Source: Thermoplasmatota archaeon (GTDB taxonomy: Archaea > Thermoplasmatota > Thermoplasmata > UBA10834). Taken from it: a DNA stretch of 64,000 bases. Made by a program: the position numbers and the translations under genes. The stretch is from assembly GCA_018818785.1 (NCBI GenBank), contig JAHIRF010000005.1, positions 275,513 through 339,512 on the forward strand, read 5' to 3'. Shown in pieces: positions 1 through 64,000 of the stretch. The notes under the pieces were generated by a model. That model did no database searches and was not told where the DNA came from. It was given only the letters and a program-made list of their open reading frames with translations. Position 1 is the stretch's first letter; every line of letters begins with the position of its first letter.

Positions 1-201
1 ACCGACGTTCAGAACGCCGACACCAGCATAGAAATCGATGTACTTGTTGCCATCAATGTCCTCTATGACGGTTCCCTCAGCCTTCTTGAATACCAGCGGC
101 CAGGACTTTGTGGCCTTCACAATCCACTCATCGTCCTTGGCGACTGCCTTCTTAGCCTCCGGTCCCGGGGGCTCTACTATGATATTCGGTACTTTTTCCA
201 T
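1..201 (-). CDS. Class III (omega) aminotransferase, N-terminal fragment; gene continues beyond window start
   Basis: Reverse-complement of 1..201 reads MEKVPNIIVEPPGPEAKKAVAKDDEWIVKATKSWPLVFKKAEGTVIEDIDGNKYIDFYAGVGVLNVG from the ATG at 201..199, which is a typical acetylornithine/GABA aminotransferase N-terminus. It is absent from the ORF track because it is truncated by the window edge. Confidence 0.55.
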   Translation of the reverse strand, partial: MEKVPNIIVEPPGPEAKKAVAKDDEWIVKATKSWPLVFKKAEGTVIEDIDGNKYIDFYAGVGVLNVG

Positions 202-442
202 GAGAATAACTCTCCCTTATTTTTTTACGTAAGCACACGCCTGATAAATCGATTATGGTAATACACAACTATTCGGGGTCAAAAATTTCCGATTTCGGAC
301 CTGTGAATACGAAAACCGGATGAATTCGAAGAATCCGACCGGATATGGGCGATTTCGGGGATTTCTTCTTTGCCAACCATGCGCTCATTAGCACACTAAA
401 ACAGGTGCGATGAACTCCCACACATCGCAGAGCACCCAAAAC

Positions 443-450
443 GTATATAA
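443..450 (+). promoter_or_regulatory. Candidate archaeal TATA box (tatataaa) about 45 nt upstream of the rpoK start
   Basis: AT-rich octamer in an otherwise GC-rich intergenic region, at the right distance for a short-leader transcript of rpoK-rps2. Confidence 0.3.
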
Positions 451-492
451 AGGGGTCACATTTTAGGGGTTATCTCCGTAGAGGCTGCAGAT

Positions 493-669
493 TTGAGGTT
501 CACCAGATTCGAGAGGGCGAGGATTATCGGCGCTAGAGCTCTCCAGATAAGCATGGGCGCGCCTGTGTTGATGGACGTCGGCGACGATAGTATCATAGAT
601 CCGATCGAGATAGCTATCCGCGAATACGATATGAAAGTCATCCCAATGACTGTCAAGAGAGAAGACTGA
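493..669 (+). CDS. rpoK: DNA-directed RNA polymerase subunit K (RpoK/Rpb6/omega), TTG start; not in the ORF track
   Basis: The frame reads (L/M)[57 protein letters not shown], matching the RpoK core signature ([16 protein letters not shown]). The stop TGA at 667-669 lies 9 nt before the rps2 ATG, and a GAGGT sits between them. There is no in-frame ATG; TTG at 493 is the first plausible start after the stop at 448. Confidence 0.7.
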
Positions 670-678
670 GGTATAACG

Positions 679-1320
679 ATGGATGAGGCAGTAGCAGAAA
701 CAACGACGACGATTGAACCGCAGGGACAACAACTGCTCATACCAGAGGAGGTCTACCTCACTTCCGGCGTTCATATCGGGACCCAGCAGAAGAGCGCCGA
801 CATGAAGGAATTCATTTTCAAGATCAGGACCGATGGTCTTTATGTTCTTGACATCAAGAAGACGGACGAGCGCATACGCGTCGCCTCGAACTTCCTTGCA
901 AAGTACGATCCATCGAAGATCCTCTTGGTTTCTGCAAGACAGTATGGACAGAAACCCGCCAAGGTGTTCGCCAAGATCGTTGGAACGTCCGTGGTCGCAG
1001 GCAGGTTCGTCCCTGGCTCGTTGACCAACCCGATACTTCCGAACTTCCTTGAGCCAGAAGTCATATTCGTCACAGACCCCGCGGCAGATGAGCAGGCCCT
1101 CAGGGAGGCGCTCAGTGTGGGCATCCCGATCGTAGGAATCTGCGATGCCAACAACGAGACTAGAAACGTCGACCTGGTCATCCCGTCGAACAACAAGGGC
1201 AGAAGGGCATTGGCGACGATCTATTGGCTCCTAGCGAGAGAGATCCTGAAGGCCCGCGGAGTCGTCAAGACTGACGAAGACTTCAAGAGCACTGTCGAGG
1301 AATTCGAGGCGTCCCTCTAG
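679..1320 (+). CDS. rps2: 30S ribosomal protein S2 (uS2), archaeal type
   Basis: 213 aa; the motifs [27 protein letters not shown] and [16 protein letters not shown] are typical of archaeal uS2. Confidence 0.9.
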
Positions 1321-1394
1321 CGGGGCCCTCTACCTTTCCTATCGGTTTTCAGCAAAACTATTACAACACCGAGACGGTATCACACCTTCGGGGT

Positions 1395-2219
1395 TTGTTG
1401 GTGGTGAGGCATCCTGCCGTTGCTGGACAGTTTTACGAGAGTGATGAGCGCTTGCTCATCAAACAGATCGAATCGTGCTATCTGGACAATCTAGGACCTG
1501 GAAGGCTACCTGAATTGAGAAACGGTCCCAGACGGATCAAGGGTGGAATAGCACCACATGCTGGATACATGTTCTCGGGGATGATCGCCGCACACCTTTA
1601 TGGAAGGATTGCACAAGACGGTCTTCCGGAGACCTTCATCATATTGGGCCCCAATCACACGGGCAGGGGCACGGGCATGGCGATCACGACAGAGGATTTC
1701 GAGACGCCTCTAGGCACTGTCAGCGTTGATCCGGTGCTGGCAAAGGCGATCAGGAAGGACCTGATAGATGTCGATCCAGAGGCCCATTATTTCGAACATT
1801 CGATCGAGGTGCAGCTGCCGTTCCTGCAGCATCTGTCGAAGAACATCAAGATCGTCCCCATCTGTATGGGTTTCCAGGACTACGAAGCCTCGAAGACGGT
1901 CGGGGAGATAATAAGGGACTCCGCGAAGGGGAGGGATATCGTCGTCATAGCATCCACCGATTTCTCACATTATGTCACGAAGGGCACCGCCAAGGTGAAG
2001 GATTCGAAGGCCCTCGATGCTATCATGTCGATGGAGCCGAAGAAACTGTACGATGTCATCAGAGACGAGAACATCTCGATGTGCGGCTACGGCCCAGTCA
2101 TGGCAATGATGGTCGCCTCAGAAGCCCATAAGGGCAAGGTCTTGAAGTATGCGACCTCTGGCGACGTCCGTCCGATGAAGGACGTGGTCGGATACGCGTC
2201 GGCGATCTTCGAAAAGTAA
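1395..2219 (+). CDS. MEMO1 family protein (AmmeMemoRadiSam system protein B-like)
   Basis: 274 aa; RHPAVAGQFYE near the N-terminus, then GGIAPHAGYMFSG and ILGPNHTG motifs. TTG/GTG start cluster at 1395-1406. Confidence 0.75.
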   Translation: MLVVRHPAVAGQFYESDERLLIKQIESCYLDNLGPGRLPELRNGPRRIKGGIAPHAGYMFSGMIAAHLYGRIAQDGLPETFIILGPNHTGRGTGMAITTEDFETPLGTVSVDPVLAKAIRKDLIDVDPEAHYFEHSIEVQLPFLQHLSKNIKIVPICMGFQDYEASKTVGEIIRDSAKGRDIVVIASTDFSHYVTKGTAKVKDSKALDAIMSMEPKKLYDVIRDENISMCGYGPVMAMMVASEAHKGKVLKYATSGDVRPMKDVVGYASAIFEK

Positions 2220-2249
2220 CATTAGGCTGCATGGATATCCGAGGGTCCT

Positions 2250-2789
2250 ATGTTCAGACCGAAGATAACATCCGCTGCGATATTTCTGATGTTCGCGTTG
2301 ACTTCGGTCTGGCTCTTGCTCGTCATCGTCGCACCTATGCTCGTCCCGAACAATACTCTGACCGATTTGTCGGGACGGGTGGGATTCCACGATAACGAAG
2401 CCCTGTTCTCGCAGCTCGACCCGATCCCTCATGCAGTCTATTGGATCGGGGACGGAGAGTGCCACCAGCTGGCCGACAGAAGCTATTTCATAAACGGGAA
2501 CCAGATGCCATTCTGCGCAAGGGACCTTGGATTATTCATCGGTCTAGCAATAGGCTCAGGCATTGTGACCTTCTACAGATACAAGATCCATCCCGCCCTA
2601 GTCTTGATAGGTCTGGTCCCGCTCGCGTTGGACGGCGGCGTGCAGTTGTTGACGGATTACGAATCCAACAACACGCTCAGGATGATAACCGGGTTCATCG
2701 CAGGTCTGGTCTTGGCGTTGCTCCTGGCGCACTTCATGTTCGCATTGCAGGAAGATCCGTCTCACGAAGAGAGCAAGCCTTCGCAGTGA
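2250..2789 (+). CDS. DUF2085-like membrane protein
   Basis: 179 aa with multiple TM segments; GDGECHQL....MPFCARDLG is a DUF2085-like Cys/His motif. Confidence 0.5.
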   Translation: MFRPKITSAAIFLMFALTSVWLLLVIVAPMLVPNNTLTDLSGRVGFHDNEALFSQLDPIPHAVYWIGDGECHQLADRSYFINGNQMPFCARDLGLFIGLAIGSGIVTFYRYKIHPALVLIGLVPLALDGGVQLLTDYESNNTLRMITGFIAGLVLALLLAHFMFALQEDPSHEESKPSQ

Positions 2790-2884
2790 GGCGCGGAACT
2801 CCATGTGGAAACATGATATAGTGTGGATTCGATAATGGCGCAGTTCGGCGAAGCCGACAATCGCTGGATCATTTGGTGAACATC

Positions 2885-3421
2885 ATGGAAAGACCTCCGG
2901 GAGTTGACCCGTTCATGAGACCATCTCCTCCGCCGGTGCAGACGCCTTCGAACCGTAATTGTGTCACTTGCGGTCGCGCGATCGATTGGCAGTCGAACGT
3001 ATGCCCATACTGCGGCCACGACTATAGGGTGGCGATGGGTCCACCGCCCAAGCCAAGGACTTCGAAGCCAATAGTGGCAGGAGTCATCATCCTGCTGGCC
3101 GGTCTCTTTGCATTGGGCCAGGGCATGTTCCTCATGATGGCCGATAACGCCTACATGGAGGGCATAGACCTGACCGCTTTCGAAGATGAAGGCTATTCTG
3201 TCGACGAGATCAGGGACCTCCTGACTGCTTGTGGCGCGATAGACATATTGTTCGGCGTGATAGCGATCATCGGCGGCGCGATCGCCTTCACACGCAAGCA
3301 TTACATGTTGGCTATGATAGGAGCGGTATTCGCGATCCTCGGATTCGGGTTCGTAATAGGTTCCATCTTCGGTCTTATAGGCATAATATTGCTCGTGATG
3401 TCGAAGCAGGAATTCGAATGA
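2885..3421 (+). CDS. Zinc-ribbon domain membrane protein, tandem paralog 1
   Basis: N-terminal CVTCGRAIDWQSNVCPYCGHDYRVAMGP zinc ribbon, then a Pro-rich linker and 3 TM helices. The ORF could start at TTG 2873; ATG 2885 was chosen. Confidence 0.55.
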   Translation: MERPPGVDPFMRPSPPPVQTPSNRNCVTCGRAIDWQSNVCPYCGHDYRVAMGPPPKPRTSKPIVAGVIILLAGLFALGQGMFLMMADNAYMEGIDLTAFEDEGYSVDEIRDLLTACGAIDILFGVIAIIGGAIAFTRKHYMLAMIGAVFAILGFGFVIGSIFGLIGIILLVMSKQEFE

Positions 3422-3575
3422 TTCGAATGTCTGGATGATCTTGTTTATCAGCAGACTGGCAGATATCTGTTCCGAAAGACAATAAAATCATAGAAACTGT
3501 TTTATAATTTCCTTTACCATTTCATCGCTGGTCGGGTGGGATGCACCCACCAATCCTGTTTAGGAGGTAAAAACT

Positions 3576-4027
3576 TGACATCAGCACCTGTTGGTAATCC
3601 CTCTAGGAACTGTGTTTCCTGCGGTCGTTCGATCTCTTGGGACGCGAATGTGTGCCCATATTGTGGCCACGATTTCAGGGTGGCAATGGCTGGACCTGCA
3701 GCTATGCAGAAGAAGGACTCGTCGATGCCGCTCATCGCTGGAGTGCTGTTGATAATCTGCAGCCTGGGTTACATCGTAATGGGTGGATGGATGATGGCCG
3801 CCGGGACCTCTCTAATGGGGTTCACCGAAGACATTGGCGGAGGCGCGGTCGCAGCGTGCGGCGGTCTGGTACTCGTCCTTGGCATATTGGTGCTCTTGGG
3901 CGGGGTGTTCGCGATCAAGAAGACGCACTTCGGCCTCGCATTGGTCGCGTCGATACTCTCGCTCGGAACCGGCCTTGGTATCGTCGCCCTGATATTGGTC
4001 ATCATTTCGAAGGACGAGTTCACGTAG
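3576..4027 (+). CDS. Zinc-ribbon domain membrane protein, tandem paralog 2
   Basis: CVSCGRSISWDANVCPYCGHDFRVAMAGP followed by TM helices. AGGAGGT at 3562-3568 lies 7 nt upstream of TTG 3576, so that start is preferred over the ORF-track GTG at 3536. Confidence 0.55.
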
Positions 4028-4152
4028 GCCCCACGTTCCAAACCTCTTCAACAAACCACTCCACTCATTTTCCAAGAGATCAGCGTTAGAAAGCTATTTT
4101 AATCGTAAAATCTCTTTAAGCATCAGAAGTCATTGAGTCTGGAGGCAATCAG

Positions 4153-4695
4153 TTGGATGACCTGAGTGGGGATATTGACAGACCATGTATTGTATGTGGT
4201 CGACCAAAGGCATCAAATTTCAGGTATTGTCCGCACTGCGGTGATCCGATGGATTCATCATATGGTGCGGATCAATCGCAGACGAGTTATCTCAGAATCG
4301 GTGGTGCGCTGGTCGTCATCTCATCAATATTGACACTCGTTTTCGTCATCTTCTACCGATCATACTATGAGGTCGATTACTCGCGGTATATCCCGGAAAC
4401 ATACCAATCCTTGCTGAACGTTTTGTTATTCATGCACGTCGTCTCCGGGGGTGCAGGAATCCTGGGCGGCACCCTTGCTCTGCTGAAAACGAGATACCGC
4501 TTGTCTCTGGTTCTCTGTCTAGCAAGCTCACTCGGATTGGCCTTCATGTTGTCGCTCGCAGGATCGGCACTGGTCGCCATATCCAAGAACGATTTCAGTG
4601 AGGCGAGATTGAAGAAGAATGTCGATTGGCTGGACAACGGACCTGCATCTGGAGACCAACTCGAACACAGCATCATGGCGCGCAGGGGTGGATGA
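4153..4695 (+). CDS. Zinc-ribbon domain membrane protein, tandem paralog 3
   Basis: CIVCGRPKASNFRYCPHCGDP followed by TM helices. TTG start, with GGAGG 8 nt upstream. Confidence 0.55.
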   Translation: MDDLSGDIDRPCIVCGRPKASNFRYCPHCGDPMDSSYGADQSQTSYLRIGGALVVISSILTLVFVIFYRSYYEVDYSRYIPETYQSLLNVLLFMHVVSGGAGILGGTLALLKTRYRLSLVLCLASSLGLAFMLSLAGSALVAISKNDFSEARLKKNVDWLDNGPASGDQLEHSIMARRGG

Positions 4696-4696
4696 G

Positions 4697-5203
4697 ATGC
4701 AGTCATCGATCTCCAAAGAACCACAACACTGCATTGATTGTGACCTGGAGGTGCCCGACGGTTCCAGGTTCTGCCCGCATTGCGGCTTCAATCTCAGAGT
4801 CCTCACTGAAGAGCTCACGACTCAGAACAGGGATGATGACCTGCTCATAATCTCAGGGATCCTCCTCATACTGATAGGAATATCAACGGCTGTGAGCTCA
4901 GCCCTCATGGTCTATCACTATGTCCAGGTATATGATGAGGTCAGCGGTCTAATCGCCCTCCTGTTGATGCAGCTAATGGTGCTCATCCTCATCGGCGGCA
5001 TCACAGCCGCAGGCGGGACTCGTGCGATGACTGGTAACAACTTCTCCTTCGTGATCGTATGCAGTATCCTCGCCCTGTCGAGCCACTTTGCATTGTCATT
5101 GGTTTCATACTATGACTACAGTTCATTCGGCTCCTATGGCGTAATAATCGGTCTGGCCGCTCTCATATTCATAGTGTCCATCCGGGATAGATTCGTGAGT
5201 TGA
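4697..5203 (+). CDS. Zinc-ribbon domain membrane protein, tandem paralog 4
   Basis: CIDCDLEVPDGSRFCPHCGFNLRV followed by TM helices. ATG 4697 lies immediately after the paralog-3 stop (4693-4695); the upstream part of ORF 4619.. overlaps paralog 3 and is probably not translated. Confidence 0.5.
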   Translation: MQSSISKEPQHCIDCDLEVPDGSRFCPHCGFNLRVLTEELTTQNRDDDLLIISGILLILIGISTAVSSALMVYHYVQVYDEVSGLIALLLMQLMVLILIGGITAAGGTRAMTGNNFSFVIVCSILALSSHFALSLVSYYDYSSFGSYGVIIGLAALIFIVSIRDRFVS

Positions 5204-5231
5204 GGTTCTCTGTGCCAGCCACACGACCCAT

Positions 5232-6170
5232 TCAGATCCTCTTTATCATGCCTAGCTCAGGCTCGTAGACATCGCCCTTGTCGAGCAGGTTCGCGACGAT
5301 CTCTTCTAGGCGTACCTTGTCGATCTTCTTCGACTTCGCTGCCTCGACCAGCTTGTCCCATTGCGCCCCTTTGCCACCGGTGTTCAGGCTGTCGATGAGT
5401 GCGAGTACGGTGCCATCCTCGTCCACGCCGACCTTGACATCGCTCATCTCGTCCTCGCCGGAGACCTGCTCCTTCTTGGCGGCTGCTGGCCGTGGCTTCT
5501 GCTTCGGGGTCACACGCGGCGGCTCGCTCTCCTCAGCATGGTTCGACCACTTGTCTGGAAGGACCGACCTGAGCGCTTCCCGCACAGAGTTCCTGAATCT
5601 TTCGAGATCGATATCCTTGTAGTACTCGACCGCCCTGACGACTCCATCGGCAAGGTTCTCCGGATATCCGAGCTTCATGAGTTCGCCGACGCTCGGTTCC
5701 GCCATCTGCATCGCGTCCCTGACAGCGTCGATCCTGACCAGCGTGCTCTTTGCCGCCTCGAGGATCCAATAATCCCTCATCTCGGCGTCGACCTCGACGA
5801 CGTTCTCGGGCCTGATGCTGAGGTACTTCACACCTTCCTCCGGTGAATACGCCCTGCTCTTCCCGACGACGGCCGCGAACGCAGGTGGCGACATCTTCGA
5901 CAGGGACCTCGCAGCGGTCGGTTGATACTCACCGGCTGATATGTAGAAAGTACCTGTCGGGTCCGTCACCCTCGCCCTGTACCTCGACTTCCCGTCCCCA
6001 CCGACGTCTTCTATGTCTGTGGCCACGCCGACGATCATCATCCTGTTGACCTTCGCGCCGAGTGGGGTGATTATGTACGACGCGGGCTTCTCGCCCTCGC
6101 CCGTGTATTCCAATGTGGATGAGTTGTACTCCTCGGCGAATACCCGCCACGCGACCTCGCGTGCGTTCAT
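5232..6170 (-). CDS. RPA32-like single-stranded DNA-binding subunit (OB fold plus C-terminal winged helix), translationally coupled to RPA1
   Basis: Starts MNAREVAW at ATG 6170..6168, overlapping the RPA1 stop (ATGA). It has an OB-fold-like region and a C-terminal wH-like tail (KVRLEEIVANLLDKGDVYEP). The long R/G/H-rich N-terminal extension of ORF 5232..6809 is the shadow frame of the RPA1 gene. Confidence 0.5.
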   Translation of the reverse strand: MNAREVAWRVFAEEYNSSTLEYTGEGEKPASYIITPLGAKVNRMMIVGVATDIEDVGGDGKSRYRARVTDPTGTFYISAGEYQPTAARSLSKMSPPAFAAVVGKSRAYSPEEGVKYLSIRPENVVEVDAEMRDYWILEAAKSTLVRIDAVRDAMQMAEPSVGELMKLGYPENLADGVVRAVEYYKDIDLERFRNSVREALRSVLPDKWSNHAEESEPPRVTPKQKPRPAAAKKEQVSGEDEMSDVKVGVDEDGTVLALIDSLNTGGKGAQWDKLVEAAKSKKIDKVRLEEIVANLLDKGDVYEPELGMIKRI

Positions 6171-7486
6171 CTGTTCTCCTCCAGGTCGATAAGGAGTTTC
6201 TCGACTTCCTGTTTGACATCGTCGAACCCGAACCTGGCGTCCCTGACAATCATCGATAGGCCGTAGTCGTCGGATGTCACGTTCCCGGAGAGGGTGACGA
6301 CCTTCAGCATCAGACGCTCCTCGATGATGTCCTTGACGACATCGAAGTTCATGGCCTGCTTCGCCTTCTCCATGGATTCGTCCAGGGTCGTGTCGGCCAG
6401 GCTCTCCGTGAGCTCGCGCCCTATGACCACGCTCACCGCTCCACTGCCATCGTCCACTATTGCCTTGATCCTCAGGTCCGGCACACCGTCCACGCGTCCG
6501 TGCACCTTGCACATGCTCTTCTGGAGCGCGCGCTTGCATTCCGGGCATCTCATGATGAGTCCGGAACCGTCCCGCACCTCTATCAGGGCGCCCTTGATCG
6601 TCACATCGGCCGCCCCTCCCTTGGAGACTATGTCTGATATCATGGACATCCCGGTCTTCTGAAGCTCCTCGATCGTCGGGAACTTCTCCTTCACCTTGGT
6701 GACCTCTGCGCGGTCGTCGAAGTTGAGCTGTGGGATGCCCCTCCATCCCTTCACAGTTCCTTTCGATATCCTGAGTATGTCCCCCTGCTTCACTTTGAAA
6801 TCGGACCATGCGGTGAACTGCACCTTGCCAGTCTCATCAGCGATCACGCCGGAGAAGATCTTCTTCGGCTCGCCCTTCACCATGACGTCCCGATCCTCGA
6901 CCGAGAGCACGCGCCCCTTGGTCTGCACATAGCCCATGCCCTCTCTGAGGTCATTTATGGTAACGATCTTCGGAGGACCGTCGGCGACCTGTATCTCCCC
7001 GATCGTGGACTCGTCCTCCTTTTTGATGGTCACCCTGTTGCCGAAATTGATCTGCACCCGTCCCTGGTACTCCCTCGAGTACGCACCCTTGACGGAGATG
7101 ACCTCCCCCTTCGACAGCTGCAGCCCCTCGGTCTCCCAGGCGGTGTATGGGAGGGTCGTGGACTCGTCACCTACGAATCCGTAGATGATCCTCTTCTTCT
7201 CCCCCTTCGAAGTGATCTCCTTGTCATTCGCCGAGAGCACCTTCGCGACGAAATCGACGTTCGGCTCGTTGGGTCTTATCTCAGCCAACTTCCTCTGAAA
7301 ACCCACGGAGAAGTCCTTCATCTCGCCACCGTATCTCTTCACGATGGTCTCCTTGGCTTTAGGTATGCTGAGCCTGTAGACGTCGACGTATTTCTTCAGC
7401 TCTTCAGCGATCTCATCCTCAGACAACTTATCCCCGAGCGCCCTGGCGATCTCTTGTACGTGGGGCGCTAAATTCTCTATCTGCAT
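6167..7486 (-). CDS. Replication protein A large subunit (RPA1-like, several OB folds plus C4 zinc finger)
   Basis: Repeated OB-fold segments and the zinc motif RCPECKRALQKSMCKVHG. The likely start is MQIEN at 7486 rather than the ORF-track start at 7558. Confidence 0.75.
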   Translation of the reverse strand: MQIENLAPHVQEIARALGDKLSEDEIAEELKKYVDVYRLSIPKAKETIVKRYGGEMKDFSVGFQRKLAEIRPNEPNVDFVAKVLSANDKEITSKGEKKRIIYGFVGDESTTLPYTAWETEGLQLSKGEVISVKGAYSREYQGRVQINFGNRVTIKKEDESTIGEIQVADGPPKIVTINDLREGMGYVQTKGRVLSVEDRDVMVKGEPKKIFSGVIADETGKVQFTAWSDFKVKQGDILRISKGTVKGWRGIPQLNFDDRAEVTKVKEKFPTIEELQKTGMSMISDIVSKGGAADVTIKGALIEVRDGSGLIMRCPECKRALQKSMCKVHGRVDGVPDLRIKAIVDDGSGAVSVVIGRELTESLADTTLDESMEKAKQAMNFDVVKDIIEERLMLKVVTLSGNVTSDDYGLSMIVRDARFGFDDVKQEVEKLLIDLEENR

Positions 7487-7562
7487 TATAAATCCCCCAA
7501 TGTTGTGGAGCAGCCGTTTCGTCCTCTGCTGCTGAGTATGGGAGTGTGGATTGGTCATATAA

Positions 7563-8909
7563 ATGGGTCTGTCAGAGGTACGCGAAAGTAGGGGTCAGTA
7601 CGCACTAAAACGAGCAAAGGTTATTGAAACGGAGGGGTATCTCGGTTCGGTCGGGGGTACAAGCTTGAGGTTCAGGAAGGGGAGATTGGCAGCCTGTGTG
7701 TTGATCGGACTTGTGATCATGATGCCCGTCAGCGTCTTGGGCTCTCCGCCATCGGACGATGATGGCGTCAAGGAATGGACGATGCTCGTGTTCTGGTGTG
7801 CGGACAACAACCTGGAGTTCTGCACCGATTTCGCGATGGATGCGTGGGAGAGGGCGCTGACGTGCAATGACGAGGTGAACGTTGTCGCCATGGTCGACAT
7901 CCTCTCCGTCGAAGGCACCTGGATTTACGAAGTCGAGGGCGGGGATTCGAAAGTGGTCATGGAATATCCCGAACTGAACACGTCGGACCCAGCCGTGCTG
8001 AAGATGTTCGTGGAATATGGAATGGACTTGTATCCATCCGAGAAGACCATATTGGTCGTGCAGGACCACGGCTTCGGATGGCGCGGGATGTGCAAGGACG
8101 AGACCAACGGTAGCTCGTTGATGTCGGTGGACGGCCTCGCGAACGCGCTGGTCGAGGTAAAGGATGCCAGAGACGGCAAAGGCGTCGACCTCCTGGCGTT
8201 CGATGCGTGCAGCATGTCGACGATAGAAGTGGCTTACGAGTTCAGGAACGCGGTCTCGTACCTGGTGTCATCGCAGACCGTGGTGCCATACGACGGCCTT
8301 CCGTACATGATGACTGTGAGTGACATGGTAGCGAATCCAGAGATGTCACCAGAGGAACTCGCAGCGGACATCGTGCAGGACTATGTGGAATATTACAGTG
8401 ACAAATGGAACTACGAGCACATCTACTCATACAACCAGGACTTTTCCACCGTGGCCGCTTTGAGCATGTCGCACATGCAAGAGGTCGGGGACGCGTTCAT
8501 CGACTTCTCGGAAGTGCTCGCATCCGAGATGGACAAACACCTGAGTCATGTGATGTCCGCTCGCATGGATGCAACGATCGGCAATTGGGCGAATATTGGC
8601 GGATGGGAGTGGCAACCGGACCTCGGTGTGTTCATGGAGGACCTCGTGGGCGTTATAAGCCCTGAGCTGGATGCCACGATAGAGGACTTCTTCGGAGCGC
8701 TCGACGCCGCGATAGTGCTCGAGGCGCACAGCGATAGGTACGACGGCAGGGTGCACGGTCTGAACGTGTACTTCCCACCGTCCCAGTCGATGTACGATTC
8801 GTGTGCCTATTGGTGGGCGAAGATGTTCGTCTACCACGAGAGCAACCTGGACATCGTCTCGGAATCCCGATGGTACGAGTGCCTGATGAAATACTACGGC
8901 ACGATCTGA
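7563..8909 (+). CDS. Clostripain-like cysteine peptidase (family C11), secreted
   Basis: N-terminal signal/TM segment, a QDHGFGW His motif and an AFDACSMS catalytic Cys motif, both typical of C11 peptidases. Confidence 0.7.
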   Translation: MGLSEVRESRGQYALKRAKVIETEGYLGSVGGTSLRFRKGRLAACVLIGLVIMMPVSVLGSPPSDDDGVKEWTMLVFWCADNNLEFCTDFAMDAWERALTCNDEVNVVAMVDILSVEGTWIYEVEGGDSKVVMEYPELNTSDPAVLKMFVEYGMDLYPSEKTILVVQDHGFGWRGMCKDETNGSSLMSVDGLANALVEVKDARDGKGVDLLAFDACSMSTIEVAYEFRNAVSYLVSSQTVVPYDGLPYMMTVSDMVANPEMSPEELAADIVQDYVEYYSDKWNYEHIYSYNQDFSTVAALSMSHMQEVGDAFIDFSEVLASEMDKHLSHVMSARMDATIGNWANIGGWEWQPDLGVFMEDLVGVISPELDATIEDFFGALDAAIVLEAHSDRYDGRVHGLNVYFPPSQSMYDSCAYWWAKMFVYHESNLDIVSESRWYECLMKYYGTI

Positions 8910-8917
8910 CCGTGAAG

Positions 8918-9817
8918 TCATACGACGGTCTTAGTCTGATCCGGCGAGAGGGCGCCTAGCCGCTCGGCTCGCCAGGCGATCAGGGTGATACGTTCCCTGC
9001 TAATCAGCTGGTTCAGGCCGCCATATCTCTCCATGAGCGCATCCATTGCCCCTTCATGCACATCGTCCGGGACATCCCATTGGTCCGAGAAGGTCCTGGT
9101 CTCGTAGTTGTCGATCATTGTCTGCACATCGACAGGATGGATGTGTCGAGTGAGTGTTTCATCTCTGTCGGGCTTGATGATCTCGGGAAGATCCCTCTCC
9201 ATGACGCCCGCATGGTGTATCTCGTGGCCGAGGTCTCTGCAGACATCCAGATAGAACCTTCTGAATTCCTCGACCTCTGAGTCTTCCTTGTAGAATCCTA
9301 CGGAGAGCAATTCTCCTCTGGTGACTCTTGCGATCTCAGAGATCGCGCACCGCCAATCCGCGATCAGGTGCATCACATGGACACTCATGGTGTGCTCGAA
9401 GGCCTTGTCCTGGAACGGGAGCGCGCAGATGTCTCCCAGGATGACATTCTCGGTCCCCTTCGCCCTCGCTTTCGCCAACATCCGCCTGGATATGTCCACT
9501 CCCGTGATATCGAATCCTATGCGCTGCAGCGGTTCGGCGAACCTGCCCGTGCCAATGCCTGCATCCAGATATCGCCCGCCCGTGGTCAGCCTCTCGCTCA
9601 GATTCCGGATGATCAGATCCATGACCTCGGTTGGATATGCTCGCGTATCATCGAATCTGTCCGCGATGTTGTCAAAGGACCTGCCCGTCACTTTCAACCC
9701 GGGCGGGTGAATCGCCCTGTCTATAGTTCTAATCACCGATTCCTCTCGGTCGGGCTGATTCCCTCGTATCGTCAGCTGATTCGAATTTGGTTCGATTGCC
9801 TCATCCTGGCATGGCAT
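8918..9817 (-). CDS. Class I SAM-dependent methyltransferase
   Basis: LDAGIGTGRF (motif I) and a downstream acidic motif DISRRM; N-terminal about 60 aa of uncertain function. Confidence 0.65.
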   Translation of the reverse strand: MPCQDEAIEPNSNQLTIRGNQPDREESVIRTIDRAIHPPGLKVTGRSFDNIADRFDDTRAYPTEVMDLIIRNLSERLTTGGRYLDAGIGTGRFAEPLQRIGFDITGVDISRRMLAKARAKGTENVILGDICALPFQDKAFEHTMSVHVMHLIADWRCAISEIARVTRGELLSVGFYKEDSEVEEFRRFYLDVCRDLGHEIHHAGVMERDLPEIIKPDRDETLTRHIHPVDVQTMIDNYETRTFSDQWDVPDDVHEGAMDALMERYGGLNQLISRERITLIAWRAERLGALSPDQTKTVV

Positions 9818-9949
9818 GATTTGGCAATATCAAAAAGACGAAATCGGTTATTCTTCGCGGCGTGATGTATCGATTAGCTGGCAAAGCGACCAATACAATA
9901 ATTAGATATCAGCGCAATATGGCATCCGGAGGATCATCGGGGGTGTTCA

Positions 9950-10354
9950 ATGGCTACAGAATTTGAGCTGAGTGTGACTGGGTCGACAAGGAATATGTTG
10001 GATGCAATTGGTGTTCTCGCGGACAAACTGATCAATCTTGACACGATCGCCACCGCGAAGGTAGACGACAGATATGTGATCCGGTTCCTCACCGGATGCG
10101 AGGAGGAATGCAGGACAACGTTCATGAAGGCGGACCTGCCGTTCACAGAGAGGAAGGTCCTGGTTCTAGACGTCCACGACCGCCCTGGACAATGGTTGAG
10201 AGCGGCACGGTGCCTGATGGATCAGGGCATTGAACTTGAGGAGAGCTATCTGCTCACGAAGACCAATGGCAAGCTCCGTTTCGTCTTCGGAGTGAGTGAT
10301 TACCAACGCGCGAAGGCCATTGCCAGTCAGATGACGGATTGCTCCACTGATTGA
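9950..10354 (+). CDS. Hypothetical small cytoplasmic protein (possible ACT-like regulatory domain)
   Basis: 134-aa ORF with reasonable codon usage, sitting immediately upstream of cooT; no clear motif. Confidence 0.3.
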   Translation: MATEFELSVTGSTRNMLDAIGVLADKLINLDTIATAKVDDRYVIRFLTGCEEECRTTFMKADLPFTERKVLVLDVHDRPGQWLRAARCLMDQGIELEESYLLTKTNGKLRFVFGVSDYQRAKAIASQMTDCSTD

Positions 10355-10387
10355 GCACTCCAAGTTCCTTCGAACCAGGGTGATATC

Positions 10388-10585
10388 ATGTGTGAGTCTG
10401 CAGTGTATCTTATGAAAGGCTCGGAGAAATCGTTGATCAAGGCCGAAACCTCGAAGATACTTATCGAGGACGGCATGGTGGTCTGCATCGGGGCGTTCGG
10501 CGAGAAGATAGAGGTGGAGAACGCAGAGCTCTCCGAGATCAACCTGATGAAGCACGAGATCATACTGCGCCCCAAGAAGGGATGA
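10388..10585 (+). CDS. cooT: CooT-like small nickel-binding protein
   Basis: 65 aa beginning MCESAVYL; the Cys2 N-terminus and the size are typical of CooT. Its stop overlaps the cooC start (ATGA at 10582-10585). Confidence 0.55.
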   Translation: MCESAVYLMKGSEKSLIKAETSKILIEDGMVVCIGAFGEKIEVENAELSEINLMKHEIILRPKKG

Positions 10586-11388
10586 GTCGGGGTCCCATGA
10601 AAGTGGCCGTAGTAGGCAAGGGTGGGGTCGGCAAGACCACAGTGGCCGGCTCAATGGCTAGGATCTGGGCCAGGGGTGGACTGCGAGTCTTGGCGGTCGA
10701 TGCCGATCCAGCGGCACACCTCCATTCGGTTCTGGGTATAGCGCGTTCTGAGATGCCGCATCCGATTTCCGAGGAGCTTGATCTGATAGAGGAGCGGACC
10801 GGGGCAAGGCCCGGGACATCTCAAGGGCCTTTCTTCAAGCTCAATCCTAGGGTAGAGGATATCCCGGACAGGTATTCCAAGCTAGGATCCGACGGAGTAT
10901 CACTGCTCGTCACCGGGACCATAAAGGCTGCTGGCAGCGGCTGTTTCTGTCCCGAAAATGCCATCTTACGCAGCCTTCTCGAACACATAATACTCGAGCG
11001 TGGTGACGCAGTGGTGGTCGACATGGAAGCCGGCCTGGAACAGTTCGGGCGCGCAACATGTCGTGGGGTTGACATGCTTCTTATCGTGATAGAGCCAGGA
11101 TCGAGGTCCATGGAGACGGCCGCCAGGATGGCCGAGCTCTCGCACGAGATGGGTGTCAAGAACATGTCCGTCGTCGCCAACCGTGTCAGGGGCAAGGAGG
11201 AAGCCGATGCTGTGGCAGAGCTCCTCGCCTCGCATTCGTTGAAGCTGGATTACGTTCTGCCATACTCCGAAGCGGTCGCCAAGGCCGACATGCTCGGCAT
11301 ATCGCCATTGGACCACGGAGACGACAACGAGTGGCTCTCCTCCGTCCGACGATTATCGAACGGAATGCTAGGTTCAGACCGAATCTAG
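10582..11388 (+). CDS. cooC: CO dehydrogenase nickel-insertion ATPase CooC (MinD/ParA family)
   Basis: Deviant Walker A motif VAVVGKGGVGKTT and the CooC-type Ni-binding GSGCFC(P) motif. Confidence 0.85.
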   Translation: MSRGPMKVAVVGKGGVGKTTVAGSMARIWARGGLRVLAVDADPAAHLHSVLGIARSEMPHPISEELDLIEERTGARPGTSQGPFFKLNPRVEDIPDRYSKLGSDGVSLLVTGTIKAAGSGCFCPENAILRSLLEHIILERGDAVVVDMEAGLEQFGRATCRGVDMLLIVIEPGSRSMETAARMAELSHEMGVKNMSVVANRVRGKEEADAVAELLASHSLKLDYVLPYSEAVAKADMLGISPLDHGDDNEWLSSVRRLSNGMLGSDRI

Positions 11389-11744
11389 GAGCGGTCATCT
11401 CTGATACGCCCCAACAATCTAGACTTGAATAACATCGGCAACAGCCGTCCTTTTCCGGTGATGACAACGTATTAGTAGCATCATATTCATTCGTCAGATG
11501 TCGAGTGCAGACTTGATGGCATCGGGGAGCCAGATGTCTGTTTGCGTGGGGATTAAGGTGAACGGGAGACTCGGAGACTGTACAAGTGACAGCTGTCCCG
11601 TCAGCCGGGCAGCGAACTATGAATCATTTGCGAAGCAGCAGCTGTCGATGAATCTTCGCAATTCGTTCGAAGATATCTCATGAGACCATTCGATTGCCGA
11701 TCATCCCATTCCTACCCTGCGGGGATCACCAGGGGTAGTCTGAG

Positions 11745-14700
11745 ATGGAGAAGGAGATAGGGTCCAGCAACAAGGGTGGCGCGAGTGCAAAATCATCATC
11801 GAAGTGGTCGTGCGACTGCTGGGATGAGAGTTGTCGGACCATGTTCACCGACGTTCACGATGAGGGTGTATGCACGGTCTTTGACCGTGTATCCGACCAG
11901 GGAGCGCAGTGCAGGTTCGGTTCGCTCGGACTCTGTTGCAGGATATGTCTGGAGGGCCCGTGCCGGATAAACCCTATGGGGAAGGAACCGACGTCCGGGA
12001 TATGCGGGGCTAAGGATTACACGATAGTCGCGCGAAACTTGGATAGGATGATCGTCGGGGGAACCGCATCCCATTCATGTCATGGGAAAGAGATATCCCA
12101 TGTGCTCCTGGAGGTATCCGAGGGGAAGATCACTGATTACAGGGTCACCGATGAATCGAAGCTTGAAAAGGTGGCAGCGCGTCTTGGGATCGATAAGCAA
12201 GGCAAGGGGATGCAGGCGATGGCCCGCGAGGTCGCCCTGGCTGCGATGGAGGATTATTCGAGATATTCTGCAGAGCCTCTCACTTTCCTGAGGACGACGG
12301 TGACCAAGTCCCGCATGGGGAACTGGGACTTCAATGCGGTGCTGCCTTCGAACATCAATACCACCATATCCGATCTGATGCACAGGACGGCCATGGGGGT
12401 CGATGCCGACCCGGTTCCTCTCCTGTTCGGCGGAGTGAAGTGTGCTCTGGCGGACTACGCAGGCGCTCAGATATCGTCCGACCTGAGCGACATTCTGTTC
12501 GGCACGCCCAAGATCGTGCTCAGTGAAGTGAACCTCAATGTGCTCGAGAAGGATGCGGTCAATGTCGCTGTCCATGGTCACAACCCGCTCCTGAGCGACA
12601 TAATGGTGGATGTGGCGCGAGAGATGACGGATGTCGCCAAGAGTGTAGGGGCGTCGCGCTTCAACATCGTGGGGGTGTGCTGCACAGGGAACGAGATACT
12701 CATGCGAAAGGGTGTGCCGATCGCTTCGAATGTGCTCTCCCAGGAACTGGTCGTCCTCTCCGGCATGCTGGATGCCATGGTCCTCGACTACCAGTGCTTC
12801 ATGCCGTCTCTCTCGTCTCTCACGAGATGCACCCACACCCGGTTGATATCCACCGAGGAGGTCGCGAGACTGGTGGGTGACACACACATAGAGCTGACTC
12901 CGGGGCGTGCGCGAACCTCAGCGAAGGAGATACTCACGATAGCCGCGGAGGCTTTCAAGCATCGCACCGGAACGAGGACTTTGCCTGCCGCGAAGCCTCA
13001 GCGTGTAGTTGCCGGTTTCAGCCTCGAGCAGATGAGACAATTGTTCGCGACCAAGAATCCAGAGGACCCGTTTCAGCACTTGGTCGACGGCATAATGCAC
13101 GGCAGCATCCGGGGCATCGCGCTCTTCGCCGGCTGCAAGAGCACGAAGGCAAAGGATGACCGTGATGTGCTCACGATCGCCAAGGAGCTTCTGAAGCGGG
13201 ATGTCCTCGTGATGGCGACTGGCTGCAACGCGATCGAGCTGGCCAAGGCAGGATTCATGGATCCAGACAAGGTCGGCGAGCTGGTCGGAGAGGGTCTTCA
13301 ATCGTTCCTTTCAGAGCTAGCGAAGGCTGCTGATGTGAAAGGCGGGCTCCCGTGTGTATGGCATATCGGATCCTGCGTGGACAACCCGCGCTTCTCCAAC
13401 CTGGCGACCGAGGTCGCCAACCGGCTGGACGTGGACATCGACAGGATCCCCTTCGTGGTGGCCGCCCCCGAGGCGATGCATGAGAAGGCCGTTTCTATAG
13501 GCACATGGGCGGTCACGATGGGCTTCCCCGTTCATGTGGGCACGATCAATTACATCTATGGCAGCACGCTCGTGACTGAAGTGTTGGAGAACACTGCGCG
13601 CGATGTCTTCGGAGGATATTTCATCTTCGAGAAGGACCCGCTCGAGGCCGCGAAGAGGATGTACTCCGCGATAGAGTACCGCCGTTGGAAACTCGATCTG
13701 TCGGATGCCGAGGTCGAGCGCGCGACCCATCTCGATGCGAAGAAGGGGACCGTCAAGAAGGAGGAGCTGTTCAAGATGGCGATCGAGGGATCGATAATCG
13801 CCACCGGCTACGCCGACCTGGTCCTGAGCCACGCGCTTCGGAAGCATGGTCCAGACAAGTTGGTGGAGTTCCCCGAGACTGGTTACCAGCTGCCGAGCAT
13901 CTTCGCATGGCTTGGCAAGAACTGCAACCGTCTGGGCGACCTACCTCAGCTCCTCGGAGAGGCGAGGAGGAAGATCGTCGAGGAGCCCACGTATGAAGCG
14001 GCTGTGGCTTCAGGCGAGGCCACGATGATAGCCGCCGAGATCGTGGAGGCTCTGAAGTACATAGACAACCCCGCGCCATACGAAGGCACACCGTATTGCG
14101 GGTTCGTGCCAGACAGGATACTGCGACAGCTCGGGATAGCGTTCGTGGACGACACCATACCTGGAGCTGCGGTGTTCGTGGGACGGGCCAGCGACCCGAA
14201 GAAACTCTCGGCGATGATCCGTGATTGCCAGAACAAAGGCATGTTGATCGTCGCGAGCTATGACATCATCAAGCAGCTCAAGGACGAGAACATCTCCATG
14301 GGTCTCGACAGGATGCTCTACCCGGTGGGCGAGTTCACACAGATCATACACGGACTCAACTTCGCCATCAGGGCAGCGCTCTCATTCGGAGGCATCCAGA
14401 AGGGCGACAGGGAGGGACTCTCCAACTACCTGTCGAAGCGCCCCAAGGTGTTCGTTCTTCAGCTGGGGCCGCTCGACTTCATCAAGGTGGCAGCAGAGTT
14501 CGCTGTCCTGTTCAACGGGTCGCCGACCATAACGGACCAGGATGTGGAGCCGATCCCTGACAAGTATGTGGTGCAGAAGAACCTCGATGAGATGATATCG
14601 ACAGCGATAGAGGTGAGGGGCTGCAAGATCAAGCTCGGCGCCATGGATCTTCCCGTGCCTTATGGACCCGCCTTCGAAGGTGAGACCATCAGGAGGCCGG

Positions 14701-15884
14701 ACATGCATATCGAGGCCGGCGGCCCATCCAAGACTCTCGCATTCGAACTCCTCAGGATGCGCACATCGGAGGAGATAACCGACGGGAACGTGACTCTGAT
14801 CGGGAAGGACATCGACGAGATGGAGGAAGGCTCGTCGACCAACCTGGGGATATTCGTCAGCGTGTACGGCAAGAACATGCAGAAGGATTTCGAATCCGTG
14901 CTGGAGCGCAGGATACACCAATTCGCCAACTTCGCGGAAGGGTTGTGGCACACGGGCCAGAGGAACCTCCTATGGGTCAGGATGAGCAAGACCTCGGTCA
15001 AGGCAGGGTTGAGGCTCAAGCACATCGGGGACATACTGGTCACGAAGCTCAAGCAGGAGTTCGGTGCCATCGTTTCGAAGATAGAGGTCACGATCGTCAC
15101 AGACGAGGATGAGCTCAGGAAGCATCTCGACGAGGCGAAGATGGTCTATGCCGAGAGGGATGCCAGGATCGCCGACTTGGTGGACGAGAATGTCGACATA
15201 TTCTACACCTGTACCTTGTGCCAGAGTTTCGCGCCCGGGCATGTATGCATCATCACGCCCGAGAGGCTGGGACTCTGTGGCGCCATCAACTGGTTGGATG
15301 CGAAAGCGTCCTATCAGATAGCGCCGACCGGGCCGAACAGCCCGGTATCCAAGAAGGAGACCATAGACGAGGTCAAGGGCCAATGGACGGGCGTGAACGA
15401 AGCGGTCAAGGAGAAGACCCAGGGCAAGCTGCAGCAGTTCAGCGCATACACCATGGTCGAGGACCCCATGACCTCATGCGGTTGTTTCGAATGCATAGTC
15501 GCGGTCTCGCCGGACCTCCAGGGGGTCGTGGTCGTGAACAGGGAACATGCTGGCATGACCCCGGTGGGCATGACCTTCTCGACGCTCGCAGGGTCCGTCG
15601 GAGGAGGGATACAGACGCCGGGGTTCATTGGCGTGGGCAGGAAATACCTCACCAGCAAGAAGTTCATCTCGGCAGACGGTGGTTTCATCAGGATCGTCTG
15701 GATGCCCAAGAACCTCAAGGAGGCCATGAAGGACGAGCTGAAGAAACGGGCAGAGGAGATCGGGGTGCCCGACTTCCTGGATAAGATCGCGGACGAGAGC
15801 GTCGCGAGGACGCCTGACGAGCTGACTAGCTGGCTGGTCGAGGTGAACCATCCTGTCATGGGGATGTCACCGATGATCAAGTGA
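11745..15884 (+). CDS. acsAB: Fused Ni-CODH (CooS/AcsA-type) and acetyl-CoA synthase (full-length AcsB) in one 1379-aa polypeptide
   Basis: The N-terminal half carries the CODH cluster motifs QCRFGSLGLCCRICLEGPCRINP (B/D-cluster), GVCCTGNE and HIGSCVDN (C-cluster). The C-terminal ~725 aa align along their length with Moorella-type AcsB: ATGYADLVL, WHTGQRN, CTLCQSFAPGHVCIITPERLGLCGAINW and the A-cluster Cys-Gly-Cys in SCGCFECIV. There is no stop or frameshift between the halves. Confidence 0.85.
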   Translation: MEKEIGSSNKGGASAKSSSKWSCDCWDESCRTMFTDVHDEGVCTVFDRVSDQGAQCRFGSLGLCCRICLEGPCRINPMGKEPTSGICGAKDYTIVARNLDRMIVGGTASHSCHGKEISHVLLEVSEGKITDYRVTDESKLEKVAARLGIDKQGKGMQAMAREVALAAMEDYSRYSAEPLTFLRTTVTKSRMGNWDFNAVLPSNINTTISDLMHRTAMGVDADPVPLLFGGVKCALADYAGAQISSDLSDILFGTPKIVLSEVNLNVLEKDAVNVAVHGHNPLLSDIMVDVAREMTDVAKSVGASRFNIVGVCCTGNEILMRKGVPIASNVLSQELVVLSGMLDAMVLDYQCFMPSLSSLTRCTHTRLISTEEVARLVGDTHIELTPGRARTSAKEILTIAAEAFKHRTGTRTLPAAKPQRVVAGFSLEQMRQLFATKNPEDPFQHLVDGIMHGSIRGIALFAGCKSTKAKDDRDVLTIAKELLKRDVLVMATGCNAIELAKAGFMDPDKVGELVGEGLQSFLSELAKAADVKGGLPCVWHIGSCVDNPRFSNLATEVANRLDVDIDRIPFVVAAPEAMHEKAVSIGTWAVTMGFPVHVGTINYIYGSTLVTEVLENTARDVFGGYFIFEKDPLEAAKRMYSAIEYRRWKLDLSDAEVERATHLDAKKGTVKKEELFKMAIEGSIIATGYADLVLSHALRKHGPDKLVEFPETGYQLPSIFAWLGKNCNRLGDLPQLLGEARRKIVEEPTYEAAVASGEATMIAAEIVEALKYIDNPAPYEGTPYCGFVPDRILRQLGIAFVDDTIPGAAVFVGRASDPKKLSAMIRDCQNKGMLIVASYDIIKQLKDENISMGLDRMLYPVGEFTQIIHGLNFAIRAALSFGGIQKGDREGLSNYLSKRPKVFVLQLGPLDFIKVAAEFAVLFNGSPTITDQDVEPIPDKYVVQKNLDEMISTAIEVRGCKIKLGAMDLPVPYGPAFEGETIRRPDMHIEAGGPSKTLAFELLRMRTSEEITDGNVTLIGKDIDEMEEGSSTNLGIFVSVYGKNMQKDFESVLERRIHQFANFAEGLWHTGQRNLLWVRMSKTSVKAGLRLKHIGDILVTKLKQEFGAIVSKIEVTIVTDEDELRKHLDEAKMVYAERDARIADLVDENVDIFYTCTLCQSFAPGHVCIITPERLGLCGAINWLDAKASYQIAPTGPNSPVSKKETIDEVKGQWTGVNEAVKEKTQGKLQQFSAYTMVEDPMTSCGCFECIVAVSPDLQGVVVVNREHAGMTPVGMTFSTLAGSVGGGIQTPGFIGVGRKYLTSKKFISADGGFIRIVWMPKNLKEAMKDELKKRAEEIGVPDFLDKIADESVARTPDELTSWLVEVNHPVMGMSPMIK

Positions 15885-16858
15885 TGTGTGTGGGGGATCG
15901 ACACATGGGGTTTGAAGGAGCGAAAGAGAGTTTTTCGGGCCGGATCAAGGAGGTCGTCATAGGTGCTACAGACGAGCATGGCGGTAGCAGGAGCAGGCGG
16001 CTCACGGTGGGTGGATCGAACGGTCTTCCGTTCCATTCATTCGAGAGCGAGATGCCGCATAAGCCACTGATAGCCATGGACATTGTCGATACGTTGCGCA
16101 TGGTCTCCGACACGCAGCTGAAGTCCATGGGCGATGTCGTGAAGGACCCCGTGGAGTGGGCCAAGCGCTGTGAGAAGGAATGGGGCGCGGACATCTGTGT
16201 GCTGAAGCTGCAGTCGGCGAACCCCGAGGAGGAGAACCGTTCGGTCGAGGAGTGCGAGTCCCTCTTCAAGGAAGTCCTGAAGGCGGTGTCCCTTCCGCTC
16301 TTCGTATACGGGTGCGGGTTCGAGGAGAAGGATGCCAAGCTGATGGAGGCGATCTCGAACGCTGGCAAGGGCGAGCGCCTGTTCATCGGTCTGGCGGAGG
16401 AGAAGGCATACAAGTCCCTGACGGCTGCGGCCATGGCGAACGGCCATGGTCTGGTGGCCTTCTCGAACCTCGATATCAACCTCGCGAAACAGATCAACAT
16501 ATTGCTGATGGATTTCGGCATGAAGCCCGAGAACATCCTCATGGACCCGCTCATGGCACCGCTCGGCATGGGTCTGGAATACTCATACTCCGTCATCGAG
16601 CGCCTGCGAATAGGCGCCCTGATGGGTGACCCGGTCCTCCAGATGCCGATGATCTGCGATTGCTCATGTGCGTGGACCGTGCCAGAGGTGCTCGAGGAGG
16701 ACGATGGCAAGGGGACGCAGGTGGAGCGAGGCGTCAATTGGGAGGTCATCACCGCCGAGGCCGCTCTGATGGCGGGAGCGGCCCTCGTCATAACCAGGCA
16801 TCCAGAATCCGTCAAGCATATCAGGGCGACGATCGACGATCTCTACGGGGGTGTGTGA
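15881..16858 (+). CDS. acsD: Corrinoid iron-sulfur protein small subunit (AcsD/CdhD-type)
   Basis: 325 aa, TIM-barrel-type CFeSP delta-like sequence; ATGA overlap with the acsAB stop. Confidence 0.8.
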   Translation: MMCVGDRHMGFEGAKESFSGRIKEVVIGATDEHGGSRSRRLTVGGSNGLPFHSFESEMPHKPLIAMDIVDTLRMVSDTQLKSMGDVVKDPVEWAKRCEKEWGADICVLKLQSANPEEENRSVEECESLFKEVLKAVSLPLFVYGCGFEEKDAKLMEAISNAGKGERLFIGLAEEKAYKSLTAAAMANGHGLVAFSNLDINLAKQINILLMDFGMKPENILMDPLMAPLGMGLEYSYSVIERLRIGALMGDPVLQMPMICDCSCAWTVPEVLEEDDGKGTQVERGVNWEVITAEAALMAGAALVITRHPESVKHIRATIDDLYGGV

Positions 16859-18184
16859 ATGCCCACCGCGATGGAGATATACAAGCTTCTCCCGAAGAAG
16901 AACTGCGGAGAGTGCAAGTTCCCCACATGTCTGGCGTTCGCGATGCAGCTCGCGAACCAGAAGGTCGCCCTCGAAGCCTGTCCGTATGTCAGTCCCGAGG
17001 CGAAGGCCGCGCTCGAGGAGAGCGGCGCCCCGCCCATCAGGCTCATGACGTTCGGCACTGGTGACATGGCAGTCAAGGTCGGCGACGAGACCCAGCTGTT
17101 CAGGCACGACAAGACGTTCTACAACCCCACGGTGATAGGTCTCATAGCCGACGATTCCTCAGGGTCACAAGGGATCAAGGACGGGGTCGCACTTGTGAAG
17201 TCGCTGTCCTTCGAGAGAGTCGGACAGAACATACGTGTCAACTCGATCGCGATCAGGCATTCGACCGGGGACCCGAAAGAATTCCTGGAAGGTGTGAAGC
17301 ACGCATCATCGGAGGGATTGCCGATGGTCCTGATGACCGAAGACCCGGGGCTGATGGGAGAGACGTCTGTCGCATGGCCCAAGAGGCCGTTGCTCTACAG
17401 GGCCACACCGGCCAACTTCGATGCGATGATCGAGGTGGCCAAGCGGTCTTCGTGCCCGCTCGTGATCGGGGGAGCAGCCACGCTTGACGAGCTCTCGCAG
17501 CTGTCAGAGCGGGCGAAGAAGGCGGGAGTCACGGACCTCGTCCTCGAACCGGTTCAGGGCACGTGCGCCCAGCTCCTCGAGAGCATGACAGTCGTGCGAA
17601 GGGCCGCTGTCAAGAAACATTTCCGCCCCTTGGGATATCCGACAATATCTGTGCTGGGGTCGTCTGATCTGGACAAGGGCAGGGCGACGATCGGCGTGGC
17701 GAAGTACTCGTCCATCGTGCTCATGGACGAGCTGTCCAGAGGGTTCGTCTTCCCCCTCATGGTCCTCAGGCAGAACATCTTCACCGACCCGCAGGTCCCC
17801 ATCCAGGTGAAGCCCGGATTGTACAAGGTGGGAGAGCCGAACGAGAAGTCTCCCGTCATGTTCACGACCAACTTCTCCTTGACATACTTCACCGTGCGCG
17901 CAGACATCGAGAAGAGCAAGATGCCCGCCTGGCTTCTGGTGATAGACACCGAGGGTCAGTCCGTCATGACCGCGTTCGCGGCAGGGAAGCTCACGCCGGA
18001 GTCGGTCACGGAGGCGATAGAGAAGGAGAAGGTCAAGGATGTCAGCAAGAGGAACGAGATCGTGATCCCCGGGATGGTGAGCAGGATGAGCGGCAAGCTC
18101 AACGAGCTCTCGGGGATGAAGGTGATTGTCGGCTCGCGGGAGTCCTCAGGCATACCCAAGATGATCAAGTCATTCAGCGGATAG
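16859..18184 (+). CDS. acsC: Corrinoid iron-sulfur protein large subunit (AcsC/CdhE-type)
   Basis: N-terminal 4Fe-4S motif KKNCGECKFPTCLAFAMQL...CPYV followed by TIM-barrel and B12-binding regions; starts 1 nt after the acsD stop. Confidence 0.8.
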   Translation: MPTAMEIYKLLPKKNCGECKFPTCLAFAMQLANQKVALEACPYVSPEAKAALEESGAPPIRLMTFGTGDMAVKVGDETQLFRHDKTFYNPTVIGLIADDSSGSQGIKDGVALVKSLSFERVGQNIRVNSIAIRHSTGDPKEFLEGVKHASSEGLPMVLMTEDPGLMGETSVAWPKRPLLYRATPANFDAMIEVAKRSSCPLVIGGAATLDELSQLSERAKKAGVTDLVLEPVQGTCAQLLESMTVVRRAAVKKHFRPLGYPTISVLGSSDLDKGRATIGVAKYSSIVLMDELSRGFVFPLMVLRQNIFTDPQVPIQVKPGLYKVGEPNEKSPVMFTTNFSLTYFTVRADIEKSKMPAWLLVIDTEGQSVMTAFAAGKLTPESVTEAIEKEKVKDVSKRNEIVIPGMVSRMSGKLNELSGMKVIVGSRESSGIPKMIKSFSG

Positions 18185-18186
18185 GC

Positions 18187-18939
18187 TCAGCGTCCCACCC
18201 GTTCAGATTCGACGGCCCTGCCGACATCGGAGAACGCGGGGTCGCTCGCTGGCATGTCCATGAGCGATTCAGTGTCCTTCGCGTGAGCGCACAGCCATGC
18301 CGACCCCCTCACGCTGTACACAGCATCGAACCTGTCACTCGAATATGACGACAGATCTTGTCCCTGGCCCAGCTGATCGACCACCAGGACCGTCCTGGAG
18401 ATGTTCAGGGCCATCTCCTCTGCGAGGTCCGCGATCCTGTTCGCGGCCGACAGCGACGATCTTGTCGTGTCGCAGAGGACGAACAGCACCTCTGTGGACC
18501 GTGTGGTTCTCCTGCTGAGGTGTTCCATCCCTGCCTCGTTGTCTATCACGACATGATCGTATCTCTCCGAGATCGAATCGATGAGGTTGCGTAGCATGTT
18601 GTTTATGAAACAGTAACATCCGGGTCCTTCGGGTCTGCCCATCGTGAGCAGGTCGAAACCGTCTCCCTCCCTGAGCGCCAGCCTGACCTGGTAGTCTATG
18701 TATTCCTGTTTCGACATGCTGGGTGGCGGCTCCTCGCCGTAGGATGCCAGCTCCTCTCTTATGTCTCCTAGGGTCCTTCCAGGTCCTTGTCCGAGCTTCG
18801 CGCCGAGGTTGTGATTCGAGTCGGCATCCACCGCGAGCACGACCTTCCCTGTCTTCCTGTTTAGATGCCTTATCGCCATCGCGCAGAACGTGGTCTTGCC
18901 AACTCCTCCCTTCCCGGCCACGGCTATCGTGTAGGTCAT
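18187..18939 (-). CDS. acsF: Second CooC-family nickel-insertion ATPase (AcsF-like)
   Basis: The true start is MTYTIAVAGKGGVGKTTF at ATG 18939, overlapping the RACo stop (ATGA). The long upstream part of ORF 18187..19299 is a shadow frame of the RACo gene. Confidence 0.8.
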   Translation of the reverse strand: MTYTIAVAGKGGVGKTTFCAMAIRHLNRKTGKVVLAVDADSNHNLGAKLGQGPGRTLGDIREELASYGEEPPPSMSKQEYIDYQVRLALREGDGFDLLTMGRPEGPGCYCFINNMLRNLIDSISERYDHVVIDNEAGMEHLSRRTTRSTEVLFVLCDTTRSSLSAANRIADLAEEMALNISRTVLVVDQLGQGQDLSSYSSDRFDAVYSVRGSAWLCAHAKDTESLMDMPASDPAFSDVGRAVESERVGR

Positions 18940-20846
18940 GCGACATCCCGCCAGTCGTTGGCATGGTTCGCACTGGGGAATCTTCCAAGATCCGTATGGG
19001 GGATGAACAGAGATGCGGAGAACTCCTCGTAGAATTCGTTGTCCACACTGAGTTCGAGATATGTCATCTTGTTCAGTATCTTCGATGTCTCCCGTCTCGC
19101 ATCCTTCGATACCAGCGCCAGCTTCGCCCCTCCCAGAGCTCCGTTGCCTATGAACCTGTACTTCTTCCTGGGAACATCCGGGAACATCCCCAGAGTCACG
19201 GCCCTGGTCATGTCCAGATGGAAGCCGAACCCTCCAGCGATGACTATGCTCGACAGGCTCCCCAGATCCTTCCCGGTCTTCCGCAACAATACGGAGCACG
19301 CGCCGTAGATGGCCGCCTTCGTCCTCAGGATGTTCTGCAGGTCCGCATCCGTTATCACGAGGTCCGAGGTGGCTCCTTCATGGAGACGCTCCTTCCTCTC
19401 TATGACATATTCCAGGCCTTCTTCACCGGTTCTCACCCTGTCACTGTCCCTTTCCTGTATCCTGGCCTTGCGGTCTATCACGCCTCTCGCATACATCTCC
19501 GCCATCAGGTCGACCAGGCCTGACCCGCAGACACCGATCGGGGCCCGGTCTCCTATCACATGATATTTCGCAGCGAGATCATCGTCTATCCTGAGCCTGT
19601 CTATCGCGCCGTCCATCGCCCTCACGCCGCAGGTGACCTCTCCCCCTTCGAACGCTGGTCCGGCCGAGCAAGAGCATGAGACCATCCAATCCCTGCATCC
19701 GAGGACCACCTCTCCGTTGGTGCCCACATCGATCAGGAGATGAGTCCTCTTCGATCTGTGCATCTCACTGGCCAACACATCCGCGATGACGTCCCCTCCT
19801 ACATACCCTGCTCTGGAGGGGAAGGTGAAGACCGAACCCGCTCCGTTCATCATCAATCCGAGGTCTTTGGCCTTCATCGGGGGAATGTGGTGAGTCACCG
19901 GGACGTACGGCTCCAGTCGGACATTGTCCGTCGATAGTCCGAGGAAGAACTGCGTCATCACGGTATTGCCCGCAATCGATGCAGCCACGATGTCCTGTCG
20001 TGAGAGGCGCTCGCCGTCCATCTCATTCCGTTCCTCCATGACTCTGCTTATGCACGAGTTCACCGTCTCTCTCGCCAATGACGTGAGTTCATCCAGTCCG
20101 TTTTCCTCACCGAACATCATTCTGGCAATCACATCATCGCCATGTGTCATCTGTCTGTTGAAGTCTGAAGCCGTCCCCAGAACCTCTCCTGTGTCGAGGT
20201 CGATGAGGTCGACGACGACCGTGGTCGTCCCTATGTCGACCGCGATCCCGACCGCACTCCCCCTTGTGTCCCCTGGCTCCACTCTGATTATCTCCACGGG
20301 CCCCGCCAGATCGGACCGGGTCGCAGTGACCTTCCATCTCCCGTCCCTCAACGCGGACGGCAGGTCTCTGAGACCTTCGAGCGAGATCTCGGGCCGTGCA
20401 TCGTCCATCGCACGCATCATCCTCTCTCGGTCCGCCAGGTTATCGGAGAGCGTCGCAGGATTCATCTCCAGGAAGCGTTTGGTCACCCAGGGGGTCGTCC
20501 GCTCAGGCATCTTCTGTACCGATTTCGTCACTATCTGGTGCTTTCCGAGCCTGTACCTCGGCAGCACATGGACGATCAGATCCCCTTCTATTCTGGAAGT
20601 GCATGCGAGTGCGATGCCTTCTCGAACCTCTTCTTCTGTCAGATGTTCGGACCCTTCGGTGATGGTCTTTCCGTCTATCTTCACCTTGCAGCGTCCGCAC
20701 TTGCCGCTCCCACCGCATACCGCATCGATCGGTATGCATGCCAGTCTGCCTGCCTCCAGCACTGTCGTTCCCCTATCGACGGTAACCTGCTTTCCATCCG
20801 GTCGGAACACCACCCTCAGATTGTTCCGCCCTTCGTCAGCTGTCAT
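18936..20846 (-). CDS. Reductive activator of corrinoid iron-sulfur protein (RACo/AcsV-like)
   Basis: 636 aa; N-terminal plant-type [2Fe-2S] ferredoxin motif CGGSGKCGRCKV...LAC followed by an ASKHA/DUF4445-like ATPase region. Confidence 0.75.
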   Translation of the reverse strand: MTADEGRNNLRVVFRPDGKQVTVDRGTTVLEAGRLACIPIDAVCGGSGKCGRCKVKIDGKTITEGSEHLTEEEVREGIALACTSRIEGDLIVHVLPRYRLGKHQIVTKSVQKMPERTTPWVTKRFLEMNPATLSDNLADRERMMRAMDDARPEISLEGLRDLPSALRDGRWKVTATRSDLAGPVEIIRVEPGDTRGSAVGIAVDIGTTTVVVDLIDLDTGEVLGTASDFNRQMTHGDDVIARMMFGEENGLDELTSLARETVNSCISRVMEERNEMDGERLSRQDIVAASIAGNTVMTQFFLGLSTDNVRLEPYVPVTHHIPPMKAKDLGLMMNGAGSVFTFPSRAGYVGGDVIADVLASEMHRSKRTHLLIDVGTNGEVVLGCRDWMVSCSCSAGPAFEGGEVTCGVRAMDGAIDRLRIDDDLAAKYHVIGDRAPIGVCGSGLVDLMAEMYARGVIDRKARIQERDSDRVRTGEEGLEYVIERKERLHEGATSDLVITDADLQNILRTKAAIYGACSVLLRKTGKDLGSLSSIVIAGGFGFHLDMTRAVTLGMFPDVPRKKYRFIGNGALGGAKLALVSKDARRETSKILNKMTYLELSVDNEFYEEFSASLFIPHTDLGRFPSANHANDWRDVA

Positions 20847-20987
20847 GCTGGACCGGCCGGCACAGTAACCACTTGCGCCTCTAATAACTATTATGCACGG
20901 TATGCGGAAGCCTACGATGTGCCGTATGATGCGAACATTTCATAAGTCCTGAATGAGTACGTTTCCTCCGGAGAAAGGGGGTTCGGC

Positions 20988-21764
20988 TTGATAGTCGTGG
21001 GTGAGAGGATCAACGGACAATTTCCTCTGGTTTCGAAAGCGATAGATGCCAGGGACGAGAAGACGATTCAGGGCATGGCGTTGGAACAGATATCTGCAGG
21101 AGCGGACGTCCTCGACGTGAACACTGGTCCGGGGAGGGATGACGGTCCTGAAGCCATGGCCTGGCTCGTCAAGACCATCCAGGACGCGGTCGATATACGG
21201 CTTGCGATCGATTCTCCGGGGTTGAAGGTTCAGCAGGCAGGCTTGACGGCGTGCAAGCGCACGCCTCTGATCAACTCCACGACTGCCGAGGAGAAGCGCA
21301 TGGAGAAGTTCTTCCCATTGGCTCTCGAACACAATGCAGAGATCGTCTGCCTGACGATAAACGAGAAAGGCATTCCCAATTCTGTGGATGGACGGACGGA
21401 GACTGCGATGCTCCTGCTCACAAATGCCATGGACAAAGGGATCCCACCAGAGAACCTGTATCTGGACCCGGTCGTGCTGCCGATCACAGCCGCTCAGGAT
21501 CAGTGCCCCGTCGTCTGCGACGCCATCACTGCGTTCAGGGCACTCAACACTCCTCCTCCAAAGACAATAGTCGGGCTGAGCAATGTATCAAGCGGCGCGG
21601 AGGAGCGCAACCTGCTGAACAGGACATATCTCGGCATGCTCCTCGGTCGCGGTCTGGACGCTGCGATCGTTGACCCGCTCGACCTCGAGTTGGTCAAGGA
21701 GCTCAAGGCCGCCGAGGTCCTGTTGAACCACAAGCTGTACGCCCATTCGTTCCTGAGGGCATGA
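20988..21764 (+). CDS. acsE: Methyltetrahydrofolate:corrinoid iron-sulfur protein methyltransferase (AcsE)
   Basis: MIVVGERINGQF N-terminus (compare Moorella MLIIGERING) and a pterin-binding TIM-barrel sequence; TTG start with a GGAGA/GGGGG upstream. Confidence 0.8.
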   Translation: MIVVGERINGQFPLVSKAIDARDEKTIQGMALEQISAGADVLDVNTGPGRDDGPEAMAWLVKTIQDAVDIRLAIDSPGLKVQQAGLTACKRTPLINSTTAEEKRMEKFFPLALEHNAEIVCLTINEKGIPNSVDGRTETAMLLLTNAMDKGIPPENLYLDPVVLPITAAQDQCPVVCDAITAFRALNTPPPKTIVGLSNVSSGAEERNLLNRTYLGMLLGRGLDAAIVDPLDLELVKELKAAEVLLNHKLYAHSFLRA

Positions 21765-22417
21765 GGTGGACCGTGATGATCGGGGGCAGGGACAGCCATG
21801 ACGATGCTCTTCGGGTCGGATGGGACAGTCTGAAAGAGTGCGGCATCAGCGAGTTCTCCCCTGCTGGAGCGACGGTGGACACAGACGCTTCTCAGCTGAG
21901 ACTGAAGGTGATGGATCGCATCTGCACGATCGACCTCAGCTCGGAGAGGATGAGCTACGAAGATGGTGAACGGGAAGAGGTCAGCGCCTACCTCCGGATA
22001 CTGATCCTTCATTATCTAGTGGGTGCGAGGGACAAGTCTCCATCGGGTGCCATGGTCTCATTCAGGGAGTTCGAGGGCGGTGCGCTCTACTACTCCGCAT
22101 TCAAGAAGAGGACGATCGATGTTCTGACTGGCACATTCGGTGATGACGCCGATAGCCTTCGGAGAGCTGGCGAAAGGTTGGGGGCGACCACACTCATGAG
22201 TGGGTCCGTATCGTTCCGTGTGATGTTCTTCCCAAAGCTCCCGGTCGACGTGTTGTTTTGGCTGGGTGACGAGGAGGTACCATCATCCGCGAACATACTC
22301 TTCGACGAGACCGCGGGGAAGATGATCGCGACCGAAGACCTGTCCGCACTCGCAGGCGTCCTATGTATCCGATTGATCAAATCGTCGTCCAAGGCCGAGC
22401 CTGTCGGATCGAAATAG
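21761..22417 (+). CDS. DUF3786 domain protein (often linked to acs clusters)
   Basis: 218 aa; ATGA overlap with acsE; sequence character matches DUF3786 (e.g. FKKRTIDVLTGTFGDD, VMFFPKLPVDVLFW). Confidence 0.55.
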   Translation: MRWTVMIGGRDSHDDALRVGWDSLKECGISEFSPAGATVDTDASQLRLKVMDRICTIDLSSERMSYEDGEREEVSAYLRILILHYLVGARDKSPSGAMVSFREFEGGALYYSAFKKRTIDVLTGTFGDDADSLRRAGERLGATTLMSGSVSFRVMFFPKLPVDVLFWLGDEEVPSSANILFDETAGKMIATEDLSALAGVLCIRLIKSSSKAEPVGSK

Positions 22418-22450
22418 ATGAGCAGAAGCCCTGGGATGACCAGATGACAC

Positions 22451-23062
22451 TCACTGCGTGAAAGTCTCGCCCTTCTCGTACTTCTCCCTGAGGTGCTTGA
22501 GGACGATCTCCCTGTCCCTCCTCAGGTGGCTCTCGTACCAGATCTTGATGACATCCGCGAGTATCTCGTGGTACTTCTTCTCGTCGAACTTGGTGATCGG
22601 TATGTCCATGAGCACGTAGTTGCTGAAGATCCTCTTCCATCCAGCGTACTTGTAGTAATGTTCCCCCTCGCAATATTCGAAGGTGAGCCTGAAATTGGTC
22701 TGGCTATCGACGCTGTAGAACCATGCCTTGAGCGAGTCGCCTACCCTGCCCTGGGTGCGGTCCGTGAGGGCGACGTTCTCGACGCCACTGAAATTGAAGT
22801 CCTGCTTCAGATCCCACTGTTCGGGATACACGACGAAGTGGGCGAAATTAGATGGCTCGGGCGACATCGTGTAGTGCACGTTGATCTTGTTGAACCTGAT
22901 CCAGATCCTGAAAAGATCCTGTAGTAGGTTCCTGTTGATCTCTATCTTCTGTGTGTTCTGCTCGACCTGGTTGTCTGTGATCTGAAGCGTCTTCTTCTCG
23001 AGCTCCTCGTCGAGCGTTGCGAACCAATCAGCTTCTTTCTCTTCGGCCTTGGCCATGCGCAT
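22451..23062 (-). CDS. Hypothetical protein, compositionally AT-richer than its neighbours
   Basis: 203-aa ORF rich in K/N/I/F/Y/W with no recognisable motif, flanked by AT-rich intergenic DNA on its upstream side. Confidence 0.4.
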   Translation of the reverse strand: MRMAKAEEKEADWFATLDEELEKKTLQITDNQVEQNTQKIEINRNLLQDLFRIWIRFNKINVHYTMSPEPSNFAHFVVYPEQWDLKQDFNFSGVENVALTDRTQGRVGDSLKAWFYSVDSQTNFRLTFEYCEGEHYYKYAGWKRIFSNYVLMDIPITKFDEKKYHEILADVIKIWYESHLRRDREIVLKHLREKYEKGETFTQ

Positions 23063-23228
23063 CCCTTTGAATGGTCATGATATTACATGAATATAAGACT
23101 TTGGTATTTATTCATAACGACGATTATTTTTCTGGCTACCCCTGATTTGCCGTTCGGAAGGGTCTCCAAGCAAATGTGCCTACACAGCAACGTAGAAGTA
23201 ACCAAATCTTGTTCCCGGAAGAGGTACC

Positions 23229-23738
23229 ATGGGCTTCTGGGATTCACTCATCGATTGGCTGAATCAGTATCAGGCAGATCCTGCCACCTACCTGTTCCTG
23301 TTCTTCCTCTTCTGCGTCGCCGCGGCAATAATTCTCCCGATACCAGTGGAGATACTGCTCGTCGTGCCAGGCGTCCCATTCGTGTACAAGGCGATCGTGA
23401 TGGGCCTCGGGAAAGGCGTGGGCGCCTTCGCCGTATTCCACATAGGTGGGGAGATAGAGCAGGTCGTCAGGAGATTCTCCAAATGGCGCTGGTTCAAGTG
23501 GCTCTTGGACAAGAGCGAGATATTCGTCCGTAGGTACGGCTATGGTGCGATGTACGTCATCATGTCCGTGCCAGGCATGGTAGACACCATACCTCTCTAC
23601 ATATTCTCGATCCTGAACAAAGAGGGCGAGCTCATGACGCGCAAAGGCTTCGTCATCGTCAACGTATTGGCGGGGGTGACCCGGGCGGTGTTGATCTACA
23701 CGTTGTTCCATGTGTTTGACATAGAGTTGTTCGGCTGA
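23229..23738 (+). CDS. DedA/VTT-domain family membrane protein
   Basis: 169 aa with 4 TM helices and a VTT-like core (LFLFFLFCVAAAIILPIPVEILLV). Confidence 0.5.
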   Translation: MGFWDSLIDWLNQYQADPATYLFLFFLFCVAAAIILPIPVEILLVVPGVPFVYKAIVMGLGKGVGAFAVFHIGGEIEQVVRRFSKWRWFKWLLDKSEIFVRRYGYGAMYVIMSVPGMVDTIPLYIFSILNKEGELMTRKGFVIVNVLAGVTRAVLIYTLFHVFDIELFG

Positions 23739-23774
23739 TGATCCGTATCACAATCTCGCTCAGTGTCTGGATGA

Positions 23775-24527
23775 TCACGTGATCTTCTGCACGGACTTCA
23801 GCAGCACGAGGTTGTCTTCCATCTCGAGTTCGAAGAGCTTCTGCGGCACGGTCGTCATCCGCATCTTGGGGATGCTCAGATAGTGCCTGATCCTGTCTCC
23901 CGTGCGGTCGGTCCTGATCTCCATGACTCCATCGAAATCGTGGGCCATCATGCTGAACAGTTCCTCCCGGATGCCCATCGGGAACGTATGGATGACCACG
24001 GTCTCGAACGCCCTGAGGTCGGCGAACGCCCTCCTACCCCATCGCATGATCTCTATCGGAGTCCTGCCGGTCAGAGTGCCAGGCACGCTCTCGCAGACTG
24101 CCCTCAGACCTTTCAGGTTCGGCAACCGTTCCACGGCCGACGCGAGGCCGTCCTGGAGCATGCGCTCGTCGTCGACCTCGGTGACGGTGATGATCTTATT
24201 CTGTATCTCCTGATCGACACCCATGGCAGATGTGCGCTTGTGCAAAGAATAACAATCGAGTATGATGAGCTGATCGTTCGCTACGGACTCCAGCACATCG
24301 AACCCCTGCTGCTTCATGCTCCTTATGAGGCTGGCAGGTGGTCGCGACAGACAACAGTAGATGGCGGGGAAACCATGTTTCACGCCCTCGGCTATGAACT
24401 GCTGTAGAATGCATTCCGTGAAGTTGGACGGTTCCGCCCTGATGGCGACCGTCGAATTGGTCGGTATCCCGCCCTGCAGCACTGTGTCCAATCCATGGAC
24501 GCCGCATGGCACCCTTGCGATTATCAT
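23775..24527 (-). CDS. KaiC/RecA-superfamily ATPase-like protein with degenerate P-loop
   Basis: GVHGLDTVLQGGIP is the typical KaiC/RadA N-terminal motif, but the Walker A position reads VAIRAEPSNFTEC with no GKT/S. Confidence 0.5.
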   Translation of the reverse strand: MIIARVPCGVHGLDTVLQGGIPTNSTVAIRAEPSNFTECILQQFIAEGVKHGFPAIYCCLSRPPASLIRSMKQQGFDVLESVANDQLIILDCYSLHKRTSAMGVDQEIQNKIITVTEVDDERMLQDGLASAVERLPNLKGLRAVCESVPGTLTGRTPIEIMRWGRRAFADLRAFETVVIHTFPMGIREELFSMMAHDFDGVMEIRTDRTGDRIRHYLSIPKMRMTTVPQKLFELEMEDNLVLLKSVQKIT

Positions 24528-24584
24528 CTTCCTCCACCGTGTGATGGCCGCCGTGGGTATTTGCCGTTTGCTGCAACTTCGCGG

Positions 24585-25520
24585 TCATCTGCTTGGCGGA
24601 GACTCTATCACGGTTTCAGGCTCGTCCTTGTGCGCGAACCTGATGAGCAGGACCGCTACTATGACGAGGGCGATGCCTGCGATCTGGATCCCGTTGATCG
24701 CTTCGTTGATGATGATGACTGCGAGGATGACGCCTGCGACCGGCTCTATCCCCGCGATTATGCTCGCTTTGCTGGCCTGGATGTGCCCGAGGGCCATCAT
24801 GGCTATGACGAACGCGATCGTGCCAGGCACCAGCCCTATGATTAGGATGTACAGCCAAGCATCCGTGCTGAGCGATGTCTCCATCAGGGCGAACGGATTG
24901 ACTATGATGATCAGGGCCGGTAGCATCAGGATGGACATGTACAATGCAACCGTGTTGGACGAGTACTTCACCATGAACTTCTTCGCCCAGAGATAGTAGA
25001 CCGCCGCGGCGACGGCAGTGAACAAGCCGAGCCCGATCCCCCAGATGTTCAGTCGCATGTTGTCGAGGTCGTATGCTCCCGCGATGAGGATCGCTCCGAT
25101 GAATGTCAGTGGGAGTGCGATCGCCTTGATGGCCGTCATCTTCTCCCCGAGGAGGAACACCGAGGCGATTGTGACCATGCTAGGGTAGGTGTACAGGAGT
25201 ACGACTGCGGTCGCGACCGAGGTCAGGTCTATCGCGTTGTACCACGCGAGAGAGAAGAGTGCACCGGTGATGGTGGCGAACACGAGCAGGGCCGGCAGGT
25301 CTCGCGCGCTCACCCTGAACGCCTTTTTGTCGAATACCGCGAGGATGACCATCAGCACGATGGTACCTGACAGGGCTGCGAACACGGCTACTTCGTTCGC
25401 AGTCGCCCCTTTGTCGTCGATGGCGATCTTCGTCAATGTGCCCGATGTGCCCCACAGCACTGCCGCTGCTGCCATCATCCCATATGCCATGTTCTTGGTA
25501 ATCTTCACCAATGCGGGCAC
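24585..25520 (-). CDS. EamA/DMT-family transporter
   Basis: 311 aa with 10 TM helices, two EamA-like halves and a WGTSGTLTK-type motif. Confidence 0.75.
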   Translation of the reverse strand: MPALVKITKNMAYGMMAAAAVLWGTSGTLTKIAIDDKGATANEVAVFAALSGTIVLMVILAVFDKKAFRVSARDLPALLVFATITGALFSLAWYNAIDLTSVATAVVLLYTYPSMVTIASVFLLGEKMTAIKAIALPLTFIGAILIAGAYDLDNMRLNIWGIGLGLFTAVAAAVYYLWAKKFMVKYSSNTVALYMSILMLPALIIIVNPFALMETSLSTDAWLYILIIGLVPGTIAFVIAMMALGHIQASKASIIAGIEPVAGVILAVIIINEAINGIQIAGIALVIVAVLLIRFAHKDEPETVIESPPSR

Positions 25521-25718
25521 CTTTGATGGGGGTATGGCAGTTCCCCTGATGAACCTAACCCAGAGCCCTTATGAATGTGAGGCTGTAAGGCAACAGTGTT
25601 ATATTATATCACGGCGTTTATGGGTACCGCGCAGGATTGAAGATCTTTTGGGGGAGACGCATGGCGAACACCTCGATTCTGGTTCGTGGTGCCAGCTCTG
25701 GAGCTAATCGATTATCCG

Positions 25719-26963
25719 TCATTCTGCGGCATGCAACTTCTTGCCGCCACTGTTCTTTCCCAGTATCAGCAGTAACGGTACCGCGACCAATGCCATGATG
25801 GCTCCGTAGGTGAACGTGGCGGATGGTCCGTAACTGTCCCAGAGGAGCCCTGCTATTATTCCTCCTGGGAGCATGACGAGCCCCACTGCCGTATGGAACG
25901 CTCCGAGTGCGGAGCCTCTGAGTTCTCGGGGGACGAAGTCCACCACATATGCTTTGAGCACGCCCTCAGACGATCCTTTGTAGAATCCGAACAGCGAGAA
26001 GCCAAGGACGAGCAGTAGCAGAGAGTGCGCTGAGGCCATTACCATCGATGTGACGGCGAATAGCAGGAACGACATGGCGATGACCGGTCTTCTCCCGATC
26101 CTGTCCGATAGACTACCAGATGGTATGGCCACAAGGACGAAGACTATGTTGAAGAGGACATAGAGGAGGATCGCCGTGACACCTGACAGCCCTGCGTCGA
26201 TAGCTTGCAGGATGAAGAAAGCGTAGCTGATCTCGCCGATGTAGAAGACCATTACGACGATGATTATCGACCAGAAATCCTTGTTCAAGGTCCGCATCTC
26301 AGCGACGAACCTGCGTCTCCTGGTAGGTTTGGTGCTTTCCTTCTCCTTGACGAACAGTGCGACGATGACGGCGGCGAACGCGGGTATCGTCGCGAATATG
26401 AATATGAGCCTGTACGCGGCCAGCTCCTCCATGCTGGATGCATAAGCCAGTATGATCAGCGCGAGGATCGGGCCTATCACTGCGCCCGTCGAATCCATCG
26501 CCTTGTGGAACCCGAATGCCTTGCCCATCTTATCCGTCGCTGTCGAATCCGCTATGAGTGCATCCCTTGGCGCGCTCCTGATCCCCTTCCCTATGCGCTC
26601 GGTGATCCTGATGCCCAGGACCTGCCATGGCAGGGTGGCGAATATCAACCCTGGTTTCACCGCCGAGCTTGCCCCGTATCCTCCCAGTATGAACGGCTTG
26701 CGCCGATTGAATTTGTCAGAATACCATCCCGAGACGACCTTGATCAGGGATGCGGTGGTCTCAGCAGCTCCTTCTATCAGTCCGATGACGAGACCCGTAG
26801 CCCCTATGGCCGTCAGGAACATCGGAAGAATCGGGATGATCATCTCGCTGCTCATGTCCGTGAGCAGGCTCACGATCCCGAGGATCATCACGTTCGTGCT
26901 GACGCCCGTGAGCAGCCGTTTCTTGGTCTTGCTGCCTCGGTCACCTTCACCCTCGACGGTCAT
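25719..26963 (-). CDS. MFS transporter
   Basis: 414 aa with 12 TM helices and MFS loop motifs (GSLSDRIGRRP). Confidence 0.8.
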   Translation of the reverse strand: MTVEGEGDRGSKTKKRLLTGVSTNVMILGIVSLLTDMSSEMIIPILPMFLTAIGATGLVIGLIEGAAETTASLIKVVSGWYSDKFNRRKPFILGGYGASSAVKPGLIFATLPWQVLGIRITERIGKGIRSAPRDALIADSTATDKMGKAFGFHKAMDSTGAVIGPILALIILAYASSMEELAAYRLIFIFATIPAFAAVIVALFVKEKESTKPTRRRRFVAEMRTLNKDFWSIIIVVMVFYIGEISYAFFILQAIDAGLSGVTAILLYVLFNIVFVLVAIPSGSLSDRIGRRPVIAMSFLLFAVTSMVMASAHSLLLLVLGFSLFGFYKGSSEGVLKAYVVDFVPRELRGSALGAFHTAVGLVMLPGGIIAGLLWDSYGPSATFTYGAIMALVAVPLLLILGKNSGGKKLHAAE

Positions 26964-27237
26964 GGTCTCGCCCTCTTCTCAGTCGGTGGGGGTTGAGTGG
27001 CTCACGAGATATTAGGTTATAGCCCTGGTACGAACGCCATGATCTCGGCCGCATTCTCAACGGGATGATATTGCATGGGCAGGATGCCCTCTCCGTCGTG
27101 GATGAGGACGATGCTCTTATCGGTGCGTTCAACGGATTCGGGATGCCGCTGCTCGGAAGCGATATTCTGAGGTGGTGAGGAAATAGCCAGTACTCGATTC
27201 TGGGATGCCATTCATCACCTGGTTGATAAGTCCATAA

Positions 27238-28347
27238 ATGACAAGCTTTAAATCAAACAATAGAATATGTGCGGCAATGGTTCCAAGGGAACGCATCCAG
27301 AAGATACTCGAGAGCTACGATAGAAACAAGCTCACAATAGCGACAGCGTGCTCTCACACATCGCTTCAGATTTTCGACGGTGCCCGCAAAGAGGGCCTGA
27401 AGACTCTGGGCATAACCGTCGGTCAGAACACCAAGTTCTACGATGCCTTCCCCAAGGGCAAACCAGACGAGTTCTTCAAGGTCAAGTCATACCTCGACCT
27501 TCTGGACATGAAAGACGAACTGTTGGCCAGGAACGTCATCATAGTCCCCCACGGCTCGTTCGTCGAGTACATGACTCCCAGGAACTTCGAAGAGCTCGAG
27601 GTCCCCACATTCGGAAACAGGCGTGTGCTCGAGTGGGAGAGCAACCGTGAGATGGAGCGCGAATGGCTCACATCCGCCGGCATCGAGATGCCGAACAGGA
27701 TCGAGGACCCGAAGATGATAGACAGACCCGTCCTCGTGAAGTACGACGGTGCGAAGGGTGGCAGGGGCTTCTTCATCGCGAAGGATTATCCGGACTTCAA
27801 GCTCGGCATAGATCACACGCAGCGCTTCACGATACAGGAATATATCCTCGGCACCAGGTACTACATCCACTACTTCTACTCGCCCATCAGGTCGGAGGGG
27901 TACAAGCTCAAGAAAGGGATACTTGAGATGCTCAGCGTCGACCGGAGGGACGAATCGAACGTCGATGAGATGTACAAGCTCGGCGCGCAAGAGGAGCTGA
28001 AGAAGCTGGGTTTCTATCCGTCGTTCGTCGTCACTGGCAACATCCCGGTGGTGGTGCGCGAATCGCTTCTGCCAAAACTCCTGGATATGGGCGAGAGGAT
28101 CATCGAGCGCTCGATCGAATTGTTCGGCGGCATGATAGGGCCGTTCTGCATCGAGAGTATCGTCACCGACGACCTGAATATCAAGGTGTTCGAGATATCG
28201 TCCAGGATCGTCGCGGGAACGAACCCGTTCATATCAGGGTCGCCATACGCGGACCTGATCGAACCTGGCCTGTCGACCGGACGCCGTATCGCCCAGGAGC
28301 TGAAGTTGGCCAACGAGAAGGACATGCTCATGGAGGTGCTGTCTTGA
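27238..28347 (+). CDS. purP: 5-formaminoimidazole-4-carboxamide ribonucleotide synthetase (PurP), archaeal ATP-grasp
   Basis: 369 aa; the N-terminus ILESYDRNKLTIATACSHTSLQIFDGARKEG and ATP-grasp core are typical of archaeal PurP. Confidence 0.8.
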   Translation: MTSFKSNNRICAAMVPRERIQKILESYDRNKLTIATACSHTSLQIFDGARKEGLKTLGITVGQNTKFYDAFPKGKPDEFFKVKSYLDLLDMKDELLARNVIIVPHGSFVEYMTPRNFEELEVPTFGNRRVLEWESNREMEREWLTSAGIEMPNRIEDPKMIDRPVLVKYDGAKGGRGFFIAKDYPDFKLGIDHTQRFTIQEYILGTRYYIHYFYSPIRSEGYKLKKGILEMLSVDRRDESNVDEMYKLGAQEELKKLGFYPSFVVTGNIPVVVRESLLPKLLDMGERIIERSIELFGGMIGPFCIESIVTDDLNIKVFEISSRIVAGTNPFISGSPYADLIEPGLSTGRRIAQELKLANEKDMLMEVLS

Positions 28348-29147
28348 ACCGACAATTCTTCTTCATAATCGCGGATTCCGAACTTGAACTGATTCCAGAG
28401 GAGCTGTTGAACGAGCGATGCATATTGAACAACGCGCGAGCGCGTGGTAAGGCCCCCGAGAAGATACTCCTCGACGCCTCTCATCACCACCCAGCGTTCA
28501 CCAAGCTGAGGGATTCTGACCGGCGCGGAAGGCCAGACATCATACATTTCTACCTCATGCTGTGCCTCGACTCAGACCTATCCGCTCAGGGCAGGCTCAG
28601 GACATTCGTGCACACGAGGAACGACGATGTCATCGCCATCAACCCGGAGACGAGGCTTCCGCCGAGCTTCCCGAGGTTCGTCGGGCTCATCGAGACGGTC
28701 TTCGAGAAGCAGATAGTCCCATCGACCGAGAACCCGCTCCTGGAACTGAGGCAGAAAGTCCCTCTCGTGACGTTGGTGCAGGCGCTCAAGCCAGACACCG
28801 TGATAGTCATGGACTCCGATGGCGAGAAGGTCGAGATGCTTCCCGAGAAGTTCGCCAATATCGAGGGCGAGCGTGTGGTCGTCATCGTCGGAGGTTTCTC
28901 GAAGGGGACATTCCGTTCCGACCTTTCGAAACTGAAGCATATCAGATATTCTCTCGGCGACAGGATGATGAAGGTCTGGACGGTCACTGCGAAGGTGCTC
29001 TGCGCGATAGACCTGTCGGAGAAGATGACTGGCATGTTCGAGAAGAAGCCGGAGCCGAAGACCGCCGCAAAGGAGAAGGCGAAGCCGAAACCTAAGCCTA
29101 AGAAAGCTTCAAGACCTCGTCCCGCTCCGAAGAAGAAAGCGGCATAG
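28344..29147 (+). CDS. nep1: Ribosomal RNA small-subunit methyltransferase Nep1 (SPOUT) with Lys-rich C-terminal tail
   Basis: FFIIADSELELIPEEL and RPDIIHFYLMLCLDS match Nep1/Emg1. TTG start overlapping the purP stop (TTGA). C-terminal KPKPKPKK tail. Confidence 0.7.
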   Translation: MNRQFFFIIADSELELIPEELLNERCILNNARARGKAPEKILLDASHHHPAFTKLRDSDRRGRPDIIHFYLMLCLDSDLSAQGRLRTFVHTRNDDVIAINPETRLPPSFPRFVGLIETVFEKQIVPSTENPLLELRQKVPLVTLVQALKPDTVIVMDSDGEKVEMLPEKFANIEGERVVVIVGGFSKGTFRSDLSKLKHIRYSLGDRMMKVWTVTAKVLCAIDLSEKMTGMFEKKPEPKTAAKEKAKPKPKPKKASRPRPAPKKKAA

Positions 29148-30114
29148 AGACCCCGTCCCTTATGGCCACGGACCGGTCCTTTCCGCGGACGACCTTGCCG
29201 ATTATCGCAGCGTCTATCTTCCTTCTCTTGAGCGCTCGCACGAAGCCGATGGCATCGTCCTCTGAGAGTGTGGCGAGGAGCGCGCCGGAGCCCAACAATC
29301 CCAACGGGTCGATCCCGTAGTGCGCGCATATCTTCCGTGTCTCATCCTTGATCGGCACCTCGTCGATCCAGAGTTCGACCGATTTACCAGAGGCTTCCGC
29401 GAGTTCGTTCATGCCCATCGCGACACCGCCCTCCGTCGGATCATGCATCGCGTGCACATGATATTCCAGTGCTAGCGACGCCTCTCGTGCGATGGACAGG
29501 CCAGGATCTGTCAAGAACCTGGAGGCGCGGTCCACGGTCTTCTTGCCGAGCACATCCACGAGTTCGGCCCTCCTCTCCCTCGCGATCAATGCAGTGCCCT
29601 CGATCCCCGCACCCTTCGTGAGCACGATTAAGTCTCCGACCTTCGCTCCCGAAGTCAATATCGGCTTCCGGCCGATCAGCACTCCGTGCATGTCCCCGAC
29701 GACTATCGGATGATCTATCCCTGGAGTCACTTCCGTGTGCCCCCCGGTGACTGCCACTCCGAGCTCTTTTGCAGCGGACGAGATCTGCTTGAATATGTCT
29801 TCGACTAGTCTCTCGTCGGATCCGTCAGGCAACAGTATGGTCGCCTGGAACCAACAGGGCTTCGCGCCTCTTGTCGCCACGTCGTTCGCGTTGACGTGCA
29901 CGGCGTACCATCCTATCATGTCCGAGGCGTATGTCACAGGGTCCGTCTTGAGTACCAGTGTCTGTCCACCGATTCTGACGAGTGCAGCATCCTCGCCTAG
30001 CTTCGGGCCGAGGATCACTCTGGGGTCACGAGCTCCGGTGTGCTTGAGCATCTTCTTCAGGACCGATGATGGAAGCTTACCAGTTCGCAGAGACATCAAT
30101 CGTTCGAAAGCCAT
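29098..30114 (-). CDS. AIR synthase-related protein (PurM/HypE/ThiL superfamily)
   Basis: GEDAALV...KTDP and GWYAVHVNANDVATRGAKP are PurM-like N-domain motifs. The start is taken as MAFERL (ATG 30114); the ORF-track extension overlaps the next gene. Confidence 0.6.
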   Translation of the reverse strand: MAFERLMSLRTGKLPSSVLKKMLKHTGARDPRVILGPKLGEDAALVRIGGQTLVLKTDPVTYASDMIGWYAVHVNANDVATRGAKPCWFQATILLPDGSDERLVEDIFKQISSAAKELGVAVTGGHTEVTPGIDHPIVVGDMHGVLIGRKPILTSGAKVGDLIVLTKGAGIEGTALIARERRAELVDVLGKKTVDRASRFLTDPGLSIAREASLALEYHVHAMHDPTEGGVAMGMNELAEASGKSVELWIDEVPIKDETRKICAHYGIDPLGLLGSGALLATLSEDDAIGFVRALKRRKIDAAIIGKVVRGKDRSVAIRDGVSMPLSSSERDEVLKLS

Positions 30115-30225
30115 AGCGACATAATAGTGTTTTGCGTGGTTTCGACATCCGTCCGGCAAGTTGACGAAACCTGAACACCAATGCTTTATATCGGTGGGGT
30201 TCCTGACACCTTTCGGGCGAGTACA

Positions 30226-31377
30226 ATGATCGCAGAACGCATACAACGCGTGAAAGAGTCAGGCACGATGAAGATGAAGGAGTTGGCCGGCCAGAAGAAG
30301 GCCGAGGGCAAGAAGATCATCTCCTTCACAGTCGGAGAGCCGGATTTCGACACGCCAAAACACATAGTGGAGGCAGCGAAGAAGGCATTGGACGAAGGCC
30401 AGACCAGATACCTCAACGGTCCTGGACTGCCTGCGCTCAGGGAGGCGATTGCCAAGAGGAGCAAGGCAGACAACGGTATCCCGTGCGACTCCTCTAATGT
30501 CATGGTCGCGCCTACGAAGATGGCCATGTTCGAGACGATCATGGCTACCATCAACCCGGGAGATGAGATGATAATGCCTGACCCGGCATGGGTGTCCTAT
30601 GAGCCGGCCTGTGCACTTGCGGGCGGGAAAGCGGTCCCGGTGACGACCAAGGAGGAGACCGAATGGAGGATGCTCCCCGAGGCTGTCGCTGAGATGATCA
30701 CTCCGAAGACGAAGATGATACTGCTCAACTCACCATCGAACCCATGCGGATCCATCGCGACCAAGGAGGACATCAAGGGGATCGCGGACCTTGCCAAGGA
30801 CCACGACCTCGTCGTGCTGTCCGATGAGGTCTATGAGAACATCGTGTTCGACGGGCACAAGCACTACTCCATCGCGGCTGAGCCAGGGATGTTCGACCGC
30901 ACGGTGACGATAAGCGGATTCTCGAAGACCTACGCCATGACCGGTTGGAGGCTGGGCTGGTTGGTCGCGCCGAAGCCGTTGTTCAAAGCCATAAACAAGG
31001 TCCAGCAGCACTCGATCACGCACGCAACGACCTTCGCCCAGTACGGCGGCCTCGCGGGGCTGACGGAATCGCAGGACTGCGTGAAGGCGATGGTCAAGGA
31101 GTTCAGCGAGCGCAGGGACCTCATAATGAAGCTCATCAAGGAGATACCCCAGCTGCACTGCGACACTCCCAAGGGCGCATTCTATGTGTTCCCAAGATAC
31201 GAGGGGGACATGGACTCCATGGAGATGGCGATGTACCTCATGGACAAGGCAGAGGTCGCGGTCACGGGCGGAGAGGCGTTCGGTGCGGCGGGCAAGCAGC
31301 ACCTGAGGATCTCATACGCCACGGGCAAGAAGAACATCGAGGACGGCATGGAGCGCATCAAGAAAGCGTTGGCTTGA
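30226..31377 (+). CDS. Class I pyridoxal-phosphate aminotransferase (aspartate aminotransferase-like)
   Basis: Motifs FTVGEPDFDTP, NSPSNPCGS and SGFSKTYAMTGWRLGW (Lys in SKT as the PLP lysine). Confidence 0.8.
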   Translation: MIAERIQRVKESGTMKMKELAGQKKAEGKKIISFTVGEPDFDTPKHIVEAAKKALDEGQTRYLNGPGLPALREAIAKRSKADNGIPCDSSNVMVAPTKMAMFETIMATINPGDEMIMPDPAWVSYEPACALAGGKAVPVTTKEETEWRMLPEAVAEMITPKTKMILLNSPSNPCGSIATKEDIKGIADLAKDHDLVVLSDEVYENIVFDGHKHYSIAAEPGMFDRTVTISGFSKTYAMTGWRLGWLVAPKPLFKAINKVQQHSITHATTFAQYGGLAGLTESQDCVKAMVKEFSERRDLIMKLIKEIPQLHCDTPKGAFYVFPRYEGDMDSMEMAMYLMDKAEVAVTGGEAFGAAGKQHLRISYATGKKNIEDGMERIKKALA

Positions 31378-31397
31378 TCCCGAACCGACCAAACTCC

Positions 31398-32018
31398 TTA
31401 TCTCAACTTTCTTGGCTGTTTCTTGTCTTTGCCTTTGACCACTTTCTTCCGGACGACCTTCGGCTTCCCGGCTATCATATCCTTGGCCGGGTACTTGTCG
31501 AGGTCCATCCGTTTCATGATCATATGAGGCTTGAACCCCATCTGACCCCAGGCTGCCCTTGCCTCGAAGTTCGCGGCGGCGACGCTCAGGTTAGCCGTCC
31601 TGACCTTGTTCTGGTAGAACCATTTGAGACAGACCTTGAGCATCTCCCTCGTGATGCCCTTCTTGCGCAGCTCCGGCCTCACGTACGCGTCGGAGATGTT
31701 GCCCAGGGTCTTCTCCTTGAAGATGGGTGCGTTCGGTGATAGCATACCTAGCATGAAACCCACGATCTCATCGTCCTGCTCCGCAACCACCAGTTTCGTG
31801 CTCTTCTCGGAGAACTTCTTCGATACGTACTTGGACCATTTATCGCGGCCGTCGCTGGCTGGAAGGAAGTGGATCGAGAGGTCGGAATGATGGGCGACTA
31901 GATCCTCCCATAGGTCCACGACCTGATCGAGGTCCTCCTTGCGAGCTTCGCGTATCTCTATCCTTGTCCGAGCCACATTCCCACCTACCGCCCCTGGCTC
32001 TTCTGCGATGTGATTCAA
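31398..32018 (-). CDS. GNAT family N-acetyltransferase with Lys-rich C-terminus
   Basis: Acetyl-CoA-binding motif RKKGITREML; K-rich tail. Confidence 0.65.
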   Translation of the reverse strand: MNHIAEEPGAVGGNVARTRIEIREARKEDLDQVVDLWEDLVAHHSDLSIHFLPASDGRDKWSKYVSKKFSEKSTKLVVAEQDDEIVGFMLGMLSPNAPIFKEKTLGNISDAYVRPELRKKGITREMLKVCLKWFYQNKVRTANLSVAAANFEARAAWGQMGFKPHMIMKRMDLDKYPAKDMIAGKPKVVRKKVVKGKDKKQPRKLR

Positions 32019-32023
32019 TCCTC

Positions 32024-33592
32024 TTAAAGCCTGATGTAGGTGGCAGAGGTCAGGTCAGGGATCGCCTTGACCTTCTCGAGCACTTCTGGCGACACGGACT
32101 CGTCTATCTCGAGGATCATCATCGCGGGTCCCCTGGTCTCCTGTCTAGCGACTTCCATGCTCGCGATGTTGACGTCGTTGTCCCCGAGCACGGTGCCCAC
32201 CTTGCCGATCATACCTGGCTTGTCCATGTGCGATATGAGCAGTAGGTTCCCTTCAGGCACGATGTCCACTTTGCTGCCATCGATCTCCACCAGTCTGGGA
32301 CCCTTGTCCGCGATGAGCGACCCAGCCACGGAGGTCGTATGACTGTTCGTGTGCATCGTGACCCTTATGAGGTTCTTGAACGAGCCTGCATCATCCGAGG
32401 TCGATGTGACGATCTCTATACCCCTCGTCTTCGCGAAGTTCAGCGCGTTGATGTAGTTGACATTGAACTCTTCGGAGACGGGGCTAAGCAGTCCGGTGAC
32501 GACGGAAGCGGCGATGATCTTAGTGTCCTTCTGTGCCAGCTCCCCCCTGCACGATATCTCCACTTTGCCGGTCCCGCACTTGCCCAACTGGCATATGAAC
32601 GTGCCCAACGCCTCGGCCAGGGGCATGTACGGCACTATCTCCGGGTCGAGCTTGGCCGGGAGGTTGACCGCGTTCTTGATGACATTGTCCTCCAGGTACG
32701 CGATGACCTGCTCTGCGATCTCAGAGCCCACATCCTCCTGGGCTTCCTTCGTGGTGGCTCCGAGGTGTGGTGTGAGCACTACGTTGTTCAGCGTGAGCAG
32801 TTTCGAGCCCTTCGGTGGCTCCTCGGAATAGACGTCCAGCGCGGCACCGCCTATCCTCCCTTCGGCGAGTATCTCGTAGAGTGCGTCCTCGTTCACGACG
32901 CCTCCTCTCGCGCAGTTGATGAGCATGGCGCTCTTCTTCATGTGGGACAGCTCGGTCTTTCCGAGCAGGTCCTTCGTCTGCGGCGTCAGAGGCGTGTGGA
33001 GCGATATGAAGTCCGATTCCTCGAGGAGCCGGTCCAATGTGACGAGTCTCACATGCAGCTTGACGCCGACCTCTGGGGATACGAGCGGGTCGTACGCGAT
33101 GGTCTTCATGCCCAGGGCGCCCGCGCGTCTGGCCACTTCAGCGCCGACTCTCCCGAGCCCGATTATTCCGAGCGTCTTGCCAGAGACCTGCAGCCCTTTC
33201 AGCTCCTTCCTCTTCCACTCTCCCTTCTTCATAGAGGCATCGGCTTCCGCAATCTTCCTCGCGAGAGCGAATATGAATCCGATGGTGAGTTCCGCGGTCG
33301 ATATGACGTTCCCCGATGGCGCGATCATGACGAGTATCCCACCCTCGGTCGCCGCTGGCACATCGACGTTGTCGATGCCTATGCCCGCCCTTCCGATGAC
33401 CTTCAATTTGGATGCCTTGATGATCTTCTTCGTCACCTTGGTCGCGCTTCTGACCAGGATCACATCGTAATCCTTGATGATCTTGATTAGTTCGTCCTCT
33501 TTCAGGCCGGTCTTCACGTCTACCTTGTAGCCTTTGGCCTTCAGCATATCCACGCCGCTCTTTGAAATCTCGTCTGCGACGAGTACTCTCAT
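32024..33592 (-). CDS. serA: D-3-phosphoglycerate dehydrogenase with C-terminal ACT domain
   Basis: GIIGLGRVGAEVARRA NAD-binding motif, CARGGVV, and a C-terminal ACT domain; start taken at MRVLVAD. Confidence 0.85.
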   Translation of the reverse strand: MRVLVADEISKSGVDMLKAKGYKVDVKTGLKEDELIKIIKDYDVILVRSATKVTKKIIKASKLKVIGRAGIGIDNVDVPAATEGGILVMIAPSGNVISTAELTIGFIFALARKIAEADASMKKGEWKRKELKGLQVSGKTLGIIGLGRVGAEVARRAGALGMKTIAYDPLVSPEVGVKLHVRLVTLDRLLEESDFISLHTPLTPQTKDLLGKTELSHMKKSAMLINCARGGVVNEDALYEILAEGRIGGAALDVYSEEPPKGSKLLTLNNVVLTPHLGATTKEAQEDVGSEIAEQVIAYLEDNVIKNAVNLPAKLDPEIVPYMPLAEALGTFICQLGKCGTGKVEISCRGELAQKDTKIIAASVVTGLLSPVSEEFNVNYINALNFAKTRGIEIVTSTSDDAGSFKNLIRVTMHTNSHTTSVAGSLIADKGPRLVEIDGSKVDIVPEGNLLLISHMDKPGMIGKVGTVLGDNDVNIASMEVARQETRGPAMMILEIDESVSPEVLEKVKAIPDLTSATYIRL

Positions 33593-33761
33593 CTTGCACA
33601 CCTTCTTTTTGCCAATCCTTCTCGGCAAAACGGGAACCGAGCCTCCCAGATATCAATGTGTTGGACGTTGCTAACGTTCAAGTGTTCCTTTTTGTGCTAT
33701 GAGTGTTCATGTCGTGTCGAACCGTGGACGATGGACGACGTGATTCGAATGCCAGCATCTG

Positions 33762-34301
33762 ATGCACCCGCTTCTGCGCATTCTCTGCATAATCACTATA
33801 TATCCACGGAATGTTGTTCAGGGACGAAGTCGAATGCATACAATAAAGCGTCGAGCCTCGATCAATTGTAAGCTCGGTGACGCTTTCGAATACGTCGCAG
33901 ACTGGAAGAATTTCGCCAACTACATACCGATGTTCGTCAAGATCGAGCCGACCAGCTTAGTACATTATGGTCCTGGGACCTCACTCGATATGACCATGAT
34001 GCTGGGTACGAAAGTCGTCATGACGACCACGTTGGACGTCGTCGACTTCTTGAAGAACAGGCATATCGTCATGAAGTCCCATCGGGGAATAAGGACCAAG
34101 ACGAAATGGGAGTTCAAGGACATAGGCGGGAAGATACTGACAACACTCGACTTCGAATACGAGCTTCCGCCAGGGTTGACTCTCCGAGAAGGCGAGTTGA
34201 ACATGTTGGCGAAGGACCTGGAAGATTCTTGGGCGAAGAGTCTGGAGATGCTGAAATGGATCCTAGAATCGATGCCGCCCAGCGCTGATGACGACTATTG
34301 A
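33762..34301 (+). CDS. SRPBCC (START/Bet v1-like) family protein
   Basis: About 155-180 aa with a START-like pattern; start uncertain (possibly MHTIKRR). Confidence 0.4.
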   Translation: MHPLLRILCIITIYPRNVVQGRSRMHTIKRRASINCKLGDAFEYVADWKNFANYIPMFVKIEPTSLVHYGPGTSLDMTMMLGTKVVMTTTLDVVDFLKNRHIVMKSHRGIRTKTKWEFKDIGGKILTTLDFEYELPPGLTLREGELNMLAKDLEDSWAKSLEMLKWILESMPPSADDDY

Positions 34302-34303
34302 AC

Positions 34304-34492
34304 TCATGTGCCCGGCGGAAGCATGTTCGGTATGCCGTCCTCGATCGGGTAATCGATCTTGCACTTGGCGCATCTGATGCTCCCCGCGAGCACTTCCTTG
34401 GCATCCTCCTTGTCTATCTTGAGCTCGAGCGGATGGTGCTTGCAGACGGGGCATGCGAGTATGTCCATGAGGTTCTTCTTCATACCTGACAC
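34304..34492 (-). CDS. Trm112-family small zinc-finger protein
   Basis: 62 aa: MDILACPVCK...IRCAKCKIDYPIEDGIPNMLP. Confidence 0.65.
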   Translation of the reverse strand: MSGMKKNLMDILACPVCKHHPLELKIDKEDAKEVLAGSIRCAKCKIDYPIEDGIPNMLPPGT

Positions 34493-34602
34493 CAGGGACT
34501 GTATGGTGAAGCGGTAATAAGTCTTTCACGGAGACGGTTCTGTCAATTTTCGGGTGGTGTTGTCGATGGTGCCTTTCTCGATGACATGAATATCTCGTCG
34601 AT

Positions 34603-34619
34603 TGCATGAGTAGCATGCA
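34603..34619 (+). repeat. Perfect 6-bp stem / 5-nt loop hairpin (tgcatg-agtag-catgca) in the putative left end of the IS
   Basis: Read directly from the sequence. IS200/IS605 ends carry subterminal hairpins. Confidence 0.35.
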
Positions 34620-34663
34620 TGTAACCAAGCGGTGAATATGCCCCTGGCCAGATACCGTATTCG

Positions 34664-35881
34664 ATGCTCCACAGAGCGGTAGTGTTCCACATTCATGGCG
34701 AGCTACCATTTGAGGCTACGATGCTCATGGAGGATTTCCGCCTGGCAGTCAACTCTGCGATCAGAGCGGGCCTAAATGCGAAGGTCACCTCCAGGAATGC
34801 CCTGGCGAAGCTTGCGTACAAGGACTTCAGGAAAGAGCATCCGAACATGTATGCCCAGCATCTGGTATCCTCGTTCGAGGTCGCGGGTTCGGTGCTGAAG
34901 AACCTGCGAAGGCGTTGGGGGAAGGGCCCGACCCATCGCATTCCATATGTGCGTCGACTGATGATGAAGGCGGAGAACCAGGCATACAAGCTCGATCGAG
35001 AGAATGGCGTGATCGACCTTCCTATACGGGCAGGATGTCATGTGAAGCTGAGGCTCGTCCTGAGCGATTACCATCGCATCTATCTGAACGACAGAACTCT
35101 CTCTCTTGGTTCACTGACCCTACTTCCAGACAGAGTCATAATAGCCTTCAGGAAGAGCCTGCCTGAATCATACATTCCAGAGACGGCCCTGTCTCTGGAT
35201 ACCAATGAACGATCCTTGGACGGCGTGTTACTGAGCGAAGATGAGTGCCTGCCAGTCCAGGCCGCGTATCCCGATGTCCCGATAATCCAGGCACGGCATC
35301 ATGACCAGCGCAGGAGCCTCCAGAAGAAGAAGGCGCACGACCGGCGGACATCGAGGCGGTTGTGTCGCAGAGAGGGGAAGAGAGAGCGTCATCGGATCGA
35401 GTATCGCATGCACCAGGTGGCCAATGCGGTCCTCGGCTTCGCGGAGGAGCATAAATCGACGATTGTGCTCGAGGATCTGAGTTGGATGACAGCGCGTAAG
35501 CGCGGCAAATCGCTCAACAGGCGGTTGAACTCATGGCCTCGGAGGAAGCTTCACGACTTCATCGAGTACAAGGCAGCCTGGAAAGGCGTGCCAGTCATCA
35601 AGGTGGACCCATACAACAGCAGCAGGAGGTGCCCAATATGTAGGAGATTGAATCATTCCCGAATGGGCGCCGATTTCGAGTGTGAGTGCGGTTGGTGTGC
35701 CGACAGGCATGTCAACGCTGGCATAAACCTGCTGCAGACAGCCTTCCCAGAAGGGATGGCAGGGGGCTTACGGTTCAGCCCCGGCGCGTTCCAGCATGAC
35801 GTGGTGATGACCCTCTACGACCCAGAGATGGGCGCACGGTTGGAGCCGAATGGGACGAGTCGATCGGTGGTTCAGTCATGA
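34664..35881 (+). CDS. tnpB: TnpB (OrfB) RNA-guided endonuclease / IS605-family transposase accessory protein
   Basis: RuvC-I LSLDTNE, RuvC-II IVLEDLSWM, zinc finger CPICRRLNH...CECGWC and RuvC-III ADRHVNAGINL are all present. Confidence 0.8.
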   Translation: MLHRAVVFHIHGELPFEATMLMEDFRLAVNSAIRAGLNAKVTSRNALAKLAYKDFRKEHPNMYAQHLVSSFEVAGSVLKNLRRRWGKGPTHRIPYVRRLMMKAENQAYKLDRENGVIDLPIRAGCHVKLRLVLSDYHRIYLNDRTLSLGSLTLLPDRVIIAFRKSLPESYIPETALSLDTNERSLDGVLLSEDECLPVQAAYPDVPIIQARHHDQRRSLQKKKAHDRRTSRRLCRREGKRERHRIEYRMHQVANAVLGFAEEHKSTIVLEDLSWMTARKRGKSLNRRLNSWPRRKLHDFIEYKAAWKGVPVIKVDPYNSSRRCPICRRLNHSRMGADFECECGWCADRHVNAGINLLQTAFPEGMAGGLRFSPGAFQHDVVMTLYDPEMGARLEPNGTSRSVVQS

Positions 35882-35963
35882 TGACCACCACCCGATTATT
35901 GACAGAACTCACGGGGACTGTCCCTGCCAAGCATTAATAACGCGGTATGGGGATTTGGCGCGC

Positions 35964-36941
35964 ATGCGCATAGGTGTGATTGGCGTCGGTTCGATGGGCC
36001 AGAACCATGCGAGGATACTGGCCGACATGGGTCTTCTGGCTGGCGTTTCTGATATCTCGCCAGAGGCGGCGAAGAAGGTCGGCGACCGGTATTCGGTCCC
36101 TTACATGACCAAACACTCCGACCTCCTCAAAGAAGATATTGATGCGGTCATCATCGTGACGCCCACGACCACCCACAAGAAGGTGGCGTCGTGCGCCTTG
36201 CGCGCGGGCAAGCATGTGCTTCTCGAGAAGCCGATGACCGGCTCGTCGAAGGACCTCGTGGAATTGAACCGCCAGGCATCGCGTTCGAAGCTGGTCCTTG
36301 CGGGTGGATTCGTCGAGAGGCACAATCCTGTCGTATCGTTCGCCAGGAACAGCCTTCAGAAGGGCGATTTCGGCACGCTCATCACGGCCGCTACCAGACG
36401 CGTGTCCTCGCTCCCGAGCAGGATAAGGGACATCGGCGTGGTCATGGACCTGGGCATACACGACATGGATGTCGTGCAGCACGTGGTCGGCGAGCGCGCA
36501 CTGTCGGTGTACGCCCTTGGCGGGACCGGGAAAGGCATCAAGTTCGAGGACCACGCGAACATACTCATCGATTTCGAGAAGGGTGCGACGGGCTTCATAG
36601 AGGTCAATTGGCTCACCCCTATGAGGGTGAGGAAGCTCGCCCTCACCTGCGACAAGAACTTCGTCGAGGTGGATTACATGGACCAGAGCGTGCAGGTCTG
36701 CTCATCCACATTCAAGCCCTTCGAACCGGGCAACCTGTTCAATGTGCCGATCGATTTCGACCTGAGGCGCGTCGCTCTCAGGAAGGAAGAGCCGCTCAGG
36801 CGGGAGCTCAACGATTTCATATCCGCCATGAAAGATGGCAAGGACCCGCTCGTCACAGGTGAGAGTGCGGTGCATACCCTGAAGATCGCTGAGGCCGCAC
36901 TGAAGTCCATGAAATCCGGACGGAAGGAACTGGTGCGCTGA
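35964..36941 (+). CDS. Gfo/Idh/MocA-family NAD(P)-dependent oxidoreductase
   Basis: MRIGVIGVGSMGQNHARIL Rossmann N-terminus and an EKPMT motif; start at ATG 35964 rather than the ORF-track start at 35850. Confidence 0.8.
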   Translation: MRIGVIGVGSMGQNHARILADMGLLAGVSDISPEAAKKVGDRYSVPYMTKHSDLLKEDIDAVIIVTPTTTHKKVASCALRAGKHVLLEKPMTGSSKDLVELNRQASRSKLVLAGGFVERHNPVVSFARNSLQKGDFGTLITAATRRVSSLPSRIRDIGVVMDLGIHDMDVVQHVVGERALSVYALGGTGKGIKFEDHANILIDFEKGATGFIEVNWLTPMRVRKLALTCDKNFVEVDYMDQSVQVCSSTFKPFEPGNLFNVPIDFDLRRVALRKEEPLRRELNDFISAMKDGKDPLVTGESAVHTLKIAEAALKSMKSGRKELVR

Positions 36942-36987
36942 TAGGTGGTGTTTGGATGATCACGTTCATGTCCTGGCTGGTGTCTCA

Positions 36988-37884
36988 ATGAAGGTGCTCG
37001 TCACTGGATCGTCCGGCCAGCTCGGGTCGTACGTTTGCGAACTGCTGCTGGATAAGCACGACGTCTCGGGCATAGATAACAAACCCGCGACCTACGATTC
37101 CGTGAAGGCACTCACACGGATGGGTGACATCCGCAGGATGAGCGATGTCGAGTCAGTCGTGGCCGATGTGGATGTGGTCGTGCATTGTGCTGCGCAGGTG
37201 AGCGTCGAACGTTCGACCGAGGACCCGGTAGCCGATGCGGAGACGAACGTCCTAGGGACCATCAACCTGCTTCACGCCGCGTCCAAGGCCGGTGTGTCCC
37301 GCTTCATCTACATCAGCAGCGCCGCGGTATACGGTGACCCGCTCAGAACACCCATCGACGAGTCTCATCCGACAGAACCGATGAGCAACTACGGCGCCAG
37401 CAAATTATCCGGCGAGAAGTTCTCCCTGGCCTTCGCTCATACGACGTCCATGGAGTCAGTCGTGATCCGTCCGTTCAATTTCTATTCCGAGAGGGCCGAC
37501 CCGAAGAGCCCTTACTCCGGGGTGATAACGAAGTTCGTGGCCCGCGTCCGTGCTGGCGATCCTCCCGTGATAGAAGGCGATGGCACCCAGACTCGGGATT
37601 TCATACACGCTCGCGATGTCGCACGCATGATCGAGATGGCCCTGACCAAGAAAGGGATATCCGGTCTCGTCCTGAACTGTGGCTCTGGATCGTCCACGAG
37701 CATCGCTGATCTCGCGGATGTGGCCATCGCGGCGTCCGGCAGACCCGATCTCAAGCCGGAGTTCGTCGCTCCGCGCAAGGGTGACATAAAGCACAGCCTC
37801 GCAGATACGCGACTCGCACAAGAGAGACTGGGGTTCGGTCCCAAGGTGTCCATGAAAGACGGCATCGCGGAGCTTCTCAGCTGA
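36988..37884 (+). CDS. NAD-dependent nucleoside-diphosphate-sugar epimerase/dehydratase
   Basis: MKVLVTGSSGQLGS and the YGASK catalytic motif. Confidence 0.8.
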   Translation: MKVLVTGSSGQLGSYVCELLLDKHDVSGIDNKPATYDSVKALTRMGDIRRMSDVESVVADVDVVVHCAAQVSVERSTEDPVADAETNVLGTINLLHAASKAGVSRFIYISSAAVYGDPLRTPIDESHPTEPMSNYGASKLSGEKFSLAFAHTTSMESVVIRPFNFYSERADPKSPYSGVITKFVARVRAGDPPVIEGDGTQTRDFIHARDVARMIEMALTKKGISGLVLNCGSGSSTSIADLADVAIAASGRPDLKPEFVAPRKGDIKHSLADTRLAQERLGFGPKVSMKDGIAELLS

Positions 37885-39187
37885 GCCTCTTGCCTATGCC
37901 GGAGTATGCGATCCCGGCCTTCTTCATCTTCTCGGTCGAGAAGATGTTCCTTCCATCCACCACCCTCGGGGTCCTCATGAACTTCTTCAAGGTGGCCGGG
38001 GTTATACTTGCGTATTGGCTGTGCGCCACCATGAATATGGCTATGTCTGCGCCTTCAAGGGCGCTCCTGAGGTCGCTGACCACGTCGACCCCGTCGATCT
38101 CCGTGACATAAGGGTCGTGGACCGTCAGCTTCGTGCAGCTCTTGAACGACCTCATGACGGGTATCGTAGGCGAGTTCCTGATGTCTCCACTCTCCTGGAG
38201 GAACGATGCTCCAAGGATCGTCACGCAGGCCTTCCGTTTGTCTATCTTGGCATTGGCCAGCATCTTCATCGTGAGGTCGACGATGTGCAACGGCATACCA
38301 TCGTTCACCTCCCTTGCGGTCGGTATCAGCTTCGGCTTCGCTGCCTTGCCTCCGTGAACAAGCAGCCACGGATCCTTGGGCAGGCAATGCCCTCCGACCC
38401 CGGCTCCAGGAACGTGCATGTCCCTGAACGGACACGAGTTCACGAGCCGCCTGACCTCGAACGCGTCGATGTCCAGCGTTTCACAGATGAGTGCAACCTC
38501 GTTCGCGAACGCGATCTGTACATCCCTGTAGGTGTTCTCCGTCGTCTTCACGACCTCCGCGGTCGTCAGGTCCGTCGGATGCAGCTTGCCCTTCATGATA
38601 CGTGAGTATATCGAGCTGGCCCTCGCGATGCTCTGCTTGTCCAGCCCTCCGAGCACTCTGTCGTAGTTCCTCAGATTGTAGAGCAGTCGTCCCGGCATCA
38701 CCCTCTCCGGACAATGGGCCAGCTTGAAATCCTTCCCCATCTTCATCTTCTTCGATCGTTCCAAGGCCGGTGCGACCACGTTCATCATGGTTCCCGGAGC
38801 GATGGTCGATTCGATGATGACCAGGGTGCCCTTCCGCATGTTCTCCCCTATGCTCGTCACCGCTGCCATCAACCTCGAGTTGTTGGGCTTGTGCGATTCG
38901 TTGATCGGTGTGTCGACGCAGACGAATATCGCGTCCCTGTCGGAGCACATTGAGAAATCGGTGGATGCTCTGAGCTTCCCCTTCGCGACGGCCTTCGCGA
39001 GGAGCTCGTCCAGCTCCGGCTCGTCCCCTTTCAGCGGCAGCACACCCTCGTTGATCTTCATCGCGCGCTCTGCGGAGACGTCTATTCCTACGACATCGAA
39101 CCCCTTGTCCGCTAGAAGAACGGAGAGTGGGATTCCGACATAGCCCAGACCTACAATAGCCAATTTCTCCTTTGGCATCGGATGCAC
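37877..39187 (-). CDS. Nucleotide-sugar dehydrogenase (UDP-glucose / UDP-ManNAc 6-dehydrogenase family)
   Basis: LAIVGLGYVGIP N-terminus and the catalytic Cys in GGHCLPKD. Confidence 0.8.
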   Translation of the reverse strand: MHPMPKEKLAIVGLGYVGIPLSVLLADKGFDVVGIDVSAERAMKINEGVLPLKGDEPELDELLAKAVAKGKLRASTDFSMCSDRDAIFVCVDTPINESHKPNNSRLMAAVTSIGENMRKGTLVIIESTIAPGTMMNVVAPALERSKKMKMGKDFKLAHCPERVMPGRLLYNLRNYDRVLGGLDKQSIARASSIYSRIMKGKLHPTDLTTAEVVKTTENTYRDVQIAFANEVALICETLDIDAFEVRRLVNSCPFRDMHVPGAGVGGHCLPKDPWLLVHGGKAAKPKLIPTAREVNDGMPLHIVDLTMKMLANAKIDKRKACVTILGASFLQESGDIRNSPTIPVMRSFKSCTKLTVHDPYVTEIDGVDVVSDLRSALEGADIAIFMVAHSQYASITPATLKKFMRTPRVVDGRNIFSTEKMKKAGIAYSGIGKRLS

Positions 39188-39328
39188 AATCGTCGAGGAG
39201 CGTATAAGGCTTTCTCAACGGGTCCGGGCCATCTTCGAATAATGGGCCCAGCACTCTGGCCATGCGAGGAAAAAATCAGAAATGAAAGGGATTTCGTAAG
39301 AGGTTTGAGCTGGTTCTGATTCAGCGAC

Positions 39329-41737
39329 CTACTGTGGTTCCGTCGGTTCTTCGGGTGGTGGAGGCGAGTGGGTCATATGTTCTGGTCTCGCCGGCTTCGG
39401 CGCACCCATCCTGCCCTTCGCGAATGGCACGACTATCAGCAACACGATCATGACCAATAGAAGTATCATGATTGTGAAGTCAGTCATGCTCATCCCAGCC
39501 ACATCCTTCTCCCAGAGACCCTGGTCGGATTCGACGCTCATCGGAGTCCAGTCGCCTGATAGGTATGCGCCACTGATACCGTTGTACAAGCTGGCCCAGA
39601 CCTCGTAGCCTCCGTCAGGCAGGTTCGCGGGCACCTCTATCGTGAATGTGCCGCTCGAACCGGTCGTCAGGAGGGACCAGTCCTGGTTCTCCATGTTGGA
39701 CGAGAACCATATCTCGTACACCGACAGATGCGTCGCACCGTTCGTTGTGATCGAATAGCCGAAGGTCACAACAGTGCCAGGCTCGAACGCGCCGGAGACG
39801 GTCTTCGAGCTGCTCTGGACCCAGATGCTGAGATCGTAGTCGTTCATCAGATAGACGGTCGCGCTCGCGGCGACATTGTTGCCCAGTCCATCCTTCAGAG
39901 TCACTGTCGCTCTGTACCAGTTGGCTGGTTCCTCATCTGGTGCACTGAAGCTGAACGACCCGCTTGTGCGGAAGCCGAGTATTTCGGAACCGACAGTCTT
40001 TCCCGTGTTATCCGAGATCACATACGACAAAGAGCCGTTCGTCATGGCGGTCACGATCTGGTAGGACCATGTGAGCAAATCTCCACCGGCGTAGGTGTAG
40101 GTGTTCGCAGTGACTGCGAGGTACGCCTTGGCCACGGTCGCATCATCATAGGCGCCCATGAAGTATCCGTTCACGAGCGTGTATGCCTCGACATTGATGT
40201 CGCCGACATAGTCACTCGGTATCTGGTACATCACGCTGCTCGCGGTCGTGTTGCCAGCCTCGATGAGTCCCTGGTCTCCCGAGATTATGTAGAACACAGA
40301 GTTGTTGTATACTCTGTCGACACCCCATACGGTCTCGAAGGTCATCACCATGTTCTGTCCGCTCCAGTAATCGTCGAAGTCCAGGTTGACTGCGAAGCTA
40401 CCATCGATCTCGATGTCGAAGCTGGTCATTCTGACGACTGTGTTGCCGATCTTGGACACGGTCGCGTAGACGAGGTATGTGCCGAGTTCCGCGTCAGCGG
40501 CGAGCACGAACTCATGCTCGACGAGGCCTTCGACGCTGGTCATCAGACCTGCTGCGCCGTACTCCTCAAGCTCCGATCCATCCTTCTCGACGACTATATC
40601 CACATCTGCATCTGGCAGAGGTTCCGAGGAGCCGCCATCGACTTCAACGGCGACATCCAACACGACCTTCTCGCCTGCAAGATACACATCGTTGTCGGTC
40701 TCGACAGATGCCTGCATTTCGCCTACCGAGAACTCGATGTATTCCTGCTGGGTCCTGTCATCCGAGTCGTTCGCCCAGAAGGTGATCTCGTAATCGGAGG
40801 TCAGATTTATGCTCGCAGGTATGGTGAAGATCTTAATGCCCTTGTAGCTCGGCGCGAGATCACCTGTCGCGTTTATCTGAACGCCAGTGTTGTTGAACCA
40901 TGTGGCGCTCCACTCCACCTGGACATCGGTATAGAATGTCAGTGTGGCCATGTCAAGCACCACATATTCAACGGCGATGCTCTCTCCTGGCAGTACGACT
41001 GACCTGTCCGATCCGATCATCAGGAAGTACTTCGCGACCTCGAAGGTGTCGTGGTACCATGTGGTATCCGAGACCTCCCAGATGACCCTTATGTGGTAAG
41101 TTCCATCCTTCGCATCAGCGGGCACGGTCCACGCGACGCTCCACACACCGTTCGCATTGGCGGTCTGGAAATCCCAATGGTCTACCATGTGATCGGTCTC
41201 GTTCGTGATCTCGACCCTGAACGCGTCGTCCTCACCGGTGAGGACGCTTATCGCGACATCCTGTCCCGGATAGTAGAAGCCCGAGCTCGGGTCCAGAGTT
41301 ACGCCGCTCCTCTTCACGATGATCTGTGTGCTGGTGAATTGCACCCATCCGTATATCCCGTTGACGAGCACGACAACGTCGCAGACGGTCATGTCTCCTT
41401 CGAAGTACACATCGGCATTCAGCCATATGTCCACATCGGAGCTGTTGTAGTATCCGTCTATTGGCTCATCCGTGATAGCATCGAAAGTGCTCTCAAGCCC
41501 TCCACTCTGGTCGAGGAGACGGACCCTTATGTTGTCCCTGGTCAGCTCGCCCTCGAAGTAGAGTTCGACATTCACATAGACGTGATCTCCCTGGAAGAAG
41601 ACGTCTTTCAATTCGCCCGTATCGTCCGTTGTCTGTACAGAGCCTGTGTAGAATATCTCTCCCTTAGCGGGGACAGAGACGAAGACTACAGCGACCATGC
41701 ACAGTGCCAACGCTATGCTTAGAATCCTATTTTTCAT
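39329..41737 (-). CDS. Large secreted cell-surface protein with C-terminal TM anchor
   Basis: 802 aa; N-terminal signal peptide, a long beta-rich Thr/Asp/Val-rich ectodomain, a C-terminal TM helix and a short basic/Pro-rich tail. Confidence 0.55.
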   Translation of the reverse strand: MKNRILSIALALCMVAVVFVSVPAKGEIFYTGSVQTTDDTGELKDVFFQGDHVYVNVELYFEGELTRDNIRVRLLDQSGGLESTFDAITDEPIDGYYNSSDVDIWLNADVYFEGDMTVCDVVVLVNGIYGWVQFTSTQIIVKRSGVTLDPSSGFYYPGQDVAISVLTGEDDAFRVEITNETDHMVDHWDFQTANANGVWSVAWTVPADAKDGTYHIRVIWEVSDTTWYHDTFEVAKYFLMIGSDRSVVLPGESIAVEYVVLDMATLTFYTDVQVEWSATWFNNTGVQINATGDLAPSYKGIKIFTIPASINLTSDYEITFWANDSDDRTQQEYIEFSVGEMQASVETDNDVYLAGEKVVLDVAVEVDGGSSEPLPDADVDIVVEKDGSELEEYGAAGLMTSVEGLVEHEFVLAADAELGTYLVYATVSKIGNTVVRMTSFDIEIDGSFAVNLDFDDYWSGQNMVMTFETVWGVDRVYNNSVFYIISGDQGLIEAGNTTASSVMYQIPSDYVGDINVEAYTLVNGYFMGAYDDATVAKAYLAVTANTYTYAGGDLLTWSYQIVTAMTNGSLSYVISDNTGKTVGSEILGFRTSGSFSFSAPDEEPANWYRATVTLKDGLGNNVAASATVYLMNDYDLSIWVQSSSKTVSGAFEPGTVVTFGYSITTNGATHLSVYEIWFSSNMENQDWSLLTTGSSGTFTIEVPANLPDGGYEVWASLYNGISGAYLSGDWTPMSVESDQGLWEKDVAGMSMTDFTIMILLLVMIVLLIVVPFAKGRMGAPKPARPEHMTHSPPPPEEPTEPQ

Positions 41738-41925
41738 GGGCTATCCCATCCAAGTCCATTATTTGATGGACTATATATATACGTTTCGTAAAAGAACGAC
41801 TGACTATATAAATGGCCCAAGTTCGCCGTAGGTTCTATAAGGCAATTGCAGATGTGTTCTTGACCGCGAATTATGCGCATAGTCACCCGCACGCAGCTGC
41901 GCACACGCGAGGTGCCGCTAACACC

Positions 41926-43179
41926 TCATCCATCTTGATGGTGATCTTCGTCCCGTTCCTTATGGCCTGCGGTCGACCTCATCTCTTGGATGTTTGCTGG
42001 ACTGAACGGTGACATCGCCCTCAGCTTCTTCACGATCCCTGGCACCACCTCGATCACGAAGTCGATATCGTCATCGGTGTTGCTCCTACCTAGGGTGAAC
42101 TGCACTGCACTCTGCGCCTCCTCGGTTGGTATGTCGCATGCCAACAGCACGTGCGAAGGCAACAGGCTCTTGGACGTGCATGGAGAACTCGACGAGACAG
42201 ATATGCCCATCATGTCTAGGTTGAGCAGCATCGACTCTCCTTCGATGTATCTGAACCTGAAGTTCGCGTTGTTGGGGAGCCTCCTGGTCGGATGTCCGTT
42301 GAGGAACACGTCCTGGACATTCCCGCGCATCCCCTTGACCAGTCTGTCCCTGAGTCTCGTGAGCCTGGCCCCCTCTTCCACCATCTCGTTCGCTGCCAAC
42401 TCGGCCGCGGTGCCGAACCCCACGATGCCTGGGACGTTCTCGGAGCCGGACCTCAGCCCACGTTCCTGTCCGCCTCCCTGTCCCATCGCCTCGACTGACA
42501 CGCCATCCTTCACATATAACGCTCCCACACCCTTAGGCCCGTACATGTCGTTCGAGGAGATGGTCATGAGGTCGGTCCCAAGGCTCTGTACGTCTATCGG
42601 TACCTTGCCCGTCGCGGCCACGGCGTCGACGTGGAACCGGATCTCCTTCCCTCTGATCATGTCGCCGATCTCAATGATCGGTTGGAGTGTGCCTATCTCG
42701 TTGTTCGCATACATCACGGAGACCAGGATGGTATCGTCTCTGATAGAGGACCTGAGCTGTTCGATGTCGACGAATCCTTCAGGGGTAGACGGCACGTAGG
42801 TCACCTCGAACCCGTTCTTCTGAAGATACTTCATGATGTTCAGGACGGAGATGTGTTCTATCGCTGACGTGACGATGTGCTTACCCTTCTTCCGCATCCG
42901 CATCGCGGCGCCTTTGATGCCCAGGTTGTTCGCTTCCGTCCCGCCAGAGGTGAATATGATCTCTTCCTTCCTCTTGGCGTTGATCAGTCCCGCGACCTTC
43001 TCTCTGGCGTCCTCGACCGCATCCTTGGGCCCCCGACCAGAACCGTGCAACGAAGAGGGATTTCCGAAATCATCTGAGAAATAAGGCATCATCTCGCTGA
43101 GGACCCTTTCGTCCACAGGTGAGGCGGCCGCATAATCCATGTACACCCTTCTCTTCGCTCCGCTTTGACATATGGGCAT
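41926..43179 (-). CDS. Cysteine desulfurase (NifS/IscS-like, class V aminotransferase)
   Basis: YMDYAAASPVDERV, PLP-Lys region and active-site SSSSPCTS; start taken at MPICQ. Confidence 0.8.
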   Translation of the reverse strand: MPICQSGAKRRVYMDYAAASPVDERVLSEMMPYFSDDFGNPSSLHGSGRGPKDAVEDAREKVAGLINAKRKEEIIFTSGGTEANNLGIKGAAMRMRKKGKHIVTSAIEHISVLNIMKYLQKNGFEVTYVPSTPEGFVDIEQLRSSIRDDTILVSVMYANNEIGTLQPIIEIGDMIRGKEIRFHVDAVAATGKVPIDVQSLGTDLMTISSNDMYGPKGVGALYVKDGVSVEAMGQGGGQERGLRSGSENVPGIVGFGTAAELAANEMVEEGARLTRLRDRLVKGMRGNVQDVFLNGHPTRRLPNNANFRFRYIEGESMLLNLDMMGISVSSSSPCTSKSLLPSHVLLACDIPTEEAQSAVQFTLGRSNTDDDIDFVIEVVPGIVKKLRAMSPFSPANIQEMRSTAGHKERDEDHHQDG

Positions 43180-43218
43180 CGTGCACACATCCTCCCAGAT
43201 GGAGATTCCAACCATGGC

Positions 43219-43587
43219 CTAAAAGGTTAGCACCGCATCCGCTTCCAACGCGAGGTCGTTGAGCGTCGCCGCGCCCACTATCCTCGACGGTTGCTCGAAC
43301 TCCTCAGGTGTCGCCCTGCCGCCCCACAGTTGTGCGCTCTGTGCGCAGATCAGTATCTCGACGCCCGCGTTCGTGGCCTGGTCCATCACTTCCTTGAGAT
43401 CCGGGAAGCTCCCCATCTTGATCTTCTGAGGCTCCCCCTTCTTCACCGACAATATGCCTTTCGCGAGGAAGTAGATGGTCGCTTCGATGTTCATCGCGCG
43501 TGCCGTGGTCGCGAGTACGAATGGTGAGTAGAGTCGCTCCGGTGTATCGGGACCGGATGTCTGAACGTACAATATCTTCTTGCTCAT
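43219..43587 (-). CDS. DsrE/DsrF-like sulfur-relay family protein
   Basis: About 120 aa from MSKKILYVQTSGPDTPERLYSPFVLA, a DsrE/TusD-like fold signature; the ORF-track N-terminal extension is probably untranslated. Confidence 0.55.
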   Translation of the reverse strand: MSKKILYVQTSGPDTPERLYSPFVLATTARAMNIEATIYFLAKGILSVKKGEPQKIKMGSFPDLKEVMDQATNAGVEILICAQSAQLWGGRATPEEFEQPSRIVGAATLNDLALEADAVLTF

Positions 43588-43615
43588 TGACGGATCCTCC
43601 TTTTGGCTCAGAGAT

Positions 43616-43870
43616 TCAAGACATCCTCTTGAGAAGGAACCTGAAGCCCTCGTCCGTCTTTTCGACGGATAATAATTCGTGCCCCGCGTATTTCGCCCAG
43701 CTGCGTATGTCCGACTCTGAGGCTGGGTCGTCCGCCAAGACCTCCAGGATCTGTCCAACCTGGACCTTCGAGATATCCTCTCTGGTCCTGAACACCGGCT
43801 CCGGACAGTAGAGGCCGATGCAGTCGAGGGTCTTGGTGGGTCGGGGGAATCCTTCGCCTCTATTCGGCAT
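43616..43870 (-). CDS. TusA-like sulfurtransferase
   Basis: LDCIGLYCPEPV carries the CPxP motif; start uncertain (MPNRG at 43870, or upstream at 43909). Confidence 0.6.
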   Translation of the reverse strand: MPNRGEGFPRPTKTLDCIGLYCPEPVFRTREDISKVQVGQILEVLADDPASESDIRSWAKYAGHELLSVEKTDEGFRFLLKRMS

Positions 43871-43994
43871 AACTATCCTCGAATCGCCTCGGCAGACGAC
43901 CTCCGTCATAGTAACGGCGTTTAGTGATGGGGTTTTTTGTTGATAAGGATTTTCCCATCGCAGTATGGTTCTTGCCCTCGCTCCCCCTCATCGG

Positions 43995-44723
43995 TCACAC
44001 AAGCCTGAGGGTCGTCCTCCCCAACCTTCCCGCGAACCTCTTAGTGCCGAAACCAACGCTCTTCCTCAAAGGATCATCGGGCACATCGTCGGTCTGCTCG
44101 CTGATCAACGCGGAGATGGCAGCGACACCCGTCGGCGTGGCCCTCTCCCCGGGACAATCTCCCGGGACGTGTCTCAATGCCTTGAGCAAGTGGGCCGTGG
44201 CAGGCGCTGGGAGTCTGAACGTGCCGTGCCCTGTCACAACTATCCCTCTCCCCGTCGTCAATGTGGATGAAACGAACTCTCCATGTGAGTCCTTCTCCAG
44301 AAGGGTCGCGATGAACCCGATCCCTGCCATGTTCATCATGGCCTGCGGTCTGCCTATCTCGTGCAGATGGACCTCTTCAGGCGAGACGCCGTGCGCGGCG
44401 GCTTCTGCTTCGAACACCTTGTCGAGTATGGCATTCGACGATTCTCTGCCAGAGCCTAGCAAAGTCGTTATCTCGTCAATACATCTGTAGGCATCACGGT
44501 ATTCGGTCGTGCCTTCGGTCTGTACCCTCTGCACGTACGAGATGCCGATGCCCCTGTCTCCAGAATCCTCGATGTCTATGATTTGCATCGACAGACCCTT
44601 TCCCTCGGCTGCTGAGACCAGCTTTCGGATCGCGTCCTCTTTCACCGTTTCGGGCAACAGATCGATCATTGCGGCGAGCAGCATGTCGGCGGATACGCCC
44701 TCCCGCGCGTCTATGTGAATCAC
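43995..44723 (-). CDS. LarC N-terminal-domain (DUF111) protein, LarC1-like split nickel-insertion component
   Basis: MIHIDAREGVSADMLLAAMIDL matches the DUF111/LarC N-terminus; at 242 aa it is only the N-terminal part of a full LarC. Confidence 0.5.
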   Translation of the reverse strand: MIHIDAREGVSADMLLAAMIDLLPETVKEDAIRKLVSAAEGKGLSMQIIDIEDSGDRGIGISYVQRVQTEGTTEYRDAYRCIDEITTLLGSGRESSNAILDKVFEAEAAAHGVSPEEVHLHEIGRPQAMMNMAGIGFIATLLEKDSHGEFVSSTLTTGRGIVVTGHGTFRLPAPATAHLLKALRHVPGDCPGERATPTGVAAISALISEQTDDVPDDPLRKSVGFGTKRFAGRLGRTTLRLV

Positions 44724-44796
44724 GAATATCTCGAATGCGCTTGTCTGGGATAATTGTTCTGTGACCTAGGATGGGTGGATTGAACCGGTCCGCCCG

Positions 44797-45651
44797 TTAC
44801 TTGGTCTTGACCTTCCTGGTCTTGAGTTTCCGCTGTTTCGGCTTCTCGGGCGGAGCCATCTCAGGTTCCTTCTCCTCGACTTCTTCCTTCTCCAGATGCT
44901 CCTCTTCACGCGGCTCCTCGGCAGTGACTGGTTCAGGTTCCTGAGGTGCGATCACCTGCTGGTCGACCTCCTGGACAGGTTCCATCGGTTCCGGTACGGC
45001 CATGGGCTCGACTATCTCCACTTGCGGCTCGGGCAATGGTTCTTCCACCGCCTCGACCCTCATCTCTTCCTCTGCTTGTGGAGCGACGACCTCCTCATCC
45101 ACACTCTCGACGATCTCAGACTCCGAAGGTACCTCGACTTTGTCGATGGTCGTCTCAGCGGCGATCACTTCGGGCTCGGTCTCGGTGAACGCGAAGTCGG
45201 AACCGCACTCATCGCACTTGAGCGCCTCTGCGGCGACCAAGGCCGCGCAGATCGGACATTGGTAGCTCACGTCATCCCCGAATGTCGCGCTACACTTCGG
45301 GCATCGTTCCTCGCTTCCGTCAAGCATCCACGAGCAATGAGGACAGCTGAGCTTCTTGTCCTCCACCTTGACCTGCATCGACTCGATGGCGATTATCTCG
45401 GTCAGCAGAGTGTCAATGCTCTCGTCCGTATTCTTGGTGTCCGATTTCGAATAGAACTCGCGGTAGACGACATGGCACGATGGACAGCTCACGGATTCCT
45501 GATCCACATGCGCTCCGCAGAACGGACACTCGAAGAGTGTGTTCTTGCTATATCTGACACTACATCGTGGGCACGCCTCCTCGCGACCATTGACTCTGAA
45601 GCCGCATGTAGGGCAGCCGAACAGTTTCTTCCCGTCAATATCCATCGACAC
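44797..45651 (-). CDS. Protein with four tandem zinc-ribbon motifs and acidic/Glu-Pro-rich C-terminal region ending in a Lys-rich tail
   Basis: CPTCG..CPRCS, CPFCG..CPSCH, CPHCS..CPKCS and CPICA..CDECG pairs, followed by an EEPxxE repeat-like region and KPKQRKLKTRKVKTK. Confidence 0.5.
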   Translation of the reverse strand: MSMDIDGKKLFGCPTCGFRVNGREEACPRCSVRYSKNTLFECPFCGAHVDQESVSCPSCHVVYREFYSKSDTKNTDESIDTLLTEIIAIESMQVKVEDKKLSCPHCSWMLDGSEERCPKCSATFGDDVSYQCPICAALVAAEALKCDECGSDFAFTETEPEVIAAETTIDKVEVPSESEIVESVDEEVVAPQAEEEMRVEAVEEPLPEPQVEIVEPMAVPEPMEPVQEVDQQVIAPQEPEPVTAEEPREEEHLEKEEVEEKEPEMAPPEKPKQRKLKTRKVKTK

Positions 45652-45846
45652 TTACCTAGACTTATGAAGGCTCTGCCCAGTCTAAACATTTTCGGTGGTC
45701 GTGTATCGTATTACCCGTCTCCATGGCGAATGCGAAGTGTGGTAGGTGTCATATCATCCGCATCGTCGATCTCAGAAAGTCCGAGCGATCTTGAGCACAT
45801 AGCTGTGCCAAAAGTGCCGCTGGGATGAGAGCGAGATATCGTCCCG

Positions 45847-46641
45847 TCAGATCGTGAATGCGACCACGATCGCCCCGAGGATCGCGCAATACACGCCGAA
45901 TATCCACAGCTTGCCAGACTTGACCGCCTTCAGCAGGAACCCTATGGATGCGAGCCCGGTCATGAAGGCGGTCACAGCGCCTGCCGACATGATGATCATA
46001 TCCGAATCGTAGATGTCTAGCTTGACAATCCCGTATGCGAACGCGGCCACGAGCGCAGGTACCGACAGCAGGAACGCGAATGTCGCGGCGACCTCCCTCT
46101 CCAATCCCGTGAAGAGTCCTCCTGATAGGGTAGATCCACTCCTGGATATGCCCGGAAATATCGCGACCGCCTGGAATATGCCGGCAACCATCGCCTCGAC
46201 GAATCCGACGCTCTTATTCGTGTTCCTCGTTCCAGCCCTCTCTGCTAGTACAAGGACGACGGCGTTGATGAGTAACGCGGCTCCGACGAGTTGCAGTGTG
46301 AATATCTCCTCGATGACATCAGTGAGCAGTATCCCCGTGATCCCCACGGGTATCGTGGCGATTAGTATGAGGTACCCGAGCTTACGGAGCTTTTCGTCGT
46401 TCTCGTCCCGCATATCCTTGCACTTGAACATCGCCAAGATGATCTTGAGTATCTCCCGTCGGAAAAACACGCACACTGCAGCGAGAGTGCCTGCATGGAC
46501 GAACAAGTCGAACAATAGGTTCTCTTCCGCCGACAGGCCGAGCATCTCCTGCGCTATGACCAGATGGCCAGAGCTTGACACTGGCAGCCATTCGGTGATA
46601 CCTTGGATGATGCCTAGCAGTAGTGCGTGGATCAGGTCCAT
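45847..46641 (-). CDS. uppP: Undecaprenyl-diphosphatase (UppP/BacA)
   Basis: GITEWLPVSSSGHL and the second-motif region PGISRSGST. Confidence 0.85.
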   Translation of the reverse strand: MDLIHALLLGIIQGITEWLPVSSSGHLVIAQEMLGLSAEENLLFDLFVHAGTLAAVCVFFRREILKIILAMFKCKDMRDENDEKLRKLGYLILIATIPVGITGILLTDVIEEIFTLQLVGAALLINAVVLVLAERAGTRNTNKSVGFVEAMVAGIFQAVAIFPGISRSGSTLSGGLFTGLEREVAATFAFLLSVPALVAAFAYGIVKLDIYDSDMIIMSAGAVTAFMTGLASIGFLLKAVKSGKLWIFGVYCAILGAIVVAFTI

Positions 46642-46829
46642 TACGAGGTCAAGAGAGATTCTCCCTATTCAAGGTTCTCCAAGCCTGAGGGATGTATCGA
46701 ACTAGATAACGGAGGGAAAACGTATTTATCGCTTGGAATGGCTTGGATGCTTTCAGCGTCGACCATTCGAATCTACGTGCTGTCGATGGTATGATCGTCC
46801 ATCGCGGCTAAGATATCAGGGTAATCTCT

Positions 46830-49010
46830 ATGAGGCTGACCATTTCGATATGCGTGTTGTTGGCTCTGGTGATAATGCTCACAGGCCCTTCGCAGCCGAT
46901 CCTGTCTGGATCGCACATGCAATCCGTCTCCTCAACAGCTTCCATATCCATACTTCCTGGTTCGACGGACCTTATCATCGAGGTGGCCGGGCCAGACGTG
47001 TTCGACGAAGTCTCGGACATCGTGATCGGCACGGGCTCGACCATCACCTTCTCGAGCAGGGACACTGGAATACTGTCGTTCACGGCTGCCACGGACGCAG
47101 AATCGATCGCCAGGTCGCTCTCGTCGATTCCAGGCGTCGTGAGCGTATCTTCCGAGGTGAGGGCGAGCCTATCGTTCTTGCCTGACGATCCGGGACTGGA
47201 ATACCAATGGGGTCTGGACACGATCGATGCATATGCTGCCTGGGACATCACCGTCGGCGACGAGGAGACGATAGTCGCGGTCCTGGACACGGGCATCGAC
47301 TGGAACCATCCCGACCTTGTTGCGAACATCTGGACGAATGCTCAGGGCTATCATGGGTACAATTTCATCGACGACAACTGGTTCCCTATGGATGACAACA
47401 TAAACGGCTATGATGACAATGGGGACTTCGTATCGAACATCTACACATATCACGGCACGCACGTGGCCGGCATCATGGGTGCCACCATCGACAACGCGAT
47501 AGGGGTCGCGGGTATCGCTCAGGTCAAATTGATGGCCGTCAAGGTCATGAACGATTCTGGCGAGGGCACCGATTCAACCGTCTCGAGCGGAGTCAGGTGG
47601 GCGGTCGACAATGGCGCTCGGGTGATCGTGATGAGCCTCGGGTTGGATGGTCTATCCGCACCCCTCCAGAACGCGGTCAACTATGCCACCAGTCGAGGCG
47701 TGGTCCTCGTAGCGTCCGCAGGCAACAGCGGCACGAGCGTGCTGAGCTATCCCGCGGCGTTCCCGAATGTGATCTCGGTCGGGGCATCGGACAATCTCGA
47801 TAGACGAGCGTCCTTCAGCAACTTCGGTGTGAACCTCGACGTCATGGCACCAGGTGTGAGCATATATTCCACACAAGGTGGGGGCAGCTACCAGTCGCTT
47901 TCAGGTACGTCCGCTGCCGCCCCTCATGTCGCTGCTATTGCCGCCTTGATGCTCACACTGAACCCCGCGCTCACCACGGCCGAGGTCGGTGACATCATCA
48001 ACTCGACCACCACGGATATTTCGATAAATGGATATGACACACAGACCGGATGGGGCATAGTCAATGCATTCCGCGCCGTCGAATCTGTCGCGGACCCCAC
48101 GGTCACCATAACGGAGTTTCCTGAGAGCGTGGGCCTCAACGCGACCTTCTCTGTCTCATGGATGGTAAGCGGCGGAGACCCAGGCGACATAGAGTCGACA
48201 TACCTCACTTGGGGGTATTCGGAGACCGAACTCACCTATCAATCCGACATCTTCTCGGGCATGACATGGGCCGAGTTCTCGATAGCCGGCATACCATCTC
48301 TTCCGACCAATGGCACGGTCTATCTCAAGGCCTACGCGGTTGTCGACGGGTTCGAATGCGAATCCGATCTGGAGGCAGTCATCGTGACGGAATCCATCGG
48401 CGATAACCTTTTCATGCAGTTCTTCACGGATCTCCAGAACTTCATATTCAACGACCTCGGTCTCATCAACTTCCTTCTTCTGATGTGTGTGCTCATAGCG
48501 ATCCCCGTCATCGTGGTCGTGGCAAGGCCGAAGAAGCGCAAGGTGCAGGCACAGACCATTGCGACGGTTCCCGCACCTGGCAGGCTGGAACATTACCAGC
48601 CCGTGACGGGAGTGCACCACCTACCACCGCCACCACCGCCACCGCCTCGTTTCGAGGCGTACGTGGACATCGTGGGCAACAACATCGTACCGGAAGTGGT
48701 CAAGGTGGTCGAGGGGACCAAGGTCGTTTGGGTGAACCGTACTTGGGCCGCTCCTCCAGGCGTCGGCATAAGGTCCGGCACATTCGATACATCGGGCGAG
48801 CATCCGGACGGACTGTTCCAGAGCGGCCTGCTCATCGCGCCGGGGGATTACTGGAGCTGCACGTTCCACAGGTCCGGCGTGTACCAGTATTATCTGACCT
48901 CTGTTTGGTTCAAGGCGAAGATCATCGTCGAGCCGCACAAGGGCAGCAACGGACCGCAACCATCGACGAGCTCGGCGCCCGCGACGCAGAAGAGATCTCC
49001 GGGAAGCTGA
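46830..49010 (+). CDS. Subtilisin-like serine protease (S8) with internal TM segment and a C-terminal cupredoxin-like domain
   Basis: Catalytic triad motifs VAVLDTGID, HGTHVAGI and GTSAAAPHVAAIAAL; a signal peptide; a TM at about residue 555; and a C-terminal ~120 aa resembling pseudoazurin/plastocyanin topology (VKVVEGTKVVWVNR...GDYWSCTFHRSG). Confidence 0.75.
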   Translation: MRLTISICVLLALVIMLTGPSQPILSGSHMQSVSSTASISILPGSTDLIIEVAGPDVFDEVSDIVIGTGSTITFSSRDTGILSFTAATDAESIARSLSSIPGVVSVSSEVRASLSFLPDDPGLEYQWGLDTIDAYAAWDITVGDEETIVAVLDTGIDWNHPDLVANIWTNAQGYHGYNFIDDNWFPMDDNINGYDDNGDFVSNIYTYHGTHVAGIMGATIDNAIGVAGIAQVKLMAVKVMNDSGEGTDSTVSSGVRWAVDNGARVIVMSLGLDGLSAPLQNAVNYATSRGVVLVASAGNSGTSVLSYPAAFPNVISVGASDNLDRRASFSNFGVNLDVMAPGVSIYSTQGGGSYQSLSGTSAAAPHVAAIAALMLTLNPALTTAEVGDIINSTTTDISINGYDTQTGWGIVNAFRAVESVADPTVTITEFPESVGLNATFSVSWMVSGGDPGDIESTYLTWGYSETELTYQSDIFSGMTWAEFSIAGIPSLPTNGTVYLKAYAVVDGFECESDLEAVIVTESIGDNLFMQFFTDLQNFIFNDLGLINFLLLMCVLIAIPVIVVVARPKKRKVQAQTIATVPAPGRLEHYQPVTGVHHLPPPPPPPPRFEAYVDIVGNNIVPEVVKVVEGTKVVWVNRTWAAPPGVGIRSGTFDTSGEHPDGLFQSGLLIAPGDYWSCTFHRSGVYQYYLTSVWFKAKIIVEPHKGSNGPQPSTSSAPATQKRSPGS

Positions 49011-49239
49011 TGCGCATCCCCCATCATATTATCGAGTTCAGAATCCAGAAGTGTTTTGTTTTCGGGTTTTATGGGATATGGGGAAGCGAGTCCGGCCAAG
49101 CGGAGATCGAGAGGATTCATAACACGCGTTCGGACCACCACGAGGGCGTTCACACCCTTCGCCAGCGCGTCTCGCTGCGGTCACTCCAGCGCATCAATCT
49201 TCCTCTTCTTCGCTTGGTTGCGGACCCGACTTCATTTGT

Positions 49240-50133
49240 TTAATTCTCGGACTGACCCTTTCCCTTGGGTTCATCTGCGGGATCATCTGAGCTGCTGTCA
49301 TCTTCCGAAGGGCCGGCGTTGTCATTGCCCTCTCCCTTGTCGTCGTCACAGTCGCTGTCCACAGTCTGTTCGAGCGGTGTCTCCAGCTCGACTGCCTGGG
49401 CCTTCTCCTTCTTCATCTCAGGCTCGTTGGCCTCCACCTGCTGCTGTGGTTCCTGTGCAGCCAGCTGCTCGTTCTTGCATCCCTCGTTTGAACCCTTGTC
49501 CTCGGCCTTGGCATCTAGAGACGCGTCAGCTGCGGACTCGTGGTCCTCTGAGTGCTGACTCTGGATCTGGGTGTTCTCACCATGGTTCCTCTCCCTGTGG
49601 CGGTAGCAGTGTCCGTTCTGTTCTCCGTTGCCTTCCTGCTCATCGTCATCCTGATCCTCGTCGTCATCATCGCCCTGATCCTCATCGTCATCGTTCTGGT
49701 CCTCATCCGAGTCACCCTCGTCATCATCGTTGGTGGTCTGATCATCATCAGTACCATCATCAGATGAATCGTCGTCAGAAGTATCATCTGAACCATCAGA
49801 TGTGCCATCATCGCTGCCATCGTCCGATGAGCCATCGTCGGTCGGGGTCGTATCATCCGTATTGTCGTCGGGTGATTGTTCATCTTCTGGCGGGATATCT
49901 GCCGAGATATCGGGCTTGTCATTGCCTCCTATCAACGCCACTATCAGAACTGTCGCGATAATGAGTATCGCTGCCACAGCCGCCGAAGTGAGCAATCTCT
50001 TGCTAATTCTTATCGTTCTCACCTCCCATTGCTCCGCAACCCTTATGAGCCTACATGCGTCATCGGTGAATCTATTATTTAATGCATTTGTGTCTGACGG
50101 AGGTTCCTGGCATCGGCCGTCGCTGTCAGACAC
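49240..50133 (-). CDS. Membrane-anchored, extremely acidic low-complexity protein (D/S/T/E-rich)
   Basis: A single TM helix (AVAAILIIATVLIVALIGG) followed by about 200 aa that is mostly D, S, T, E, G and N; the reality of the ORF is uncertain. Confidence 0.4.
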   Translation of the reverse strand: MSDSDGRCQEPPSDTNALNNRFTDDACRLIRVAEQWEVRTIRISKRLLTSAAVAAILIIATVLIVALIGGNDKPDISADIPPEDEQSPDDNTDDTTPTDDGSSDDGSDDGTSDGSDDTSDDDSSDDGTDDDQTTNDDDEGDSDEDQNDDDEDQGDDDDEDQDDDEQEGNGEQNGHCYRHRERNHGENTQIQSQHSEDHESAADASLDAKAEDKGSNEGCKNEQLAAQEPQQQVEANEPEMKKEKAQAVELETPLEQTVDSDCDDDKGEGNDNAGPSEDDSSSDDPADEPKGKGQSEN

Positions 50134-50202
50134 GGCCTGTTTTAGGCTCCTCGCTCGGCATCCCTCGACTCGCCTGATTACATAGTAATCACGCGTGACA
50201 TC

Positions 50203-51735
50203 TCAAGGGATCTCGGGTAGCGGTGTGCCACCTAGACACTCGACAACGCTCGCATAACCCGTGTATAGAAGTGTGATTCCACCATCGCTAAGGTGCCCGC
50301 TCATGAACAGACCGTGCAACTGATTGTAGAAGTCATCCATGGTCTCCAGGCACAACACTATGTCCCCTGCGTCCAGGGCATATTGCGCGACGATCAACTT
50401 GGCAATGAGTCCGTTCTCCGAATGTCCTCTCAGCTCGGAAGCGACCGAGAGGACGAGTGGCACCAGGTCGATCGGCCGGCATGGTTCGGTCACAGGCGGC
50501 TCCACCTGCGTCTCCACGAGGATCTCCACTGACGAGAGCGGGACCTCTCCGGACCTCCCGCCAATCACGCACACTGAACCATCGGTCATCATGACCGCTC
50601 CGTGTGCGCCCCTGTCCTTGATCATGTCCGCACTCGCGGTCCATACCATGTTCTTCACGCAGAACATCTCGGTCGTGTCCGTGCTTCCTCCGGAACTCGA
50701 TGATCCTGCGGCGATCAACTTCCCATCGGACAGGCCTGTCAGAGAGAACCGCATCCTGGGCTGGGTCATATCTCCGGCAGATGTCCATGAGTTGGAAGTG
50801 GGGTCGTAGATCTCTGCAGATGACATGACCACGCCATCGTCCATGCCCCCTGCCACGACGATCCTTCCATCCTCCAGCTCTGCAGCGGCGAACTCGTATC
50901 TGCCGCACCCCATCGGAACCGCATCCGCCCAAACGCCTGTCGCTGGATCGAACATCTCGCTGGTCCCGACGATATCTCCGCCCACCGCCAATACATCCCC
51001 GCTCGCGAGCAAGTGCATCGTGAACAGCATCCTGGTGTGCTGCATCGATCCTGCAGGCTCGAACGAATGTGTCGATGGGTTGTACGCCTCAGCCTGGTAC
51101 CATGTCCCTGATGTCCAGTCTGTGCCGCCACTGATGAGGACCCTGCCATCTGGAAGTGGCGAGGCGGCGTGACCCGACCTCGCGAAATACATGGACCCTA
51201 CCGGGAGAGCGCCCCCGCGCACGACATCTATTATCTCCGCAGAGGCGACCGTCCCTTTTCCGGACTCTCCTCCCGTCACTAGTACGGTACCGTCGTCCAG
51301 CAATGTGGCCGTATGCCCGACGCGTGCGGAGTTCATGGTTGGTCCGGGCTTCCAGACGAGAGCCTCGGAATCGAATATCTCCGTGGTCGCAGTGGGACCG
51401 TTCGTGGATATCCCACCTATGACGAGTATGTCCCCGCTCGTGAGAATGAGCGCCACCGGTGAGGCCCTAGGGAGTATCATCGAACTGGCACTGGACCATT
51501 CGTAGACGACGGATGGTTCGGATGCGCCCTGAGTCATCGATAGTATCGGCATCAATGAGGCGCTGAAGCTCGTTGAAAGCACCAACAGAACTGCGACTAA
51601 CGACGTCCACGAACCTCTGAGTTCTCCACTCCCAGAGAGTGCATCCACTAAACTCTCTCCCCCTTTTCTTGACAGGATGCTGCGAAAACCACTCCCCCGA
51701 GCAGCGCGCGACCCCTGTCTGATCTCTTTGTCCAA
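50203..51735 (-). CDS. Kelch-repeat beta-propeller protein, N-terminal signal/TM
   Basis: Repeated Kelch-like blades (GDILVIGG..., VLVTGG..., RVLISGG..., GDVLAVGG..., GRIVVAGG..., GKLIAAG..., GSVCVIGG). Confidence 0.65.
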   Translation of the reverse strand: MDKEIRQGSRAARGSGFRSILSRKGGESLVDALSGSGELRGSWTSLVAVLLVLSTSFSASLMPILSMTQGASEPSVVYEWSSASSMILPRASPVALILTSGDILVIGGISTNGPTATTEIFDSEALVWKPGPTMNSARVGHTATLLDDGTVLVTGGESGKGTVASAEIIDVVRGGALPVGSMYFARSGHAASPLPDGRVLISGGTDWTSGTWYQAEAYNPSTHSFEPAGSMQHTRMLFTMHLLASGDVLAVGGDIVGTSEMFDPATGVWADAVPMGCGRYEFAAAELEDGRIVVAGGMDDGVVMSSAEIYDPTSNSWTSAGDMTQPRMRFSLTGLSDGKLIAAGSSSSGGSTDTTEMFCVKNMVWTASADMIKDRGAHGAVMMTDGSVCVIGGRSGEVPLSSVEILVETQVEPPVTEPCRPIDLVPLVLSVASELRGHSENGLIAKLIVAQYALDAGDIVLCLETMDDFYNQLHGLFMSGHLSDGGITLLYTGYASVVECLGGTPLPEIP

Positions 51736-51832
51736 GTGTCGGAAGACCGTTCCTTATTAAGGTTTTTTGGGTACTGACTCCCCCTCGGTCAGTACGGATG
51801 TCTAGATGGGGACGTTGGGTCGCGGAGAGCAT

Positions 51833-53053
51833 CTATGCCTGCGCTTCCGCCCTCTCTTCCTCGACATCGCTATCGAAGGGTTCGTACGGCTCGACGACCT
51901 TCGCCGACCTTTCCATGAGCGCCAACTCCCTCATGTTCAACACGCGTGGGTCTATCACCAAAACGATGGCGCAGTCATGGGTGAGGACGAAATCATGCAG
52001 ATGGTTCACGAACCTGAGCACGGTCTCGAAATCGTTCTGGGTAATCATGTACTCTAGCCCTTCGATCATCACCACGGCCTTCGTGTGGGCCTCAGCGAAT
52101 TTGGTTATCAGGAGCGTCACGAGGCTCAGCTCTGTTGGATCGACATGGTCCTTGCCTGCCCTGCGTGTGAGCCACAGCATCTTCTCGGCCTGGAACTGGA
52201 TGACCTTTCTCAGCCTGTCCGGATGCTCCCTCACGACCAGCATTCCCTTGGCCCCGTGTTCGACGGCCTCGTTGTACATCGTGATCGAGATGGCTGGCCT
52301 CTTCTCCTTCACGAGATAGATGAAACCTTTCTCGATCGGGAAGTGTTCTCCAGGGACCGGATGTATCGTAGGGAACGCTCCATCGGGCGTGATGGTGTGC
52401 GCGATGGACGCTGCCTTCGCTTCCTGATATCTGTCGGCTCCTCCGCTCCGTCTGTGATACATGACCGCACCGAGCGCGCCGATCGATAGGACGACCGCGA
52501 AGAACGCGAGATATGGTACGTAGTCGACAACGACTCGAGGATCGTCTGCGGCCAGTTGAGTGGCCACATCGAAGTCACCGTAGGTCGTGCCCACGCCCCA
52601 TGTATAAGTTATGTTGCCCCAGGCCGTGTGGACCAGGTATGTGAGTTTGAAGTAGTAGCTGTAGCTCTGATCCAGCGCGTTCTCGGGCACGCAGAAATCC
52701 ACCGTATAAGTGCCGACTCCGACGCCATCAGGAGCGAGCCATTCAGACGAGTTCGATACATCGGTCCACGCGAACTCGTTAGGCGCCATCCAGGATAAGT
52801 GGATCGACACGTTCTGTACCTTGACCATATAGGCGAGTTCGTCGTAGACATAGTCCCCGGACGGCATCGCGTTGACCACCATCACCTCGGCATCGAGCAC
52901 ATCACCGGGACAGTAATACGATCTTCCAGGGACGAAAGTGAAGCTCACATCTACCGCGTCGGCTGCCATCACGCCCACTGGTACACAGCAGAATGCGCTG
53001 ATCAACAACGGAATCAAGACGCTCGATAAGACGAGCCTCGATCTATAGCCCAT
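51833..53053 (-). CDS. Membrane protein with extracellular N-domain, one TM and cytoplasmic DUF835 (inactive KaiC-like) domain
   Basis: Signal peptide, mid-protein TM (LAFFAVVLSIGALGAVMY), and a C-terminal region with the DUF835 character. Confidence 0.55.
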   Translation of the reverse strand: MGYRSRLVLSSVLIPLLISAFCCVPVGVMAADAVDVSFTFVPGRSYYCPGDVLDAEVMVVNAMPSGDYVYDELAYMVKVQNVSIHLSWMAPNEFAWTDVSNSSEWLAPDGVGVGTYTVDFCVPENALDQSYSYYFKLTYLVHTAWGNITYTWGVGTTYGDFDVATQLAADDPRVVVDYVPYLAFFAVVLSIGALGAVMYHRRSGGADRYQEAKAASIAHTITPDGAFPTIHPVPGEHFPIEKGFIYLVKEKRPAISITMYNEAVEHGAKGMLVVREHPDRLRKVIQFQAEKMLWLTRRAGKDHVDPTELSLVTLLITKFAEAHTKAVVMIEGLEYMITQNDFETVLRFVNHLHDFVLTHDCAIVLVIDPRVLNMRELALMERSAKVVEPYEPFDSDVEEERAEAQA

Positions 53054-53140
53054 CTCCCTTCCCCGAGGCCACGCGGCCCCGTTACCTCTATCTCCGCGGT
53101 TCTACATAACAATTCGCAGTCAGTATGGTGCTAAACGTCG

Positions 53141-53590
53141 CTATACGAGCACTCTCTTCTCGTCCTTCGTGATGTTGAGGACGACCTGCGTGTAAGTCCT
53201 GTCGACGTTCTCATGGTCCAGGACATTCTTGACGAAGGAGTTCAGCTCGGTCCTGCTCTTGAACCGGGCCATGACGATGGCGTCCCATTCGCCGGTGGAA
53301 TCGAACACAGCGAACACCCCAGGTCCTTTGGCCAGGTCCTTCTCGGTGTCCACGATCTTGCCATGGATGACCTTGATACCGATGACCGCCATGATGTCGT
53401 ATCCTAGCTTGGTCGCGTCTATCATCGGCATGTAGCCCTGGATGACGCCTGCACGTTCCATCGCCTTCACCCTGTTCGATACGGTCGTGAGCGAAACCTG
53501 CAGTTCCTTGGCGATGTCCCTGAAGCTCTTCCTCGCATTATTGTTGAGGCTCCTCATGATGTCAATGTCAAGTTCATCGATCTCCATCAT
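53141..53590 (-). CDS. Lrp/AsnC-family transcriptional regulator
   Basis: HTH (DIMRSLNNNARKSFRDIAKELQVSLTTVSNRVKAM) plus a RAM domain. Confidence 0.8.
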   Translation of the reverse strand: MMEIDELDIDIMRSLNNNARKSFRDIAKELQVSLTTVSNRVKAMERAGVIQGYMPMIDATKLGYDIMAVIGIKVIHGKIVDTEKDLAKGPGVFAVFDSTGEWDAIVMARFKSRTELNSFVKNVLDHENVDRTYTQVVLNITKDEKRVLV

Positions 53591-53783
53591 GCCAGCCTCC
53601 TTGCTTTCAGGGACCATTGGATGTGCTCAAGCACTTGCTTTTATAAATAACTTGCATACTTGAGCGAACCGAATGGTCAAAACGCTCGAAATAATGCCGT
53701 AATGTGTTCAACTGTCCAGGATTACTCAAATAAGTTTGATATATGGTCACAGACGTATGGTATCTAGCAGGAGGTCGACAACA

Positions 53784-53921
53784 ATGCCAGGAGAATCTAT
53801 GTGTTATGATGCTCGGATTCGATATTGGGAAGAGGAATGGGTATCTCAGCTCCTAGCAGAAGCCTTGAGGCTCAAGGGTGAGACCCCCTCAGAAGAGACC
53901 CCTGCATCAGACAAGTCATGA
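53784..53921 (+). CDS. Candidate small protein (45 aa) preceded by a strong Shine-Dalgarno-like sequence
   Basis: AGGAGGT lies 8 nt upstream of ATG 53784; MPGESMCYDARIRYWEEEWVSQLLAEALRLKGETPSEETPASDKS. No homology recognised. Confidence 0.2.
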   Translation: MPGESMCYDARIRYWEEEWVSQLLAEALRLKGETPSEETPASDKS

Positions 53922-54052
53922 TGGACCCCTGAGTGGCTGGTCAGGTCTCTCTGAACCGCATGGCATTCATCGCGGTTCAAATTCTAATGCTGTTCCCCTT
54001 ATCAAGTTCGGAATTCAGAAGGCCGGCCCCACTCAGTCACATCTCCAGGCGA

Positions 54053-55339
54053 TCAGGCTTTCTGGACGATCTCTTCGGAACCTTCGTCCCTTATATTCCT
54101 GAAGCAGAAGAAGAAGAACAGAGTGCCTGCCGTGTAGAATATGGCACAGTACAGGAACGGCTCCGTCCTGGTGTAATCGTTGTCCCATACGTAGCCTGCC
54201 ACGACTTCTGATATCAGGAATGCGATCGTCCAGACCAGGGTGGTTATCGCGTAGAACGATGCGCGTATCCGCTCGGTCACGATGTTCATGAGATATGCGT
54301 TCAGCACTGGCATAGGCACCAGCATCAAGAGTGATCTGACCGCATACAGCACGGCCGCTATGAGCAAGTTCGGTGAGTATGGTATCAGCACGAGGAACCC
54401 GATCGATGCGAGCTGGGACACGCTGATGAGCATCACCGCCCCTCTCGTCCGCGCGAGCATCGGGACTATGAAGTATCCTGCGACCAGCATGACGTTCGAG
54501 AGAGTGAGCATGAGTGCGAGATCTGTTTCAGTGGCCCCCATGCCGTCGGAGAAGATGATGGCGATCCATGGCATCACCAGTCCCGCCCCGAACCCGATGA
54601 GCGCGTTCTGGACGGAGAACATGACGAGCTTCTTCTGCATGGGTCGGTCGAAGTCTAGTAGGAGCTTCTCCGGTTTCGTCTTGACCTCTTTGACCCTGAG
54701 CGCATAGAGCACTGGCAAGACCGCGACGAGAGTGGCGGCCGCGTACACATACCTGTACCCCGTGATCAGGTCGGAGCCCAGCAGGCTGCTGAGCAGGTCT
54801 GGCATCATGAACCCTACCATGGTTCCGACCGTCAGACCTATCGTGTTGGAGACGGACTGCATGCCATAGAGGTACTTCAGCTTGGACGGGGTGGCCTTGG
54901 TGGACAACAGCGCGATTATCGAAGGTCCTGTGATGGACCCCGCCATGCTCACAACGATGCTGGCCGCGATGTATATTGGCAGGCTCTTCTCCGCCAGGAA
55001 CATCGCGATCCCGACGACGTCTAAGATGAGACCTATCACCAGCAGGTTCTTCCTGCCGAACTTGTCCGCGAGGAATCCGCTTGCAAGGAGCGTCACGGCG
55101 CTCGATGCGGATCCGACTGCGAACATGAGACCTATCTCGAGGGAAGTGAACCCCAGCTTGTCCCAGTATGTCGATAGGATGTACCATAGGACCGAGCTGG
55201 TGATGCCCATGAACAGGGCGACCTTGATCAACCTTCGTTCGTCCGCTCCGCTGTCTGCATAATAAACGAAGGTCTCTTTCACCCCGCCCTGGCCGATGCG
55301 CGCCAGCCCGCGGATGCCCGTTCCAATCCTGGAAGTCAA
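54053..55339 (-). CDS. MFS transporter
   Basis: 428 aa with 12 TM helices and MFS loop motifs (DKFGRKN). Confidence 0.75.
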   Translation of the reverse strand: MTSRIGTGIRGLARIGQGGVKETFVYYADSGADERRLIKVALFMGITSSVLWYILSTYWDKLGFTSLEIGLMFAVGSASSAVTLLASGFLADKFGRKNLLVIGLILDVVGIAMFLAEKSLPIYIAASIVVSMAGSITGPSIIALLSTKATPSKLKYLYGMQSVSNTIGLTVGTMVGFMMPDLLSSLLGSDLITGYRYVYAAATLVAVLPVLYALRVKEVKTKPEKLLLDFDRPMQKKLVMFSVQNALIGFGAGLVMPWIAIIFSDGMGATETDLALMLTLSNVMLVAGYFIVPMLARTRGAVMLISVSQLASIGFLVLIPYSPNLLIAAVLYAVRSLLMLVPMPVLNAYLMNIVTERIRASFYAITTLVWTIAFLISEVVAGYVWDNDYTRTEPFLYCAIFYTAGTLFFFFCFRNIRDEGSEEIVQKA

Positions 55340-55433
55340 CAGTCGCCCCGGCGGTGAAGCTTTGTGCTCTAATAATTAACTTGCCGTTTCACAATGGATC
55401 GAATTCGGATCACTGGCTCTTATGTGGTGAGAT

Positions 55434-56411
55434 TTGAGCAAAGTTTTATCTTTGAGAGATATCTGTGACTCCATTGTGCAATCCAGAGATGACCGAATTC
55501 GTCTTCCGCAGTCGTTGAGCGACCGACTGCTCAAGAATCGGGAATTGTTGTTCTACTCGACACTTGCGGTGTCATGTGCAGTCGCATTTCTGCCATTTGC
55601 GCGTGAGACTGGCCCCTCGAATTTCTTGATCTATGCACTGCTTCCCATGATATTGGTGTTTGTCAACAGAAGCAAGTTCGAATCCATCCCACTCCCCAGA
55701 AACCTGGACCTTGTGATTGGCGTAGCGTTGATCCCATCGAGTTTCGCGTTCAATTGGCTTTTTGGTTCGGTCACTGGGGATTGGGCGTATGGTCTGACTG
55801 ATTATACGATCTTGGTCGTTGGCATCTTCGCCTTCTACTATCCGATATCCGAGAAGATTGTCCAGCTCGGACTAGTTCTCCTGATATTGCTCAGACTATT
55901 GACTATCGGATTGAGCCATGTCTATTCATCGGGGTTCGTGGTCGTATCTGATTTCATAGTGGGAATCGTCGTCGCCTTCTCAAAAATATTGATCTCAAGC
56001 GACATTACGAGCGGAATGATCCCTGGAGAGATATTCGTGGGCGGAGCTGCAGGATCGACGCCGATATTCATTGGCTGGGCATGCGTCGGCCTGGAGGAGC
56101 TCGTGCTCATCTCGGTGATTCTCTACATATTGATCGATTCCTTTCATCTGCACAGAACAGCGACCATTCTCTGGTTTGCGATTGGGGTCATCGGGTCATT
56201 CCTCGTGAATATCCTGAGGATGGTCATATTGATCTGGGTTGCTTTCAGCCGCGGGATCGGGGATATGCTCTGGGTTCATACCCACATCGGCGATGTTCTA
56301 TTCCTTGTATGGATTGCAATCTTCTGGTGGATATTCTTAGGATTCGCATCACGGGGTCGTCGAATCGATAAGGCCAGCTCACTGGAGGAACGAGATTCCC
56401 TGGTAGAATAA
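55434..56411 (+). CDS. Archaeosortase/exosortase-family transpeptidase (polytopic membrane protein)
   Basis: About 8 TM helices, with candidate catalytic Cys in IGWACVGLEEL, a conserved Arg in NILRMVIL and downstream His residues, which is the exosortase/archaeosortase architecture. Confidence 0.55.
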   Translation: MSKVLSLRDICDSIVQSRDDRIRLPQSLSDRLLKNRELLFYSTLAVSCAVAFLPFARETGPSNFLIYALLPMILVFVNRSKFESIPLPRNLDLVIGVALIPSSFAFNWLFGSVTGDWAYGLTDYTILVVGIFAFYYPISEKIVQLGLVLLILLRLLTIGLSHVYSSGFVVVSDFIVGIVVAFSKILISSDITSGMIPGEIFVGGAAGSTPIFIGWACVGLEELVLISVILYILIDSFHLHRTATILWFAIGVIGSFLVNILRMVILIWVAFSRGIGDMLWVHTHIGDVLFLVWIAIFWWIFLGFASRGRRIDKASSLEERDSLVE

Positions 56412-56582
56412 TACTTATTGATGGACGTCTTGCTTGTGCATGTCGTTTCCTTTAGCGTCAGAGTTCCTACGGGTGCCAGAAATGAATGACAAGGACAGAC
56501 CTTTGATTCTATTCACGACGATGAATGATCTCCCTTTATATTATGGGATTGAAACGAAAGCATACGGAACGAGTGTGCGTTT

Positions 56583-57731
56583 ATGATGTCTTCTCAGACT
56601 CGCTCTCGAATTCTCGTTTGCAGTGATTTCTTGTATCCTCCTAAGGGTGGGGGGAATCTCTCGATTCGTTCAGTATCACTCGAATTGAAGAAGCGAGGTT
56701 TTGAAGTCCATAGTGCCTACTTCGGCGACCAATCGGATCCGGACCTCATTGCACATCCACAACCGCAGGGGGTGCTGCTCAGAGGGCTATGGCCACGCCT
56801 CTGGAATAGCGATTCCATTTGGCGCACCCGCCTCAGGTCACTCCTGAATGAGGTCAAACCTGATATTGTGATTGCACAACAGACAGTCTCGATTCCCACT
56901 ATTTCTGTTTGTAAGGAATTCGGAATTCCCGTCATCCTATTCATCCGGAATCTAGACGATTTTTGCCTGGGTGGTTTCTGGACTGGACAGGCGAAGAAAT
57001 GCGATTACAGATGTATTGGATGCAAAGACGCAGGTCCTCGCATCTGGCAGTTCCCTTTCTTCATAATGTATCATTCCCGGGTTCTCAGGTTAATACGCTC
57101 TGCCGATGCGATTATTGCAAACAGTCAAAATGTGCAGAGGATTCTGAGAGATTTGTTGGGGATGGAATCATTGGTGATTCTCCCACAGGTTGAAGCTCCA
57201 TGCAAGGACGCGACTGAAATGCGTGATAAGATCCTGTTTATCTCTCCAGTGCAGCATAAAGGGAGCGAGATAGCATTGAAGATTGCCGAACACATGCCAA
57301 ACGAATCGTTTCTTTTCGTCGGTGATGCCAAGCAATCCACAATCGAGAGAATGCAGCGATTGGCCAATGTCCAACATATCCATTGGACACGCGATGTTGG
57401 TTCCATCTACAATTCCTCTCGACTGCTGATCGTCCCGTCCATCTCCTCTGAATCCTTTGGCCGGGTATGTCTGGAGGCAATGTCGCTGGGGATTCCCTGC
57501 ATTGTGAGTAGATCCGGTTCGCTTCCAGAAACGGTTGGTGCGAGTGGCGATGTTGTGATGGATTCACTCAATCATGAATCTTGGATAGCTACTATCCAGA
57601 GATATTCTGATGGCGTCTACTATGAAACCAAGTCCAATCTCTCTCTCTCTCGATACCAAGAATATATGGAAAATCTGGGGATCGACAATCTGTTGCTGAC
57701 CATCGAGCGCCTATTGGCGAATCGCAGATAA
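56583..57731 (+). CDS. Glycosyltransferase family 4 (GT-B)
   Basis: N-terminal GT4 domain and C-terminal ESFGRVCLEAMSLGIPCIVS (E-x7-E). Confidence 0.75.
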   Translation: MMSSQTRSRILVCSDFLYPPKGGGNLSIRSVSLELKKRGFEVHSAYFGDQSDPDLIAHPQPQGVLLRGLWPRLWNSDSIWRTRLRSLLNEVKPDIVIAQQTVSIPTISVCKEFGIPVILFIRNLDDFCLGGFWTGQAKKCDYRCIGCKDAGPRIWQFPFFIMYHSRVLRLIRSADAIIANSQNVQRILRDLLGMESLVILPQVEAPCKDATEMRDKILFISPVQHKGSEIALKIAEHMPNESFLFVGDAKQSTIERMQRLANVQHIHWTRDVGSIYNSSRLLIVPSISSESFGRVCLEAMSLGIPCIVSRSGSLPETVGASGDVVMDSLNHESWIATIQRYSDGVYYETKSNLSLSRYQEYMENLGIDNLLLTIERLLANRR

Positions 57732-57772
57732 TCGATCGAATACCGATCATCCGAAGCGATTTCCCGCGATCG

Positions 57773-59311
57773 TCAGAATATCCGCAGCTTTCTCATTACG
57801 CCCCTGGCCATCTTCTTTATTTGGCTCCTTTCGAATTGATCGAGGACCAGGCTATACCCTGCCAGTGCCATCGCAGACGAGAATACGGCCCCACCAATGA
57901 GACGTCCCGAGAAGTCCAGGCTCATAAAGTATTCATCATAGATGACGAGGATTGAGCCAAACGCGAGACACAACAGGAGGACTCTTATGACGGAGACTCT
58001 GAATGATCTCCAGAAGTAAATGCTCAATATGAAGACATATATTCCAAATGATGCGAGATATGCCGAAGCAAGTCCTTTGCTCCCCAAATCTCCGACGAAC
58101 ATGAATAGAACTGTGAGGAACACAAAAAACCATATCAGATTGAGGAAGAACGCATGCCATACCCTACCTGTGCCGAGAATCACATTCGATACGATCGAGC
58201 AGATTACCCGGTATGAAGCCGCCCCGAACATCACAACTGCCGCGGCATATGCTGTACTGTACTCGACGCCATATAGCAGTCTTATCACGCTGTCCAAGAA
58301 CGGTAGGGCAAGAATGCAGAGGGGAATGACAGCAACTGCCGTGATGCACAAGAGCCTCTTCACATTCTCCCCGACTTTGTGCGGCATGGATGCATCCTGC
58401 TCGCTTATCATTGGCAGGAGAGGGACGCTCATTGCTGCAGACAAGATGAGAAGCATCTGCGCCAGATTATCTGCGATCTGAAAATCACCAACGGAGTCAA
58501 ATCCCCATTCTGTGGCAAGCACAGTTCGACCAATCCAGTGCGCCAATATCAGAATCAAACCACTGAATAGCAGTGGGATGGAAAAGGCAAATATGTTTTT
58601 CATGTGTCCCTTATTTGCCAGTATTGATTTTGATGCGCTGAATGATAGCCCAGCCACTCGCCTGACTACAAATGCTAGCATTGTTATCGAAATCAGATTC
58701 GAGATAATGAGCGCGAGGATTGCTCCATTGAGTCCAAACCCCCATATGCATATGGTGGTGACAGGCTGTGCCAGAATGGCGACCGCAGCATTTACTCTTG
58801 CGAGGGATTTGATGCGTTGGCATCCTTGGACGAATGATGCTAAGCCGATGTTCATTGAGGCTATCAAGACCAGCAGCGCTGAGAGTCTGATCGCCGTTAT
58901 GATCGATTCATTGTTGTAGATATCTCTCGCGATTGTCTCTGAGAGGGCCAGATAGATCAATGAAGTTATCGCCGACGTTATAGCGATCACTATGATCAGA
59001 GCACTTCCTATGCTCTTCGCCAGATTCGAATCCCTTTGGCTGATCTCAGATATATGTTTGATCATCGCCACAGGGACTCCGAAAACCGCGACTATGACCA
59101 CTAACCCCTCAAGATTTACGATTATCGAAAGCGCTCCATAATCCGCTGGTTGAAGAAGCCTTGCAGCGATGATGGAATTGATGAGGGTCATTCCCTTGAT
59201 TACCAATAGTGATAGAAAGGTAACCCCACTTCCGAATATCACTCTCTTTAGGAATCCATCCAAGTCAATCACTGGGTGTTGTCGCGAATGCTTGCACGCA
59301 ATCTGCCACAT
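57773..59311 (-). CDS. Polysaccharide biosynthesis flippase (Wzx/MOP superfamily)
   Basis: 512 aa with about 14 TM helices and a MOP-type topology. Confidence 0.7.
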   Translation of the reverse strand: MWQIACKHSRQHPVIDLDGFLKRVIFGSGVTFLSLLVIKGMTLINSIIAARLLQPADYGALSIIVNLEGLVVIVAVFGVPVAMIKHISEISQRDSNLAKSIGSALIIVIAITSAITSLIYLALSETIARDIYNNESIITAIRLSALLVLIASMNIGLASFVQGCQRIKSLARVNAAVAILAQPVTTICIWGFGLNGAILALIISNLISITMLAFVVRRVAGLSFSASKSILANKGHMKNIFAFSIPLLFSGLILILAHWIGRTVLATEWGFDSVGDFQIADNLAQMLLILSAAMSVPLLPMISEQDASMPHKVGENVKRLLCITAVAVIPLCILALPFLDSVIRLLYGVEYSTAYAAAVVMFGAASYRVICSIVSNVILGTGRVWHAFFLNLIWFFVFLTVLFMFVGDLGSKGLASAYLASFGIYVFILSIYFWRSFRVSVIRVLLLCLAFGSILVIYDEYFMSLDFSGRLIGGAVFSSAMALAGYSLVLDQFERSQIKKMARGVMRKLRIF

Positions 59312-59383
59312 GCTCTATATGACTTTCGAATCATGCATGCCGTTGCCGATTAGGTTTTATACCGCCGAGGCTTAATTGGTCCC

Positions 59384-61219
59384 GTGTCCGTAGATTCCGT
59401 GACGCCAAATTCTCGGCGTTATCGCCGATCATTCATCCTCTTTCTGCTTGCATTTGTCATCATCCTGAATGTCGTGATTCGGTATCCCATTTTTCACGCA
59501 TCCCCACATGGTTCGGACACATACTTCACCCTTGAGCTTGCCAGGGCTATTGCCGAAGATGGCAGGGCAGGATGGATGCTCAGCCCGCTATCATATTTTG
59601 GGATGTATCCTCTATCCTACCCCGGCGGCACATCGTTCCTGTACGCAGATATCCAGCTGCTATCTGATGCAAATTGGAATTCCTTGCCATGGATAATTAG
59701 CACATATTTCGGCGTCTTTCTCATTTTAGTTGGATTCATGTTCTTCAGATTATTTCACATAAGAGACGAAATATCTGTGTTAATGGCTGGGTTGATGGGT
59801 ATATCCCCCTACTTCCTCTACCTCACTTTCAGCCAAGCTTCAGGGCGAGCATTCATACTGCCTCTATTCGTTCTTGCGTTGTATCTGATATTCTGGGACA
59901 ATCGTAATCGTTATACGCGTCTCTGCCTGTTCGTCATTTTCACTTTTGGGGCGATTACAATTCACCGCTCAAGCCTCATTGTATTCTTCGCTGAAGCAAT
60001 CGCGATACTCGTTGTATCCTTGGTGCCAATACTCCCTGCCAAGCTTTCAAAAATAAGATACCCTGCATACATCACATATCTGATTTTCGGAGCCATGCTG
60101 CTGTTATGGCCTTACGTGCCAGGTCTCAGAGATATCATCAATTCCGTACCCGAAATGTCATCCACATATAGTATGGCTGAGTGGGAGTTCAAGACAGGAT
60201 TCTTGTTGGAGGGCGAATCCGTTTGGATCCTTGTGGTGAATCTAGCCACGAATTATATCGGAAGCATGGGGATTATACTTATTCTGCTTCCCTTGGCATT
60301 CATCGCCCTTTTCCCTAGATTCAGACATATGCGTGAGAAAGATATCTTCATGCTTGCCATGCTAATCGTTCTGGCACCGTTCATTTGGAAGGCCCAGTAT
60401 GTCCAACTCATATTCGTTCCATTCGCATATGCGATATGTGGCATGACTTTGCATAGATGGTCATATGTCGTATCGGCATTCCGTCATCTATGTCGAATAT
60501 GTCGCATGCCTTCGCTCCGAACGAATGTCCGATTCCACGCCGCACGTCCACTTCTCTTGACGACGCTGATTATCTCGTCTTCGGCCTTCTCGCTGGTTCT
60601 CTTTGATCACAGATCAATAATGCCTGATAGTTACACGGGAGAGCGTAATTGGCCCAAAGATTCGGAGGTCAATATTGGTCTGTATCTCGGGGATGTCGAT
60701 TGTGATGAATTCAATGCATTCGTATCTTATTCTGGCCTAGTGGATCGTCGAATTAGATGGTACTCCGGATTGGATTCTCCCGTGATTGACTCCGTATGTC
60801 TTCTTGCGACAGGATATCTCGAAGTCGACAGGGACGGGTTTATCTTCAGCGCCAATGCAGAAGATGATTTCATCGAATTCATAATCTCGTTCTATAGATC
60901 AGACAAATACTACGAATTGAACGCTTCGATTCCGAACGCCAATCTCTTTCGTTTGAGTTGGGGCGACGTGTATGGGTTCCTGAGATTATATTTCGAGGAT
61001 CCATCAGATGCTGTGTTGTTCCCCCGAATCAGTACGAATGAAGCCGGAATAGGCATAGTCGTGGTATCCAATTCGCTTGACGAAAATATCCGGAACCCAT
61101 TTACCTGGGAAGGGCTGATGGTCAGTGAATTCCTTGATGAAGTGATTTCGGGGACATATTGCATCTATTCGAATGATGAATACCGTTCCTATCTGGCCGC
61201 ATCCATGAAATCAGTTTGA
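59384..61219 (+). CDS. GT-C-fold membrane glycosyltransferase-like protein (ArnT/PMT-like) with C-terminal soluble domain
   Basis: About 11 N-terminal TM helices; the first extracytoplasmic loop contains SDTYFTLELARAIAEDG, resembling the GT-C D-x-x-Y/F...LAR...E motif of the ArnT/PMT families. Confidence 0.4.
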   Translation: MSVDSVTPNSRRYRRSFILFLLAFVIILNVVIRYPIFHASPHGSDTYFTLELARAIAEDGRAGWMLSPLSYFGMYPLSYPGGTSFLYADIQLLSDANWNSLPWIISTYFGVFLILVGFMFFRLFHIRDEISVLMAGLMGISPYFLYLTFSQASGRAFILPLFVLALYLIFWDNRNRYTRLCLFVIFTFGAITIHRSSLIVFFAEAIAILVVSLVPILPAKLSKIRYPAYITYLIFGAMLLLWPYVPGLRDIINSVPEMSSTYSMAEWEFKTGFLLEGESVWILVVNLATNYIGSMGIILILLPLAFIALFPRFRHMREKDIFMLAMLIVLAPFIWKAQYVQLIFVPFAYAICGMTLHRWSYVVSAFRHLCRICRMPSLRTNVRFHAARPLLLTTLIISSSAFSLVLFDHRSIMPDSYTGERNWPKDSEVNIGLYLGDVDCDEFNAFVSYSGLVDRRIRWYSGLDSPVIDSVCLLATGYLEVDRDGFIFSANAEDDFIEFIISFYRSDKYYELNASIPNANLFRLSWGDVYGFLRLYFEDPSDAVLFPRISTNEAGIGIVVVSNSLDENIRNPFTWEGLMVSEFLDEVISGTYCIYSNDEYRSYLAASMKSV

Positions 61220-61252
61220 CTACTGATTCATTGGGTTCAATTGCCTTCGCTA

Positions 61253-62380
61253 TTAGTCGCCTGCCAGATGATTGATTATCTTTCTATAGGATTCTCTGAA
61301 ATTCTCGATGTCATGATGCTTCTCGGCAAACTGTCTGGATGCCAACGAAACCGCATCCCTTTCATGTGGTGAGCTCTTCAGTGACTGAACACATTTGATA
61401 TATCCGTCCACATTCCGATCAGGAACGATATATTTCCTCAAGAGTTCATCCTTCTGGATATCAAGAGCCCCTCCGATGGGTGATGTAATCACCGGTAATC
61501 CACATGCAAGTGCTTCGATTATTGTGAAGCTGCATCCTTCATAGAGTGTTGGAAGGACGAGCGCATCGCATGATTGGTAGAGTTCAATCAATTGTTCTGC
61601 AGGCAGCCTTCCTACCACCACGGTTCCCTCTGGAACTTCTGAGACCTCTGTCCGCAGAATCAGTTGAGTATCATTGTTAAGCTTTGGTCTGAGCTCCCTA
61701 ATGATCCATTCAACACCTTTTCTGGAACTGGGAGGCCCTACATAGAGTAGCAAGAATCGGTCGATGGGCAGCCCCAGCTTCTTTCGGATGGATTCCTTAT
61801 CCTGTACTGGCTTGAAGACTCTGAGGTCGACTGCATTCGGGACTATCGCATCGATTCTATGCCCATAATAGTCGGTTACTTCGTCGCCGGTGGCCTTGGA
61901 GACCGCAACCACAACCCTACCTTTGCCTGATTTCTTGTCCAAGAATGCGCCAACGGTACCGACCGCATAGTCCGTCAATCGTTTGGATTCTTGATCCACA
62001 TTCTTCGCTCTCCCAGCTTCGGATCCGTGATAGACAACCAATGATCTGGATCTCCTTGCATTCCAAGAGAAATATCCGTTGCAGATTATGATGTCATCAT
62101 CGCTACAGAGCCTATTAATCGTCCGGCCAATCTTGAACGCGCTCAATGGTCTCAATTTCCTGAGCAGCTCACTCTTGAAAACTTGAGTCGAATCGATCAC
62201 CCTGACATCAAACCCTTCCTCTTTCAGGATGTCTGTGATCAAGTTTATGAATCGCTCGACGCCAGATCCTCTATCTGGTTCCAGGAATGAACTGATCCAA
62301 ACACAACTAGTGCATGAAGCTGCCTTTGCAGTCGGGATGTTCGACGCCATCAAATCGTTCTGTGATGCGCTACTCATCAA
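61253..62380 (-). CDS. Glycosyltransferase family 4 (GT-B)
   Basis: EGCSFTIIEALACGLPVITS motif. Confidence 0.75.
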   Translation of the reverse strand: MMSSASQNDLMASNIPTAKAASCTSCVWISSFLEPDRGSGVERFINLITDILKEEGFDVRVIDSTQVFKSELLRKLRPLSAFKIGRTINRLCSDDDIIICNGYFSWNARRSRSLVVYHGSEAGRAKNVDQESKRLTDYAVGTVGAFLDKKSGKGRVVVAVSKATGDEVTDYYGHRIDAIVPNAVDLRVFKPVQDKESIRKKLGLPIDRFLLLYVGPPSSRKGVEWIIRELRPKLNNDTQLILRTEVSEVPEGTVVVGRLPAEQLIELYQSCDALVLPTLYEGCSFTIIEALACGLPVITSPIGGALDIQKDELLRKYIVPDRNVDGYIKCVQSLKSSPHERDAVSLASRQFAEKHHDIENFRESYRKIINHLAGD

Positions 62381-62459
62381 TCAAACCTTCTATTACCTTG
62401 GGGGTGTACGATTGAGCCTCCATGATTTAGATGGTCAATATTGAAATATCTCGCTTCGG

Positions 62460-63392
62460 ATGCCTTATCCCAAGATGACGAAGAAAATCTCGGTGATAAT
62501 CCCATCCCTCGGTCGTTGGAATCGTCTGATCCAGTGCATCGAATCCATTCTCAAGCAGAAGAGGGAATATCCACTGGAGATCATCGTGATATTGGATGGT
62601 GTGTCTTCAATCGAGGCCGAAGGTCGTCTCAGGTCTGCCATTAGTGGTGCTGGAGACATGATAATCGATGCCTCTCTGAATCGGCGCGGGTCTCCGAGAG
62701 CAAAAAATGATGGAGCTCGATTATCTACCGGGGATGTTCTGGTATTCGTCGACGATGACATAACTGCCGAAGCCGAATGGCTATCGACAATAGTCGAGTC
62801 GATATCGGATGATGTTGTCGGCGTGGGCGGGGCAGAGAGAAAGCCGCAGCGGATTGATATCTTTCGCAATATTTGGTTCCGAGTCAATGGAAATGTCACT
62901 GGCAAGGTGGGGTTCACCGGTCAGGTCATCTCAAATTTCACCCCGACAAAGTGCGAGCCCGAGCAAGTTGATTGTCTTGCTGGCTGCAACATGGCGTTCT
63001 CTCGGGCTGCATTCGAGAACTGCAATGGCTTCGATGAATGCTATGGCGGGAATGCATACAGAGAGGAGACCGATTTATGTCTGAGAATATCTCGCTTTGG
63101 GAAATTGATCTTCCTTCCGAAAGCTGTCGTATTTCACCACGAAGAACCTTCTGGAGGAAATACTCCGAATTCAATCCGGGATTGGCACTATTGGTATCAC
63201 AGGAACAATACCTATTTCTTTATGAAGAACCTGAACGGTCATCGCCTGTCCAGGATATCGTTGCATATCTTGAACGAGATTCTCCTTGCGGTGGTGCGTA
63301 TGATTGCAGGACGGACAATGTCTCCCATATCCACAATGTATCGTGGGTTCAAGGACGGCAAGGCTGTCTATAATCGAGATCCGGTCGGATGA
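62460..63392 (+). CDS. Glycosyltransferase family 2 (GT-A)
   Basis: ISVIIPSLGRWNRLIQCIESI plus a DXD motif in VFVDDDI. Confidence 0.75.
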   Translation: MPYPKMTKKISVIIPSLGRWNRLIQCIESILKQKREYPLEIIVILDGVSSIEAEGRLRSAISGAGDMIIDASLNRRGSPRAKNDGARLSTGDVLVFVDDDITAEAEWLSTIVESISDDVVGVGGAERKPQRIDIFRNIWFRVNGNVTGKVGFTGQVISNFTPTKCEPEQVDCLAGCNMAFSRAAFENCNGFDECYGGNAYREETDLCLRISRFGKLIFLPKAVVFHHEEPSGGNTPNSIRDWHYWYHRNNTYFFMKNLNGHRLSRISLHILNEILLAVVRMIAGRTMSPISTMYRGFKDGKAVYNRDPVG

Positions 63393-63396
63393 TATT

Positions 63397-64000
63397 TATG
63401 ACTAAAACGATTGGCGATGACTGCTTCGAAAATGTAGATGTTACATTTTGTCTCGTTTCTCTCAACGAGGAGCGGTCCATTCGTGCTTCATTGGGTGCGA
63501 TAATCCGCGAGAGCAAGGGTTTTGCAAGAGCGGAAATACTCGTGATGGCTGGCGGCACGGATGACACTTATGACATTGCAGTGTCCATGTTGAGCGACGT
63601 CAAAGATGCCATCGTAATCGAGGATGCGGAACCAAAAGGCAAGCCCGCAGCGCTCAATACTCTTTTCTCTATGGCGCATGGCAAGATCCTGATCTTGTCC
63701 GATGGGGATGTAATCCTCGGAGCTGGCTCAGCCAGAAAACTCGTGGACTCCTTCAACAATGTGGGCATTGGATGCGCCAGTGGCCGCGTCATTGGAGCAC
63801 AAGATAGACCCACTCCCGTTACCCGATCCTGCAGATTGATGAATGAAATGATGCATGCTGCCAGATCAAGGGACTTTGCTGACAGGGGCACAATCGAATT
63901 GGCCTCCGGCTACCTGATAGCCATAAGAAGAGAGCTAGTTCCCGTTCTCCCACACTCAATCAATTCTGATGACGGATTCTTGTCCCGAAGTGTCCGTTCA
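63397..64000 (+). CDS. Glycosyltransferase family 2, 5' partial (runs off window end); not in the ORF track
   Basis: ATG 63397 gives MTKTIGDDCFENVDVTFCLVSLNEERSIRAS...ILILSDGDVIL, a GT2 N-terminus with a DGD motif. There is no stop before position 64000. Confidence 0.6.

Follow-up and report, generated by a model that had tools for sequence, protein, structure and literature searches.

How does a complete carbonyl-branch Wood-Ljungdahl module of bacterial type come to lie on an archaeal chromosome? The question arises from a 64-kb stretch of metagenomic DNA (hereafter the window), in which a preliminary description had read positions 10388-22417 as cooT-cooC, acsAB-acsD-acsC, divergent acsF(cooC2) and RACo, and then acsE and a DUF3786 gene. 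We find all nine genes at these coordinates. The observation is real and was correctly read, and it was already known. Taken as a whole, the region is very probably the resident carbonyl-branch Wood-Ljungdahl operon, with a CODH/ACS of bacterial architecture, of an uncultured Thermoplasmata archaeon. The features of the module, together with some from its flanks, are as follows.

Positions 493-669: RpoK (NF002208, 99.7 bits against a cut-off of 57)
Positions 9950-10354, plus strand: orf134, a small ACT-like protein directly 5' of cooT (weak Pfam ACT match, E=0.0028)
Positions 10388-10585, plus strand: cooT (PF10133, 50.4 bits; cut-off 27)
Positions 10582-11388, plus strand: cooC (CooC1), with CbiA/ParA/ArsA-type P-loop matches
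Positions 11434-11534, plus strand: conserved non-coding blocks within the 356-bp cooC-acsAB spacer
Positions 11745-15884, plus strand: acsAB fusion, one ORF of 1379 aa (Pfam and NCBIfam profiles)
Positions 11745-13700, plus strand: acsA part of the fusion, residues 1 to about 652, a CooS-type Ni-CODH (Prismane 63-632; TIGR01702)
Positions 13701-13760, plus strand: fusion linker, residues about 652-672 (alignment of 12 fused homologues)
Positions 13761-15884, plus strand: acsB part of the fusion, residues 673-1379, a three-domain acetyl-CoA synthase (PF18537, PF03598, PF19436; NF040764)
Positions 15881-16858, plus strand: acsD, corrinoid iron-sulfur protein small subunit (NF003376, 359 bits against 280; PF03599)
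Positions 16859-18184, plus strand: acsC, corrinoid iron-sulfur protein large subunit (NF003195, 516 bits against 306)
Positions 18187-18939, minus strand: a second CooC-family ATPase (CooC2, presumed AcsF-like), with P-loop ATPase matches
Positions 18936-20846, minus strand: RACo/AcsV (Fer2, RACo_linker, Raco_middle and RACo_C_ter)
Positions 20988-21764, plus strand: acsE, with a TTG start (PRK07535, 281.5 bits against 259; Pterin_bind)
Positions 21761-22417, plus strand: DUF3786 protein (PF12654, 159 bits)
Positions 55434-56411: an archaeosortase-family protein (exosortase/archaeosortase signature)

The claim that this is the bacterial AcsABCDE organization and not the archaeal CdhABCDE is supported, because the module combines a CooS/AcsA-type CODH, a full-length three-domain ACS, a short AcsD, a separate AcsE and a probable RACo, and because the CdhB epsilon family has no match among the nine ORFs of 10388-22417. 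The search for a CdhA-type alpha subunit (about 800 aa) gave only 56.6 bits with TIGR00314, against a cut-off of 781; PDB CdhA chains match at only 32-42 bits. AcsD has the short bacterial length of 325 aa, and the 227 bits obtained with TIGR00381, the cdhD model, fall short of the 253 required. Seven of the nine genes were matched in both Pfam and NCBIfam, the exceptions being those for the DUF3786 protein and CooT. AcsC carries PF04060, the N-terminal 4Fe-4S domain, along with PF03599. All four Pfam domains of RACo score above their cut-offs, while the NCBIfam AcsV model NF040756 gives 595 bits where 800 are required; AcsE similarly falls below the stricter model NF040758 (167 bits against 370).

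The accessory genes also have bacterial counterparts. The best bacterial matches to CooC1 (42-47%) come from Firmicutes and Spirochaetes, where these cooC genes have acsA on one side and acsB on the other, and those to CooC2 adjoin RACo in Actinomycetota and Thermoguttaceae; CooC2 is presumed to be an AcsF-like factor in maturation of the ACS A-cluster. DUF3786 genes adjoin RACo or acsE in Treponema, in Acetobacterium, in a Nitrospirae MAG and at locus L077, and the DUF3786 protein recurs as an accessory wherever acs clusters of bacterial type were compared in this way. In related loci that cover its position, orf134 is 55-72% identical (98% in L001) and always adjoins CooT upstream; it may be a regulatory accessory, perhaps belonging to the module. 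Three of four ATGA overlaps described earlier hold, at 10582 (cooT/cooC), at 18936 (minus strand, with the CooC2 ATG at 18939 over the RACo stop) and at 21761. The fourth junction, at 15881, instead reads GTGATG and so gives a GTGA or TGATG overlap. acsD and acsC abut at TGAATG.

The AcsAB protein contains Prismane (63-632), CODH_A_N (694-773; PF18537), CdhC (969-1123) and ACS_CODH_B_C (1135-1378) domains, and scores 663 bits with TIGR01702 (cut-off 478) and 964 with NF040764 (cut-off 800). Its CODH half aligns with C. hydrogenoformans CODH-II over residues 24-651; in the comparison with the Carboxydothermus and Moorella structures, residues 29-657 align to residues 31-658 at about 645 bits. 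The motifs CRFGSLGLCCRICLEGPC, HGHNP, CCTGNE, DYQC, FAGC, TGC, GSC and HEKA are kept. We take the Cys, His and Lys residues of these motifs to be the ligands of the B-, C- and D-clusters, as in CODH-II. The ACS half, residues 672-1378, aligns end to end with C. hydrogenoformans ACS (7zkj_B, residues 17-728, 812 bits). Its A1 domain is present, with residues 672-961 aligning to residues 17-311 of 9fu4_B, a structure of this domain in isolation. In CQSFAPGHVCIITPERLGLCG and TSCGCFE, the motifs for the A-cluster ligands (Cys-x2-Cys...Cys...Cys and Cys-Gly-Cys), the pattern is identical to that of the C. hydrogenoformans enzyme. An N-terminal Cys3 motif comprises C24, C26 and C30 within KWSCDCWDESC. 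Across the 12 fused homologues, the two halves are joined by a conserved EYRRWKL, then 16-30 variable residues, then a conserved LFKMAIEGSIIATGYA.

The fusion is the sole architectural difference from the bacterial alpha2-beta2 model enzyme, and no domain is lost. A single uninterrupted acsA-acsB ORF is also found in the Thermoplasmata relatives that we checked directly (L001, L008 and L015), whereas acsA and acsB are separate genes in every bacterium sampled. Having both in one gene fixes the CODH:ACS ratio at 1:1, and the protein likely forms an (AcsAB)2 homodimer. One apparent variant among the related loci, a ‘CODH-less, N-terminally truncated ACS’ at L033, is an artefact caused by a stretch of masked Ns. 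The preliminary description did not explicitly mention that acsA and acsB form one ORF; its interpretation is unaffected by this, and likewise by the mis-called junction.

The spacer upstream of the fused gene also carries conserved sequence. When 17 related spacers are aligned, a core block stands out at 11464-11505 (ACAACGTATTAGTAGCATCATATTCATTCGTCAGATGTCGAG), about 240-280 nt 5' of the acsAB start, with shorter blocks at 11434-11447 and 11527-11534. The block, with a TTAGTA box near 11.48 kb, resembles an archaeal promoter of the TATA type combined with an operator, and may function as such. We rejected a conserved small ORF in the spacer (11498-11683), as the corresponding position in relatives either lacks an ATG or opens ORFs of 3-75 aa. 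The spacer matched no Rfam family, and neither did the rest of the window.

If the module is bacterial in architecture, is its surroundings' archaeal identity secure? Most of the flanking genes named earlier as archaeal proved to be so: uS2 is of the archaeal/eukaryotic type (TIGR01012, 291 bits against 211.5), and RpoK, Nep1/EMG1, PurP and the archaeosortase-family protein are encoded as well. The ORF called ‘RPA’ (5232-6200, minus strand) matched no OB-fold or RPA family. The nearest MAG is Thermoplasmata MAG55 (JACZKW01), with which the AcsAB protein shares 98% identity. UBA10834 (L011) and RBG_19FT_COMBO_56_21 (L015) join the window in one clade of the AcsB tree, at bootstrap 100, and have the same synteny. 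Gene trees of acs and synteny together suggest that this uncultured Thermoplasmata archaeon belongs within or beside the order UBA10834/Ca. Gimiplasmatales.

The cluster occupies the same locus in about 30 independent Thermoplasmata MAGs, including the complete chromosomes CP070732 and CP070748, with the shared order uS2-Memo-...-MT-orf134-cooT-cooC-acsAB-acsD-acsC-cooC2-RACo-acsE-DUF3786-...-KaiC-EamA. Clostripain-like C11 genes lie upstream or downstream of the cluster, depending on the MAG. In relatives, the comparison covered flanks of 10 kb. Given metagenome-type data, one might suspect an artefact of assembly or binning, in which acs DNA from a bacterium became attached to a contig of archaeal origin, and the composition does change in the last 9 kb of the window. 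Both junctions nonetheless reappear in numerous assemblies that different studies produced independently, two closed chromosomes among them, and there is no compositional break at either cluster border. We consider the chance of such an artefact negligible.

Composition was proposed earlier as a check on origin, and we find the GC content of the module to be slightly higher than that of adjoining DNA (0.58-0.59 vs 0.53-0.57), while its tetranucleotide profile matches the flanks (correlation with the rest of the window of 0.90-0.93, within the flank range). Codon usage of acs genes correlates with that of flank genes at 0.959, close to the 0.968 between the two flank halves, and GC3 is 0.752 for acs and 0.749 for the flanks. 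Across 17 relatives, the mean identity of acs proteins covaries with that of flank proteins (Pearson 0.80).

These data bear directly on the idea that the 12-kb module is a genomic island lately taken from a bacterium, which its bacterial architecture and slightly raised GC would suggest. Such an acquisition is very improbable: tetranucleotide and codon usage are indistinguishable from the flanks, the shared locus persists across about 30 MAGs, although divergence has brought their housekeeping flank proteins down to 60-75% identity, and no mobile-element genes lie at the cluster borders. In the sampled bacteria (other than C. hydrogenoformans and M. thermoacetica), the best identities reach only some 39-46% in AcsB and 33-38% in AcsA. 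Matching composition, a locus shared by about 30 MAGs and covarying divergence thus speak against both recent transfer and assembly chimera, and the cluster has been inherited vertically in this archaeal lineage for a long time.

The preliminary description had also called for phylogenies of AcsB, AcsC, AcsD and AcsE. We built neighbour-joining trees from Kimura-corrected distances, with a root that is not placeable and with limited bacterial sampling partly chosen by similarity to the query. In these trees, bootstrap support is 100 for the fused clade and 100 for its split from CdhC; for AcsA, AcsC, AcsD and AcsE the archaeal clade has 99-100, and for RACo 86. Every subunit is bacterial in type and sits in an archaeal clade apart from the sampled bacterial phyla. 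Between the two origins offered at the outset, inter-domain transfer and an archaeal lineage natively using a bacterial-type ACS, the composition and codon usage, the synteny and the archaeal clade for every subunit favor native use; transfer in the recent past is disfavored, and the chances of a very old transfer are about even.

That older event would have brought a bacterial-type acs operon into an archaeal ancestor, followed by fusion of acsA and acsB and by spread, partly between archaea, through Thermoplasmata, Methanomassiliicoccales, Bathyarchaeia and others. When rooted on CdhC, the tree places the archaeal clade inside the AcsB-type radiation, weakly beside Firmicutes/Spirochaetes (bootstrap 44 and 21), and near-identical fused proteins are labelled as different archaeal phyla (P0113 as Bathyarchaeia, P0114 as Halobacteriota). 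A 2018 study by Adam et al. is also said, in its title and abstract, to report rare inter-domain transfers. No sampled bacterial phylum, however, is a supported sister group. One of two published roots implies lateral transfer, while the alternative, which divides bacterial from archaeal AcsB, is equally compatible (bioRxiv 10.64898/2026.07.07.736967).

It is also conceivable, albeit rather unlikely, that the fusion marks an old archaea-specific branch, derived perhaps from a pre-LUCA three-domain ACS rather than from a bacterial donor. Unfused Methanomassiliicoccaceae-like forms would then be basal to the fused branch, with occasional secondary fission (e.g. L031), and the block upstream of acsAB may be a novel, lineage-specific regulatory site.

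What, then, would the resident operon do? By analogy with the well-studied enzymes of Moorella and Carboxydothermus, CO2 would be reduced to CO at the C-cluster in the CooS-type CODH half of AcsAB, with electrons from reduced ferredoxin, and the CO would pass by an internal tunnel, through the A1 domain, and so reach the A-cluster in the ACS half of this polypeptide. AcsE would take the methyl group from methyl-tetrahydrofolate and place it on the cobalt of AcsCD, the corrinoid Fe-S protein, which would in turn methylate the A-cluster, where methyl, CO and CoA would combine reversibly into acetyl-CoA. RACo, as an ATP-dependent reductive activase, would re-reduce oxidised corrinoid. Nickel loading would fall to CooT and CooC1 for the CODH, with CooC1 acting at the C-cluster, and to the AcsF-like CooC2 for the ACS.

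We infer the direction of flux, towards acetyl-CoA synthesis or cleavage, and the C1 carrier. No methyl-branch genes occur in the 64-kb window, and the link to H4F is therefore drawn from published work on related MAGs. CODH/ACS is reversible, and the enzyme could run mainly in reverse, cleaving acetyl-CoA in the oxidation of acetate or organic carbon, or could serve methylotrophic acetogenesis, with methyl groups of methylated amines fed into acetyl-CoA, rather than autotrophic CO2 fixation. This is plausible, if slightly short of an even prospect. For the order UBA10834 mixotrophy has been suggested, and methylotrophic acetogenesis for COMBO-56-21 MAGs with mttB, mttC and mtmB (PMC11264602). 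The content of the window, however, favors neither direction, and no methyltransferase genes and no hydrogenase genes were found in its 64 kb.

Much of this has precedent. ACS/CODH has been reported for UBA10834 MAGs, and for the genus COMBO-56-21 acsA-E plus Fhs, FolD and MTHFR (PMC11264602), such that the literature on UBA10834/Ca. Gimiplasmatales already gives acsA-E in this order together with the H4F methyl branch. AcsB in Thermoplasmatota has been reported (bioRxiv 10.64898/2026.07.07.736967), and the CODH-ACS fusion of RBG_13_57_23 was recorded in 2019 (Supplementary Table 1) as a table entry without functional or evolutionary treatment. As the trait in the order, the phylum-level distribution of AcsB and even the gene fusion are documented, the window offers confirmation and a clean locus map and is not a discovery. 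It bears on how carbon is cycled in anoxic sediments and on the debated question of whether the ancestral acetyl-CoA synthase carried the A1 domain. The fused AcsAB is the under-explored point, and it lends itself to structural and biochemical study of an obligatorily coupled CODH/ACS. To our knowledge, no study has yet characterised a fused enzyme of this kind, in which the CO tunnel would run inside a single chain and the ACS would not dissociate.

Set against known systems, the module is closest in design to those of C. hydrogenoformans and Moorella thermoacetica (PDB 7zkj, 1mjg, 1oao). Both catalytic proteins match domain for domain, and AcsCD, AcsE, CooC and the probable RACo/AcsV and AcsF are common to them; unlike in those bacteria, acsA and acsB are one ORF with a linker of about 20 residues, and the host is an archaeon. 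With the archaeal CdhABCDE complex, as in Methanosarcina and Methanoperedens, it shares like chemistry and a homologous A2-A3 ACS core (42-43% identity over residues 966-1372; 9c0s_E, 357 bits). CdhC, however, is without the A1 domain that the window's ACS possesses, and the module differs further in its short AcsD, separate AcsE methyltransferase and probable RACo, and in being without a CdhA-type alpha subunit or a CdhB match. The fusion of RBG_13_57_23 (locus L023) is the same as that described here, at 75% identity and with the N-terminal Cys3 motif in both. The Ca. Gimiplasmatales (UBA10834)/COMBO-56-21 MAGs carry the same fused gene at 77-82% identity, in the same operon order and chromosomal neighborhood, and the window represents a different species or genus-level lineage beside them.

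The acs cluster (10388-22417) was annotated from an ORF map, with families assigned by Pfam and NCBIfam scans and junctions read directly from the sequence. A preliminary description had proposed a bacterial-type acs module on an archaeal backbone, and every gene on its list is confirmed.

Genes of the acs cluster (by ORF map and Pfam/NCBIfam scans)
10388-10585, +, cooT
10582-11388, +, cooC (CooC1)
11745-15884, +, acsAB, a single 1379-aa ORF with a CODH half and an ACS half
15881-16858, +, acsD
16859-18184, +, acsC
18187-18939, -, second CooC-family ATPase (CooC2)
18936-20846, -, RACo, all four RACo domains present
20988-21764, +, acsE, TTG start, curated cut-off reached
21761-22417, +, DUF3786 protein

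Three of the four ATGA couplings first read here stand in the junction sequence, at 10582, 18936 (minus strand) and 21761; the fourth, at 15881, is GTGATG and gives a GTGA or TGATG overlap, not ATGA. The acsD and acsC genes abut (TGAATG).

The N-terminal half of acsAB encodes a CooS/AcsA-type Ni-CODH (Prismane 63-632; TIGR01702 663 bits, cut-off 478) that aligns over its full length with CODH-II and AcsA and keeps their Cys/His/Lys motifs, which we take to be the B-, C- and D-cluster ligands and the catalytic Lys. The C-terminal half encodes an acetyl-CoA synthase with all three domains (PF18537, PF03598, PF19436; NF040764 964 bits, cut-off 800). Residues 672-1378 of AcsAB match residues 17-728 of ACS from the Carboxydothermus hydrogenoformans CODH/ACS end to end (812 bits), an alignment covering the A1 domain and the A-cluster motifs, and A1 is the domain that archaeal CdhC lacks. 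The CdhA and cdhD models fail against the cluster (56.6 bits, cut-off 781, and 227 bits, cut-off 253), and no CdhB family in Pfam or NCBIfam matches its ORFs. Because of these alignments and failing Cdh models, together with a separate AcsE and RACo, the architecture was rightly described as bacterial-type, with AcsE, RACo and a full-length AcsB.

The fusion itself sets these genes apart from those of all sampled bacteria, in which acsA and acsB are separate ORFs. They form one ORF in the three Thermoplasmata loci checked directly (L001, L008 and L015), and in the remaining Thermoplasmata loci a single stop-free stretch matches both halves. The linker consists of 16-30 variable residues between a conserved CODH end, EYRRWKL, and a conserved A1 start, LFKMAIEGSIIATGYA, a pattern that would be expected of a maintained fusion. 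One locus, L031 (Methanomassiliicoccales MAG E29_bin30; 11800-11960), lies inside the fused clade yet has two ORFs, separated by TGA, 4 bases and an ATG in a different frame, reflecting either secondary fission or an indel. A short, truncated 'ACS-only' ORF in locus L033 (CP070767; 9887-10010) is an artefact of a masked run of 100 N. Two fused homologues of about 1895 aa, P0079 and P0098, carry an intein (Intein_splicing PF14890, LAGLIDADG_3 PF14528).

The flanks of the acs cluster are archaeal. They encode RpoK (493-669; NF002208 99.7 bits, cut-off 57), archaeal/eukaryotic-type uS2 (TIGR01012 291, cut-off 211.5), Nep1/EMG1 and PurP, and a protein with an exosortase/archaeosortase signature lies at 55434-56411. 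These labels all hold from the first reading; that of 'RPA' does not, as the ORF at 5232-6200 (-) matches no OB-fold or RPA family, its one family signal being a weak MCM-like C-terminal winged-helix match. The mechanical ORF there (5232-6809, -) is 525 aa long; its first 200 residues are Arg/Gly/His-rich and look non-coding, and conservation starts near residue 204, placing the gene at about 5232-6200. AcsAB is 98% identical to a protein of 'Thermoplasmata archaeon MAG55' and 75-82% identical to counterparts in about 30 other Thermoplasmata MAGs, including UBA10834 and RBG_19FT_COMBO_56_21.

Three independent lines of testing, by composition, synteny and co-divergence, all indicate a resident cluster. 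In 4-kb windows across the cluster, tetranucleotide frequencies correlate with those of the remaining window at 0.90-0.93 (flanks, 0.85-0.93); acs codon usage matches that of 22 flanking genes with r=0.959, against 0.968 between flank halves, and GC3 is 0.752 in the acs genes and 0.749 in the flanking genes. The shared order runs uS2-Memo-...-methyltransferase-orf134-cooT-cooC-acsAB-acsD-acsC-cooC2-RACo-acsE-DUF3786 and on through DUF3786-...-orf203-orf169-KaiC-EamA. Because this uS2-to-EamA order recurs in about 30 MAGs of unrelated studies, including two closed chromosomes, a chimeric assembly is excluded. Mean identities of acs and flanking proteins covary across 17 relatives (Pearson 0.80). 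Recent transfer of the cluster is therefore opposed by its flank-like composition, its kept synteny and its co-divergence with flank proteins, and for any recent time scale the other origin first suggested, an archaeal lineage natively using this enzyme, is favoured.

Elsewhere in the window, the only mobile-element-type gene found is a TnpB/Cas12f-like ORF (34664-35881; PF07282 Cas12f1-like_TNB, E=5e-17), 12 kb from the acs cluster. Composition shifts sharply at 55000-64000 (GC 0.46-0.49, about 0.56 elsewhere; tetranucleotide correlation 0.41-0.55; GC3 0.527 against 0.75), where an archaeosortase-family protein, four glycosyltransferases (GT4/GT1, GT2), a polysaccharide flippase (Polysacc_synt) and a large membrane protein are encoded; the segment probably represents a surface-glycan island, either foreign or fast-evolving in origin. 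Behind a DUF2085 membrane protein come four small membrane proteins (2873-5203), tandem paralogues that all carry a zinc-ribbon motif (C-x2-C...CPYCG) at the N-terminus and have 2-4 predicted membrane helices. A cysteine desulfurase (Aminotran_5), a DsrE-like protein and a LarC-type nickel-insertion protein (TIGR00299 102.6 bits, cut-off 90) are grouped at 41926-44723 (-), with a possible tie to Ni or Fe-S cofactor supply.

Neighbour-joining trees (Kimura-corrected distances, 60-100 bootstraps), which are rough and cannot place a root, split AcsB-type sequences from CdhC with bootstrap 100. The fused archaeal sequences form one clade (bootstrap 100) whose taxon-labelled members are Thermoplasmata, Methanomassiliicoccales, Bathyarchaeia and Halobacteriota, and each other subunit likewise gives a single archaeal clade (AcsA 100, AcsC 99, AcsD 100, AcsE 99, RACo 86). 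HMMER, run exhaustively against 1.8 billion representative proteins, yielded as nearest unfused relatives P0124 (730 aa, 51% identity, Methanomassiliicoccaceae) and P0125 (727 aa, 48% identity), the latter encoded in L077, an acs cluster that is complete and unfused. Both occupy basal positions relative to the fused clade (bootstrap 63 and 70). Because bootstrap values of 21-44 give no support for joining this wider clade to Firmicutes/Spirochaetes, the trees suggest no credible donor among the sampled bacterial phyla; a very old transfer and an ancestral 'archaeal AcsB' would each fit. Three further AcsB-type proteins of 1209-1276 aa (P0128, P0129 and P0130, from the representative set) have the ACS at the N-terminus, followed by about 450-550 extra C-terminal residues, and appear to be a different kind of ACS fusion; P0128 and P0129 fall among bacterial sequences, and P0130 was left out of the tree.

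The cooC-acsAB spacer is 356 bp, a length kept in relatives, and has neither an ORF conserved among them nor an Rfam match. Its core block (11464-11505), conserved in 17 Thermoplasmata relatives, comprises a TATA-like TTAGTA followed by ATTCGTC..ATGCCGAG, with shorter blocks at 11434-11447 and 11527-11534; the simplest reading is that these are likely a promoter and operator upstream of a leader of about 250 nt. Upstream of cooT, orf134 (9950-10354, 134 aa) has a weak ACT-domain match (E=0.0028). It directly precedes cooT in the related Thermoplasmata loci covering this position (55-72% identity; 98% in L001), was not detected in sampled bacterial acs loci, and may act as an operon regulator specific to this lineage.

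By analogy with the Moorella and Carboxydothermus enzymes, from which the mechanism is drawn, the C-cluster would reduce CO2 to CO, which would be tunnelled via A1 to the A-cluster. AcsE would methylate the AcsCD corrinoid protein from methyl-H4folate, the predicted C1 carrier; the A-cluster would then be methylated, and methyl, CO and CoA would yield acetyl-CoA, the flux direction also being a prediction. RACo would repair oxidised corrinoid, and CooT with CooC1, and CooC2, would insert nickel. The 64-kb window holds no methyl-branch genes.

The initial observation is real and its interpretation right. Zinke et al. noted ACS/CODH in UBA10834 MAGs, and the order, named Ca. Gimiplasmatales, is described as a user of the WL pathway, as cited in PMC9239135. 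Genus COMBO-56-21 has acsA-E with Fhs, FolD and MTHFR, and methylotrophic acetogenesis has been proposed for it (PMC11264602); a bacterial-type H4F pathway has been reported for a Methanomassiliicoccales MAG. A 2026 preprint (bioRxiv 10.64898/2026.07.07.736967) lists Thermoplasmatota among archaeal AcsB holders and weighs lateral transfer against a root that separates bacterial from archaeal AcsB. Because of these reports, together with the RBG_13_57_23 entry for a CODH-ACS fusion in Inoue et al. (2019, Supplementary Table 1), both the bacterial-type acs cluster in this lineage and the fusion are already on record.

Follow-up and report, generated by a model that had tools for sequence, protein, structure and literature searches.

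The gene at 11745..15884 of the window, by which we mean the whole 64,000-nucleotide stretch of DNA analysed, very probably encodes a genuine single-chain, bifunctional CODH/acetyl-CoA synthase (ACS) that would work as an (AcsA-AcsB)2 dimer, descend from a single fusion and leave the chemistry of the enzyme unchanged. The fusion varies the architecture of a well-known enzyme and brings no new kind of chemistry; our searches returned neither a published description of the CODH-AcsB fusion nor a solved structure of one.

The ORF list and a stop-free translation confirmed the earlier note's claim that CODH and ACS are encoded in one 1379-aa ORF: the frame runs uninterrupted for 1379 codons from an ATG start, with no internal stop, and its product is a protein of 1379 aa and 150.8 kDa (~151 kDa). 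We divided it as follows.

11745..15884, + strand: acsA-acsB fusion gene; a single ORF with four Pfam domains, above the cut-offs of the CooS and AcsB equivalog models
11745..13694, + strand: CODH module, residues 1-650, ending in the helix ...EYRRWKL; from alignment to C. hydrogenoformans CODH-II (1su6_A) and CODH-III (7zkk_A), and Foldseek
13695..13760, + strand: tether, residues ~651-672, LDLSDAEVERATHLDAKKGTVK; from the gap between CODH and ACS homology and a 38-homolog alignment
13761..14645, + strand: ACS domain A1, residues 673-967, the N-terminal domain predicted to dock on CODH and to bear the tunnel; from Pfam CODH_A_N, structure alignment and AF2
14646..15884, + strand: ACS domains A2-A3, residues 968-1379, with the A-cluster; from Pfam CdhC and ACS_CODH_B_C and conserved ligands

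Pfam places Prismane at residues 63-632 (PF03063; 494.5 bits, model positions 1-512 of 513), CODH_A_N (PF18537) at 694-773, CdhC at 969-1123 and ACS_CODH_B_C at 1135-1378. Of the NCBIfam models, TIGR01702 (CooS/AcsA) matches residues 27-651 over model positions 3-620 of 621 with 663 bits, its curated cut-off being 478, and NF040764 (bacterial-type AcsB) scores 964 bits against a curated cut-off of 800 (residues 680-1378 to model positions 1-705 of 705); NF007078 gives the ACS half 961.5 bits against 809. With profile E-values between 1e-199 and 1e-290, chance can be ruled out for the domain matches. The reading of the C-terminal half as AcsB, with a docking domain and an A-cluster, thus stands on a score above the curated AcsB cut-off, which also disposes of one refuting condition set by the earlier note, a C-terminal half that is not AcsB. 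The protein can be aligned over its full length to the solved chains of CODH-II/III, Moorella AcsA and Moorella/Carboxydothermus ACS: the CODH module superimposes on CODH-II with a Foldseek TM of 0.97-0.98 relative to the target and 46-47% identity in the structural alignment, while the ACS half aligns to residues 17-728 of 7zkj_B, with A1 (673-967) on residues 17-311 of C. hydrogenoformans ACS (9fu4_B, 7zkj_B) and A2-A3 on 3git_A and 1oao_C.

The hallmark CooS/AcsA motifs previously reported in the N-terminal part, namely the B/D-cluster cysteines, CTGNE and SCVDN, were all located. The D-/B-cluster motif CRFGSLGLCCRICLEGPC...C supplies C56, C64, C65, C68, C73 and C87; in alignment to 1su6_A, the D-cluster is C56/C64 (C39, C47) and the B-cluster C65/C68/C73/C87 (C48, C51, C56, C70). 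Residue-by-residue alignment to 1su6_A and 7zkk_A gave C-cluster ligands H279, C313, C351, C464, C494 and C544, with C313 carried by CCTGNE and C544 by GSCVDN, and acid-base residues H110 and K581; we take their CODH-II counterparts to be H261, C295, C333, C446, C476 and C526, and H93 and K563. In the ACS half, ATGYADLVL occupies residues 686-694 and the A-cluster motif CTLC...C...C plus C-G-C resolves to C1156-x2-C1159-x8-C1168-x9-C1178 plus C1245-G1246-C1247, presumably the counterparts, at identical spacing, of Moorella C506, C509, C518, C528 and C595-G596-C597. The codons of C1245-G1246-C1247 lie at 15477-15485, inside the interval of 15477-15494 reported for this Cys-Gly-Cys. All D-, B-, C- and A-cluster ligands, the A-cluster glycine and both acid-base residues are invariant across 38 fused sequences (the window protein and 37 homologs, at 55-98% identity).

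Between the modules, solved CODH chains align as far as residue 651-659 and solved ACS chains from 672-675 onwards, leaving a gap of ~14 residues free of homology and a variable tether at approximately residues 651-672 (nt 13695-13760), that is, ~14-22 residues. A linker is indeed present where the earlier note had placed one of ~30 aa (13660-13780), although by these homology limits its length and extent had been overestimated. Mean identity is 19% in the tether against 59-73% in the domains, and a short helix is predicted at 655-661; judged from the alignment, the tether is a short, fast-evolving, poorly conserved connector. The spacing from W648 to G682 falls into four discrete classes of 27, 33, 36 and 38 residues, each recurring many times, and the 38-homolog alignment shows tether motifs conserved subfamily by subfamily.

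These recurrent lengths and subfamily-specific motifs, together with the absence of a homopolymer at the junction, argue against the possibility that a frameshift or missed stop has merged adjacent acsA and acsB genes during sequencing or assembly. Such a merger is conceivable in principle: in a split relative (L031) the two genes almost abut (TGA, 4 nt, ATG), such that a single indel could join them, and gene calls on long contigs give some members of the fused clusters as proteins of ~658-737 aa. Thirty independently assembled GTDB species genomes, however, keep a single frame across the junction, and fused homologs are plentiful: at least 120 clusters, built at 90% identity, hold proteins of ~1380 aa with the identical four Pfam domains and come from NCBI, JGI, ENA and Logan assemblies; one cluster member was found on 45 contigs. 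An artefact is effectively refuted, its residual probability being negligible. The 30 genomes are all labelled as Thermoplasmata/Thermoplasmatota/Euryarchaeota-type MAGs, and the window locus has a 98% identical counterpart in a Thermoplasmata MAG; none of the 29 bacterial loci recovered contains a fused gene, all 29 being two-gene. The fusion had been called unusual, which holds against characterised enzymes only: throughout one archaeal clade it is the standard form.

The fusion gene lies in a cluster with the following genes.

10582..11388, + strand: cooC/acsF-type P-loop ATPase (nickel-insertion accessory), 268 aa, upstream of the fusion gene; Pfam CbiA/ArsA_ATPase/ParA/Fer4_NifH
15881..16858, + strand: acsD, corrinoid iron-sulfur protein small subunit, 325 aa; Pfam CdhD
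16859..18184, + strand: acsC, corrinoid iron-sulfur protein large subunit with an N-terminal FeS motif, 441 aa; Pfam FeS and CdhD
18187..18939, - strand: second CooC/AcsF-type ATPase; Pfam AAA_31/CbiA/ArsA_ATPase from residue 122
18936..20846, - strand: RACo, reductive activator of corrinoid iron-sulfur protein; Pfam Fer2, RACo_linker, Raco_middle and RACo_C_ter
20988..21764, + strand: acsE-type methyltransferase (pterin-binding); Pfam Pterin_bind, position shared with L077
21761..22417, + strand: DUF3786 protein, the last gene of the cluster; Pfam DUF3786

The acsD start overlaps the acsAB stop (GTGATG). For the second ATPase the mechanical ORF extends to 19299, with the domain beginning at residue 122, right after the RACo stop; its orthologs in matching position on contigs L077 and L078 are 248-250 aa. 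The order cooC, acsAB, acsD, acsC, cooC, RACo, acsE is kept on these two archaeal contigs at 56% and 63% identity, and a cooC equivalent also lies near the fusion gene in L078. The window carries the archaeal markers PurP, EMG1/NEP1 and an RPA-like OB protein, and GC content is even across the gene cluster and its flanks; the host is an archaeon with a bacterial-type acs operon, a point absent from the earlier note.

The bacterial α2β2 CODH/ACS of Moorella thermoacetica and Carboxydothermus hydrogenoformans (PDB 1MJG/1OAO, 7ZKJ) shares both modules full-length with the fusion protein (CODH 29-659; ACS 672-1378), as well as the cluster ligands, the three-domain ACS with A1 and the partner genes acsC, acsD, acsE, cooC/acsF and RACo; it is made from separate AcsA and AcsB genes, whereas the window encodes a single polypeptide, joined by its short tether, in an archaeal host. 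In the two-gene C. hydrogenoformans enzyme, a CODH C-terminal tail and an ACS N-terminal tail (~11 + 16 residues) stand where the fusion has its tether. The N-terminal 650 residues also align end to end, with identical ligands, to monofunctional Ni,Fe-CODH (CooS; C. hydrogenoformans CODH-II, R. rubrum CooS), but the module ends in an EYRRWKL helix like that of ACS-associated CODH-III (YRTWKLG), unlike the ending of CODH-II, and then continues into ACS. With archaeal ACDS (CdhABCDE) the fusion shares overall chemistry, the A-cluster core and an archaeal host. ACDS, however, pairs a CdhA-type CODH, which has an extra FeS domain, with the ε subunit CdhB, and its CdhC has no A1 domain; the fusion has a CooS-type CODH and an ACS with A1, and the methyltransferase in the window is AcsE-like. 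We rejected an ACDS identity on the strength of this A1 domain, of a TIGR00314 (cdhA) score of 56.6 bits for the CODH module against a cut-off of 781.3, and of the absence of a CdhB-like gene among the window neighbours of the fusion gene. CdhC models match only residues 967-1372 (TIGR00316, 473 bits), and PDB 9c0s_E aligns to A2-A3.

Published work on ACS, in the passages available to us, reports ACS of the AcsB type from Bathyarchaeota, Methanomassiliicoccales and Thermoplasmatota, among other taxa that overlap the fused family; it also discusses a prismane-fold domain fused to the ACS core, meaning the non-catalytic A1/prismane domain, and a whole catalytic CODH joined to AcsB does not come up in those passages. 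Other fusions between neighbouring acs-operon genes exist (AcsB-AcsD, AcsD-CODH, Pyr_redox_2-AcsB and DUF166-CODH), none of which joins both catalytic subunits.

Most probably the product is an (AcsA-AcsB)2 homodimer that corresponds to the classical α2β2 enzyme. A dimer would follow from the D-cluster cysteines, of which each chain has two: the CODH modules at the N-termini would bring two chains together around a shared, bridging D-cluster. AF2 monomer models of CODH plus A1 reached a pTM of 0.90 both for the window protein, with its long tether (tether pLDDT 78-89), and for a family member of the shortest tether class (pLDDT 85-93), with 16 residues from the last CODH helix to the first ACS helix. 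The models indicate a confident, fixed arrangement of the A1 docking domain on the CODH module, with the proviso that a monomer model can show docking in cis only; for each A1, the simplest partner would be the CODH module of its own chain. The Ni,Fe C-cluster would reduce CO2 to CO, which would then pass through an internal tunnel to the Ni-Ni-[4Fe4S] A-cluster, there to be combined with CoA and a methyl group from the AcsCD corrinoid protein, itself presumably loaded by AcsE and reactivated by RACo, to give acetyl-CoA; the reaction is expected to be reversible, and flux might run either way. The tether would guarantee 1:1 stoichiometry and co-assembly while leaving the chemistry unchanged. 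A fixed stoichiometry and tunnel geometry, as the earlier note proposed, are plausible consequences of the fusion, and some selective advantage might follow.

Other arrangements of the working enzyme are less probable. An extended tether of ~14-25 residues could reach across as much as ~50-85 Å and, the AF2 runs being of monomers, A1 of one chain might dock on the CODH module of its partner, the tether crossing the dimer and adding to its stability. We consider such a swap unlikely: AF2 gives a confident, compact cis arrangement even in the shortest tether class, and in solved complexes each ACS contacts mainly one CODH subunit.

We regard it as improbable that the fused gene yields a two-polypeptide enzyme, whether by cleavage of the tether after folding or by separate translation of AcsB from an internal Met678. 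An SD-like GGAGGAG at 13760-13766 stands 11 nt upstream of the in-frame ATG at 13776 (Met678), this methionine occurs in 73% of the 119 sequences in an alignment of the window protein with 118 family members, some database entries begin exactly there (for example P0332, 702 aa, 'MAIEG...'), and the tether is poorly conserved. Yet whole subfamilies have lysine in place of Met678, the GGAGGAG merely spells Lys-Glu-Glu codons in a conserved helix at a spacing long for an SD, AF2 models the tether as ordered, and the frame and tether length classes have been kept over deep divergence, needlessly if the products were separate. Some free AcsB could also be made from this SD-like site alongside the intact chain. 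Finally, degenerate relatives do exist, one (P0121) missing the CODH segment that bears three C-cluster ligands and another (L033) being an N-terminally shortened ACS without a neighbouring CODH, which raises the thought that one half of the window protein is non-catalytic, either a CODH-like anchor for ACS or an inactive ACS module. The invariance of every ligand and of both acid-base residues, the equivalog scores of both halves and the two CooC-type maturases encoded alongside make this very hard to credit.

The single-chain bifunctional enzyme appears, from its sequence relationships, to be an old form of shared, single origin. The fused proteins constitute one family, at least 55% identical, and clustering at 50% identity leaves a single full-length fused entry among 1.84 billion representatives. 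In neighbour-joining trees of both halves, built with a simple distance correction rather than by maximum likelihood, the fused clade is monophyletic, all other unfused sequences falling outside it in 95/100 (CODH) and 100/100 (ACS) bootstraps, and the two half-trees recover identical subgroups. L031 and L033 nest within this clade; in L031, the end of AcsA and the beginning of AcsB match, when aligned, the tether found in the neighbouring fused subfamily. Their position suggests that the covalent link is dispensable, which counts against a strong functional role for it. The fusion may have arisen in one event, when acsA and acsB, neighbours under translational coupling, lost the stop codon and short spacer that had kept them apart in an archaeal lineage using a bacterial-type acs operon, and would then have spread, as part of the entire operon, across Thermoplasmatota and certain other archaea. 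Public database entries of the fused family bear misleading single-function names.

The gene at 11745-15884 (+) is a single open reading frame of 1379 codons that begins with ATG and translates without interruption. Pfam assigned four domains to its product:

Residues 63-632: Prismane/CODH
Residues 694-773: CODH_A_N
Residues 969-1123: CdhC
Residues 1135-1378: ACS_CODH_B_C

Both halves scored above the cut-offs of NCBIfam equivalog models: residues 27-651 matched TIGR01702, the anaerobic CODH catalytic subunit, with 663 bits (cut-off 478), and residues 680-1378 matched NF040764, full-length bacterial-type AcsB, with 964 bits (cut-off 800). The archaeal CdhA model, which requires 781 bits, gave 56.6. 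By every sequence-level feature the protein is both a CooS/AcsA and a bacterial AcsB, and is not an archaeal CdhA or CdhC; it departs from the classical enzyme in that its subunits are not separate. The earlier note had proposed a single-chain CODH-ACS fusion from the sequence alone; the unbroken frame and the two scores bear this out, all the motifs it quoted are present in the protein, and the Cys-Gly-Cys it placed lies at nt 15477-15485, within the range it gave. The fusion is real, and its interpretation was correct.

A search for fused homologs, which the same note had suggested, returned at least 120 clusters (90% identity) from 5.8 billion proteins in NCBI, JGI, ENA and Logan assemblies; these were 1188-1896 aa long, mostly ~1380 aa, every one with all four Pfam domains, and one 1377-aa member was present on 45 contigs. 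We left out as evidence the 658-737-aa members of fused clusters, whose N-termini are internal GTG/ATG calls and which may be frameshifts or real splits. Scanning one genome per GTDB species gave 76 loci, at each of which stop-to-stop ORFs were re-called and the two halves blasted separately. The junction lay inside one ORF at all 30 of the loci L001-L030, which are labelled Thermoplasmata, Thermoplasmatota, Euryarchaeota or 'Methanobacteriota' MAGs and include two complete chromosomes and the isolate UBA10834 (L011); as the scan patterns were peptides specific to the window protein, 30 species is a lower bound. With the junction in frame in so many species and four-domain proteins in so many clusters, the probability that the fusion is an artefact is negligible. 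The halves were separate ORFs at all 29 bacterial loci (L035-L063; Actinomycetota, Nitrospirota, Desulfobacterales, Spirochaetes, Firmicutes and others), and this also held for the candidate bacterial fusions, several loci where the matches to the two halves lay within ~4.1 kb of each other but in two ORFs each time. Nitrospirota loci have the gene order acsB then acsA, and Methanoperedens loci carry classical cdhABC.

[quoted passage not shown] We found no explicit description of an AcsA-AcsB fusion in the literature, though an earlier one may exist; the protein is an architectural variant of a thoroughly known enzyme, undescribed and uncharacterised as far as we found. AcsB-type ACS occurs in several archaeal groups including Thermoplasmatota, according to a 2026 preprint (PMC13370988), the accessible part of which treats a non-catalytic prismane (A1) domain fused to ACS and not a catalytic CODH fusion. 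Fused proteins are already in public databases, poorly named: depending on the source they are called 'anaerobic carbon-monoxide dehydrogenase catalytic subunit', 'acetyl-CoA decarbonylase/synthase complex subunit alpha/beta' or 'acetyl-CoA synthase', with both functions given in some JGI entries only. Pathway reconstructions that assume one function per gene can therefore score CODH or ACS as missing. The fusion leaves the known chemistry unchanged and is no new kind of biology; its relevance is to structural biologists of CODH/ACS and to the reconstruction of archaeal carbon metabolism. It means that the CODH-ACS interface tolerates a covalent link, kept over long evolutionary time. With both nickel enzymes in one gene and their stoichiometry guaranteed, the protein is also a simpler choice for heterologous expression, engineering and structural work. 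It further marks a distinct archaeal clade that runs an acs operon of bacterial type, a point of relevance to the disputed history of the enzyme between Archaea and Bacteria.

Where the two subunits meet can be placed closely by alignment. Residues 24-651 align to Carboxydothermus hydrogenoformans CODH-II, of solved structure, residues 29-657 to CODH-III of the CODH/ACS complex (31-658 of 669) and residues 31-659 to Moorella AcsA (34-665 of 674); residues 672-1378 align to C. hydrogenoformans ACS (17-728 of 730) and residues 674-1377 to Moorella ACS (20-728 of 729). Because the subunit alignments end and begin at these positions, the homology-free segment is only ~14 residues long, and the tether in effect replaces the natural C-terminal tail of AcsA and N-terminal tail of AcsB. 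In 119 sequences (118 of the fused family and the window protein), the spacing between the invariant W648 and G682 takes four main values:

Spacing 27: 23 sequences
Spacing 33: 61 sequences
Spacing 36: 16 sequences
Spacing 38: 11 sequences

Motifs differ from one spacing class to the next; examples are DPE-ERAS, found in the Thermoplasmata group, and YWDGTT, found in others. The tether averages 19% identity to the window protein, as against 59% for CODH and 72-73% for ACS. Judged by this pattern, the tether is a connector whose sequence seems weakly constrained and whose frame and approximate length are maintained.

Residue-level alignment placed the metal ligands and acid-base residues of the CODH half at the following positions, with their CODH-II numbering:

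D-cluster: C56, C64 (CODH-II C39, C47)
B-cluster: C65, C68, C73, C87 (CODH-II C48, C51, C56, C70)
C-cluster: H279, C313, C351, C464, C494, C544 (CODH-II H261, C295, C333, C446, C476, C526)
Acid-base pair: H110, K581 (CODH-II H93, K563)

The ligands of the ACS part are C1156-x2-C1159-x8-C1168-x9-C1178 and C1245-G1246-C1247. Across an alignment of 38 fused proteins that share 55-98% identity, every one of these residues, in both parts, is unchanged. Neither half thus aligned appears degenerate, and it is very improbable that one of them is inactive. Before the CODH core there is an additional N-terminal CxCx4C (KWSCDCWDESC; C23, C25, C30; residues 23-30, window 11811-11834), which may be an additional metal site; it is confined to the Thermoplasmata subfamily and missing from more distant fused proteins, and we rejected it as a family feature. 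Separately, four ACS homologs (P0079, P0098, P0122, P0130) contain an intein (Pfam LAGLIDADG_3 and Intein_splicing) inserted exactly at the second Cys of the A-cluster CxxC, corresponding to residue ~1159 of the window protein (nt ~15219-15221); two of the four are fused CODH-ACS proteins of ~1895 aa.

When 1.84 billion 50%-identity representatives were searched exhaustively by HMMER with a 1200-residue query across the junction, a single full-length fused representative, P0111, was found, besides a few partial or rearranged relatives; the remaining matches were stand-alone ACS of at most 51% or CODH of at most 47% identity, and the nearest unfused ACS, P0124, comes from a Methanomassiliicoccaceae MAG. 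Neighbour-joining trees of each half separately resolved the same subgroups. Two loci without the fusion, L031 with both of its genes and L033 with its ACS, nest within the fused clade (93/100 and 97/100 bootstraps), which excludes all other unfused sequences in 95/100 bootstraps for CODH and 100/100 for ACS. These trees and searches point to one family with one origin. NCBI labels in the family include Thermoplasmata, Methanomassiliicoccales, Halobacteriota and Bathyarchaeia, the last two of which may reflect transfer or binning.

Their nesting makes L031 and L033 look like secondary fission rather than the ancestral state. In L031 (Methanomassiliicoccales MAG E29_bin30), acsA and acsB are separate genes, the split falling at 9781-9990: the end of acsA, ...RRWKLGIGTDEEIVYANGQT...GGK, is separated by TGA and 4 nt from an ATG that begins ITQKELF... 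in a different frame. The AcsA tail and AcsB start align to the tether of the neighbouring fused subfamily (RRWKLGIG-DDPDVIYWDGTT...ITQTQLF), which shows that the tether consists of former subunit tails and that fused and split states differ by a stop or indel only. The L031 split looks like a secondary fission, or a sequencing frameshift in one MAG; together with the weak conservation of the tether, this apparent fission suggests that the advantage of the fusion is modest. L033, on a complete chromosome (CP070767.1), encodes at 8010-9677 an ACS of only 555 aa that lacks ~150 N-terminal residues of A1, the CODH-docking domain; upstream there is no CODH gene but a divergent gene on the opposite strand. 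In this close relative of the fused clade, ACS seems to have been remodelled and may work independently of CODH. Other neighbouring acs genes have also merged, as AcsB-AcsD, AcsD-CODH, Pyr_redox_2-AcsB and DUF166-CODH (HMMER matches P0128, P0129, P0135, P0195, P0132 and P0144), meaning that gene merging is recurrent in the acs operon.

Archaeal markers encoded in the window are PurP (588 bits; formate-dependent FAICAR synthetase family), a methyltransferase of EMG1/NEP1 type and an RPA-like OB-fold protein, and the closest locus is that of a Thermoplasmata MAG (L001, JACZKW010000058.1; 98% identity). A complete bacterial-type acs cluster surrounds the fusion gene:

10582-11388 (+): cooC
11745-15884 (+): acsAB fusion
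15881-16858 (+): acsD, its start overlapping the acsAB stop (GTGATG)
16859-18184 (+): acsC
18187-~18939 (-): second CooC-type ATPase
18936-20846 (-): RACo
20988-21764 (+): acsE
21761-22417 (+): DUF3786

The mechanical ORF of the second ATPase (18187-19299, -) runs ~360 nt into the end of RACo. Since its ATPase domain begins only at residue 122, this gene probably starts near 18939 and would encode ~250 aa, the size found in two further fused loci with a similar operon (L077 and L078). The order acsAB, acsD, acsC, cooC, RACo, acsE is kept around fused genes of 56% and 63% identity, on contigs that bear archaeal genes such as those for tRNA-splicing endonuclease and A-type ATPase subunits. The cluster and the DNA on either side of it have a uniform GC content (0.53-0.61), with no signal of recent insertion, and we rejected a recent transfer of the cluster.

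An AlphaFold2 model of residues 21-975 (CODH and A1; 118 homologs) had a mean pLDDT of 87 and a pTM of 0.90, with the tether at pLDDT 78-89 and a short helix at 655-661; as A1 makes up about one-third of the modelled chain, this pTM would not be expected without confident placement of A1. For P0060, a member of the shortest-tether class, residues 1-950 gave pLDDT 89 and pTM 0.90; here the last helix of CODH and the first of ACS are linked by 16 ordered residues (pLDDT 85-93). The agreement of both tether classes makes docking in cis geometrically plausible across the family, in models that are monomers and blind to a domain swap. Foldseek found no fused chain in the PDB, the best match (query-normalised TM 0.65) covering CODH alone.

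Most likely, the 151-kDa chain dimerises via its CODH modules, and the resulting (AcsA-AcsB)2 particle would correspond to the α2β2 enzyme; with two D-cluster Cys per chain, a partner chain is required. CO2 would be reduced at the C-cluster and the CO tunnelled through A1 to the A-cluster, with the methyl group supplied by AcsCD/AcsE, reactivation by RACo and nickel insertion by the two CooC-type ATPases; the direction of flux, acetyl-CoA synthesis or cleavage, cannot be read from the window alone. The fusion probably ensures equimolar synthesis and co-assembly. To domain-swapped docking we assign a low but appreciable likelihood. Less likely still are two products, made from an internal start at Met678 or by proteolytic separation: a Shine-Dalgarno-like GGAGGAG precedes the in-frame ATG of Met678 by 11 nt, where the ACS part starts (window 13760-13778), and speaks for such a start, and it may be a relic of a former acsB ribosome-binding site or merely Lys-Glu-Glu codons; Met678 is replaced by Lys in some subfamilies. 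A more speculative proposal, to which we give only a small chance, is that the tether is an adaptation in archaea rather than a neutral accident, or that the entire 'archaeal AcsB' branch descends from a fused ancestor. As an adaptation, it would let CODH/ACS assemble itself as one chain, hold the stoichiometry at 1:1 and keep the CO tunnel permanently sealed, by which a bacterial-type enzyme could work in, and move as one operon among, several archaeal phyla (Thermoplasmatota and the lineages labelled Halobacteriota and Bathyarchaeia); either reading, if true, would make the protein a natural template for engineered single-chain CO2-to-acetyl-CoA catalysts.

The gap between cooC and acsAB (11389-11744) is unusually long at 356 nt and is probably a leader or promoter region; it has no Rfam match, and a 62-codon ORF within it (from 11498) is conserved in the 98% relative only. 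No tRNA was found in the 64-kb window. About 19 kb downstream of the acs cluster, an ORF at 34664-35881 resembles the C-terminal region of a TnpB-family RNA-guided endonuclease, scoring 86.9 bits against NCBIfam NF040570, under the cut-off of 100.
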